Below are positions 1-64,000 of a stretch of DNA of 64,000 nt, piece by piece (within the stretch, counting starts at the first letter, position 1; the number at the start of each line of letters is the position of its first letter). The notes beneath the pieces are model-generated. The model saw only the letters and a list, made by a program, of their open reading frames with translations. It was not told the origin of the DNA and ran no database searches. Origin of the DNA: Lytechinus pictus (Eukaryota); contig NC_087252.1 in NCBI RefSeq assembly GCF_037042905.1, positions 5,396,001-5,460,000 of the forward strand, written 5' to 3'. The translations under genes were made by a program, and so were the position numbers.

Positions 1-1714
1 ACTTAATCTGTGAAATGAATAGTTTACCGATATCTAAAAATGCTCTAATATACCTGACACATGATTGATCTCATTTTCGACTTTTATTATTTCTTTCGAC
101 GTGCATGAATTACAAAAAGTCAATCTTAGAATGTGTACATTGACTGTATATACTCTAGTTAAAAATGAAAGAATTGTCAAGGCTTGGGAAATATCGTGTT
201 AAGTTTGCCCAATGTCATGAGTATCTCACTGTATGTTAAACAGATCACAGAATGACTGTAAACTTTGTAAATTCCACGGCTGCCTCCACGAACTGGGACA
301 TGAAGACGACATGGCGGCTCCTGATTTGTTAAAATAAAAATGATGGCAATATTTACAACAATTTTGAATCATACAACTGCGATAAACCAGGCTCTCGTGA
401 TTCGGCGGATAGTCCCTATAACCATTGCAAGAAAGCAAAACATAATTTCGTAATGACCTGGGCTGATTGGCACTTTGCGAGAAATGTCTCGTTTTTATAC
501 TTTCGGCCATGCAATCTAAAGCACTTTTTAAAAAATCTTTCTAACAGTAGTTTATTAATTTTAAGAATTAAAAAAATGTAGTTTCTGTGTTGAAAACGGA
601 AGGAAGATTAGAGAAGCCTTTCGGCTCTCAATCCAGCTCCTCTTCCTCCTCCTTTTGTATATACCATCCCTTTATCTTTCTTATTTCTAATAGTAATTCC
701 TGTTTTTATCGTGTAAATATTAAGTTTTTACCTTTTATCATAATGGGATCCTACTATAAGCTTTCCAGCTGTCCGAGATTACTGATTTTAATGCTACTGT
801 ATTTTATTTTGGTGACTGTATTCAATACAGTCAATAAATTGATTTTATTAGCCAATCTGGCTAAACAAATTCAATTCATCGATCAATCAGTCAATTTTCT
901 GCTGGTCCCATTAGCCCCCTTTCTCTGCTACTGACTATAGGTGATAGAGGGAGGGGGGGGGGGAATAATCATCATCTCACCGTGCTCACTGCCGCCCCAG
1001 ACAAGTGTGTTTGATATATTTTAATTGCAAGGGCTTCTCCTCCTCCTTCTATATCTCCCTGTTCTCTCTTTCTTTGTTTTTGCCTTTATATATCTCAAAG
1101 ATCAGCTCTCCCTATTTAAATTTCCACTGTCTTCTATTATTCATTCCCTCCTGTTATGGTCAAGCTTCCTCAAATAAAGCTTGCCCTAATAATATTTGCC
1201 CCTCTGTCATTCTACCGGCCTGCAATCTCCTTTTGGCCCCTTAATTCTTTTTTTTCTCTCGGCCTCGACCCCTCCCCAATCTATTTCATCCAACCCTTTT
1301 CACTCCCCCAACTCACCATGATTATAATTTATAATCACAAGAGCCTGGTAAAATAGGCATATTGAAGGTCTTACTTTCATTTTAACAAATAATTTGAGTG
1401 CCCCCCCCCCCGGCGGTCATGCAGGTCGGCTTCATATGTTCCATAATGGTGTAGGCGGTCGTGGAATTTACAAAACATATAGTTGTTTTATATTTTCTGT
1501 TTAACATATACCGAGATGCTGATGACATTGGACAAACTTAACACGATATTTCCCAAACCTATATTTTAACTATACAGTCAATGTTCTTGACATCAAGTTG
1601 ACTTATTGTAATTAAGGAAAGAAATAATAATCACCGAAAATGAAATGATTTATGTGTCAGGTATATTCCAAGCATTTTTAGACATCGGTAAAGTATGAAT
1701 TTCATAGACTGAGT
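1..1714. repeat. Long imperfect inverted repeat (foldback/MITE arms); left arm runs off the window start
   Basis: 1-227 is a degenerate reverse complement of about 1513-1714 (e.g. gggaaatatcgtgttaagtttg vs caaacttaacacgatatttccc). Confidence 0.7.
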
Positions 1715-2890
1715 ATCAAAATAAAACACTTAAACTGCACAGTGGTCATCGCGAGGGGAAAAGGTACGTAAAATATACCACCTGACTCCGGTATCGGACT
1801 GGATAATCTGAACGGACAGCCAGGGCGATCAGCCTCGTCTGCACACGCTAAAATTTAGCATTATGCGGCTCGCGTGCTAAGAATGAACTTGATTTGTCTG
1901 TTCATTACGTAACTCATCGTGAAAAATGTTATCCAACATTGATTGCTACACTCGTAATATTTAATGTTATGTACGATATACACAAAATTATGAGATGATA
2001 ACCCTTCTTCGGGAGAACAATGGTATAGCAGTTCGAATCTAACTATTTTCTTTTAGAAATATAACAAAAAACAACCTGATTTTGAAGGCCTAAAACTTTC
2101 TTATGAATGATGGAGAAAATAAGCTACCAACGTTATCAGGTCGGGAAAATTCTATTTAATGTATTAAGATATTTTTTAAAACAACAAAAAATTATGGGGA
2201 TATTGAAAATAAGGATTTTGAAATGCTATATAAAATTTACGCTATATTTTCATAAATTTTGGCATATTGTATCACTCATCAAAATGACTGGTAATTCGCT
2301 TTCTTACACACACTTGCTTATAATTTCGATATAGGTTGATACACCGATAGTCAATATAAATGATAAACATTCATAGTCTTACTAAATTTAAACGATTTCA
2401 TTAGTTTTTAGGATTTTAATATCGCAGACAATTTGGAGAGTGAGCAAGAAGATGCTCGTAAGCGTCGCTAACAAGACTGTTAGGCGACCTACCGCGAGAG
2501 GGCTTTTATAATGGCGGGCTCCACTGAGTTGATACATAGCCTATAGGCGGTTCACGTACGTGAACAACGCTCAGTCAAAGTTTGGCACCGCTAGACGAAA
2601 GTTCGTGAACGCTTGGGTCCGCGAGGCCAACGCAGAAATCTTGAATGCTGGACAACCGCTGCTTCGCCAGCGTTGCTCGGCCGGCGATTAAATGGTTCTC
2701 AAACTTTGATGGAGCGGTTGTAAGCGCTTTCCGAACGGACACGGGATTGCAGGAACGGTGCATTCATCCATTCATTGTTAAACAATAGCAATGAAGGGAT
2801 GTACTTTTGTATACCAGAGTAATTGGGGCGAGTACAATGAGTAGCTGCATAAATAGTACACTCTCTTTGTCATCATGATCATAGAGTAAA

Positions 2891-3471
2891 AGGGATGGTC
2901 CGGGCTGAACATATTTATATCTAAATACATAGAGTAGAATTCACTGAGCAACATGCCGAAAATTTTATCAAAATCAGATAACAAATAATAAAGTTATTGA
3001 AGTTTAAAGTTTAGCAATATTTTGTCATAACAGCCGTCATGAATATTAATTAGGTGGGCTGATGATGTCACATCTCCACTTTCCGTTTTATCATCTTATT
3101 ACATGAAATCAAATTTTTTTTCATTATTTCATATTTGTGTGAATAATATGTCTCCTTTATAATGAGATAAGTTGCAGCAATAAATATCTAATACACTAAA
3201 GCAATTGTCAATCCAAGTTTTCTAGTTCTTGGAGGAAAAATTTGAATAAACCTCATTTCATATAATCAAATACAAAAGAACAAGTGGAGATGTGACATCA
3301 TCAGTCCACCTAATGAATATTCATGACGGCTGTTTTCACAAAATATTGCTAAATTTTAAAATTCAATAACTTTGTTAATTGTTATCCGATTTTGATGAAA
3401 TTTTGGCATTTTGCTTAGTGAATTCTATTCTTTTTATCAAGCTATACATACTTTCAGCCCAAACCATCCCT
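2891..3471. mobile_element. Non-autonomous TTAA-type DNA transposon (Kolobok-like MITE)
   Basis: Termini AGGGATGG...CCATCCCT, TTAA on the right (TAAA on the left), long imperfect TIRs; same family as 43672-44256. Confidence 0.7.
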
Positions 3472-4249
3472 TTAAACCCCGTCGAGCCGACGCACAGTGG
3501 GCGGGGTATAACAAAAGTGCGCCAAAAGTCATTTTGGGCAATTTCATATTTCTAATTTGTGTCATGCCCAGCTTAAAGACAACACTTTGAAGAATGCTTC
3601 AGCAAAATATTTCATTCCGGAATTTGCATAAAGGTTGTTAATTTCCTACATCAAATCGTAAAATATGACATTTTGCGAAATGTCGCGTATATGACAACCG
3701 AGTTGAAAAGCAGGCCATTTCATAGGAGGTTTTTCATGTAGGAATCTGAAATGGCTCCTACATATTCCTAATATATTATTTTTTGTGTGAAAGGATTCAA
3801 AGTAGACAAAAGACACCTTTCACGGGGTTTATAGGATGATTATTCCTCGAAATAGGCTGAAAATTCATGTTTTTTGCATTTACATTAGAAACGTTTTGAT
3901 TTCCGTAGATTTCCGTCTAAATTCTATAAGCATCATTTTTCCCGATGTCTAAGCTTTAAGTCGATACCAAAATTTAGCTGCCCCTTTTTGCCCTTTTTCA
4001 TGTTACAGCCGATTTTACTTGACACAGCACTCCAAAAACTGTCATTTTTATACCGCTCAGTCATCGTAGCGAACCATATGGGTGTACATTGCCGTTCGCT
4101 TTTGCACGGCTAGGACAATTCCCCTTCCATTCCATGAAAATGACATTATTGAAAATGACACGCAAATAAGGGCTATTCCAACAACTCTTCCATAGATAAA
4201 ACTTACTTGTAGAATAATTTCAGCCAAAAACACTCCTCATAGTGATACA

Positions 4250-5221
4250 TTGGTGGTGTTATATACTTCGGGGGGGGGGGGGGGCAGGTGCCCCCCCCCC
4301 CATCGGCTGACCATCAAAAACAAAAAACGGGGAAAAAAAGAAAAAGAGGGAGAAAGGAATAGAAACGTAGTGGGAAAGAAGACATTATTGTTCATTATAA
4401 TGTTATATTATATCATAATTATGTTATGTTATATTACACTTTTTCATGACTACTTAAAGTAGTAATAAGGTCTTAATATAAAACAGTTCCTGTCCGTGCT
4501 TACGTTCGCGAGAGTGGATTGGTGAAATATGTCTGCTCTCCATTAATTCCTAGAATCAGTCCTTAAAATGTCCCTTTTTCTGATCTGAATATCAAAAATT
4601 TTCAGCTCGCGCTTCGCGCTCGCATCATTTGGTTAGTGAACTACGTATGGTTTTCGTGAATTCCTACAAACAAGCCTTAAAATGCTCCTCTTCAGGTCTG
4701 AATTTCCTTAATTTTCAGCCCGCGCCTCGCACTCGCAAGATTTGATTAGTGAGATGGGTATGTTAATCACGATTACAAGTGCTTTATGTGCATGTTTAGA
4801 TGTTATTCTAACAAAATCAGCAAGCGCTTATTGGCACTCACATCAGATGACTATGGTGAGATGTGTATACTCTTAATGGATTCCTAAGATATAGTCCTTA
4901 AAATCTTCCTGTTTGGGGGTTAATATTTACAAAAATTTCAGCTCGCGCTTCGCGCTCGCATTATTTAGCGAGACAGGTATCATGATTACAAAAGATTGAT
5001 TATAATGTCCCTTTTTAGGTCTGAATATCAAAAATTTTAAGCTCGCGCTTCGCGCTTGAATTATTTGACCAGTGAGATACATATCCGTTAAATGGCACTG
5101 TCCTTAAAATGTCTCTATTAGGTCACTATACCTGGCAACTGGGCGCGCTTCGCGCGCTCACTAAGTTACTCATTTTTTTTGCTGGTGCCCCCCCAATGCC
5201 GTAACCCACGGTACGCCACTG
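4250..5221. mobile_element. GC-tract MITE with internal cgcgcttcgcgc repeats, nested in the Transib-like element
   Basis: polyG/polyC tracts at left, repeated 'tcgcgcttcgcgctcgca' units, right end gtacgccactg; left end degenerate. Confidence 0.5.
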
Positions 5222-5237
5222 CACAAGTCAACACAGC

Positions 5238-7520
5238 TTCAATTCAATTCAATTCAATTATTTATTCAACCATCAAAAGGATAAAAACAGTACAATATAC
5301 AGTATTAACAAAGTATCAGAAAAAAAAACAAATAGATGGTTCGGAGACCCCGGAGAAGCAATGCTTATAAAAGGGGTCACCACGATACATTAATACATTA
5401 CAAATGACAAAATTAAAGAGTAAAAATCCTAGATCAAAATTAAAAGAAACACTCCTGCAGCCAAAAAAAAAAAGAAAAAAAAAAGAAGAATGAGGTAAAA
5501 AAAAGGGGGGGGGGGTGAAGCACTAATGTAAGATGTGAGATCACATGCATTCGATCAATAAACGGAAAATAACATTTTCCTGCATAAAGATCTAAATCTT
5601 GATAAAGTAGAACTATTTTTTATATCATTTGGAATTTCATTCCATAGTTTGGGGAAGTAAGTCTTAAATGAATTAAAAGCAATTGATGTTCGAACGTGTG
5701 GAGGGCGTAGGCATTTGCTGTGACGGGTAAAGTAAGAATGGATTTGAGAATTTGAAACAAAAATGTCACTGAAGAGAGGTGGTAAGATTTTGGCATTAAG
5801 CTTGTACATAAAAACTAGTGAATTTAATGATATCATATCTTTTAAAGTTAATAAATTTGATTGTAAAAGCAAAGGCTTTGTATGACTACTAGAAGGAGCA
5901 TTTGAGATAAGTCTTATTGCTTTCTTTTGTAAAATTGTCAATTTATCCAAGTGTGTTTTGAATGTATGACCCCATACAATGTTACAGTAATTTAAGTGAG
6001 GAAGTATGATACTGTTATAAAGAGTAATTAAAATTGAATGGGGAACAAAATGTCTAATTTTAGAAATAACTCCAATAGATCTTGAAACTTTGGTACAGAT
6101 TGAATTGAGATGTGGTTTCCAAGAGAGGTGTTCATTAAAAATTACTCCTAAAAATTGAAAATGTTTTACTTGTTTTATATTATGTACACCAAGAAAAATA
6201 TTTAGAGAATGAGGAGGGTCCCTCCTGCCTCGAGTTCGAAAAATGATATACTTTGTTTTGTCTAAATTTAAAAATAGTTTGTTGCAAACGAACCAATCAT
6301 TTAATTTTCTTAATTCATTGTTTGCTGATGAGACAAGATTATTTATTTTTTTATGAGATAATGTGACTGTTGTGTCATCAGCAAACAATGAAAAGTTTAG
6401 AATTGGGGAGCTATTAATTATATCATTAATGTAAACAAGAAACAGGAGGGGGCCCAACACAGAGCCCTGAGGAATTCCACAAGATATGTCTCTGTGTTGA
6501 GATTTGACACCATCAATCACCACATGTTGGTTTCTATTAAATAAATAATTAAGAAACCACTGAAGGGGAATTCCTCGAACTCCATAATCTTCTAATTTTT
6601 TTAACAATATGTGGTGATCAATGGTGTCAAAAGCCTTAGACAGATCTATAAAGACACCAAGGCAAAAATTACCATCATCTATTTCTTTTGAAATTATGTT
6701 AAATAAATTTAGGACACCAAGGTCAGTAGAAAAGTTCTTCCTAAATCCAAATTGTTGTGGTATTAAAACATGAGTAACTGTTAGAAATTTGTACAACCTG
6801 GTATATACTAACTTTTCTAATAACTTGGAAAAGAATGGTAATAAAGCAATTGGACGGTAGTTTACAATGTCATGTCGATCACCCCTTTTAAAGATGGGAA
6901 CAACTAAAGCAGTCTTAAGCTTATCTGGCACTATTCCTTGTGATAAAGATTCATTTAAGATATAACAAAGAGGGTTTACAATGGAATGAATACACTTCTT
7001 TATAACACGACCAGCAATAGAGTCAGGACCTGGTGAAGCAGATGTTTTCATGGACGACAGAACATTAATTATTTCAGTATTAGAAGTGGGATTAAAGAAT
7101 AAAGAAGAAGGTACAGGGTTTGATAAATAGTCAGTGAAATGAGAGACGGGATTGGGAATCTTTTCTTGCGTAGTTTTACCAACATTAACAAAATACTTGT
7201 TAAAAGCTTCACTGATTGATGTTTTACTAAAAATCTTTTCTTGGTTAAAATACATATGAGATGGAAGTGAGTCTTTCTTTTTACCTAATATATTATTTAT
7301 TTCAGACCAGGTTTTTTTCATATCGCCTTTTGTTTTGCTAAATAGGTTTTCATAAAAGATTTTTTTACACTGACGAATAGTACAGGTTAATGTATTTTTA
7401 TACTCAATATACTTATTTCGACTTTGAGAGTCTCTTTTTTTGATATAGCAACAATAAAGTCTATGTTTTCTTTTGATAGATTTCATGATACCATGAGTAA
7501 TCCAAGGTTTATTATACTTG
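5238..7520 (-). mobile_element. 5'-truncated CR1/L2-group non-LTR retrotransposon
   Basis: RT ORF plus 3' UTR ending in a (TTGAA)n tail at about 5238-5258; upstream in-frame KPWIT motif; no endonuclease domain. Confidence 0.85.
5555..7486 (-). CDS. LINE ORF2 reverse transcriptase, N-terminally truncated, 643 aa open
   Basis: Motifs SPGPDSI, YRPIALL, QFGFR, DLSKAFDTIDH, PQGSVLGPLLF, FADD, FLGV; CR1/L2-type C-terminus KLWNEIP. Confidence 0.92.
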   Translation of the reverse strand: MKSIKRKHRLYCCYIKKRDSQSRNKYIEYKNTLTCTIRQCKKIFYENLFSKTKGDMKKTWSEINNILGKKKDSLPSHMYFNQEKIFSKTSISEAFNKYFVNVGKTTQEKIPNPVSHFTDYLSNPVPSSLFFNPTSNTEIINVLSSMKTSASPGPDSIAGRVIKKCIHSIVNPLCYILNESLSQGIVPDKLKTALVVPIFKRGDRHDIVNYRPIALLPFFSKLLEKLVYTRLYKFLTVTHVLIPQQFGFRKNFSTDLGVLNLFNIISKEIDDGNFCLGVFIDLSKAFDTIDHHILLKKLEDYGVRGIPLQWFLNYLFNRNQHVVIDGVKSQHRDISCGIPQGSVLGPLLFLVYINDIINSSPILNFSLFADDTTVTLSHKKINNLVSSANNELRKLNDWFVCNKLFLNLDKTKYIIFRTRGRRDPPHSLNIFLGVHNIKQVKHFQFLGVIFNEHLSWKPHLNSICTKVSRSIGVISKIRHFVPHSILITLYNSIILPHLNYCNIVWGHTFKTHLDKLTILQKKAIRLISNAPSSSHTKPLLLQSNLLTLKDMISLNSLVFMYKLNAKILPPLFSDIFVSNSQIHSYFTRHSKCLRPPHVRTSIAFNSFKTYFPKLWNEIPNDIKNSSTLSRFRSLCRKMLFSVY

Positions 7521-8199
7521 ATAAAGCACGGTTGATATTTTTCAGATTTTAAAGATTTTTTGTTATATAAATCTAATTAATGATCATTTTGATGCCATAA
7601 AATTATTTTCGGCATCTCGTACGCACTTTTTAGGCATGTGAGAAGCATAAACCAACATTCACTCTGGTCAATCTTAAAGTAGCACATAATTGTTTAGCGT
7701 AATTTGTCTTCTCACAGCTAGGTTTTAAGTAGCCAATCAAAATTTGGTATCAAGGTGACGTCATATCGGCTTTAAATTATTTTCAGTCGATTCTACGCTC
7801 AAAATTACCCATAATCAACATGTTAAAGTAAAAATCTAACACGGATATAATTTTGGCGCACTTTCAAATCCTTCTGGCCCACTGTGCGACGCCCACATGC
7901 GCAGAACTCCACTCTGTCAACGGTCGAGTCACCGCTAAACCAACGCTCGCGACCGCTCGCCACTGTTAAACCAACGCTAAAGCTACACTGGCTTCAGCGG
8001 TGCACCGCTAAGGCAACGCCCATGTTTTCTTCGATTATTCCCCCAATATTGTGAGCGGTGACGAGCGTTGTCGAAATTCGACCCTCTCTCCCTACCGCTC
8101 CATGACCGCTCCAACAACTCTCGGGCGGTGTGACCAGGCCTTTAGTGTCAAGTTTGTGAGTTTGCCAGTAGACAATATACTTGTTTTCGTCATATTTAG

Positions 8200-8420
8200 A
8201 TTTAGCCCGGCTATTAAAGTTTCTGCTTTTGCTTTTGTAATTAATGACCTGAAATCCTCATTCTTGCCAGTAAGGTTGTGTCATCTGCGTACCGCATATC
8301 AATGGTATTTTCCCCTTACTGCCTTGCCTATATTTGTTTTCTCAAACAGAGCTTGTATCATAATATACTAGCCATATATATTGAAAAGGTACAGGGATTG
8401 AATGCACCTCTGTCTTACGC
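8200..8420 (-). mobile_element. Degenerate RTE-like LINE RT fragment (paralogous to 42092-42292)
   Basis: Minus-strand reading resembles VRQxCxxSxxLFNIY...MRYADD with stops and shifts. Confidence 0.6.
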
Positions 8421-8711
8421 AATTTCTGTCTCCCAAAAAATAAGATCGACGTTTTACCATAATTGTCACCCCAATATTGTGATTCACCCCGCCCCCCCCC
8501 CAAAAAAAAAAGGGAGGTGGGCTGTTCCCCAGAATTATTTTCAGCGCGTATTCATACTGAGTGAGGCTTGGTCTTAATTCCAGTGTATTGCTAATCTTTA
8601 GAACACTAAAAGATACATCTCAACCGTTACAAAGCAAGATAAGTCGCATTACCTGGCCTGAACGTATGAGCTATGCTTCCTAGTTACTGAATGACACGAA
8701 ACTGTATATTA

Positions 8712-11067
8712 ATACAGGATAGATGAGGCATAACCTTGTTTTTTCATATATACAATATTTTTTTTATGGTTTCTTGTCAATTCGAGGGTGCTGATTACGA
8801 TCTGAGTGAGGCCACTCGTGTAACTTTGAGCATTTTCGGCGAACTGGCAAAATCCAATATGGCCGCCAACATATGCATATTACCCATGAAAATTACAGAT
8901 TTGCCAACAAATTGTCTATTAAATGTATGTATTTGTGCTGCAGGAGTAAAATACTCTCTGAAAAAAAAATTATGACAAAATATTTATTTCTTGATACTCA
9001 AAGTGGCCGCCACAGACCTCTGCATACCATATTGTGTACAATATGAATGGGGAAAATTATTTTTCACAAAGGCGATCACTAAACTGCAAGTAATTGTGAT
9101 CTATGGACAAAGTGATATATGAAAAATCATCAATGCTAAAATGATATATCATTTATTATGTCATGTATGGGAAAATTGTTGTATTTAATATTTAAAATAG
9201 CTGCCACTGGCCCAAATAATATTATTTTCTATGGCAAATGGGCCAGTAAAAATAGCAAGACTGAGCACTAAAATGCATATTATTAAGAGAAACGAGTGAA
9301 ATACTAAAACACAATTGCTAACGAAATATATCATTTAATATGCCATGTACATGTATGTGATAAATGCTGTATTTTGATATTCAAAATGGACGCCAAAGGC
9401 CCTAATAGTATTATATACAATGAGAAAATGGACCAAATAAATCACAAGAGTGAGAACTGAAATGCATTTATTTGTGATGAATAAATGGGATACTGTCTAA
9501 AATACATATTTTTAAACTAGATATAAAAAACAATTATCATTCAGGTTTAAAGTTTGTGTTTAATACTGTATTTTTACTTTCAAAATGGCCGCTATAGACA
9601 TTGATTGCATTATGGACAATGCAAACTGGGAAAAAAAAATTACACGAGTGAGCACCATAAATGCCCGCAATTGTGATCTATGATTAAAATACTGTCTGAA
9701 AGCATAATTTCTAACAAGATGTACAGATAGGTGATAATTATTGTATTTTGAAAGTCAAAATGGCCGCTACAGTCCCCAACAGTGTTATGTACAATGTAAA
9801 TGGGGACAAATGATTTTAACAGATGTTGGCTTTGCTTGAACAAATGGTGTTGTATGACTGAAATATTGTCTGAAAACATGATTACTTACGAAATATGTCA
9901 TATTATCTAAAATTTGGGTGATAAATACTGTATTTTGAAAGTCAAAATGGCCGCTACAGTCCCCAACAGTATTATGTACAATGTGAATGGGGACAAATGA
10001 TTTAAACAGATGTTGGCACTGCTTAAACAAATGGTGTTGTATGACTGAAATATTGTCTGAAAACATGATTACTTTAGAATTATATCATATTATCTAAAAT
10101 TTAGGTGATAAATACTATATTTCAAAATTCAATATGGCCGCCATATGCCCTTAATCATCTGTCCTCATTCAAATTGTACATAATACAATAAAGTCACATG
10201 GCGGCCATTTTCAATTTCAGAATGCCGCATTTATCACCTTAAATGCACCAGATATGATATATCTCGTTAGGAACCATGATTTTAGACAATATTTCACTCT
10301 TACATCACAATTATATGCAATATTTATGGTCAAGCAAAGCCAAATTCTGTCAAAATTATATGTCCTAAATAATACATAATACTTTAAGGACCTATGGCAT
10401 CCATTTTGAATTTCAAAGTATAGCATTTATTACCTCCATGACCAATATGTGATGTATTTATTTAGAAATCATGTTTAAGACGATATTTTTACTCATACAT
10501 CACAGTTACATGCATTTTATGATTCTAACTCTTGTAAAAGTAGATTCCCTCTACGCATGTAACCTAATTTAATTAGGGCTTGTATCAGCTATTTTGAATG
10601 TCAAAATACAGTATTTATCACTTACATGGCAGAAGAAATACTATATTTCATAAAAATCATGTTTTCGAATAATGTTTTATTATACAACAGGATTATATGG
10701 ATTTCATAGTGGAGTAAATATAAATTCTTAAAATATTACATGTCCCTATTCAAATTGTAGATAATTCTGTTGGGACCTATAGGGGCCATTTTCAATTTCA
10801 CAATTCAGCATTTATATCATGCATGGAAAAATAAATGATATGTTTCGTTAGAAAACATGTTTTCAGACATTATTTTACTCAGTGATCACTCTTGTGAAAA
10901 TCTATTTCTCCAATGGCATTGTACATAATGTATAATTGGCCCATGACGGCAATTTTGAATGTCAAAATGCAGCATTTATCACATAAATTGCATTTACATT
11001 TCGTTAAAAATTATGTTTTTAGCCAGTATTCCAATCGCTTATCTTAATACTAGTAATATGCATTTTA

Positions 11068-11108
<41 letters not shown>

Positions 11109-12147
11109 GAAATAGTCTGCTTCGGAATATGGAATAAAATAATCATAAATGGTAAGGTATATATATATATTGGATTTTATTGCAACAAAAACTATCAAAA
11201 TACAATCACAAGCAGTCAAAGACTGTTTACATGTACAATCGAAACATAACAAAATATAAAGTAAAAAATTATAAATACATATTAAATACGATACAAATTC
11301 ATATAAATGAGAAATAAATCTACCATAGGTAAATACCAAAGACCATAACATAATTACTACAAGGTGTCACCAAAGAAGAAAAAGGGGGAATTAAATATTA
11401 GGAAGAAAGAGGAGAGAGAAGAGGAAAGAGATGAGCAAATAAGACAAAAGAGAAGGGAAAGCAAGAGGTGGAAATAGGAATAAGAGGCAATCTTAAGAAT
11501 AAAAAAAAACTCATACAATACTAGACATTTCACAATGGTCACTTACATATAAATAAAGTAGTAATTCAATTGAATCGAGCACAAAAAGGGAAAAGGAGAT
11601 ATATACCCACTCTTGTGAGTTTTTTGTTACCCATTAACATTGTACATAATAGGCATTTGATGGCTTTTTAAATATTAAAATGCTTCATTTATTGCATACA
11701 TGACATAGCAAATGATACATTTCGTTAGCAATCATGTTTTCTTCATTATTTCACAAAAAAATCTCAATTACTTGCATTTAGTGCTCACTTTTGTGAAATT
11801 AGTTTCCCCATTCATATTGTACATAATAAAGAATACAGGGGTCTATGGCGCCCATTTTGAATATTTTTGTCAAAAATCGTTTTTTTCAGAGAGTATTTCA
11901 CCCCTGCAACACAAATACATACATTTTATAACCAATGTGCGGGCAATTTTATGATTCTCATGGGTAATTTGCATATTTTGGCGGGCATGTCGGATTTTGC
12001 CAATTTGCGGAAAATGCTCAAGGTTACACGAGTGGCATCATTCAGATTCGTAAACAGCACCCTCTCATTGACAAGACACCATAAAAATATTGTATATATG
12101 AAAAAACAAGGTCTGATTAATTTTCTATGGGGCCTATCCGGGACTAT
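8712..12147. mobile_element. About 3.4-kb foldback element with long TIRs and internal caaaatggccgc repeats
   Basis: 8733-~9100 is inverted at ~11750-12112; internal ~187-bp direct repeat (9720-10085); block absent at the paralogous site near 44360. Confidence 0.75.
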
Positions 12148-12220
12148 ATAACAAGATAAGATCATGTTACGATGATATTGACTATATTAAACCCATTATT
12201 ATATTACCATCTTTTAACAG

Positions 12221-12352
12221 GTTCAGAGGATCGTTTGACCTGGATAGGTGTAAGCGTGATAAGTGTGGCTGTACTTCTACTAGTAGTAATTGTCCTGTTG
12301 GTATGCCTGATCTATCACCGAATATGTGGACGCTTGCCCTGTTTAACACGAG
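12221..12352 (+). CDS. Receptor copy A, transmembrane exon
   Basis: ttttaacAG|gt ... cgag|GTaaag, phase 1/1; encodes LTWIGVSVISVAVLLLVVIVLLVCLIYHR; homologous to 44454-44594. Confidence 0.85.
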
Positions 12353-13138
12353 GTAAAGATTGTGCTAAGTTGGTCATCATATATTTTTCTGTTAATTTCT
12401 TACAACGAACCATTCACTGTTTATTATGATACATACTGTATTCATTATCACTATCCACAATCAACCATCGCACATCCTTACCATGAATTTGTCACTTGAT
12501 TATTTCCTCTTTCTTTCAACCAAATATTTTCAATTGAATCATTGGTTTATTCTGAAAGAGAACAATATCTATATCTACGTACATGTAAGTCCATCCCATT
12601 GGCCCTTAAAATAGATATTCAGTACTTACTATAGAGATTGTTTCTCACAATTATTTCTGGGTTTTCAACCCGTGATATTTTGAGTCCATACTTCCCTGAC
12701 ATAATAGGTTTTATTTTCACATTTCCTATCGAATATCCATGAAAAATATTGTACCCAGGAATCACTGAAATCGATTGAATTAATTGTTAATGATCCACGA
12801 AGACCTGTAGCTTACATGATTATCGTCGACGTTCACTCGGGAAATGTAAGAGGGTAGATGTCAATCGGTCAGGGGAATTCCTTCCATCCTTTATTCATTG
12901 ATATTACATAAGATCATGGAAAGTGCAAGAATGTAGTCTTTAAGTATTCCAGCTCTAAAAGGTAAAGGGAGCACAAAGTTCAATACTTCTCTTGCGTGTT
13001 GTTTCTTACATGTTGGTATGACCCCATATACTGTTAATCGCCTCATGAAGTACTTTTCCTGTATCTTCAAAGTCGTTTGTGCGACAGCATAAGACGAGAT
13101 CCAACCATTTTTTATATCGATGTTTTATTTTTCTTCAG

Positions 13139-13520
13139 AATATAAAGATACAAAAAGAAGCAAGAAGGATGGGGTATTGAAGGCAGTAGAAAGTAACTGT
13201 GATGATGAATCTGACCAAGATACCGAGAGAAGGGAGGCTGATGAGATGTTAGCGACAGTCGGGTATAGTGATGGAGGTGAACCTGACAGAGACAGGATGG
13301 AGAGCAATTGGTGGTGTTCGTGTGGGAACTGTCCTGTGATGCAGCCTGATGTACAGTGCCTTTGTTGCCGTGAACTCAAGAGATGTCGTGAAATTCAGAC
13401 CAATGGGTGTATAATTGATTCTAAAGAATTCCAAGTCCTATGTCTTACCAAACCATCTCTTCGTGTGTTTCTCTCTTTGAGGAGCAAAGACCATCGAATT
13501 CCTGGAAATATGGGGAACGA
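13139..13520 (+). CDS. Receptor copy A, acidic linker plus N-half of P2X7-ballast-like (ZCD) domain
   Basis: ttcttcAG|aa ... aacga|GTaag, phase 1/2; WCSCGNCPVM...CLCCRE...CII...F..LCL motif. Confidence 0.88.
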
Positions 13521-14140
13521 GTAAGCTTTTTATTGTTTTTATTATTAAGAGAGGGGGGAATTTCAGTTAAAAATTTTAAGTGATAAAGAAAATAAAATAA
13601 CATACCAAACAAAACATGTAGAAAAGAAGAAAGGTGGGGGGGGGGGGTGGTAAAATGATAAAAAGATACAACTGTAGTAAAAACAATAAAGTGGTTAAAA
13701 AATCCGATGGAAATAAAAAGTAAGGGTTGATGTTCATTTGGCACCTGGACTGAACTTACTTTTTTGGCTGCAAAATAGATTCACCGCACACCTTACGACT
13801 GGTCCCATGTTACGATTTTTGAATAAAATCACACTTTGCTCTTTTTCGGAAAATATGAATGGAATTTTCTTTTTATTTGAGGTATTGATTAATTGAATGA
13901 ATACTCATAATAATTTCGATGATTTCGAGCCTTTATTTGGATTGAAGGTCAAATTACATTCATATCGTAGCAAATTTTAAGATTTAGAACCGAGTCTTTC
14001 TGCCCAATTTTGACCTTTCCTCACCAGAATTTGGCATGCTTCATGTGGGTATTTGCATTGCAGCATTTGGTAATTTTTACCGAGGCAAATTTCCATATTG
14101 GTGTCCTTATGGTTCTTTCCTTTTCAAATGGCCATTTCAG

Positions 14141-14441
14141 ATCATATCGGTTTGCCGCTTACAGGATTTGGTCAGATTACTTACACGGATATATGGGTAA
14201 AGGAGTTCGAAGGCCTCTTCCAGCCTGCGTGGTGACACGAGTACGCCAAGAGTTCCCCGAGGAGACAGGTGTCTACGTTGGCTTCGAGTTGGGGAAACGT
14301 GGGGAGAAGGTAATCGAAATGTCCCAACTGTTACAATATAGAATCTTCCGGGAGATAGTGACACCTAACAATAAATTTGCACACATAAACTCGTGTGTTA
14401 AAATAATGAGGGGTAAATGCAGTTGTCAAAATCTGTTTTAA
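14141..14441 (+). CDS. Receptor copy A, last coding exon, C-half of ballast-like domain
   Basis: catttcAG|a tca tat cgg, phase 2 matches; YRFAAYR..W...G.GVR.PLPACVV..VR.EFP...G.YVGF; TAA at 14439. Confidence 0.88.
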
Positions 14442-14705
14442 TGATAATGATAACAATGGATATTTAGAGGCGCTAAAACAGAAAGTACCATAGCGCGTAC
14501 AATGTATCAATAATGATTAAACTTTTGCAATAATAATCGCAATATCCAACATAAAAGGGAAATTAATTATTGAGGAATGAAGTACATTTTAAGGGAAGAT
14601 TTGAAGCCAAGAATCCTGGAAGCTTTTCTTACTGGAAGAGGGATGGCATTCCAAGACTTGGCAGCTGCTACAGCAAAACGTTTTTCAACAGAGGAGAGGT
14701 TCGAC
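14442..14705 (-). mobile_element. Short 3' fragment of an L2-like LINE
   Basis: Minus strand reads RFAVAAAKSWNAIP, the typical L2 ORF2 end, followed by a 3' UTR and an ATT-rich tail. Confidence 0.5.
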
Positions 14706-17700
14706 AGTGTCTTGTGCTAATATATTTTTAATAATTCCATCCCACCAGATAGAAAGAGAAAATTCCAACAAGCACTGCACTCCAAGATTTCGTTTGAAAT
14801 CGGATGTAACATACGAAACTTATGTAATTTTTAAGATTTGCATAATTTCACAAAATAGTTATATGCACATCTGGATCCTTGTCGATAAGGAAATATGGAG
14901 ACTGATGACGTAACCAACTCACTATTTCGTTTCCATTTTATTATATGGGATATGAAGTATAAACTTTTTCTCACAGGTTAAAACAATGATTATTCCTCCT
15001 GAATATGTAAAGAACATGTTATGGTTTATTTATGTTCGTTTGTATTGTCAAATCTGTAAAAAGTGAAATATTGAATAATCCATCAATAAAAAAGGAAATA
15101 AATTGTGGTGAGTGACATCATCGAATTTCTAATTTGCATATCACTGAGGTGTGTGTGCATATAACTGTTTTGTAAAAAAAATAGGGAAAAAATTGAAATG
15201 TCATACCTTTCTTATTTTACATCAGATTTCGATAAAATTTTTTGTGTTAAATTTTTCTCTATTGATTCAAATGATTTTTTTTTCTGGGATTGATGACCAC
15301 ACGGTTATCTTGCAAATTACCTAATTAGCTGATACCTTACATATTAAAGGTTTTCAATATCAATATTGCCCTAACTACAAAAATAATAACCATAATAACA
15401 TCGTTTGTGGAAACTAGGCCTACCATGGTAGTAATATAAGGCAATGATAATATCAAATGCCCCCAAAACATAACGAAACCAAAAACAAGAAAAAAAAACC
15501 ACGTCGAACCTCGTAAACAATTGAAACGCAAAAGCATAGCTGTCACCCTTTATGTTCATCCATTTCTTGACAAAAAAAAAGACTAATGATATCACGAAGG
15601 CATAATCTGATCACCGTAACGTTATCGAGCAACGTACATGTACCATCAGGTGGTGAAAAATAGTTCCTTACGTGAATTCGCTCTTTATTTTCTATTCCGA
15701 TTACATTGATTTTGCTATGCACGGAATGTGGTGTCAGGAGGGGATGCAGGATTTTACAAAGGAGGAGGGGGAGGGGGGCTCATTTTCAGGCTGAAAATTT
15801 GACATGCAAAAAAGGGTTCTTTCATTCGTGGAAATATTACATGTAATTAATGTATATATTTTTAAAGGGGCCTAACTTTCAAAATGGGGTCACACTTGAA
15901 TAAAAACGGTGTTTTTACATTACAAATGTCGATCATGACTCTAAATAGAGGGGGCATGGGACGGCGGCGCCCCTTTGGATCCGCCAGTGCGTGGTAGGGA
16001 TTTAATATATCATGCAATACTATCATACTTGTATCTGCTCATAGGAATCAAAGTGCCTCTTACCCGAACAATGATGAACATCCAGGAGACAGCATCCCTA
16101 ATGCAGACACTGGAGCCGAATGAAACTTTGTTCAACGTGTGGGTATTGGGACAGGATGAGTGCGAGTACAGCTTGATGTTACCCCAATCCGGCATGGCTA
16201 ACCGGCTCTTCTTGCGTTGGCTGTGTGATTTCAGTCAACCCTTTCTATTATCTATTATTCTCTTTTTTTAAAGAAGATGTTTGTGTATGAAATGTTACCT
16301 TCTCTAAGTTTCCCTTTCACCCATTGTGTACGTTCACTCAACATTGTCATGATTGTCTATTATCTATTATTATCTCTTTTTTTAAGAAAAAGTTTGTGTC
16401 TGAATGTTCTCCTTTTTCTTAATTTCCCTATCACCCTACCGTATCAAAATATACCATACAAAATACGCACCCAAGGTATCCATTTAGGCAATATATTCCA
16501 CATAATTCATGTGGTATAATACTTTCTGTATACTTATAAGTATGATTGTGCAGAGCAAGTGCATATTTATATAAAATTTACATATACATTTTAAAACATA
16601 AGCTTAAGCTTAGTTATGTATATAATGTACAATGTATATGATAGATATCGATTTGCTTTTCGGAGTATACTGTACACGTTTTTTTTTTTTTAATAATCTG
16701 CCCGGAGAACGCAATGACGTTTGTTTTATTTAGGTTTTTTTTTTAATTTACAGAATTTTCCACACTACTATAACAGACTTTTAATGATATCCATTTAACT
16801 CTATGATACATCGTTTATGTATTTTTTTCATCGTACCACCGTGATACCAAAGTACACAATGAAGGATGAATTGCAGCATGATGGATTACTGCTAATTAAT
16901 GAATGATGAAAAAAACAGGTATCCTACATTTTAAAAGAAAATCCAACAGAGCATCGTAAGGATGTAAAATACGTAGTACTAAAGAAGGTTATTTCTCGCA
17001 TCGTTCAGAAGAGCACCTTATTTTTCTGAAAACCGTCGACTGCTTATTACTATCAGAAACCCACATGTACATGAAAAAGTTGTCTTATAGTTAATATCAT
17101 TCTACTTATAATCATTTTTCCTGGGTTCCAAAAATAAAGTGATTTACATTTACAAGGGCACTGCACAGATCACTAAATCAAAATTAGCAATATTTTTTTT
17201 ACAAAGGCTGGCTTCAATAAACTTTACATAGATGACTTAATTGTCATGCTATATTACTTTTTATACGTTGCAGGGCGGCTGTGCTGAGGCTATGCTGCTT
17301 GGTCCTTTTGGGGGACCGCCGCGCGTGGTGGTGGTTTTCAGCAATGGACGGGTGCCGTTTCGACATCATTGTTGTTAATGACTTTGAGTGGTGTGTAATG
17401 TGGATTGGTGTGATGTGTTGTGAGTTTTGTTGTAGTGTGACGTGTTTTTGTAATGTGTGGTATGGGTTTTTTTGTTGTCGAGTTTTTGTAATGTGTTTAA
17501 TAGTATAGTTAGTGTGGGTGTTTTTTTTTGTTTTTGTAGTGTGATGTGTTGTGATTGTCCAATGTCAACCGGGGCCCACGGATGTGTTGGACTGGCACCG
17601 TGTTTGGGGCGTTTTCCCCATCGGCACCAGGTAAAGTTTCAGCGCAGCTGCCCTTGCAACGTACTATTATATTGTTTTTGGTTAGTATTAGGTCACTCTG

Positions 17701-17761
17701 CAATTTTGCATTGTATATTATTTAATACCATTAGTTTTTTTAATTATTTATTATATGTTAT

Positions 17762-18056
17762 ATAATAATAATAAAAAAAAATAATAACAATAATAATATA
17801 GGGTATTTATATTGCGCACACATCCACCTTGTTAGGTGCTCAAGGCGCTCCTATATTACCCGGCTAAGCTAGGGTTTCATAGCGCAAAGAGCTTTTTAAG
17901 GAATTACTTCCTACCGGTAACCATTTACCTCACCTGGGTTGAGTGCAGCACATTGTGGATCAGTTTCTTGCCGAAGGAAATTACGCCATGGCTGGGATTC
18001 GAACCCACGACCCTCTGTTTCAAACTCCGAAGACTTATCCACTGGGCCACAACGCT
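17762..18056 (-). mobile_element. tRNA-derived SINE
   Basis: Minus strand: A box TGGCCCAGTGG, B box GGTTCGAATCC, then a ~200-bp body and an (ATT)n tail. Confidence 0.85.
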
Positions 18057-18161
18057 TATATATTGTTCTTTGCATACCAACAACCAGAATATGATTTTTA
18101 TGCCAATGTAATTTCTTTTTATTTTGAGCATGACAATACATTTTGAATATCCGAATATCTA

Positions 18162-19540
18162 CAGTGTGTATCTTAAAAAAAAAAACGGACAGATTTGAAA
18201 AGTCTATACATTTTTTGTTTCAAATAATGATGTCATTATTTTGGTGTTAATAGATGCTCTAAGGTCTTATCTTTGAAATTCAATAAAAAAAAAATGTTCA
18301 TGCTTGAGCGAACACGGGACGTTTTTGTTTGGGGTTCAAAAAGAGGCTTGCGCAAGAATTGCAGAATATGAGTAATATGATGATCAAACTTCTTGCTAAG
18401 GAGACTTCTTCTTGACCTTTTCATCTGTGCCACAATTTTCGAATTATACTGTCAAATTTCATATACAAATTTATTTATTTAATTGAATTATTATTTTTTT
18501 TCATCTAAACTTCTCTTACCTTTTAATTTTCCTTCATAAGTGACTGAGAAAATATTTTTTTTTTGTCAACCCAAGCAAGAAGATTCGAATTATTAATTGG
18601 GAAAACTTGTGAATATTCAAATCTTTTTATTATGTGAAACAAATTATGTTATGTACCTTTAAAAGACATGAATCTATTTTCCAAGGGGTCATTAATTCCT
18701 TGACCAAGTTTAATTGCTTGACAGGAAACACATGAAGGGATTCATGTCTTTCAATGGCAATAGTGTATTGAGTCAATTTTGAAGGAGCTCTATATGGCAG
18801 ATTGGGTAAAATGTATCAAAAAGTTGTGAGCGAGCGAAGTGAGCACTCAAATATTACCATTTTTGTATTGTAATATTAAATTTTGTGATAGATTTTGACA
18901 ATATTCAGAAAATGATATCATATTTTAATACTTTCTATCCCTCCTTTTATCTCCTGTCCTCTTTTTTTTTCTTGATCATGATTTTTTTTTATTGAGGGGG
19001 GTGGGGGGGGGGGGCATCCCGAGCGCCCGCCCATTGTGTGGCACTGTTCAAAAGGCACCATAACCTTTGTAGCACACAATGAAAGGATTTGAATAAAAAA
19101 ATCCATGCTCTCCCATAATTCGGTTGAAACAAAATTGTTTTAGCTTGAAGAAGGAATATTCAAAGCTAACAGAGAGCTTGTTAAAACGAAACAACATAGT
19201 AATTCAAGCAGATAAATAGATCTGAAAATGAATTTTGACTGCGCGATTAGAAAATTATGGCAAAGATAATGACAAAGAGTAAAAGGAAGTCTGCTAATTA
19301 GCAAGAAGTCCGATCAATATATTTATAATTTTCTGCCATTTTGGCGCAAGCCTCCTTCTTAACCCCAGACAAAAACATTCCGTGTTCGCTCAAGCATGAA
19401 CGAAACTAATTTTTTTTTAATAGCATTTGAAAGATAAGACCTTTAGAACACCTATTAACACCAAAATATAGACATCATAATTTGAAACCAAAATTTTATA
19501 GACTTTTCAAATCTGTCCCGTTTTTTTTTGATACGCACTG
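18162..19540. mobile_element. Tc1/mariner-like non-autonomous element
   Basis: TA|CAGTG...CACTG|TA; roughly 250-bp imperfect TIRs (gacagatttgaaaagtctata / tatagacttttcaaatctgtc). Confidence 0.8.
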
Positions 19541-22500
19541 TATAGCTCCACACATCAATTGGTTTCCGAATCCAAAGTCACATGATGGCAAAATGAAGAT
19601 CAATGAAAATGAAATGGAATTAAACAAACTTCACCATTTATCACAAATGTCCTTCAAAATGCATCCCAGGGTTATATCCAAGTAAGCCTCTGAAATCCTA
19701 TGATTTTACAAATACAGATTTACCACAGGAATATATAATATTGATTTGTTGGCATGCACGAACCTAGTTAAGCTGTTACTGGTTGAAGTTAAGATTTTTA
19801 GAAATGTTTTTACACTAATATGCGACTGTAAACCACTTACCGTCAGATCTGTTTCATGATGTTGATTGTAGTTTGTTTTATTTTCCCTTTAGCTCAACAT
19901 AACAACACTGTAATTACCAGAGTGCATTAAACCAGATATATTAAGAGGTGTGGGCGGTGAGTTATTTTTAATTGGATCGTATTGCAATAGAACCTGTCTT
20001 TTTATTATGTAATATTATGTTATATGCAGGAATGTTTTTTTTTTGCATTTTTTTATCCAAACTGCAGTTTAGTTATGGAGGATATATATGTATATTTTTA
20101 TCAACCCTTATATGTGAAGCAAGAATAAAGAAATGTCATATTGAGACTTATAATCATAATATTGTATAAACTATTTATTAAAATAATTGTAAATTATCAC
20201 ATGGAATAAATGTTGTACATGTACATGGGTCATATGATGTTATTTTATCAATATGTATTTACGTTGTATTTTTATTATTTATGTCTCTGCAGCGAGGCTG
20301 TCTTTCTTGGAATAAAATACCTTTACCACTGCAAACCAGTCTGGAATTGGCTTTCTTTCATTAACATTTGTCATTAGCCTTATTTTTCATTGATATCATC
20401 ATTCAAATTATGATTTTTAACCGCGTGAAAGGGCGATACCAGTATTCGATTTATTTTATGGCCCCTATTTTAAAGAGTGAAGCGAGTAAACATGACTCTA
20501 ACAGTGAATCTGTAGTCATACATCTCAAGTCTCTCATTGTCTTTTTCTACTTTTTTATTATTTATCTTCCCTTTCCCTCCAAAAGAATCATGCTAGCTAT
20601 TACTATTCGTCACAATGAGAGAAGGTATCTTTTCTGGAATTAGATCATAGCATCTACAATCAAAAGTGTTTTGATTTGCTCTTTATTTTTATTATTTTTT
20701 ATTTATTTATTAATTTATTGATTGATTGAATAATGATTGATTTATTTATCATTATTGTTATTATTATCATTATTTTTTTACTTATTTATTTATTTAGTTA
20801 TTTGTTTTATTTAATTATATGTATATATATAATTGTATATATATAATTTTCTATATATATGTATATATATATATATATATGTACATTTTCTTTTTTTTTT
20901 TTTTTTTTTGGGGGGGGGGGGGATCACACATGAACAACAGAACACAAGTCTGCATGATTTGCAGGGGCACGCCAAACAACGTTGTTTTTATTTTTTTGAG
21001 GGGGTGTTATCATTCTATATAATTCTATTTTCTCCGTTTCCACAACGACAAAACTTTTAGTTCATTGTTGGTTGTCTCATTTGAATAAAATATTTTTCCG
21101 TTGACTATTGAAGGCAGAAATTTTCACCTGGGAGAAAAATAGAGAAAACAAATATTTTGAAACCTAACCTATGTTCAATTAATTCTGTAAAACGACAAGC
21201 ATTACAAATGCGAATGGGGGACTAGTTATCTATTTGTAATTCTTTAGAAGTAAATACCCATGCAATAGCATAATCGCACTTATGGTTTAGCATAGTACAT
21301 TTTGGTCTCTTTCCCCTTTCTCCTATATCACAATTTTCACTTTCTATTATTTCTCTAAATCTCACGCATCTTCTTCCATCCCTACATGTATCATCACCAA
21401 TGAAGAATTTGATGTAAAATTCATACTATTTGATTTAGTTATGATTTATTACGTGGCAGTTACGGGCCACTTTTCATCATTTTATGATGGCTATATCAGG
21501 CCCAAAGAACAACCTGAAGAAAAAAAAATGATCTGAACAAATTGCCATTATCAACTAACACAGCCGACATACATGTACATGCATATCACTATACAAGGCT
21601 GTATTATTTCCATGTTTGAATGTTTGATTGAACACGAGATTGCATAGAATAATAGAATCCTCATATATCTGCACATCCCAAACAGACGAGAGCTAAATGT
21701 GCAGTGCGAGACTTTTGTTCCGAATTGGTGTCATCACTGAACGCAGTGGTGCTGCACTACAAGGGAATCATGGAACGAATGAACGGGGAAAACCATTCAA
21801 CATTCGACCCAACTATAGGTGATAAGGCGACCGTAAATATTCCCACATGACTACAGTGCGAGTACCAAAAAAAAATCAATTCGGGGTAAGCCACACCCAA
21901 TCAAATATGAAAAAAAAAAAGGACTTTAGGATCCCTTGCTTTTTCCCGCCCACGGTTTCTGATCAACATATATTGTAAACGTGTAGAAGAAAAGAAAGTA
22001 TTGAAAAACTGTAATAACAAAATTAAAGTGTAGAAAAGAACTGTAGAAATAAGTTCAGTGACGTTCGAATAAATCATGTGCCCGTCCCATGTTTATTTCG
22101 TCTTAATACAAAACAAAATTGACATGACTATATTACATTCATCTGTTCTCATCGGAAACATTACCACCAGGTTTCTAATTATAATCCCGTATCCAACATC
22201 TGAGCTGATAATTTGTGGTACAGTATTGCCTTGGATCTTCTGAATATCGAAAAGGGATATGTTTATTATTTGTATGTTGTTCGTTCTCTATGCGCATATT
22301 GACCTTGCATGCAGAGACGACGCAAAATATACCTTTGTATTTTCACTGAGGAGCATTTCATCAACATTTTCATCCGAGAACTTGTAAGATCTGACAAGTC
22401 TCCTTGATTCTGATTTGCTGAGAAGCACTGTTACTATGGTAACTGTCGTATAAAACAGGGCTTCTCAGATAAAAGACAAACGTCCATTCATGAAACTCAC

Positions 22501-23700
22501 TCTTATATCTGGGAATTTGAGGATGCGTATAAAGAGATGCGCTCCGCCATAATAAAGATAACGCTGGATCCGGGCGCTGGATATGCTTTTCAAGGGGTGC
22601 GATAATTAGTCAAAATAGTAGAGCAGAGCCTTGCGCCTGATATAAAGATGACAACAGTGCAACCATACTTTTAAAAAGAAGAAATATCTTCATCTTTATG
22701 AGTTTTGCTCTATATTCACGATTCAGATGATAATAAAAATGAGTGACTGACTCTTCCTTCAGGGTGCAGCAAATATACTGTATTGCCCCCAAAACAACCA
22801 TATTGCCCTCCTCTAAGAACGAAGGCCAACATTGCCCTGTTGCGGGCAATTTATTTGATGTTCTCTTCAAACATTAAACTCAAATAATTATTCCTTAATG
22901 ATTTTCTTTTCTCATTTACAACCCGCCCATCCTTTTTTTCGGGGGGGGGGGAGGATAATGCACGAATGAATTTCGATCGATGGATGGTTGAAAACAAATG
23001 GCAATGTAATGTAATGCATCATATTAGATAAACAAAAATACATGGAGTTAAAACTGTGACCCTATACGTTCTTTGGAAATTTTTATACACACTGTACCTG
23101 CTTTAGCCATAACAACAGGGAATTGCTATTCATGATAATATCAACAGCATGGAGCACATGCGCACATCCTTATGTAAATGGACAATGAGTACTCAATATT
23201 CTGCCATTGCAGATGACTAAACCCTCTACGACTATCTTTCTACGTTGGTGTTTGTGAAATATCATAGAACCTGATTTCAGTCGTGCTTCTGCAGGAGAAC
23301 GCAATTGGAGCATGAACCCCAGTTGAAGGTTTCAAGTCTACCTGGAGCCAAAACCAAACAAATCTGGATCTACCAAAAGCAGCTTATATATGCCGCAATT
23401 ATTAATTTGAACATGTAATAATCTCCGAACGAATCGCAATAGGTTTTAAATTGCCTCGTGATGCTCTGTATCAAAATTTGTTCTTTCCTGAAAGCTTGCT
23501 ATTCGGCTTAATCATGTATCGAGAGCGAGAATCTGCTTGATGAGGAGAAAGACTGCAGTTTTGCTGTTGTAAGAAACAATCAAAGACGGTTGACAGCAAA
23601 TGGATAATGGAATATCATCGATATTTTTAATCATTCAACCGCATTCCACAGCTGTGCAGTTCATTTCATATCAATCATGCTAAATTATTCTGCAGCCACC

Positions 23701-23767
23701 ATGTTCTCACCAAACAAAATACGTTTCATCTTCATCGTTGTCATTGTCATGTGTAGCATTTCAGAAT
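23701..23767 (+). CDS. Receptor copy B, putative signal-peptide exon
   Basis: gccaccATG context; MFSPNKIRFIFIVVIVMCSISE then t|GTGAGT donor, phase 1 compatible with the Ig exon at 39356. Linkage across a 15.6-kb intron is inferred. Confidence 0.65.
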
Positions 23768-25857
23768 GTGAGTAAGCCTATATCTTATTGTGTGATGCAT
23801 TATCTACTTTTAGACCAGACCCATATTTGAGTGAAAATTAATAAGCGAGAGGCATTTTGGGAAAAAACATTTAGAACCAGTCGATTTCAATTTTAATATG
23901 CTGAATGTGACAGACCGGTTCCCAGCCGACATCTCATGTTTGGACCACCTAATTTACATAAACAAAATGACTGCCAAATTGATAATGCACAATCTTATTT
24001 CTACAATATTCTTTTTGTAATATTCGCTTCCACAGACATGGATAATGTGAAATATTGCATACATAATATGAACCCTTCAGAAAAATCAGTATTTCTATTT
24101 AAGGTTAGTTGATTATGCAGATTTATGTATATTTGCAATAGGGTTAATCCGTGTCATATCACTCCCATCCGCAAAGAAATTTAAATCGTACCGACTCAAA
24201 TTTTGCTCAGTTGTTATGCATATGAGGTAATCGACACCGTAAATGCCGAAATGATTTTTTTAGCGCGCTGCGCCTTACGGTTCTCGCGCTATGACACGCT
24301 TACGTTTGGTATTTTTGGTCAAAATGGGCGCTGCGGCCACTTTTCTAATGGCCCTTCCGCAGTAAAGGGGATAGTCCAAAATTGATGTTAATGGTATCAT
24401 TGGAAAGAAAATAAAACTATTTGTGTAATTTTTGTTGATAAATGAGTAGTTGAATATACCATGACCTTTTGACCTTTCGTTTGACCTTCAATCTTTGCAA
24501 GTGTGTCAGATTATTTGGAGTTGACCTCGGTATACCTAATATTCATTACCTCCTCTGCAAAAATAAAAACCTTGAAATATATTATTTCTTATTTGGTTTT
24601 AAGCTATTGTAATATCTGGCATATATGATGTTTCCAGAAATAAGTACAGTCCCACACGTGGGGTATACTGTTGGATATAGCTACAAAATACTGTAATATT
24701 TTGTACACATATATTTAAATCAGTGTTACTGTGACCTTATTACAATTTCTGAAAATAAATATTACCATGTAATTGTCCTAGTGCAAGATGCCTGCTCAAT
24801 GAAGCTCACCTAGATGAAATTGTTTTCATTTGTTTTATATATAGTTATTATGATATAAGTATAATTAGATCCATAATTCTTGAAATCATTAGGAAAAGTT
24901 TTATTTCAAGTTGAACACATGTGAAGAGGTTAGATCTATTAAGTATTGTATACTGGTATACATGTATCCATCATATCAAACCTTTTGGAAGCATATGACT
25001 CGTAATTCCTTGCACCTTTGCTTCTGAGATGCTAGACATCAATTTGACAAATGTTCCAGAATCATGACAATAATCAAATTATATGAACCTACTAGAAACC
25101 AAGTGGTAGAAATAGAAATAAATAAATAAGAAATTCAAAGAACAATAGGCCTTTATCACATTAATAATGACTGTTATTACTTATAAGGGCTCAAAAATAT
25201 TCATAAAGCTGTGAATGATATCTGTACGAAAAACAAAAAAAGAATTAGAGTTGGATTTTCAAGTTGTACTACAATACTGCACAATTTGCATAATTAATGA
25301 ATTAATTGTAAATGAGAAGAGAAAACTGTCACAAATGGTACTTTATTATGTATGCAGGACTTTGCATTATCTACATGTTCCATGATAATGAAAGCAAATA
25401 TTATACAGAATCCTTTAGAAATAAGATCATACATGTTCAATTTGCTAGATATACCTGTTCCATGACAATGAAAGCAAATATTATACAGAGTCTTTTAGAA
25501 ATAAGATCATACATGTTCAATTTGCTAGCAATTTGCTTATGCAAATTGGATGGTAAAAACATAAGAAATCAGCTTGGAAACCGGTCTAATTAGATTCAGC
25601 ATATAGGGATTATGTGAAACTCATGTAGTTTGGTTCCCAACTTTTACCCCAAAATGCCTTTAAACGTTTTTTATATGCCCTTTTTTCAAGAATGGTTGTA
25701 GTCTCTTTGACAGAGTGTAGAAATACTGACATTTTAAAATGATGATGTGTAATGAGAAAGGGGTCGATGACTGCATTCTCATTACCGTCCTAAAACTAGA
25801 GAAAATGAAATTTGTTTCGTGGAAATTGGTTTAAGCGTGATGAAAAGGTGAATTATT

Positions 25858-27883
25858 GGATGGTCTAATACCACTTGGTCTACTTATCAGTTCGTCCAAC
25901 TTCACTTGGTCTAAACTCATTTCGTCTACAACCAGTTCGTCTAATATCCAATTGGTCTAATGACCACTTGGTCTAATATCCATATGGTCTAATATCCAAT
26001 TGGTCTAATGACCAGTTGGGCTAAAACCATTTAGTCTAATTTCCAGTTAGTCTAACACCACTTGGTCTAATTTCCACTTCGGCTAATTTCCACTTGGTAT
26101 AATTTTAATTTGGTCTAATTGTCACATGGTCTAATGACCGTTTGGTCTAATTTCCACTTGGTCTAATATCCAATTGGTCTAATTTTCATTTGGTCTAATG
26201 ACCACTTAGTCTAATAGCCAATTGGTCTAATGCCCAGTTGGGCTAATCGTCAATTGGTCTAATTCACACATAGTCTAATGCTTAGTTGGCTAATCGTCAC
26301 TTGGTCCAATTCACACTTGGTCTAATGTCCTTTATCATAATATAAAATCATTCATTATTATTTATTTCATCTACAATTAACAAATATGGTACGCAATGGA
26401 TAAATACCATGCATCGATCAGTTAATACATGTCGCCAGGATCCGAAAGGGTAGAGCCGGGTATTTATAGGGCTGCTGGGCGCAAAACCTCACCGTGGATA
26501 TAATTCTTATAATTAGGCTTATAATGTAGATGATGATGTTTTACCGTAAAAAAAAGATGAAAATTATATCATACTCATAATCATTACATCACCGAATGCA
26601 CATTTTTCAGAATAATAAGTTGGGGACCTTGTAGCTAATGGTCGAATAGCGGTGTTTCATCAGAATAACGTTATTATGAAGGAACGAACATATAATTGAT
26701 TGTGTGGATACGATGATCTAATATGTTTATGCCTCTTTAAATCATTGCTATGCACCATTACGGACGATACTTGATGAAAATATTATGCAGTTTCGGGAAT
26801 TCCAAAAATTACACAGCCAATAGATCCCGAATAGTTCATGTAATTTTTGTTTTCAAATAGTTTGATAGTAGTCATACATCTTATCTTCTCATTCTGTTTT
26901 TTTTTAATCTACTTCTTAACCCCCTCCTTAAAATGGATTGGCAGGGTTCCCAGCTCATCAGTGATGGGCATTTTGGTATATTTTTCCATTCAGGGAAAAA
27001 TCAGGGAATTTGATATTTTTAATAAGTAAAACCAGGGGGAAAATGCTCAAATGAGGGCATAATAAGGGAATTTGATCAGCCCAAATGTCGAAAGTACGAT
27101 GGTCAGTCTCATCATAGAGCTATTAACAAGTAATAGCTCCATGATTGGAAATTGTACCCTCTCTCTCGTTTATGTTCCTCCGTTCTTCGAAGATCGGCAG
27201 GTATCACTTTAGAAGTTGAGTAATGAGTCTGGTCAATGAAACAATGAGTAACGGTACCAAACGGTACTCCAATCGATACGAGGCCGAGAGGGGCGAACGT
27301 GTGAATAATTTAGATTCAAATCCGCGCGCGGAAAGAAACTTCAAAATTTCACCAGAAAATTGAAAACAAGTCACTTAATTTTACAAACTAAGAAAACGTG
27401 ACATATAGACGAAATGGTGTTAGACTATCTGGAAATTAGACAAAGTGAAAATTAGCCGAAATGGAAATTAGACCAACTGCACATTAGACCAACTGCATAT
27501 TAAAGCAACTGCACATTAGACCAACTGCATATTAGACCAACTGCACATTAGACCAACCGACTATTAGACGAACTGGTATTAGACCAAGTGACAATAAAAT
27601 ACATTAGACGAAATGGCAATTAGACCAAATGATAATTAGACCAAGTGACGATTAGCCCAACTAGGCATTAGGTTAAGTGGCGATTAGACCAAGTGGTCAT
27701 TAGACCAAGTGGCTATTAGACCAAGTGGCCATTAGACCAAGTGGCTATTAGACCAAATGGTAATTAGACTAATTGGCTATTAGACCAAGTGGTCATTAGA
27801 CCAAAATATAATTTGACTAAGTGGGTTTAGCCTGAATGATGTTAGCCCATCTGATGATTAGACCAAGTGATAATAGACCATCC
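25858..27883. mobile_element. Element whose arms are inverted arrays of ~18-bp tandem units
   Basis: (..ttggtctaat..)n at 25858-26327 and (..attagaccaa..)n at ~27410-27883; termini ggatggtcta / tagaccatcc; no TSD seen. Confidence 0.75.
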
Positions 27884-30800
27884 GTCAGTAAACCCCATCA
27901 AAATGCTCGAAGCGGTCTTGGAAGCGATCTCCCAAACTGGTTTGGGGAAACAACCTCGTGATTTCGTTCAAGAAAACCACTTTCTGGTGGGAACACTAAA
28001 GCCAAGCGATCTTTCAAACTGGGTTCCTGAACCACTTTCCAATAAACTAGTTTTAGAAAAGGCTAATGAGAAAGGGCTCAGGCTAATAGTACGGCCCTGG
28101 TACGGACAAGTTTACCCAATCAAAAAGTTGATTTGAATAAAAGGAAAAAAAATGTCATGCAAATCCAACAAGCATAACGATGAAAATTTCATCTTATGAC
28201 ATAAATTTTCATTTAATTCTATCAAACAATTATAATCCTGGTCCGTATGAAAATGAGGGGACTAATGACACAACTCTCTCATTCTTTTGTATTTCAGTAT
28301 ATGAAATATTATAATTTTCTAAACCTGCCTTCAAAAGATCAGCCAAATGTTACATATACATATACAACTATATTCAAGCATTTGAAATCCCCAAGTAATG
28401 TGCATGCTAAAATACAATAATGTCGAGCACGCAAAAATGATATGAGAAAAATATAGTATAATCAGACTGTATTCATTGTTGCATGTACAGCTGCACCACA
28501 GACTTGGCAAGGACATCAACCATTGAGAGCCTAAATATAGATTGTTGATCGGTTTGGGGAAAACCACGTAACCTTTGACCCGAGCTGACAACGCGCTATG
28601 ACGCACACGTGTTGCTGTTATGAATGGTGTATTTTCTTGAGTTCTCATCACAACTCTCTGCTTAATCAACACGTAAAAAATATTGATACTGCGTTTTGAG
28701 GCTTTGCAATGATAATTGACTATATTCATTTTACTGAAGTAAAGAGAAAATATATAACGGATAAAGAAGAACTGGTTAAAATCATAAACCATGTTGAATC
28801 ATAATTAATAATAATAAATAAGTGATTCCTAAACTATAAAACAAAATAGTATTCAGATATGCCTATAATAACCGAATAATATAATAATAGCCTAATGATC
28901 TTGTGCCTAAACTAGGTGTCACAGATAGATGAGAGTATTTTATATGGCGATACACAAATAAAAAAAGAATCGTTCAAAAATGGAAAAGTTACAAGTTAGA
29001 TCGAGTTTTAATTCAAGAAAACAAATCTTCAACACTATTTTACGTTCTCTTACCACTTACTCTGTATGCAATATATATACATGTCTACAGTACAAGATTA
29101 TACCAAATATACCATATTATATTCATGCCGCTACAAATGGAATTTCCCGCTAGGACAGTATGAATGTAAAAAAAAATAAGGATATGATAGTATAGCATTT
29201 ATGTTTTTCGTATAAAAAACAAAATGATATACAGAATTGATGGCCCATACAGTTTGGTCAACATTCCAATACTGTTTTTCCATGGGGTCCATAACCAGAC
29301 AAAAGTCATGACATCTTAAAAAAAAAACACAGGCTTATGAAAGAAAAAAATATCTATTTTTGTTAAAGCAAAGCTTGTAAGGACGGTTCCTCTGATTATT
29401 GCGAATTGAAAGTCTAGATCTAAGTCTTTTAAACCTAGGTACCCCTCCCCCGAAAAAAATGATTGGAGTAGGGCCTAATTACTGTGAAGGCATGCACTGG
29501 TTATGAATGCCAGGTTAATTGCTCATTAAATGTTCTTAAAAGTGAATACTGTGACAAAAATCCACCACGAATCCAGAGACAAGCCCGTTATAAACAAAAG
29601 CTGCAAATATTGCAAATAACTTAAACAAAAATATATTCTCCACTCTTGGGCTAGGTCGCCCTTATCAGCCTCAGGCTGTTCTTCCGAGGGGTCCATTGAA
29701 GATGTTTATTTTTGTATTCTTTGTTTTAATATGTAGTTTTATTTATACAGGGTGGCATTGTCAGTTTCAAAACTGCTTTCCACAACGGCCCTGTCATAAA
29801 ATACAAAAATACAATAGTAAAAACTAAAGAAAATATAAATCAACAATAAAAGTAATACATGCACGTAATCCTGGACTCGATTCCTCTTGTGAGTTTGAAA
29901 CAAACAAAAGAACTTTACTTTTTAACTTAATTTTCCTCTTAAACGAGTTTCTGAAAATAATCACATCCAAATAAATAGAATAAAATTTACAGAGAAAAAT
30001 GCTAAAAACATCATAAAAATCTGATAACAAATATTTAAGTTATTGAATTTTCAAGTTTAGCAATATTTTATGAAAACATTTCATGCATGTCTTAATGTTC
30101 ATAAGGTGTGCTGTTGATGTCACATCCGCACATATCTTTTGTTTTACGTTATTAAATGAAATCATAATTATTTCACATTTCCTTACATCGTGCATGATAT
30201 ATTTCCCTTTTATTTAAACAAGTTGTAGCAATGAATATCTGAATGCATTATATCAGTTGTCAATTCATTCCTTTTTAGTTCTTCGAGGAGAAAATGTGAA
30301 TAAACATAATTTCATGTAATGAAACACAAAAGAACAAGTGATGATATGACATCATCAGCTTGCTCATTGACGACTGGCAAAGAATTCTTTTAGCGATATA
30401 ATGCAAATCTTTAAAATGTTAAAACTTCTTTATTCATTGTTCGATTGTGCACATATTTTCAATTTTTTTTTTCTGATTGTTCTTTATCTGTGCAAATCAT
30501 ATAATTTAATGTTTAGCCTGGAGTACCCATTTAATGGGGGAGGCGAATTGAATATTAAAGGCATAACGCCACTCTGAGAAAATAAGGAAGGATGTGTCCC
30601 CCCCCCCCCCCGATTTAGAATCCGCTTGTGTATAGGGACAAGTACAGTTTGTCCTCGCACCTCAACGCACCAAATATCTGAATGCAGATGCTAAACAAGC
30701 CGAAGAGTGGCGGTGGAGGGGGTTGAATGTTAGTGTGTATGTATATATTTTTGTCTTGGGGTAAAGATGTCCAAGACATATTTTTTTGCATGTGTTGGAA

Positions 30801-31451
30801 ATTGCGTTGCTATGGTAACAGTGTACCATTGCAAAAATAAGGTAAAAATCTTGCAGTTAGAACTACTTCCTCTGTTTTCATCCGATTCTCATGAAATTTG
30901 GCACCCACATTGGTCTTGAGGTGAAGATGTCTAAGACACATTTTTGTGTGTCTTTCAGAAATCTTGTTGCCATGGTAACAACATATCATATGGTGAAAAT
31001 TGGGGGAAAAAAACTTACAATTCAAACTGCTTCATCAGTTTTCAATCAGTTCTCATGAAATTTGGCACACACATTGGTGTTAAAGTATAGATGTACGAGG
31101 CACTTTTTGTGTGTGTTTTAGAAATTGTGTTGCCATGGTAACAACATATTATATGGCAAAATTTAGGTAAAAACCTTGCAATTTGAACTACTCCATCAGT
31201 TTTGAACCAATTCTCATGAAATTTGGCTCACACATTTGCCTTGAGGTAAAGATGTGCAAGAACCATTTTTTATGTGCATTTGTCAGAGAGTGCATTGCCA
31301 TGGTAACAACATATGATAGCCAGAAATGCAGGAAAACTTAGCCATTGTGGATCAAACTACTTCCCCTGTTTTTAGGCAGTGCTCATAAAAGTTGGAAAAA
31401 AAATTCATCTTGGGGTAAAGATTCATATTAAATTCTAAATGTCTTCTGAAC

Positions 31452-31845
31452 CAGTGCTTCTCCACCTTTTTCTACTCGATGACCACTTTGAGAACTAATC
31501 TGCATTCGGAAATGTCCGGTAAATGGGCGACAATTAACTACATACACAATATGCATGCACATGAGGTTTACATCAAAGTTAGATCGAAAACATCATATAG
31601 TAAAGTGTGCATGTATATGCTTTGCAACATGCATAATACCAAAAAAGTGTGCTTAGATTTTGTTTGACCCAAGTAGACCGATCGGACAAATCATATTAAC
31701 ATGTTCAGACAGGTATACGGTACGTGTATATACTATAGTTTTCCCCTATTCTTATTTTCTCTCTCTTTCTTGAGCTTATCACGGCCCACCTGCAAGTGCT
31801 TCGCGGCCCACCAGTGGGCCGAGAAGCACCGGCTGAGAAGCGCTG
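31452..31845. mobile_element. hAT-like MITE
   Basis: CAGTGCTTCTC...GAGAAGCGCTG, 8-bp near-TSD ttctgaac / ttctaaac. Confidence 0.7.
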
Positions 31846-31853
31846 TTCTAAAC

Positions 31854-32008
31854 CAGGGGCCGCGGGGGGGGGGGGGGGGGTGGGCTTCAGCCCCCCACTT
31901 TTTTTCCAAAACCATGTACAAAAACGTAAAAATTACCATACGATTGTGATTTTCTGCATGGTCAGCCACCCCCCCCCCCCCACTTTGAAAACCGTTCCGC
32001 GGCCCCTG
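31854..32008. mobile_element. Short GC-tract MITE
   Basis: CAGGGGCCGCGG...CCGCGGCCCCTG flanked by taaac direct repeats. Confidence 0.7.
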
Positions 32009-33919
32009 TAAACTGCATTAAAATGTTCACGCCAGAGTGTGGGGGTATTAATCACCTTCAGTATAATATTTCTAGGTTTTTTTGCAGAGGGGCGGGATTG
32101 GTCCTTTAAATCTGACATCAAAATAAAGAAGGTTAAAGGCGGGGCCATTAGGAACATAACGATGGTAAACACTCTTAAAAAAGGGAACCCTTCAAGGACA
32201 TAGGCTGGGGGTACACTGGGTGAATGTGAAACCTTCCGCTAAATCAGAGGAGCTCCGACACTGGCAAGCAAAACAAAATTTGTACCCCTTCTACTTTCAA
32301 CAGCTGATTTTCCAAAACTTAGTTCCACCTCCCCAAGATGTGCACCCCTCCCCATACCACTTTTAGTTCTACCTCCCCATGCTCAAACCAGTCTACGCCT
32401 TTGCCCCTCAGGGGTCTTTGCATTTTTAAAGCGAGACATTACTCCTTTTTTTTTTGGGGGGGGGGGGTTCCTTAGAAAACGACCTCATCTTAAAAAGTAA
32501 AAGTTAAAGGATTATGACTAGGAACTTAACCCCCCCCCGAAAAAATAGGGGGCTGATATATTTTTTTAGCAGAAAAATGCCCCCCCCCCCCTTAAAAGGT
32601 AAGTAGAGTCCTTTGCACTTCAGAGTTCAGACCATATTTGAAGTTTAATGCATTTTCCTTTGATAAAAATTTTTTTACGGTACCCAATTATTAATCATTG
32701 TTCATCTATATTTTCCTACTCAGTATTTTATTCATATTTCGTTCCTACTCTTTCTTTTTAACATTATCACATCACTCTTGATTTTGAGCTTCACCATACC
32801 ATCTCCTTCCGTTTCCTTTCTGCTTTTTTTACTCTCTCTCTCTCTCTCTCTCCAAGTATATTTTTCTGACATATTATAAAGTGTACCTTTAATCATGGAA
32901 CTAATTATATAAATATATATTTATATATACACAAATCTCTGCACTTGTTTTAGAAATTCACTTGCAAGTCCATGACTCAATAACATACCATATAAAAAAT
33001 ATGCACAATGTGCACAATAAATTTTAGCCTTCTATTTTCTTTCATCTTTTTTTTTTCAGTATACTTCTGTGACAGCCCCTGCTGTATCCTAAATCTCCCA
33101 TTGTCAAAACATGAATATTATGTTTCAGTAGCAAAAATGTTGGATGCAAACTCTGACTGTCATAAAAAAATGCAAATAATTTTCCATTGGAGTAAAGACA
33201 AACTTATAAGGGATATGACTAGAATATGTTTATATGTAGAGAAACTTTTATTTCTCTACATATAATGATATTATAGTCATATCCCTTTCAGATGGTGGTA
33301 ACTGCAGGAATGGGAAAATTCAGGGATAAAACTAAAATTTTTACTGAGGATTTTCGGAAAATAACTACATCCATTTTTGTCAAGCAACAATTATTCCATT
33401 CTGAATGCTGCAACCTTGTTAATATGAATTAGATGTACCTTTACCAAAATATAATATCATGACAGTCATTTCTTCAATTCTTTAAACTAGACATTAAATA
33501 TTGCTAACAGTATTATTCAGGACAGAGTGTAGCCAAAATGAAGTTTAAAAGATTATGAAGAAAAAAAAATAAATGTCATGGTATTATATTTCAGTGTAGG
33601 TGTAAGCATTCAAAATTAAATAATTGTTGCTAGATAATAATGAATTAAAATAGCAAAGAAAAATGTACTTAGTGTACTTAGAGAGGGAGACAAAGAGGGA
33701 GGGGGGGGGGAGGAAACAAACAATTGAAGGTATGGTAAAGCTCAAAAGTGCAAAGAGTGATGTAAGAAATTTAAGTCAGAGTAGGAACTGAAATGAACAA
33801 AGACTGAGAAGAAGAAGATAAATAAAACATTGATTAATTGGGCACCAGAAACGATCTTTTATCAAAGCAGAATGTTTTAGGCTTTAAATTAATACGCTGA
33901 AGTGTAAAGGATTTTTCTT

Positions 33920-33951
<32 letters not shown>

Positions 33952-34029
33952 GGGGGGGGGAGAGGTTAAGTTCCTAGTCGTAATAATTTCTTTTTACTCT
34001 TTATATGGCAATTTTCTAAAGCCCCCCCC

Positions 34030-34063
<34 letters not shown>

Positions 34064-34227
34064 AAGGAGTTCTTTTTTCAAAGAGTGTTTAAGTTCCTAA
34101 TGGTCATGGCCTTTAACCTTCTATATTTTTATGTTGTCAGTTTTTAAGGACCTCCTCCACCCTCCAAAAAAGAACCTATAAATATTATTGAAGGTGATTA
34201 ATACCCTGCGCTATTATATGACGTTAA

Positions 34228-34820
34228 AGGGGAATCCAACCCAAATAAACACTTGTTTTTAGAGGAAAATGAAAAATCAGACAAGTTTATAGGTCAAAGT
34301 TTGAACAATATCGGACAAACCATGAGAAAGTTGTAAATATATAAAAGTTGTAAACATTGGTAATCACTATACCCATGAAGACTTCAAATTGGTCGCATAT
34401 GTGATGTCATAGTGATGTAAGGAAAGGACCACTCTTCCATGTACTGGAATAATTAATTGGCTAAAAATTTATGTTGTCAACATTTTTACTTTAAATTATA
34501 TCTTTCTTTCATAAGGACATAAAACATTATACTACCGGGGTTTATATTACGGCCCCAATGGAATAGGGATTTAGGAGTAAACCAAAAATCCTGATAATTA
34601 AGTACAAGTCTTATGGGAAAGTTGCCTTGCGGCCTCGCCCCTTGTCATAATTTACTTACCCAGTTGCCAATTTGAAATCTACATACTAGTAGCCTTAGGG
34701 ATCTTAATTTTAAAGCAGCCATAACTTTATTTTGCTTGTCCGATTTCTTTCAAACTTTCACCTTTCTTATTTTTCTCCTTTTCCCTGCACACAACATTAT
34801 GACCAACGCTGGATTCCCTT
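34228..34820. mobile_element. Kolobok-like TTAA MITE
   Basis: TTAA|AGGGGAATCCA...TGGATTCCCTT|TTAA. Confidence 0.75.
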
Positions 34821-37349
34821 TTAACACTGAATATGAATCTTTACCCAAAATGAATATTTGTGTCAACTTTTTTTAGCACAGGCTGAGAAGTAGATTGATC
34901 CACAATGAGTTTTCCCCATATTTCTGGCTATATGTGGTTACCAAGGCAATGTACTCTCTGACAAATGCACACAAAAATGGTTCTTGCACATCTTTACCTC
35001 AAGGCAAATGTGTGAGCCAAATTTAATGAGAATTGGTTCAAAACTGATGAAGTAGTTCAAATTGCAAGGTTTTTACCTAAATTTTGCCATATAATATGTT
35101 GTTACCATGGCAACACAATTTCTGAAACACACACAAAAAGTGCCTTGTACATCTATACTTTGATACCAATGTGTGTGTCAAATTTCATGAGAATTGATTG
35201 AAAACTGATGAAGCAGTTTGAATTCTAAGTTTTTTTCCCAATTTTCACCATATGATATGTTGTTACCATGGCAACAGGATTTCGAAAAGACACACAAATA
35301 TGTGTCTCAGACATCTTCACCTCAAGACCAATGTGTGTGCCAAATTTCATGAGAATCGGATGAAAGCAGAGGAAGTAGTTCTAATTGCAAGATTTTTACC
35401 TTATTTTTACAATGGTACACCGTTACCATGGCAACGCAATTTCCAACACATGCAAAAAATATGTCTTGGACATCTTTACCCCAAGACCAAAATATGTACA
35501 TACACACCAACATTCAACCCCCTCCACCGTCACCCTTCGGCTTGTTTAGCATCTGCATTCAGATATTTGGTGCATTGAGATGCGAGGACAAACGGAACAT
35601 CTGTTCAAAAGGGGTTTGAATTCAAGAACAAAGCCAATGCAAAATAATGCACTGCTATTGAGTTTTGCACTAGCGCTAGTCTATAAATCAGACCAATCTA
35701 AACTCATAAATTCTGACATTTTCACCCATTTTTTTCTCTATTTCTGTAGCCAGATTTTTTGGAGCATACCCCATTTTTAATTCTTATACATAAACGAAGG
35801 CCTGGAGAAAAAAATCATGCTTTTGTCCACCGTGTCCACAAGTAGGGCATTTTTTACGCTAACAGACCGGACTAAAATGTATATAATTATACCGACAATC
35901 ATTGTAAGCATACACTGTAGATGTATAGTTTTTTCGTTATCTGATTTGTTATAACTATACATGTATTGGCTGAACTGCCATGGATGCATAGTTGAGCGGA
36001 ATAGTGGCATAGATGTATAGTTTCTCGTGATCTGATTGGTTAAAAGTAAATGGCTAGATTGGTATGAATGCATGGATGTATACATGTAGTTGATCGGAAT
36101 AATGGCAGCTTGGTCCGCTTACTCCATGCAACTAAACGAGCTTGGCTCGGGTCAGTGGGGTATATGTTAAGATAAATAGTTTCCTGTGTTCTGATTAGTT
36201 GAAAGTATGCACTTTTTTAGACAAATCTCGAATATATATATGGTTCCATAGTTGGCATATTGTAACGACGACCCGGTTTGTCCTACGAGTCTCGCTATCA
36301 GAGTCTAAAATAAATGTCGAGGATGGCCAAAGCTTAAACAATACAATTTAAGCGAATAACAGTCATTACACAGCAAATTAAAGTTCAGTAGTTTATTACT
36401 GTTAAAAACTTGATAAAGGTGCAAAAGAGTATGTGATGGTGACAAATCAATAAACTCCAGCGATAAATGGAAAAGGATAACTAAGATAACGTCGAACAAT
36501 GCTGGAACAATTATAGGTTAACTTAACTTAACTTGTGATAATTCTGAACTGAACTTAGACTCAGACTAAACTTCATGAAGACTAAACTGGAATACATGTA
36601 AGACTATGCTCGGAAAAGACTCTCGAAAAACTAAGAACTAAACTTGACTGAGATGCTGCTCGCTTATATACACTTTCTGGACATAGCATGAAGGTCATCC
36701 CCAGCACACAGCAAAAACCCAGATTCAGGGAGGGGGGAGAGAGAGAGAGAGAGGGATAAAGTCAAGCAATAGAATAAGCACATAACGACCAATACACTGA
36801 CCACAAGGTTAAACTAGGAGTTTGGACATTAGGAGTTGAGGGAGAGAAGTCTGAAGGGCAGGGCAAAGTCGAAGTGAGGAGAGAGAAAGCGGAGGGAGTT
36901 ACAGAACATAAATGTGTAGCCAAGGTAATAAACAAGAACGAGTTTCTGAAAGTAGTCGCAAGGTTAAAGAGAACTACACAGGTTTGAAAGTAACTGGAAA
37001 GGGAAAGAGAGGAGGGATGAAAGTTACTGGAAAGAGAAAGTGAGGAGGGTTGAAAGTCACTGGAAAGAGAAAGTGAGGAGGGTTGAAAGTCACTGGAAAG
37101 AGAAGGTGAGGAGGGTTGAAAGTCACTAGAAAGAGAAAGTGAGGAGAGTAAAACTTCTGAAAGTAGATGCAAGGTCGCAAAGAAGGAAGATGCACTGTTA
37201 GCGATTTCTGAAAGAGGAAGGAAGGCCAAAGAGAATACAGAGTGGACAGACCAGAAGAGTTTGACCCTGAGTAATTTACAGTACAAGAGAGGGCTTGGCT
37301 GTGTGCGGGTTACTGGGCAAGTTGAAAGTGACATTAACAATTTATCTTA

Positions 37350-38098
37350 ATTTATCACCTAGCGGATTATAATATCAGTTACACCATTTGTGTATTTATA
37401 TATTTTTTCATATACATTTCTCTTAATTTATCACCTAGCGGATTACAATATCAGTTACACCATTTGTGTATTTATATATTTTTTCATATACATTTCTTTT
37501 TTGGATATATTTCTATACATATCACTTATAGATACATATTTACACTTACCTTCTTCTCTTAGTTTGTTTAATTCTTTATCATATATACTTATATGTCTTT
37601 TGCACATTATCAGTTGTTCCCCATTATTTTTCTTCCCCCCCCCCCACTCTTATGCACCAGTTTATTAAGCCTTTCTTTGTAACCTGTTTGACCCACCTCT
37701 CACTAATTCTCTTGTTTTTCATCCCATTATCACTGTTTTGTTCCAGATCCTGTTTGATGTTGCCTGCCTCATTATTTTAATCCCTCTTGGCTTGAGGTCT
37801 TTTACTGGCCTTACTTACACTAACTTCCCTTTGTGTCTGCCTACTCCTTTTCTTTCATCCCCTTCACTAACCTGATTGGTCTTCTCTACTCACTAATGCC
37901 CCTTTTGTCTCCTTGTTTCTAGTGTTGATGTAGCTTGTTTGTGGTCTATATTATGGTTGTTCCACTTTATATGTTTGTCATTTTGCCTCCGACGAAGATT
38001 CTGCTAGGATCGAAAGCTTAGGCCCCTTTTTGACTTTCTAATTTACTCCATTGGCTCTCTTTTATTAGATAAGCAGTTTTCAGCAGCTTCTTTTTGCC
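37350..38098 (+). mobile_element. Penelope-like retroelement fragment
   Basis: 13-bp TSD acaatttatctta (37337-37349, 38099-38111), ~76-bp tandem duplication at the left end, hammerhead-like motif near the right end. Confidence 0.6.
37985..38023 (+). ncRNA. Minimal type-I hammerhead-ribozyme-like motif (variant core)
   Basis: GCCT-CCGACGA-A-[GATTCT gct AGGATC]-GAAA-GCTT-AGGC: stem I, stem II, palindromic stem III. Confidence 0.5.
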
Positions 38099-38243
38099 AC
38101 AATTTATCTTAGCAAGACATTCATTGCATAAATGAGTCGAATACAATTTAATATAATAAACACTAATTAAAGCATAAGAATGGAATTATATACATGAACA
38201 TAATAAGAGAATATCGGAACATCAACCAAAATGCGTGACAATA

Positions 38244-38640
38244 TTATACCCCTTTCATAAACCCAATAAAACACAATTATGCGGCTAATAGCAGCATAAT
38301 TTGGTCGTAAAATCAGAGGAGGACAAGAGTTATCCGCATTATTCTGATGCTGCTATTATCCGCATAATAGCGGCATCGGGACAAGATTTTGAGTTTATGA
38401 ACGTATTTCCAAATAATGCGGATAATTGCCATGGTGCGATCACAAGGTCACCCTTTTCCAACACAACCGCATTGGAGGGGGCGTGTCCAGTTGTCATGAC
38501 GATTATCCGCCTTTTTCAGGACGGGCGCTCGTAAAGATAATTTATGGAGTTTGTGAACGCAATTTTTATTGAATTATCCGCATTACTCTTAGGCGGCTAA
38601 TTGGAGGATATGTTTTATTGGGTTTATGAAAGGGGTATAA
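38244..38640. mobile_element. Palindromic MITE, unclassified
   Basis: ttatacccctttcataaacccaataaaaca ... tgttttattgggtttatgaaaggggtataa, perfect ~30-bp TIR. Confidence 0.8.
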
Positions 38641-39355
38641 ATGGCTTGCTTAGTCCCTCATAATTATGGGTCTTCACAATAAATGTATACGCATATACCC
38701 CCATCACTGCGCTACGTACACCATGCGCTGGTAAGATAATGTTTTCAAAAGAAACATAAGGCTAAAGTTAGACCAGAGTAGATCTAAACTCCTACTAGTC
38801 TTAGTCCTATTCAGCGACGGGAAAATACTTTTTTTTTTGTGCACGCTCATGTAGTATACGGAACGATCGCACTCATAACTAATAATCATTAAACAATCGT
38901 AATGTATAGTAAATGTTTGAAAATCGATTTTAAATGCAACCCTTGTTGTATTATAACATTATTGACACCTGAGTTCATTCATTGTTGTCATGCCTTACTT
39001 CGGCACAAATCAAAATTTACATCACTAAAATAATACTTTCTGATCATCCAAGCGTTAACATAAGCCATATATAAAATATGGCGTCAAATCATTTTGGACA
39101 ACATACTTTTTCAGGCCATGTATATTAACTATTTGTTAATGACATATGTTTTCCTTACATTGGGGATTTGTGATTTGAGGGTGTGTGTGTATGTGGGTGG
39201 GTGTATGTGAGGGTGTGCGTTTGAGTGCGAGGGTGCGTGATGTGTGGGTGTGGGTTTGGGTGTGTGTGTGGGACTATGTGTCTTTGTGCGTCTGGTGTGC
39301 GTTTGTTGGCGTATACAGGTATTATGATTGCCCTTTTGTCCTCACTTACATGCAG

Positions 39356-39688
39356 CATTCTGGCTTCACACAGAGAAGTCTTTAACAGCGGTGCGAGGCG
39401 GAAACATCTCCCTACCCTGTAATTTCTCCGTTTCTGCACGTGCAGTCTACTGGTACAAACACGACTTCACTGGAGCACCAGACGATGGAACATCACTCGT
39501 AGCCCGATATTATAGGGGCATTACAGAACCTGTACCGGGCTTTGAGAGGTTCAGCATCACCAATGACTACAGTTTGATCATCAGAAATGTAACTGTTCAA
39601 GACGAGACAACCTACTCATGCCAAGTTGTTGGGATCAATACCATTGATGTTGAAACGGAAAGAGGCTATACGGACTTGAGAGTTATAG
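39356..39688 (+). CDS. Receptor copy B, V-type Ig domain exon
   Basis: tgcAG|ca ... atag|GTaag, phase 1/1; GGNISLPC..VYWYK..RFSI..YSLIIRNVTVQDETTYSC. Confidence 0.9.
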
Positions 39689-39765
39689 GTAAGGGATTCA
39701 TTTGGGGAGCGATGACTCATGCTTAAGCCTGTATATTCTAGAGCCTTAACAAAATTATAGTTTAA

Positions 39766-40315
39766 AGGTCAAGTCCACCCCAGAAAAATGATGATTTGAA
39801 TAAATAGAGAAAAATCCAACGAGAAAAAGGCTAAAAAGTTCATCAAAATCGGATGTAAAATAAGAAAGTTATGACATTTTAAACTTTCGCTTATTTTTCA
39901 CAAAACGGTTATATGCAAATTAGACAGTCGATGATGTCCATCACTCACTATGTCTTTTGTTTTTTTATTGTTTGAATTATACAATTTTTCATTTTTTACG
40001 GATTTGACAATTAGGACCAACTTGACTGAACCATATATTATTAAAAAATGCTAATTCGACATGTTCAGGGAGAAATTAATCTATGTTTCACTTGACAATG
40101 AGGAGAGAATAAGAATATTTCATATTTCATATAATGAAATATGGATGACGTCATCAGTCACCTCATTTGCATACTGTTTTGTGAAATAAAGCAAAACTTA
40201 AAAATGTCATAACTTTCTTATTTTACATCCGATTTTGTTGAAATTTTCAGTGTTATGCTTGTTGGATTTTTCTCTATTTATTCAAATCAACTAATGGTTG
40301 GGGTGGACTTGTCCT
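39766..40315. mobile_element. Kolobok-like TTAA MITE
   Basis: TTAA|AGGTCAAGTCCACCCCA...TGGGGTGGACTTGTCCT|TTAA; related fragments near 14720-15290 and 28110-28320. Confidence 0.8.
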
Positions 40316-40888
40316 TTAAACTTAAATGGACGCCAATAGATAACCTTAGTGTCAACAATATAAAGAAAAAATATAAACAGATCATTGGTACAACCCGTGA
40401 AAGATTGAAAATAAACCGGTCTTCGTGGTCTAAGAGCTTCCAACGAAAGACTATCATCACAATATACATGATTTAACAACAATACGGGAATCTAGCAACA
40501 CGATTTTACTAAAAGGATTGCTCACATGATGACCGTCCATGCAGGAAGCATTAGTTGCTCTCTTTTACAACCACGACTACATGTATACTACTCTATTTTA
40601 TTGCGCCGTTCCACATCTTTCTTACATGTTCCAGGACGCTTATCATTTTAGTCAGTTAGATTGAAAACCATTAGCAATACCCTTAAAAATAGCCACTGAA
40701 ATATCACAGAGGTTTAATTAAACTGGTATTTATAGATCTTTTTGTCAGCTTCTATTGGTTGGGGGCATTTCATGTCAATCAATTACTACCTCATTTTCAT
40801 GAGAACTGAGACAGAAGGTAAATTATACTAATTTCATTTCACCTCGATGTAATTTTTTTACGCGTATCAATTTTCATTATGCCATTAG

Positions 40889-41148
40889 CCTTAGCAGAGC
40901 CCCTTGAACCAATCATCGAGATCATAGAGCCCTGTACTTTCACAGCGCAAGGGGGATGCGTCTACCATGTTAACAGGTCTACCATTGGCAAGGACACGTC
41001 GGAGGATGTAATACTTGTTTCTAAACTTTCAAATGTTCGACCTCTACCAAATCTTACTTGGATTCAAAGCGATGGAAGATTAAATAAAAATGCAACTTAC
41101 CAGACGCAGGAGAAAGATGGGCTGTTCAGCATTTCATCACAAATTCAG
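40889..41148 (+). CDS. Receptor copy B, second Ig domain (C-type-like), first part
   Basis: cattAG|cc ... cag|GTttct, phase 1/0; SNVRPLPNLTW...DGLFSISSQIQ. Confidence 0.8.
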
Positions 41149-41427
41149 GTTTCTATATCTTTCTGGACGTTGAGATAACGGGCACATAGTAAACTTTGAA
41201 AAATATGAATCTTCCCTTTATACACGTTATATATAGTTTTTACGCTAAGAATAGTTAGGAAATCAATGAAATTAAATATAACTCACAACATAATTAATTT
41301 TCCGTTTGATATATCTCAATGACATGAATGAGTATGTAATGTAATATGAATATCCGCATTGCTAGCAGTAATATTCATATTTTATTACAATGTTTTCAAG
41401 GAACAATTGTCACATTCTTATTGACAG

Positions 41428-41533
41428 GTATCCAGGTCTCATCTTGATCACCACTATACCTGTCAAGCTGAAGGGGAAGCCGTGAATGGAACCTCATCAG
41501 TGGTCATTTCTTTTGAGGATTCTGTTACACATG
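41428..41533 (+). CDS. Receptor copy B, second Ig domain C-terminal part (not in the ORF track)
   Basis: ttgacAG|gta ... catg|GTagg, phase 0/1; VSRSHLDHHYTCQAEGEAVNGTSSVVISFEDSVTH with the F-strand YxC. Confidence 0.82.
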
Positions 41534-42091
41534 GTAGGATTGTTCGTCTATTGGAATTAATAAGTTCGTATAGCCATTATGTTCGACCTTTTACACAACC
41601 ACTCATCAGTGTCACTTCTCTCATCCACCTGTGAATGGTCGTACATTCACCCGAGGTCCCGGGTGGATGTACATCCACTTCAGCGAGGGAGCTCTTTGAT
41701 TCGATAAAATTGTACAATCACTCACTTTGTGAGTGAGTGATGGTAAAGGAAGTACAACATTTGTACATATACATGTAAATCTTTCACTCACTCGATTGAT
41801 TGATGATAAAAAAGTACAAATCATTCACTCACTCGATTAAGTGAATGAATTACGGGCCGCTTATGGCACGAACGATCCGTCATTGCAAAAGGCAAATTGT
41901 GAGTGGGAATTGCCTTATGGAGGATTTATTTTCCAAGAACGATTCACCGCCCTATTTTAAAACACATACACCATCCAAGGAATACAAAGCTATGTAAACC
42001 ATTCATTGTTTCATTTCTTAATAAAAAAATGTGTTAGTTTGCCAGTAGACAATTGCCTTGTTTTTTTCATATTTAGGTTTAGCCCGACTTT

Positions 42092-42292
42092 TTAACTTAA
42101 ACTTTTGAAACTAAGTCCTGAAGTCCTCATCATTGTTGCAAGTAAAGTTGTGTCATCTTTCTTGCCTATACTTGTTTTCTCAAGTCGAGCTTCTCTAATG
42201 AAATGCTCGCCATATATATTGAAGAGGGACGGAGATAAAAAGCACCCCTGTCCATCGCCTCTCTCTGTGTTTAATTGATTTGTGTCGCCCAA
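42092..42292 (-). mobile_element. Degenerate RTE-like LINE RT fragment
   Basis: QGCFLSPSLFNIYGEHFIREA...DDTTLLA. Confidence 0.7.
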
Positions 42293-42429
42293 ACGTCCCT
42301 AAAAAAAATAAAATCGGCCTATTGCCCTAATTCAGCATATTCAGCATAAACTATGACAAAGAAATGTATGGGCCAAATCACAAGCATAATAGAGTCTCTA
42401 TTGTCCCCAGACAATTTGGCCCATGAAAT

Positions 42430-43242
42430 GAAGAGCTCACTAGCAAAAGGGGTTAGGTCCATTTTTCATCAAATTTGATTTGTTGGTCTCAATGTATAGA
42501 TTTTAGTAGCTCAATAAAAGATGATATCAAAGAAAAGTTGAAATTCCTTTTTAAAAGTGATCAAAAATGGCAAAGAAAAATCACTTTTTTTTTCAAAAGG
42601 GGTTAGGTCCAATTCAGTTTAGTTGCAAAAGGGATTAGGTCCATACCGAATTTTTTTGGAAAATAATATTTTTAAAAATATGAAGAAAGGTAGATATCTT
42701 TTATACCCAATTTTATGTTGTCATGGTAGGGAATCTTGACAATTTAGTTTCGCATAAGAATATGCAATATAGCAGAAAAAAAAAATTATTTTCTTGGAGT
42801 GGACCTAACCCCTTTTGCAAACAAACTCTTCTGAAGAGCTCATTTGTCAAAAGGGGTTAGGTCCATTGTTCATAAATTTTATTCTTTTCTGTCTCAAAAC
42901 CTCTTAATTTCTAGTCGCTTTGATAAAAACAAAGAAAATTTGAAATTTACATGAAAACGTGAAAAAAGTGGAAAAGAAAAATCACTTTTTTTAACAAAAA
43001 TAGATTGGATTCATTTTAGTTTACTTGCAAAATGGCTTAGGTCCACAGTGATAATTTTTAAAAGAATTTATAAAAAAAAAGACAGGTCGATTTCTTTTAT
43101 ACCCAATTTTATGTTCACAGAGGGTAGTACATCATGACAATTTAGTTTCTGATAAGAATATTGCAGTAAGTGAGAATAAAAAACAAGGTTTTTCTCAGTA
43201 TGGTCCAAAGTGGACCTAAACCCTTTTGCAACTAAACTCTTC
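42430..43242. mobile_element. Head-to-tail dimer of a ~400-bp MITE (Sola-like)
   Basis: Two GAAGAG...CTCTTC units (42430-42831, 42833-43242), outer 4-bp TSD AAAT, internal gcaaaaggggttaggtcc repeats. Confidence 0.7.
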
Positions 43243-43671
43243 AAATGCTTTGTGGGATCTGATGCTGGATACGCACCTAAACTGTCACCCCAAATTGTGA
43301 CAGAGCCCGTTCCCGCCAAAAAGGTGGGCTATACCCCCTCTCTTAATCAGGCATTGTTTTTTTGTTTCTAGTGCGTATGCTTACTGAGTCGGAAGCTAGG
43401 TCTTAGTTCCATATAGTGATCAAGGGTGGAAATGAAGGTAGGGGGACCAAGGGCTGGAAAATTTGACGAGCAAAAAAAAAAAAAAAATAGTTATCACCCA
43501 AAAATTAAAGTCATCTCGTCCAAACTAAATATTTTATTCCGATTTTGAATCTTCATCATTAAAAGACAAATTTAATTTTGTGCCCCCCTACTATTTTGGG
43601 TAGGAGAGCCGAGTCCCCCTGTCCCTCTGGGATTTCCGCCCGTCGTAGTGGTAACTCTTTATAACACTTAA

Positions 43672-44256
43672 AGGGATGGTCCGGGATGAAAATATGTATA
43701 TCTAAATAAATAGAGTAAACTCCACAAAGCAAAATGCTGAAAATTTCATCAAAATAAATAACAAAGTTATTGAATTTCAAAGTTTATCAACATTTTGTGA
43801 AAACAGTTATATGCACATCGTCATGGATATTCTTTAGGGGGGCTGATGATGTCACACCAAGGAGGTGATATCTCCTTGGTCACACCCCCACTTTCCTTTT
43901 TCTTATGTTATTACATGAAATCATAAATGTTTCATTTTTTCATACATGTGTAAATGATGTGTCTCCATTATGATGAAATAAGTTGTGGCAGTAAAAAAAC
44001 CAATGCACTTAAGTTGTCAATCAAATTGTTTAAGTTCTTGGTAGAAAAATTTTGAATAAACCTAATTTCATATAATAAAATACAAAAGAACAAGTGGGGA
44101 TATGACATCATCAGCCCACCTAATGAATATTCATAAAGACATGCCTAGAACTGTATAACCGGAATAATGCAAATCTTAAAAATTCAATAACTTCGTAATT
44201 TTGTGAATTTTACTCTATTTAAAGAGATATACATATATCCAGCCTGGACCATCCCT
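43672..44256. mobile_element. Kolobok-like TTAA MITE
   Basis: TTAA|AGGGATGGTCC...GGACCATCCCT|TTAA; paralogous site near 8605 is empty. Confidence 0.85.
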
Positions 44257-44453
44257 TTAACGATTCATCTCAACTGGTAGAACACAACATAAAGTCGCAT
44301 GTTCTAACCTGAAAGTATGAGCTATACTTTCGGGTTATCGAATGACACGAAACTGTATTTACATGTAACATGATAAGATCATGTTAAGATGATATTAACC
44401 ATTCCTTTTATTAATACAATTTATCGATGTATTTTATCACTATCTTCCTACAG

Positions 44454-44594
44454 TTTCTAATGATCGTGTGACCACTATGGTTATAAGCGTGATAATCGCG
44501 ATAATTCTACTAGTGGTTATCATGGTTATTGTAGTCCTGTCGGTAGGCCTGACCTTTTACCGAAGTCATGGCAGGTGGCCCTGGTTAACAAGAG
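44454..44594 (+). CDS. Receptor copy B, transmembrane exon
   Basis: cctacAG|tt ... agag|GTaac, phase 1/1; MVISVIIAIILLVVIMVIVVLSVGLTFYR. Confidence 0.85.
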
Positions 44595-45434
44595 GTAACG
44601 TTTGCGTTGCTTTGATCATCACATATTTTCTATATTCTTATCTTATCTAACTAAGAACAATTTACTGTTTATTAGGATACATACAGTATCATTATTTACA
44701 ATCAACCATCACACATATTTAACATCAACATGTCACTTGATTATTTCTTCCAAGAGTTTCATCCAATGATATATTGTTTTAATAAAATTAATCACTGGTT
44801 TACTCTGAAAGAGTTCAAGATCTATTATTATTTACATGCAAGTCCATGCCATTGGTCCTTGAAAATGAGTATCTTGGCTTAACTCTCTCTCTCTCTCTCT
44901 TTTTATAATAGTTAACCCCGGATTTATAACAAGACTAACCAATAATTTGAGTCGATTGTTATCCGAAATGCTCGGCTTAATATTCCCTATCAAATATCTA
45001 TGAAAAAATATTGTGTCCAGATATCACTGAACGATGGTCTGTAGCCTATATCACTGTGCAATAGAGCAATGCAAAAGGGTAGGGGTTAATGGGTTAATCA
45101 GTAAGTAAAATTCCTTCCGTCCTTTGGCATGATAAGCATGTTTAGTCATCAATATTAGATTAACAAAAAAAAAATGGATAGTGTACCAACGTAGTCTTTC
45201 AGGCAACTAAAAACACTTATAAGTACTCCAAAAGATCAACATGGTCAAGCGCACACAAAGTTCCACATATTTTTCTCTTGTGTGTGCGTGTTGTTTCTTA
45301 CGTGTTGATATACTGTTAATTGTGCCAAGGAGTACTTTTCCTGTAGCTTCAAGGTCGTGTGTGCGACATCATACGACGAGCTCTAATCATTTTTTATATA
45401 TTTTATATCGATGTTTTTTTCTCACAATATAAAG

Positions 45435-45738
45435 ATCCCGAAAGAAGCAAGACGAATGGGTTATTCATGGCAGTCGAAAGTAATGTTGATGATGATGAAC
45501 CTGACCAATACAGGAGGGAGAGCAGTAGGTGGTGTTCGTGTGGTAACTGTCCTGTGATGGAGACTGATGTAGAATGCCTTTGTTGTCGTGAACTCAAGAG
45601 ATGTCGGGAAATCCAGACCAATGGATGTATCATTGATTCTAACAGATTTAAATTCCTTTGTCTTGACAAACCATCTCTGCGTGTGTTTCTCTCTTTAAGG
45701 AGCAAAGACCATCAAATTCCCGGATATATGGAGAACAA
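45435..45738 (+). CDS. Receptor copy B, linker plus N-half of ballast-like domain
   Basis: WCSCGNCPVMETDVECLCCRE; donor aa|GTaag phase 2. The acceptor used by copy A reads AC here, so the start is placed at an in-frame AAG 9 nt downstream. Confidence 0.75.
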
Positions 45739-46161
45739 GTAAGATCTTATCATTAATATAAAGGAAGGAAGAATTTTAGATGAAATTTCAAAAATATAGA
45801 TATGAAAATATATATACAAAAAACTAATTATAAAAAAAAGAAAAAAAACCCCAAAATATTTAAAATAAATCACAATGATAATAAGATAATCAAGCGCTAT
45901 TAGCATGATAACATGAATACAGTGATAGTTAAATGCTTAATACGGAGTATGCTTCTGGACGTGTCTGAACACAACATTTATTTATGTTATTCTTTAGCAG
46001 CTGTGAATAATGCTGAAGTCCCTTGTCCACCTCCTGGACTGTTGTATGATTTTTCTTATCATTTTTATTTTGTACATACATGTACAGTACGTAAACATAA
46101 AATCATCTCACGACTCACAGAGACACACACCCTCACACATATACAGAGAATCACTGGAGTA

Positions 46162-46620
46162 TATGGTTGGCCGTTCCCGCCAAAACACGTGTCAAAACTA
46201 TACGCGTGCAAGTCAAAACGTACGCATGGTTCTTCAAAAACGTACGCGTGGATCTGTAATAACGTACGTATGGTCTTGACAGAACGTACGTATGGACATT
46301 TTCTAGTATACTTCTATGACATTCTTAACGTACGTATGATTTTGGCATAACGTACGCGTAGTTCTGTCATTACATACGCGTGGTTCTGTCATTACGTACG
46401 CGTGGTTCCCGGAAAAATAATTAACTCATATACCAAAGCACGCATACGTAATGACAGAAGCACGTGTACGTTATGCCAAAACCATACGCGTGCAAGTGAG
46501 AACGTACGCGTGGATCTGTCATAACGTACGTATGGTTTTGACAGATCGTACGTATGGACATTTTCTATTATACTTCCATGACATTCTTAACGTACGTTTT
46601 GGCGGGAACGGCCAACCATA
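46162..46620. mobile_element. Unclassified TIR element rich in acgtacg repeats
   Basis: TATGGTTGGCCGTTCCCGCCAAAAC perfect TIR; 6-bp TSD GGAGTA. Confidence 0.8.
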
Positions 46621-47105
46621 GGAGTAAGAGATACACGGGACGTATGTGCACCATATGTGTTGGTCATATGTACTGGTCTAAATGCAAAGGGTTTGCCATC
46701 GATACCCATAAGCTGGATTGAGCTCGATGCACGCTGCCGCAGGCACGACCCATGGGCAAATGAAAAGTAGGGGCCATACCAACGCTTTATAGAACTCCAC
46801 ACGTGATGTTTGCACACGCATGCGCAATAGAAAAAAGTGTGTAACTTTGTGCCTGCTTGATCTTTTGATCCGTGCAGTATTTCTTTGGACCCAAAAGAGT
46901 GATTTGTAGCTAAATCCACCTTGTGATATCGATGGATTTTCCCGATCATTACAAATCGTCCAGGACGTAGACTAATCTATCCGAGCTTTGCCCTCCCCGG
47001 CTGACTCACATTTCTTATTGCTTCATTTGGGTGTACCCAAGCAATTTCTATATTTTGTGTTCTTATAGTTTATTTTTGTTCTATGATGTTCCATGGCCTT
47101 TTCAG

Positions 47106-47364
47106 ATCCTATCGGTTTGCCGCTTTCAGGATTTGGTCAGATTACTTGCACGATTACATGGGTAAAGGAGTTCGATGGCCTCTTCCAGCCTGCGTGGTGA
47201 CACGAGTGCGGCAAGAGTTCCCCAATAAGACAGGCGTCTACGCTGGCTTCAAATTTGGGAAACATGGGAAAGTTGGAAAGGTAATCGAAATGTCTCAACT
47301 GTTACATGTATATTGCACAATTTTCCGGGCAGATGGGGCACTCGGCAATAAAGTTGCACGATGA
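47106..47364 (+). CDS. Receptor copy B, last coding exon, C-half of ballast-like domain
   Basis: tttcAG|a tcc tat cgg, phase 2; YRFAAFRIW...PLPACVVTRVRQEFP...GVYAGF; TGA at 47362. Confidence 0.85.
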
Positions 47365-47711
47365 TCTACCACAGGTGCCACGGCTATTAAAATTCAGGCA
47401 TTTATCCTATTATACATAGGTCTAATGAAAATGGATTCAAATTTTGCCAGTCTGTTGGAATGAAAAATGCACCAAAGTCGGTTCCATTGTCTTGTGGCGA
47501 TACAGTTGAATATATGGTAAATTGCCAATTCGTCTACTGCTAACTTGTCCACTCATCACAACAAATATTGTGGTTTCTAACCTAAAATTTTGATAACGGC
47601 ACATTTTATTTGGAAAAAGGGGCACTTTTCATTTTGGAAAACAAACATTTTTTCTACGATAATTTTCTGAGGGGGGGGGGGGGTAAATGCCCCCTATCCC
47701 CGGTTAGCCCC

Positions 47712-50700
47712 TGTTACACCCACAAATGTAATAATCGCCCACAAATGTAATAACGCCCACAAATGTAATAACACTTTACCCACAAATGTAATAACGCCCA
47801 CAAATGTAATAACACTTTACCCACAAATGTAATAATTTCACCCACAAATGTAATAATGCACTTTACCCACAAATGTAATAATTTTTGATCGCCCACAAAT
47901 GTAATAATGACTTTACCCACAAATGTAATAAATTTGAAGGGATTTTTGGCGAATCCGTTCTAAACTAAAATCCTATAGTAATGCGTTCATACAGCACAAA
48001 AGTGCAAAGTCTTTTTTCCAGACCCGGTTAATAAAACATTATAGTACAAGTCCAAAGTCTTTTTCCAGACCCGGTTGTTTCAAAATTATAATATACGTCC
48101 AAAGTCTTTTCTCCAGACCCGGTTAATTCAAAAATTATAATGCAAGTCCAAAGTCTTTTTTTCAGACCCAGTTGTTTCAAAAATTGTAATATAAGTCCAA
48201 AGTCTTTTTTCCAGACCCGGTCGTTTCAAAAATTATAATGCAAGTCCAAAGTCTTTTTTCCAGACCCGGTTAATTCAAAAGTTATGATATACGCCCAAAG
48301 TCTTTTTTCCAGACCCGGTCAATTAAAAAATTATAATGTAAGTCCAAAGTCTTTTTTCCAGACCCGGTTGTTTCAAAAATTATAATAAACATCCAAAGAC
48401 TTTTTTCCAGACCCGTTTAATTCAAAAATTATAATATACGTCCAAAGTCTTTATTCCAGACCCGGTTAACTAAAAAGTTATAATGCAAGTCCAAAGTCTT
48501 TTTTTCAGACCCGGTTGTTTCAAAAATTAAAATTTAAGTTTAAAGTCTTTCTTCCAGACCCGGTTGTTTAAAAAATTATAATATACGTCCAAAGTCTTTT
48601 TTCCAGACGAGGTTGTTTGAAAAATTATTATATAAGTCCAAACTAAGATACGATAATGATATTCGTGTGGAATAAAAAATGAGAATCAAGCTTAGTCTTT
48701 TCTCCAGACCCAGTTAATTAAAACTGGTGGAAAAGTAACAAAGACCCCAACTCTCTTATTAATGTTAAATAACATAGAAATATAGTGTAGTCTTTCATCC
48801 AGACCCAGATCTTTCAAATATAAATGAATAATAATAATAAATTAGTAATAATAAAAAAGCAAGCAAAGACCCACGATCCTATTTATGTTGAATAACATGG
48901 AAATATATCGTAGTCTTTCCTCAAGACCCAGATCTTTCAAATAACAAATGAATAATAATAATAATAAATTAGTAATAATAAAAAAGCAAACAAAGACCAA
49001 CGATCCTATTTATGTTGAATAACATGGAAGTATAGCGTAGTCTTTCCTCAAGACCCAGATCTTTCAAATGACAAATGAATAATAATAATAAATTAGTAAT
49101 AATAAAAAAGCCAACAAAGACCCACGATCCTATTTATGTTGAATAACATGGAAATATAGCGTAGTCTTTCCTCCAGACCCAATTATTTCAAAATAACCAA
49201 AATCATTAAAAAAGAATAACAGAATCTATGGACCAACTATCCTTCAAACTAAGAACCTTCAATAAATAAAAGTTTAGAGAGTTTTCTTTATTCCAGACCT
49301 TGTCATTTTCAAAAAATAAGATAAATGAAATCCTCATATAAACTAAGACACAATCATATTCTTGTGCCTGTTCAACATGAATAAGATGATTGGGGGAGTA
49401 TTTCATCAACATTTATGTCCGACAAGTTGTCAGATCTGACAACTGTCCTTGATGTTGATTGGCTAAGAAGCAGTGCTACCATGGTAAGTGTCGGATAAAA
49501 CGTCAGACAACTCCTTTCATGAAATGCTCCCCGGGCTCTAAGTTTTGATGTTGTTTTTTTATTATAAATTTCTTTGCCTGGAAGAAAAAGTGAATGTTTA
49601 ATTACATCATTTATTACAGGATGTTAGGCTGGAAGAGGGATAATTTTTTTTGTTCTTTTTTTAATAAACTGGTCTGGTCAAATTAAGTATGTTTTATCAC
49701 AAGGGTTTTATAGTTTGGAAGATGCTGGGGTCTAAGTTTTAAGATTAATGTTTCGCTTAATTTGTATTTTTAAGAGAACTGCGTGATGGTTAAAGACAAC
49801 ACTCTAAGTCCAAGCATTTTAAGTGGGTTTAATTTTGAAGATTGGTCTTAGCTGTGATTTTTTGTTCAATATTTGTTTATCTTTTAAATAACCGAGTCTA
49901 GACGAAAGACTAAGCATAATACTCGTGTTATTCCACAAGAATAAGAATATGACAAAGTCTTTTGTTTTTAACATTGTTAAAATCATTTTTAAATTACTGG
50001 GTCTGGAATAAAGACTACGCTCTTAACATGTGTTTTTCTACATGCATGGTCTTAATTTGGAGGATTGTTGGTTCTCAGATTCGTTGTTGGGGGTTGGGTT
50101 TTATTGATTTTTTATTCTTGAAATAATTGTGTCTAGAGGAAAGCCGATCTTCGACAGTCGGTCTTCATGCTATTCCACAGTAATTTTATTATTGGGTATT
50201 CGTTTTAGAATATTTGAAAAAACTTTTTTTTTTTTAATAATAACCAAGTCTGGAGAAAGGATGTTTGCTTAACCCATGCATTATTACAATGTTTTGTAGG
50301 GGTCGTAGTCATGGGCGGAAATCCCAGGGGGACAGGGGGACGTGTCCCCCCTACTCAAAATAGTAGGGGGACACACTATCAAATGTTCCCCCTTCTATTT
50401 CTGGTCTTCTATGATGGTAAGAAATTCATCATTCAAAATCGAAATAAAACATGTATTTTAGGACGAGATGACCTTACTTTCGGGTGATAACCTTTTTTTT
50501 TTTTGCTTGTCAAATTCTCCAGACCCTTGTCACCCTACCTTTTGGGAGAGATTTCCGCCCCTGGTCGTAGTATTATTTAAAAAAAATGGGTGTGGGGTAA
50601 AGACATATTTTTTTACTGGGTGAAACTTTGGAAAATTGGTCTTAGATTTGAAGTTTTTTAATTCATTTTTTGAATAGCCGGGTCTGGAGGAAAGAGTACG

Positions 50701-51890
50701 CTTGATTCTCAATTTACCCTTAGCGCATATATTCACAATATACGCGGTATAAGTTAAAACAACAACAAAGACATTGATTCCACTAGTTTTAATTAACTGG
50801 GTCTGGAGAAAAGACTAAGCTCGATTCTCATTTTTATTCCACTGGAATATCATTATCGTATCTTAGTATGGACTTATATTAAAATTTTTGAAATAAACAG
50901 GTCTGGAAAAAGACTTTGGACTTATATTAACATTTTTTCAACAACCGGGTCTGTAAAAAGACTTGAACTTATATTATAATTTTTGAAACAAGCGGGTCTG
51001 GAGAAAGACTTTGGACTTATATTATTATTTTTTAAACAACCGGGTCTGGAAAAAAAGATTTTGGACATATGTTATAATTTTTTTAACAACCGGGTCTGGA
51101 AAAACACTTTGGACTTATATTATAATTTTTTAAACAACCGGGTCTGAAAAAAAGACTTTGGACTTATATTATCATTTTTGAAACAACCGGGTCTGGAAAA
51201 AAAGACTTTGGACATATATCATAATTTTTGAAACAACCGGGTCTGGAAAAACACTTTGGACTTATATTATAATTATTAAAACAACCGGGTCTGGAAAAAA
51301 AGACTTTGGACTTATATTATAATTTTTTAAACAACCAGGTCTGAAAAAAGACTTTGGACTTGCATTACAATTTTTGAAACAACCGGGTCTGGAAAAAAGA
51401 CTTTGGACTTATATTACAATTTTTGAAACAACTGGGTCTGAAAAAAAGACTTTGGACTTGCATTATAATTTTTGAATTAACCGGGTCTGGAGAAAAGACT
51501 TTGGACGTATATTATAATTATGAAACAACCGGGTCTGGAAAAAGACTTTGGACTTGTACTATAATGTTTTATTAACCGGGTCTGGAAAAAAGACTTTGCA
51601 CATTTGTGCTTTATGAAGGCATTACTATAGGATTTTAGTTTAGAACGGATTCGCCAAAAATCCCTTCAAATTTATTACATTCGTGGGTAAAGTCATTATT
51701 ACATTTGTGGGCGATCAAACATTATTACATTTGTGGGTAAAGTGCATTATTACATTTGTGGGTGAAATTATTACATTTGTGGGTAAAGTGTTATTACATT
51801 TGTGGGCGTTATTACATTTGTGGGTAAAGTGTTATTACATTTGTGGGCGTTATTACATGTGTGGGCGTTATTACATTTGTGGGTGCAACA
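47712..51890. mobile_element. 4.2-kb non-autonomous element with TGT...ACA ends (Ginger-like) and ~1-kb TIRs built of tandem repeats
   Basis: TGTTACACCC...GGGTGCAACA, flanking gcccc repeats, cccacaaatgtaataa arrays and ~59-bp ccagacccgg arrays inverted on both arms. Confidence 0.8.
50310..50563. mobile_element. GC-tract MITE with 8-bp TSD
   Basis: CATGGGCGGAAATC...GATTTCCGCCCCTG, TSD gtcgtagt; related copy at ~43420-43645. Confidence 0.75.
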
Positions 51891-54800
51891 GCCCCCCCCC
51901 CCCCGAATACAAGTAGTAACATGTATGCAATTAGTTTTAAAAATGCTACAAAGGTATAGTCTTTTCGTCCCCGAAACATACAAAACAGCACAAGACACAT
52001 TGTACCATGTGGGCAGATAAAATACAGAGGCATATACCATGTATACCCTTTCAGGTGATCCATTTATTGGTCATAAATACCACGAATCTTGTCACGATCT
52101 TATCACAGAATCATTCTCAGGCAACGTACTATTAATTTAATGGTGAAACGATGGTTCCTTTGGTGAATTCGCTCTTCTTCGAAGGTCTATGCCGATTACA
52201 ATGATTTTCCTTTCCTTGTAATATGTATTTATTATACTAGGTGATACTTTTATATGTTGTATCTACTCATAGAAATCCGTTTCCTTCGTCCCCAACAATC
52301 CAACAATGATGAATATTGGAGAGACAACATCAATATAGTATGCAGAGACTAACACGGATTGAAACTTTGTTCAACATGTGGACCTACAGGAGATGGGACT
52401 AGCACAAGTGCATATTGCTGTTGTATTACTGCACTCCGTTATGGCCATTGGAAGAGGGTGTTCTTGCGTTTACTAGTCAGCACCAATCAATCTATTGTTA
52501 TCGTTATTGTTTTAAAGAAAATGTTTTGTGTCTGAAATTTCTCCTTTTCTAAATTCCCTCTCAACCAACCATATTAAAATACGTATTAAATGCGCACTCA
52601 TTTAATTGAAGCGACGTGTCTTTTGCGGCTTTTCTTGAGGCACTTTTTTAATTTTTAAGTGAAATTGAAGGATTTCAAGCATACTTTTGGTGATTTTCGT
52701 GATGACGTTCAGTAAAAAAATGTAAGTTTTCAAAATTTCGGGAGGGGGAGGGGGTGCCCTCTCCCCCCGCAGCGTTCGGCCACGATAATCAATATTCTAC
52801 ATAATTACAAATTACTGTATTACAGTCATGTATGTATATATGAGTATGAGCGTGCAGCGAATTATTTTTATAGGGTTCCATGGCATATACTCTGGCGACA
52901 ATTGCTCCGGTGTAAATTCGACAAACTAATGGAATGACCAAATTCAACCCTTGATTAAACAATATACCCTAGCCTAAATCAAAGCCTAATGATAATGAGG
53001 ATGATGATCATAATAATAATAATAAATACATATGATTTATATGACGTCTTATCGAATCTGATTAAATGCTCAAGGCGCTTAGAAAAGGGCGAAAACAAAG
53101 TAAAGATATAAGTACAAAAAGAGGCACACTACAAATGGGGAAAAAATGTCTGTCTCCAAACCTCGAACCTGCTGGTGAACAAATGAAATATTAGGTTTCC
53201 TTAAAGGATGATGCAGAGTTTGAGTTCTTCAGCTCCTGTGGTAGTGAATTCCACAGGGCTGGTCAGGCTTGATCGAGCAAAGGCTCGATCGCCCCGGGAT
53301 TTTTCTTAGATAGTGTAATATGTAAAAGATTTGATTGGGATGATTGCAGTGAGCGTACATGATGATACTAAAAAACAAGAGACTTGAAAGCATAACATAA
53401 AACCCTGTTGCAATCCTTACCCCAACCCGTTATCTCAGACGAAATTAAGCCCGGAACAATTGTCGCCAGAGCAAATATCGTGTCACGGTATTAACCGTTT
53501 ATAGAATATACAGGCTTATGTGTCTTTATTTATTTATTTATGTATTTATTTCGTCTTTATTCAACAGGGTAGCCCCATCAGTAGTTGAAATACTGTTATA
53601 CTAGGAAGCCCTGCATAACATAAAATACATATACATAAGAACAAAATAACATGATATTGGATGCTACTTGTCAACGAGCAATAATAGAGAACAAATATTT
53701 ACAACATAATTTATGATTACAATAAATGTTCACTTTGGTTAAGTTATGGTCAACGAAAATATAATAAAAAACAGTTCATTTTAAGGCTACTAACAAAATA
53801 AAGTGTAAGAAAACAAAAGACATTTGGTAGGAGCCAATCCGGTCTAAACTAGTCATACAACGTATTATATTATAATAAGCTGCTTTCAGAAAAAAATATT
53901 AATGAATAATATAAATCAAAATAGGATAGGTGTGATTGTATGCGATTTGTAGTTAATTATTGTAATTACCTAATTTCTATTTCATCCATCGTAATTGCAT
54001 TACAAAATGTGTGTATATATATATATGATAGATAATATTGACTTTTCAAGGTTTATTTGAAAAATGATGCTTATGGGAAATTCTATAAAATATGTATGTC
54101 CGACCCCCTGCATGTGGGACCGCCGTGAAATTTTCTGTCTCCGATTTCTTATTCTTTTGACATCCTGTAATGCTCAGTTTATAAAGAGACGTAAACTTGA
54201 GAAAAATGGAGGTCTCGCTTACAAAAAGGTTGATTATCTTATTGAATTGCCCTTATATATATTTAAAATAACCTACTAAGAAATCGTCAGGATGTGTTTT
54301 TTTATTCTTATTTTTTTTCTGGTATACATTGCTTACCATCTTACTATTATAAACTTTTAATGATATCCATTGAACTCTATCTTACATCGTCCTGTTTCAT
54401 CCATTACACCCACGCGATGTTATAAGTAAATAATGAAGGAGAAATTGCATCATGAAGGATTACTGCTAATTAATTAATGATGACAAAATCAGTACGATAA
54501 TACACCAGAGCGTACTGTTTTCAGAAGGAGAAGAAGAAGAGATCTGGGCCCCGTTTCTGAAAACTGGGACAAGTTAGTCATATATTTATCCACCAACCCA
54601 CAGTGTTAGTCCAAATTATACTAAACCGGTTTCACAAAAGGCTTCCTAACTAGAAACCCTTGATATCGATATTATCGGTTGAAACGTTGTTATCGCTTCT
54701 GCTTATTTGGTGCGTATAATTCAGCAGTGAATATTCGCGCAAAATGAGCAGACCCGACGTAGCCTCAGTCACAAAATAAGTAATTTTTAAAAAGCAAAAT

Positions 54801-55489
54801 AACGATGAAACTGCAATTATTGTGAGGAATGTTGAAATACATCTAATCAAAATAATAGCAGAGGCAAAATAAGCACCATGCATACTTAAACCGTGAAGAC
54901 TGGGGCATTCAATTGATGAGAAACTGAAATTATGAATAATTCATTTCAATTAAAAAAAAAATCACATGTGGACGTTGAGATGGGTACCCACCGGATATCA
55001 AACTTCAATATAGTTTACGGAAGTAAACCATAAATGTTTTATTTGTAAAAGGATGATAATTATACGTCTTTTAATGATTCCATACATTATGAAACTATAG
55101 TGTAACATAAGTTTTTTAAATCTTTAGATATCGGAACAAACGATTTGACAAATTTTATGAATAAATTAGAGATATAATTTCTTAAAATGTTGATAAGGGT
55201 CAGAAAACAACGTATACGAATTCAGTTATGGATTGCCTGTGGTGGCAAAACTTTTAACGCTTCAATATTTTACTATAATTTCAAAACGAATGGTTTTGTG
55301 GCGTTTTATCAACATTTTTTATAGGTTCTGAGCGTACCAATAATTAATGAACCTATCCCACTTGTTTTGTTATGTAGCTTTGATTACGTAGGATTGCATT
55401 GTCAAATTTCGAGGCATTTTGCATGTCATAGTCTACCCACGTGATGCCACTTCTTCATTACAAAAGAAGTTATGACAGGGTCGGAGGTG

Positions 55490-55802
55490 TGTTACACCCA
55501 CAAATGTAATAAACGCCCACAAATGTAATAACGCCCACAAATGTAACAACACTTTACTCACAAATGTAATAACTTTTGATCACCAACAAATGTTATAAAT
55601 TTGAAGGGTTATTTTGACGAATTTGTTATAAACAAAAACCCTATCGTAGGGTATTGTTTAGAAAAGAATCGTCAAAACATTCCTTCAAATATATTACAAT
55701 AGTGAGTGAAGTCATTGTTACTTTTGTGGGTGATCAAAATCTATTACATTTGTGGTAAAGTGTTAGTTAATTTGTGGGAATTATTACATTTGTGGGTGTA
55801 GA
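55490..55802. mobile_element. Short deleted copy of the 47712-51890 family
   Basis: Same tgttacacccacaaatgtaat terminus and inverted ttattacatttgtgggtg. Confidence 0.75.
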
Positions 55803-58800
55803 GGTAGAGTGTAATAGAGGTTTTCGCCCTCGATCTTGGCAGAGGCATGGTCCTGGTAAGTGGGGGTGGTGGGAGTGCTGAAGCACCCCTAAGATTTTCC
55901 TGGGGGTGCTACGTGTATTTTCTCCATAGGTATCACCCCTAGGAATTTTGGAAGGTGTTCGAAAATTGAGAAAGGTTACCAAAATGGCCTTCATTTTGTA
56001 ATGAAACCCTTATCTTTTTTTTTGCTTTTCAAAAGTCTCCAGAATAAAATGGCCTGCTTTTTGTAGTGAAATCTTTTTTTTGCTTTTCAAATTTACATCA
56101 GGACCCCCAGTAAAAAAAATAATCGTTCCCAGGCCCTGAAAAGCGGGTTTTGTAAAACGGTTAGCTGACAGGTAGCTCACCTTCTCCGATTAGTTAGACT
56201 TTAATATGACGGTGTTGAGAAACGGGCTCCAATTATCCTACATTTAACAAGAAAATCCAATACTTGCATCGTACGGATACAAGATGCCTAGCAAGCAATG
56301 GTATTTTCAGTATCGTTACGGACTTCACCTTATTTTTCTGAAAACTGTCGACTGTTCATTACTATCAGAAATACACATGTTTATGACAAAAAGTGTATTA
56401 TATTAATATAATTTTAATATAACCTGTTTTTATAGTTTATGTAATTGTTATTGTTTATCAGAATTTCTATTGGGAATATTTATTACTGCAAGTTTGAATT
56501 ATTATTGCCAATTTAGATTTTTATTGCTGGCTCCAATCGATATTATTTTTCTTGTTCATGTAAAATTTATATGCTTTTTATCTGAAATAAACCGAGTGAA
56601 ATTGAATAAAATTTATCTTGAATCTTTAATATATTTAAATTCATTTTTATTTCACATTTGCATAAAAATACAAAAACATGGCTATGCAGGTCTAACGGTA
56701 AGATAGGAATAAATTGCGTAACATTACACATGGCACAAATAGAGAAAATACACTGACAAATTTGTGGTATTTGACAAGGGCCAAAGGCCTACCAAAGGTA
56801 AATCCCTGAAGGTCCCCCCCAAAAATAAAAAAAATAAAAATAAAAAATAAACAACGTAATAGAGGAGAACTTAACACACACAAAAAACGAACAAACAAAA
56901 CGATTTCAAGAAACAAATAATTTGTTCAAAAGAATATGTTTATATCTACGCTAAAGTGGTTGATAAAAGGGTAGGATTTATAATCATTTGGTTAAGTATT
57001 TCAGAGTGTGGGTCCAGCATATTCGACAAAAGATTATGAGAAATTATATTTGAAATTTGGAAAATGTATTTAAATTTTCATTTCGGCTTGTAATATAACT
57101 ATATTACCACATATTGACATATATATATACATATACATACATATATACATTAAAAATAAATCATTATAAAAAGAGGGACGAAAATTGTAAATCAATAAGT
57201 ACATAAGAGTTTTACTTTTATATCTATGTTTGTATTAAATCAAAGCTTATTAAAAAGTGATTGTGTACTTGATCTTACTCGTTTCTGTGACCACATCTGA
57301 AAATCTCGTAGATTAAGCAAAAAGACCCTTTTTTATTATTATTCAATATAAATATTAAAAAAATGAGATAAGATTTGTTTACGTTCAGGTAAAATCATTA
57401 TGCAACATGTTTTGTCAACGTTCAGTATTGATTTATTGGTAAGGAATCACTCTTATATTTTTTTCAATTCTAGATTTGATTAAAGTTATATATTAAAATT
57501 AACTTATTTAAATTATTACTATACAAAAAACAAATTAGTATCATGTGCCCACAAGTATAGTCTAAAATATTACTAACATACTGTAAATCATTTATAAATA
57601 TCAAATTAAGTATTGGACCAAAGACATAACTTTGCAGCAGAACGATATTTCAATTCAATTCAATTCATTTTGGCAAATAATAAAATGAAAAAAATGCCAT
57701 AGTTCCATCAAACTTTCGAAAGTAAATATTTGTAAAATATACTCTAACAAGTTATTACGATGGATAAATTTCGATGATCTAGGTCTCATTGACACATGCA
57801 CAATCTAAAAAAAAATCTAAGCGCTGTGCTGCAGAGCCCGGTTGAAGAGTGCTTACTGATCTAATTTTCATTCAGCAGTGCGCTCAGAGGTATCTGACAA
57901 GCGACTGCGCCGTCGCATTACGGGACTTGCCCGGTAAAGACAGATCGATTTCCTTGTACGTCCGAGAGATGATATGTGACGTCATTGATGGAATAGAGCA
58001 CTATGCGCTGTGACGTCAGCATCTCCAATGCATGTATTCGACTCAAATTCTTTTTCCTGTCTCATCTTATTTACAAATGCCACTCTAACCCTCTCCTATC
58101 TATTCCTTTATATGTCCATCCTTAACCAAATTAATACCTTTTTGATCAGTAAACTATATCATGTATATGAAAAATAACATGCGAAGTTGATTCAGCAAGA
58201 ACAAATCAATTTTTATGATATTCAAAACCATTTTTACTGTAATTGACGACGGATTTTACATTCGAAAAAACAGAACCTAAAGAACTCTTCTCAGTTAAAA
58301 TAATTTAATCCAATAATGATGCCATATTGAAATGCACATCAAATGTTATCACAATACAAAAAAAAAGAAGAATGCATGATAAAGGTTTATATTGTTGGCT
58401 TGTATGACTGTTTCAATAAAACAATTGCAATTAACGGAATAGCCAGAATATAGGTCGAACTGTGTTATAGGTTATCGTTGAAAAAAAAATATTTTCATGA
58501 ACTGGTATTATGATGATCGATACAGTTGGTGGGAGGGGTAATAAATAATACCTTTTGATGAATTAACATGTATCAAGAAATCGAATCTTAACTCTTAATT
58601 AGTCTGTTAGAAAGCATGGATCATAATTGGCATATATTGGTAAGAGAAATTAGAAATGGACACATTGTTAGTTCTGATGGAATTCTGCTAAATTTCGGCA
58701 GAAATACTGCGTGGTAATAAATCGTCCACTGAAACGTATTCCTATATTGGTGTAAATTTATCAAAACACATTTGCATTCTGCAAAAAGATATGTTTGGTG

Positions 58801-58853
58801 TAGTGGCCAACGTCGACTACTTGTACACCACTTTCACCTTCACTTACCACTAA

Positions 58854-59954
58854 TTATACATGTACATTCATCGGCCTTCGATTACCATAAAGCCTTTTCT
58901 TTCCTATGTGCAAGAAGTAAAGGAAATTCTCCCTATAATGAACATTAGCGCATGCATACAATATGGGGTTGATGGCGGAGTTTGCCCATAGAATGAAAGT
59001 CATCGCCTCCGTCGCCACGTTGTTAGCTTCACCACCATGTATGAGGACATAGCATTCGTTGATGTAGTGGGGGAGCCAGCATAAGATGAAGACTAGGAGG
59101 AGGATTGTAAGAAGTTTAGCGGCTTTTTGATGACCCCCACCCGGTGTTGGAGTACGATGGACGCGCATTACAGGTAATCCAGACGTTTTCTCTTGATCAT
59201 TCTTACCATCCCGTCCGGGGACGACGTTAGCGTTCGTATCCTCACCTCTGCGCCCTTTTAACTCGATTATGGTTTCCTTCTGTTTCTGTATTTTAATAAA
59301 AACTTTCAAGTTTAATAGAAACAGAGTCAAGACGGGCAACACAAACTCAAAGATGAACATCGAAAAAAACAGAGCCTTTTCACGACGGTATTCCAAATTA
59401 CAAGTTTGATATTTGAGGTAATTGTAGTCATTCCACGCGGAATAGATGAAAGCAAGACTGGTATGTACGAGACTGCAGAAGAACCAGACAACGATGAAGA
59501 TAAGGACGATACGTTTCCGAGACTGACGAAGCTGGTATTTCATTGCATTCCTCACCATGAGGTACCGGTCCACGCTGATGGCGATGACGGTGATAACGGA
59601 CATGTCGGTTGAGATGTAACTGATGGCCCATACGATGATACAGAAAGTCCTTCCAAATAACCACTTATCCGTGATGTACTGGGGGATGTAAATAATCATA
59701 GTTATGCCAACGAGGAGATCGGCGATGGCTAGATTAAGAATGAACGTGTTAGTCCTCCTCTTTCGTATTCTCTCATCACGTTTGTACGCAGCCAAAACAA
59801 GCGCATTTCCAAGAACAGTTATAACTGTTGAAGGAATAAACAAGCACACCAAGACGATCCGAAAAGCAGACAACACTGTCTTATTTGCTTCAGGTCCAGG
59901 TGTGGACGATCCCGCCAAAGTAGACGTTTCAGCATCCATCGTTGTATATCTCAC
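58854..59954 (-). CDS. Intronless class A (rhodopsin-like) GPCR, histamine H3/H4-muscarinic-like orphan, 366 aa
   Basis: Seven hydrophobic segments; GNALV, LAIADLLVG, WLFG..C, DRY, F..P, CWLP, NPILY. Confidence 0.95.
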   Translation of the reverse strand: MRYTTMDAETSTLAGSSTPGPEANKTVLSAFRIVLVCLFIPSTVITVLGNALVLAAYKRDERIRKRRTNTFILNLAIADLLVGITMIIYIPQYITDKWLFGRTFCIIVWAISYISTDMSVITVIAISVDRYLMVRNAMKYQLRQSRKRIVLIFIVVWFFCSLVHTSLAFIYSAWNDYNYLKYQTCNLEYRREKALFFSMFIFEFVLPVLTLFLLNLKVFIKIQKQKETIIELKGRRGEDTNANVVPGRDGKNDQEKTSGLPVMRVHRTPTPGGGHQKAAKLLTILLLVFILCWLPHYINECYVLIHGGEANNVATEAMTFILWANSAINPILYACANVHYRENFLYFLHIGKKRLYGNRRPMNVHV

Positions 59955-62390
59955 AACACGGCGACTTAAACAATACAGAATACTGATGATTTGACATTAA
60001 AGATGCTAGCTATATCTCCTTTCAAAATGCTTTGATGGAAGCAGGGAATTAACACCCTAATGTCCCAGGATCGAATCACTCATTAAAGTTACGGCCTGAA
60101 ATGGAAAAGAGACTATCTATATTGGCACAGTCTATAGCTTTACTGCCCGGATTGTAAAGATGTAAGTCTCACTAAAAATATGCACAAACTGCATCAATTA
60201 CACATTAGTCTCAATGCATTTAATGAATTTGAGGCGCGCTTCTTTCAGGCAGCCCTGCATGTTAAAATCATGATCAAATAGACAAAGAGATCCAACTCAT
60301 TAAGCTGCCAATCAAATGTGCCGTCAGTCTGCAGGTCCCCTTGCTAATGAGCAAATGAGCAATATTTGTCCAATTCCTCTCGTGGCTGAATTCATATCCC
60401 TGTAAAATCTCGTGAATTGTGAGATTTTCTCTCCCAAAGAATTTAACCATTTTCTCCTTAAGTAAATTGATTTATTAGTACCGTAGGAAAGAGTAAATGT
60501 TACTCTTTTATATATGTAATTCATTTTGAATAAAATATTTTGATAAAAAAAATTAATTTCAGACTTGAAAAGATGCCTCGAATAAAATTTTCTTCCTCTC
60601 TCTTCTCTTGCAAATTATGCAAAACTTTTTTTTTTTGGGGGGGGGGGGCACAAATACTATTTATATCATCAGAAAGCTCAAACTCTATTATATACTGACT
60701 TTAATACTTTTTTATGGTACCTTTTAGATGGGTTATCAGACAGCTTTTCCATCAAGATACAATACGAGATTTTTGAAAATTCTGAGTAGCAAGACATCCA
60801 GAGTTCTGATTGGCTGGATAGATTTCAGAACACCCGCAGGTAATTTGAAGAAATTACCGCATGGTGAATGCGACCTTGGACAGGCCCTAGCAATGAAATG
60901 TTGGAATTTGAGTGGGTGTGTGGTCTCTATGACCAACCTGAGCGAAACATTCTTGTTTTAAGCTTTTAAATGTACTTTGCCTATGAAAAGCTGGCTGCTG
61001 ACCCATCTAAAATACATCTTCTTATAAAACCTTTATTATATTAAAGCATCATAATCTAAAAATCATTTGGGCCCAAACAGATATTAAGTGTAAAAAGAAT
61101 AACCTTTGTTGCATGAAAATGATTATTTTGTATCGTGTTTTAGAAAAAAGTTTTACCTGTATTATAATATGTTTTGTAAAATCCAGACACATGACCTAAA
61201 AGAATAGTTTTTATTCTTTATAAAGATAACACAAACGTAATATTCGGTCAATATTTAGAGCAGCAATGGCCGAATAAAAATAGGTGTTTTCGTCCGCACC
61301 AAGCTCATTAGCAATGCAAAACCCTCTAGTCATGAATATTACTTGAATGAAATAAGCTTTTTTGTGGACATGCCGACTGACTGTGTGATGATGAACTGAT
61401 CAGAAAATTTCAAACGGGTCTAAAATGCTCCACATACTAAAAGCTCTCACATCGATCTAGTCTAGATTTGGATTGAAAACCCCTGCATCAGTCTCCTCTC
61501 TTTCCACCTCCTACTAACGTCCAGATCTAGACTAGCATCAATCTTGCATCAACGCTTCAAAAAATGGGAACGAATGTAATATTCCAATAACCAGTCATGT
61601 ATTCCTCCAATTACTCCCCCCCCCTCCCTTTTTTTGGTATTAAATGATAGATGTGATAACGTACGCAGGATCCAGCAGCTGCCCACCGGCCGAACATCAG
61701 AGATACATGTAAATCATCCCCCTTTGATACCATGATAGCACAATGAACGTCGGTATCGTGTCGTGAACCAACGCGTGAATCTACGGGAGGTGAGAGGGTC
61801 AGGAAAAAATACAACTACAAACAATAGCATGAAATGTGTAACCGGAATAGGTGCTAATACTCGGTGACCTACCTTAAAAACATTCAGACTAAATCACCCA
61901 CAGTAAAACGAAATTTTCTTGCTGGGACACCCACTTTGCTCTTACCGAAAGCTGTATTTCGTGCAGGAATTTTCAATGATATTCATAAAGTCTAAGATCA
62001 GCAAATAACACTCCCAAAGCTGACGCCATACTGGCTTTAGATACTCATATGTTCTTATTAAAATATTTGCAAACAATTTACAAACTCTGAAAAGCCATTG
62101 TCTTTAATGGCCGAAGTCTTAATAATGATAATAATAATAATGACAATAATATTGATAACAACAACAATGATAATAATAACAATAAAAACAATAACATGAA
62201 TCATTGTAATTACATATTAATGAAAAATAATTTACCATAAATCAATACATCTCGTTACACTAGACTACATAAGACAAATGAATTTATCGCATAAAACGCG
62301 ACTGCATGTACCTTCCTGTTGTTGTGGACTACTGAAACAAAAAATCATGAGAAAATGCGGAACAAAATAAAATGTTGCCGTCCTACCATT

Positions 62391-62812
62391 GAGTTCCACG
62401 AACGAAACATACTGTCCCCCGTCACCCGGGACATCCCCCGGAAAATCGACAGTCTGGACGGTCTGGTGTATTGTCACCCGTCTCCCGGTTCTATCCCCGG
62501 GTTTTTCGAAGGAAGAGCGACCTTGGCTCGTAATCCGAGTTCGTGCACCTGCGAAATGTTGTGTCAAGAGAACTGCTTCCGCTCAGTACTGTGCAAGTGC
62601 TCGGCTAGCTGCAAGCAATTGCATTTCCCGCGTTATCATGTGCGGGTGCGCCTTACGTAACCATGCCGATGACCTAGCCCACTCATCCCCGGTGCCAATC
62701 TCCCGGACACCGGGGAATGTATGGACGGTCGGTCGTAAAGAGATAAGATTTCTCTCCCCCTTTCCCCGAGTGACGGGGGACAGTCTGAACGGCCTGTCAT
62801 GAGTTAATAGCT
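62391..62812. mobile_element. GC-rich inverted-repeat element (MITE-like)
   Basis: actgtcccccgtcac (~62411) inverted as gtgacgggggacagt (~62770), with further internal inverted matches. Confidence 0.55.
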
Positions 62813-63098
62813 CCATGCTTTAATCGTTTTGCCATCGGTTTGAATCAGCTTTTCTTCTTGTTGTTTGGTTTGGCTGGCAGGCAATGATTATTTTCGTTGG
62901 TTTGAGTAGCCTAGCTAGCTCTGGACGTTAGTAGTCATTTGTTTGGAAAACCCTACACTCATTCATCCCAGACAGTGTCCACACACCGTCCTTTCACTTC
63001 TTTGTTTTCCCTTCCGTTCTTTTTTTTCTTTCTTATAATTTCAAAGGTGGCAGACCGATCACCCCTACCATTCTGAAATGTTAAATCAACAATTGTAA

Positions 63099-63250
63099 GG
63101 TTGTGTGGTCTAGTGGTTAGAACATTGGCATGATTGGACTCCTAATCGTAAGGTTGTCAGTTCAAATCTATGCTATTCCGTTGTCTCCACTTTGATAAAC
63201 AGCCCTCGAAAGTGATATATGTTGTCTGTACCGGTCAGCAATTATGCCTG
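63099..63250 (+). mobile_element. Degenerate tRNA-derived SINE head
   Basis: A box TGGTCTAGTGG and B-box-like AGTTCAAATCT; no intact cloverleaf. Confidence 0.55.
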
Positions 63251-64000
63251 ATTAACATAGACGTAACATGTTTCCTATGTTATTATTGGTTATACATGTG
63301 TAACAGCTTAGATTTAAGGTGATCATTTCACTCTGTTCTGATTTAAAAAATTCTCCTTTTTGTTCCTGAAAATGGGCTAAACATTAGGCTTATAGTGTAA
63401 AAATACCATCCCAAAAGTTTCAAAGTGTTATATTTACTTGTACAAGATCAATTTTAAAACCTTGGAGATGTAAACCAAAGTTTGAAAATAATTGGGAGTT
63501 GGTTTCAATGACTATGTGTATACAGGCAATCTGTGCACCACAACACATTATTTCTAGATGAACACAGCATGACCTACAAACCGTGTGTACAAGGTATACA
63601 CTGAATGTACAGTGCAGCTAATAGCGTGTGTATAGGAGATACACACAACAGAAGGCAGTCAAAATAGCCAACGGACTTTTTGAATTGGAGAAAACTGGTC
63701 ATAAGCTGAACCCGTCTACTAGACGGTTATCAAAATCAGGCTACTAAATTGCTACTTGTATCTAAATTAGAGTTTTTCATCCTATATTGTGGTCTGTTTC
63801 AGGGTTTTTGAGGACAAATACAGGCACTCATACGCACGTTTCAACTCAGTTCGAGAATTTTTTTAATCAGCTGCTCACAAAGTTAAACGATCCCTTTAAC
63901 CCGCAAAAAGCTGTCTTGCCCACTTCCTGCGGAAGTTTCCATAACACTTAAAGGTTGGAAGAGTGACAGCCGTTTCTAAATGTTGCATTAACCACTTTAA

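Follow-up and report, generated by a model that had tools for sequence, protein, structure and literature searches.

A tandem array of single-pass Ig genes in the sea urchin Lytechinus pictus whose tails resemble the P2X7 ballast and Kolobok KolX

Trimer formation and Ca-calmodulin binding count among the traits of the P2X7 ballast (PMC9574498). ZCD proteins other than P2X7 are typically short and without a transmembrane (TM) region (PMC7016195). The two papers on the origin of the domain name as its carriers only P2X7, stand-alone proteins of the nanor kind and two proteins from ticks (PMC9587614, PMC7016195). In a study of sea cucumber, AjNLRC4 is described with a NACHT tail, two TM segments and a function established by experiment (PMC8699970).

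The window analysed here was a stretch of 64,000 nucleotides of Lytechinus pictus DNA (NC_087252.1, positions 5,396,001 to 5,460,000, forward strand). It lies within an array of five tandem copies (A, B, c1, D and E; G000:C8, 5.34-5.61 Mb) with 70-100% identity, a count that includes copy E, possibly an assembly or haplotype duplicate, so that the array may number four. Copy A is probably one of five tandem single-pass receptors (signal peptide, IgV, IgC2, helix, linker and KolX/ballast) derived from an Ig-TM gene and a Kolobok KolX, with a recognition role and a predicted zinc-bound signalling tail. No description of an Ig-TM-ballast protein was found among the papers listed in literature searches, which took in few subscription journals. 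Outside Lytechinus no such fusion was found in word-based searches (4, 12 and 3 matches), which are insensitive to distant relatives. Among the best 150 of 1259 HMMER matches, of which 14 ballast and 10 Ig matches were scanned with Pfam, P0004 alone had a best stretch that reached across both halves.

Exon structure and transcripts

The tandem gene family of the original prediction was recovered on C8 as five full copies and a truncated sixth. Its introns and flanks could be aligned between copies A and B as 11 collinear blastn blocks (8155-17119 against 42032-56430; 65-79% identity, E<=7e-9). Gene models were open in 5/5 copies and complete from leader to stop in 4/5, and the exon-length differences among copies were all multiples of 3. 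The remaining 19 of 24 matches, other than the five array copies, were at most 47% identical.

Copy A gave an open model of 500 aa, whose exons for the leader, IgV and the split IgC begin some 14 kb before the window and end 2 kb short of it (C8:5382319-5393907, equal to window -13681 to -2093). These ectodomain exons, which had been placed outside the window, were located upstream of window base 1 using tblastn and a splice-site check. A headless pseudogene was ruled out, the upstream exons being intact. The exons of copy A, with the supporting evidence, were as follows.

C8:5382319-5382409, +, leader exon
C8:5390096-5390428, +, IgV exon
C8:5391308-5391567, +, IgC-1 exon
C8:5393802-5393907, +, IgC-2 exon
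1..12220, +, 3' part of the IgC-2/TM intron (14.3 kb); join across the intron predicted from splice sites
12221..12352, +, TM exon, phase 1/1; hydropathy peak 3.64, joined to 13139 in one contig
13139..13520, +, acidic linker and Cys-rich first KolX/ballast part, phase 1/2; PF20478 30.9 bits, joint 12352/13139
14141..14309, +, second ballast exon, phase 2/0, end corrected; donor in 5/5 copies, joint 14309/16045, Pfam 25.3 bits
16045..17226, +, terminal exon of 9 codons, stop and 3' UTR (end approximate); contig cover 16043-17226

The exons of copy B all lay within the window.

23677..23767, +, leader (signal-peptide) exon; P0004 1-30 at 100%
39356..39688, +, IgV exon; Pfam V-set 56 bits, joint 39688/40889 in 2 contigs
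40889..41148, +, IgC exon 1, C2-like, with Ser in place of the first canonical Cys
41428..41533, +, IgC exon 2; joint 41533/44454 in 3 contigs aligned at 80% likeness
44454..44594, +, TM exon
45435..45738, +, linker and ballast part 1; translation of the model equals P0004
47106..47280, +, ballast part 2
52273..52338, +, terminal exon, coding part and stop; P0004 471-491

In the linker exon of copy B the ancestral acceptor was lost and an in-frame acceptor 9 nt downstream was used instead. The TM of copy D was short and weaker (hydropathy peak 2.37).

For copy A, the two predicted exons 12221-12352 and 13139-13520 were correct, as was the acceptor at 14141 (AG/GT ends, phases 1, 1 and 2, open frames), but the third exon ends at 14309 and not at 14441. 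Extension to 14441 as the main form was ruled out by a phase-0 donor (AAG|GTAAT) conserved at the end of exon 3 in 5/5 copies and by a contig joint from 14309 to 16045 at GT..AG. In the transcript observed, the interval 14310-14441 is intron, so the argument previously drawn from a divergent extreme C-terminus is withdrawn. Contig cover extended over 16043-17226, so the distal sequence formerly taken as flank is 3' UTR. The terminal-exon peptide of copy A is also the C-terminal end of NCBI model P0001. An isoform reading through the 14309 donor may exist; the interval 14301-14654 had some RNA depth, and in L. variegatus the gene model continues through the equivalent donor.

None of the runs found to contain the sequence was recorded as RNA. 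The RNA evidence came from a single run whose library type is not recorded and was trusted on GT..AG joints, which were seen for V-C, C-TM, TM-ballast and ballast-terminal exon. Upstream Ig exons and a transcript were thus both found, the contigs spliced from TM to ballast being of an A/E-type allele that is not fully identical to copy A. Ig was joined to TM solely on copy B sequence. No such joint for the A/D/E type was among those listed for this run, nor was joint 13520/14141 in either contig alignment, areas without cover being uninformative in both cases. In the NCBI annotation the copy B fusion was already present as P0004, with no gene name, and the model for copy E (P0001) covered the TM-ballast part only. 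Copy A is complete and apparently without annotation.

The ballast tail and Kolobok KolX

Exons of copy A matched Pfam PF20478 (P2RX7_C) at the bit scores listed above, and P0001 at 66.5 bits (gathering cut-off 23.5). The seven conserved cysteines, a predicted two-zinc site, were present (7/7) in 5/5 copies, the cysteine number of the domain being taken from PMC9587614. Copy A kept 17/17 near-invariant KolX residues, all seven cysteines included, and copy c1 had lost three of the 17. The structure model was that of P0001 (copy E), which is 98% identical to copy A in the ballast domain, and its pLDDT was mostly >90 over residues 111-230. Using Foldseek at E<=0.001, the matches were exclusively P2X7 chains (14). 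The fit of the model to P2X7 had Z 13.8 and rmsd 2.8 A over 128 residues. Two of the five GDP-contact residues of rat P2X7 were kept (R546, R578), and the positions of H547, R574 and K583 held F, V and E/N; the same GDP-site pattern is seen in other invertebrate ZCD (PMC7016195). A P2X receptor fragment was ruled out, as no P2X domain was found in the family proteins by Pfam, which detected V-set/C2-set Ig instead. Beyond its signal helix the receptor has a single TM helix, not a P2X ectodomain between two TM helices.

On shared gene structure and nesting in the tree, the tail is probably KolX-derived. The second KolX exon began at the same codon as that of the receptor, after AG plus one base, in 9/9 loci examined, and the phase-2 donor of the KolX intron, a phase common to the receptor tail, was visible in six of the nine. 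Tree support was 98/83 for receptors with P0019 and 99/94 for receptors with all Lytechinus KolX. In a tree built without P2X7 the domain nests among Lytechinus KolX, which suggests that its capture was separate from that of P2X7.

Dispersed ballast genes were convergent with THAP and transposase-like ORFs; the elements that hold them are multicopy and end in inverted termini flanked by TTAA. Features of Kol0 Kolobok (TTAA duplication, RR..YY inverted termini, transposase) were found at both ends at C6, C15, C19 and C29 and at one end at C1 and C16; they were not clean at C13. Near the receptor ballast exons no Kolobok termini were found when 12353-17200 of copy A and 44595-47700 of copy B were compared with 11 such loci by blastn; apart from interspersed repeats, the only match was 65 bp of an exon. 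A Kolobok KolX origin of the tail had not figured in the original prediction.

Selection and candidate roles

Copies A and B were 84% identical in the ballast (119 codons), 82% in IgC, 78% in IgV, 57% in the linker and 45% in the TM. The expected divergence of TM and linker was confirmed, but "nearly identical" overstates the ballast, which is close to the Ig domains. As had been proposed, selection on the ballast was purifying, though moderately so, and not near neutrality (ML omega 0.40, different from 1 at p=1.4e-4); it was not particular to that domain, the Ig domains also being under purifying selection (omega about 0.58, estimated also as 0.62 with p=0.0045). TM (1.17) and linker (1.20) looked neutral. 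Mismatch between A and B was 25-38% in introns against a ballast pN of 8%.

By the origin that we favour, KolX would have been captured by a sea-urchin Ig-TM gene, in the intron that follows its TM exon. The TM exon would have been spliced to KolX, the start and stop of KolX lost and a new terminal exon gained; tandem duplication would have come next, with patchwise exchange among copies or alleles. The V domain might then bind a microbial or cell-surface ligand and cluster the receptor, and Zn2-stabilised tails might associate, recruit a partner and relay a signal, with GDP/GTP or Ca-calmodulin as a possible gate, as for P2X7. Taken by itself, this mechanism is a serious possibility, a little short of an even one.

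The same architecture and origin would also fit an adhesion or self-marker molecule (nectin/CD200/B7-like V-C2) in which the ballast serves as structural scaffold or for trafficking and not in immune signalling, a reading that we consider unlikely. The Atlas look-alikes were CD200/CD80/butyrophilin-like (all <0.9, leads only), sister genes are auto-named nectin-like, and positive selection was not found in the V loops (omega 0.60 in CDR-like columns and 0.50 in framework, from only four sequences, at low power). In these loops synonymous divergence was raised as well. Adhesion is opposed by GTPase and death-like tails among the sisters, by fast copy turnover, and by V loops that differ in length and sequence between copies (variable columns 20/31, framework 22/79). 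An echinoderm Ig-TM-NACHT receptor, moreover, binds microbes via its Ig domains according to PMC8699970. An immune or recognition role of the array is presumed.

Slightly less probable still is that intron insertions between IgC and TM have split genes A, D and E into secreted Ig and membrane-anchored ballast proteins, leaving the full receptor to B and c1 only. That intron is 14.3 kb long in A, 14.1 kb in D and 25.8 kb in E, but 2.9 kb in B and 3.6 kb in c1; NCBI models are split for D (P0006 and P0002) and E, and an Ig-to-TM joint was observed on copy B sequence only. Yet donor and acceptor are canonical, in frame and phase-matched in A, D and E; the inserts of A and D are not common to both, the LINE in the intron of A is antisense, and purifying selection still acts on the Ig exons of both A and D.

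That the tail is a domesticated transposon control or decoy, which binds Kolobok transposase or KolX and tethers it at the membrane or senses it, is improbable. Kolobok-type copies are 98-99.8% identical, indicating recent activity in this genome, and the tail keeps residues conserved in KolX; but its stem branch is long (0.74), identity to the nearest KolX (P0019) is 47%, the KolX N-terminal motif is missing, and a selected, intact ectodomain would be superfluous in such a role. Recent, mostly neutral exonisation drifting to loss is the least probable, for although omega is not low, the fusion is found in Lytechinus only and the Cys-rich part is missing from the L. variegatus model, omega is significantly below 1, the cysteines are kept throughout, and all five copies lack stops and frameshifts even as their introns diverge.

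The receptor reading has a wider, rather doubtful extension: KolX may be a recurrent plug-in signalling module that three or more membrane receptors owe independently to Kolobok transposons (P2X7 of vertebrates, the Lytechinus Ig array and, in a frog, an MHC class I-like protein) and that acts below the membrane as a zinc-built, nucleotide-gated clustering switch. The frog protein is P0047 (XP_068105447-50), modelled with a ballast in four NCBI isoforms. If so, the urchin array would allow ballast function to be read directly in a young system that has no channel. A second, independent, selected fusion to a single-pass receptor would make the poorly understood P2X7 ballast/KolX testable without the channel. 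The sea urchin is genetically tractable, and with donor elements recently active in the same genome the capture could be traced exon by exon. New here are the complete copy A, its corrected 3' end, the selection test and the frog MHC-I-ballast model, which hints at repeated capture.

Comparison with known systems

The receptor has the traits of echinoid V-C2-TM proteins: leader, V-set, split C2-like domain and single TM. The canonical IgC disulfide is lost: P0005 and the five copies alike have Ser for the B-strand Cys, which sisters P0008-P0015 keep; the L. variegatus model P0005 is without the whole Cys-rich part. The sister gene P0009, which lies head to head, shares the V, C, C and TM exons and has a phase-1 donor where its TM exon ends, but bears another tail (58% identity overall in alignment A2; V exon DNA 85%). 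KolX appears to occupy the slot where sisters carry a coiled coil and ubiquitin-like domain (P0009), a death-like domain (P0012) or a P-loop GTPase (P0163/P0018).

With AjNLRC4 (PMC8699970) the array shares an extracellular Ig part and an unusual intracellular domain in an echinoderm membrane protein, a likeness of architecture. Compared with KolX of Kol0 Kolobok (PMC9587614) and nanor/ZCD proteins (PMC7016195), the tail nests in the clade and has an identical phase-2 intron, the start and stop of KolX being swapped for splice sites to host exons. With the vertebrate P2X7 ballast (PF20478; PDB 6U9V, 8TR6, 9E3O) it shares the same fold over model residues 97-238, seven cysteines, the R546 and R578 equivalents and a C-terminal position below the membrane helix. 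Residues 393-470 of the P2X7 ballast have no clear counterpart in the urchin tail, and in place of the P2X channel the urchin protein has a single-pass Ig ectodomain.

The copy A gene in its tandem array

Copy A was judged to be a real, functional-looking paralog in a young family of transposon–receptor fusions. The first exon of the ballast (the P2RX7_C/KolX domain named after the P2X7 cytoplasmic tail) had 24 genome matches among 70 candidates scored, five at contig C8 (NC_087252.1; assembly G000) 5.35–5.61 Mb with 70–100% identity and the other 19 elsewhere with at most 47%. Across 464 kb that include the window (C8:5396001–5460000), five copies (A, B, c1, D and E) were found on the + strand, each with single IgV and TM exons and with two exons apiece for IgC and ballast. 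The original prediction of a gene family, for which Ig exons and more copies were to be sought upstream, was confirmed in this way, and the ectodomain exons of copy A, which it had placed outside the window, were located (leader, V and C at window −13681 to −2093).

Gene models of the five copies
Copy A: 500 aa, open from leader to stop
Copy B: 491 aa, open from leader to stop; same as NCBI XP_063959511.1 (database entry P0004)
Copy c1: 458 aa, open from V to ballast end; leader and terminal exon seen, outside the model
Copy D: 509 aa, open from leader to stop
Copy E: 500 aa, open from leader to stop

By anatomy the products appear to be type I receptors. NCBI models on the array carry the species label Lytechinus pictus, and copies D and E are divided in them. 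A less likely rival reading is that A, D and E are split genes, against which the open frames of all three count. Full-length copy A protein was not found among the matches of the protein database searches. Leader-like exons were also seen at C8:5246875 (−), 5298603 and 5324920, the last being likely the leader of copy c1 and the first two having no gene assigned to them. In a truncated sixth copy (C8:5616590–5635160) the V exon is missing, and what is present is a leader with the greater part of intron 1; its leader equals that of B in protein, and its intron 1 is >99% identical, stopping shortly 5′ of the V exon position.

The three predicted copy A exons were recovered with canonical sites and phases 1, 1, 2, as was the tandem alignment with B, in 11 collinear blastn blocks (8155–17119 versus 42032–56430). 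Both ballast exons of A scored above the Pfam P2RX7_C cut-off. Since a phase-0 donor stands directly after the ballast core in every copy, and 14309 is spliced to 16045 at GT..AG in one contig of sequencing run X1, the last 9 codons of the copy A protein lie in a fourth exon. The predicted divergent extreme C-terminus is accordingly intronic in the observed transcript. A second, read-through isoform past 14309 is possible, because there is some depth at 14301–14654 and the L. variegatus model has a read-through end.

Features in the window
12221–12352, 13139–13520 and 14141–14441 (+): copy A exons as predicted
14309 (+): copy A donor after the ballast core
14310–14441 (+): the 44 codons predicted as C-terminus
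16043–17226: contigs marking the copy A 3′ UTR
3493–7890: element in the copy A IgC-TM intron, presumably Transib-like; its termini read CACAGTG and the target duplication is 5 bp
5555–7576: 673-aa reverse-transcriptase frame (Pfam RVT_1) of an antisense LINE inside that element
8733–12112: foldback element of 3.4 kb, immediately 5′ of the TM exon; the inverted arms are long and inverted subrepeats lie inside
30647–35593 and 47711–51891 (the latter in the copy B last intron): large inverted-repeat elements with internal tandem repeats
45420–45440: copy B, ancestral acceptor of ballast exon 1 lost and an in-frame one 9 nt downstream used
58854–59996 (−): single-exon rhodopsin-family GPCR frame, 380 aa (Pfam 7tm_1), just downstream of copy B

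Origin of the tail

KolX, an accessory gene of Kol0 Kolobok transposons, is described as resembling P2X7 476–595 and was proposed to have given rise to the P2X7 ballast and to nanor (PMC9587614). Sixteen dispersed ballast loci were taken, eight of these were extended, and a ninth on C11 was added. All eight extended loci had a long convergent transposase-like ORF; with Pfam (n=4) one passed Mutator, two were sub-threshold MULE and one gave none. THAP was present in 3/3 upstream exons scanned. The C11 locus has DDE_Tnp_1_7 fragments instead. Element copies on different contigs were 98–99.8% identical over 11–21 kb, TTAA-flanked inverted termini were found at both ends on C6, C15, C19 and C29, and the Kolobok-type elements of this genome appear recently active. 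At least three families of such large, near-identical elements (THAP, transposase-like ORF, KolX) were noted, with sites at C6:19.09–19.11 Mb, C13:23.09–23.12 Mb, C15, C19, C29, C1 and C16.

The second KolX exon begins at the receptor's codon, after a phase-2 intron, in 9/9 loci examined. In a tree of 66 rows (six receptor, six Lytechinus KolX, 52 drawn from the other alignment rows and two frog, P2X7 being left out), the receptors formed a single clade on a long stem with the KolX protein P0019 as sister (98/83), and both nested inside the Lytechinus KolX clade (99/94). The nearest Ig relative, the sister receptor P0009 (head to head at C8:5151117–5212976), shares the V, C, C and TM exons. 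Its TM exon likewise ends at a phase-1 donor, and the exons beyond encode a coiled coil and a ubiquitin-like domain, which points to the intron following the TM exon as the place where KolX was captured. L. variegatus P0005 has Ig, TM, linker and second ballast exon, so the fusion predates the split from that species; the Cys-rich part is absent. An Ig-TM-ballast fusion was not found outside Lytechinus within the limits of the sequence searches made. The receptor architecture and KolX origin are considered very probable.

In the frog Hyperolius riggenbachi, P0047 joins MHC class I alpha, C1-set, TM and P2RX7_C (four NCBI isoforms, P0047 and P0159–P0161; XP_068105447-50), and the frog rows fall outside the Lytechinus clade of the tree. 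It may be a further case, possibly independent, in which a vertebrate receptor of the Ig superfamily captured KolX, or the fusion may be a gene-model artefact. Other models (P0149 of Pelobates fuscus, P0131, P0118) join P2RX7_C to KRAB-like (sub-threshold), THAP or PAP2-like (sub-threshold) parts; the THAP one is probably a merged transposon model. KolX domestication was already known for P2X7 and nanor. No description of an Ig-TM-KolX receptor was found among the titles that literature searches listed, and such a protein is already in NCBI, unnamed, for copy B.

Constraint, exchange and transcription

Identity of A to B was 78% in IgV, 82% in IgC and 84% in the ballast, which had been predicted to be nearly identical; the predicted divergence of TM (exon 45%) and linker (57%) held, and mismatch in introns and UTR was 25–38%. 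Purifying selection on the ballast was upheld by a pairwise A–B dN/dS of 0.33 (bootstrap 0.16–0.62), not near 1. In a codon model (null kappa taken from a grid; each domain judged against 1 on its own), omega, approximate because the copies exchange sequence, was 0.40 for ballast (LRT 14.5, p=1.4e-4), 0.57 for IgV (p=0.017), 0.58 for IgC (p=0.036), 1.17 for TM and 1.20 for linker, the last two not differing from 1. The Ig sets were run without copy E, whose Ig sequence is the same as that of A. Neutral drift of the fusion is an unlikely rival here, against which the ballast value speaks. Exon-length differences among copies were all multiples of three, and conservation among KolX-like proteins was slightly lower at the ballast columns that vary between copies (p=0.05). 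CDR-like V loops were more variable (20/31 columns versus 22/79; p=0.0009); positive selection was not detected in them (omega 0.60), synonymous divergence being raised there too.

A and E differed by 0–0.5% across most of a 50-kb block, by 2–7% at the leader edge and by 2–6% over the TM and ballast exons (window 11000–15500 versus C8:5604000–5608500), and insertions of 11 and 3.5 kb also set the two apart. The pattern is consistent with duplication very recently and patchwise exchange between the copies; the pair may instead be an assembly duplicate. The divergent patch, sitting exactly on the TM and ballast exons of an otherwise ~99.8% identical duplication, suggests gene conversion or old alleles.

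RNA evidence came from one run (X1, type guessed), contigs being judged by intron skipping at predicted GT..AG sites. Among the joints listed, copy B sequence at 80% likeness gave V-C in at least two contigs and IgC-TM in at least three; copy A sequence at 92% gave TM-ballast and ballast-terminal exon in one contig each. Of the differences listed, the TM-ballast contig agrees with E at 10/11 in the ballast exon and at 1/3 in the TM exon, and is a mosaic of A and E types. An A/E-type allele is shown to be expressed, rather than A letter for letter.

Proposed function and comparison with P2X7

In relatives the same ectodomain is joined to a tail of the P-loop GTPase, death-like or ubiquitin-like kind. 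The Ig-TM-NACHT protein of a sea cucumber is described as binding microbes and driving phagocytosis (PMC8699970). In the proposed mechanism, the V domain would bind ligand, ligand-bound receptors would cluster, and their associated, predicted zinc-bound tails would pass on the signal. This signalling role is put at slightly under an even chance; adhesion, or transposon control by the tail, would be the rival functions. Further related V-exon clusters, with no ballast match nearby, lie at C8:4.24–4.33 Mb and 8.27–8.46 Mb and C9:1.33–1.53 Mb; NCBI models of V-exon relatives have GTPase, death-like and coiled-coil tails.

The AlphaFold model of copy B (P0004) shows two beta-sandwich domains besides a signal helix and a single long helix; confidence in the tail is low because the underlying alignment had almost no ballast rows. 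That of copy E (P0001) is confident in the ballast part, and P2X7 was its only match at E≤0.001 (Z 13.8, rmsd 2.8 Å, 128 residues). Near-invariant KolX residues were kept at 17/17 in A, 16 in B and 14 in c1, and seven cysteines in all copies. As the P2X7 ballast is given as residues 393–595 (PMC9859053), the urchin receptor would carry only its C-terminal part. The soluble P2X7 ballast is described as a GDP-stabilised trimer broken by Ca-calmodulin (PMC9574498); of the five rat P2X7 GDP contacts given in PMC7016195, two are kept in the urchin tail.
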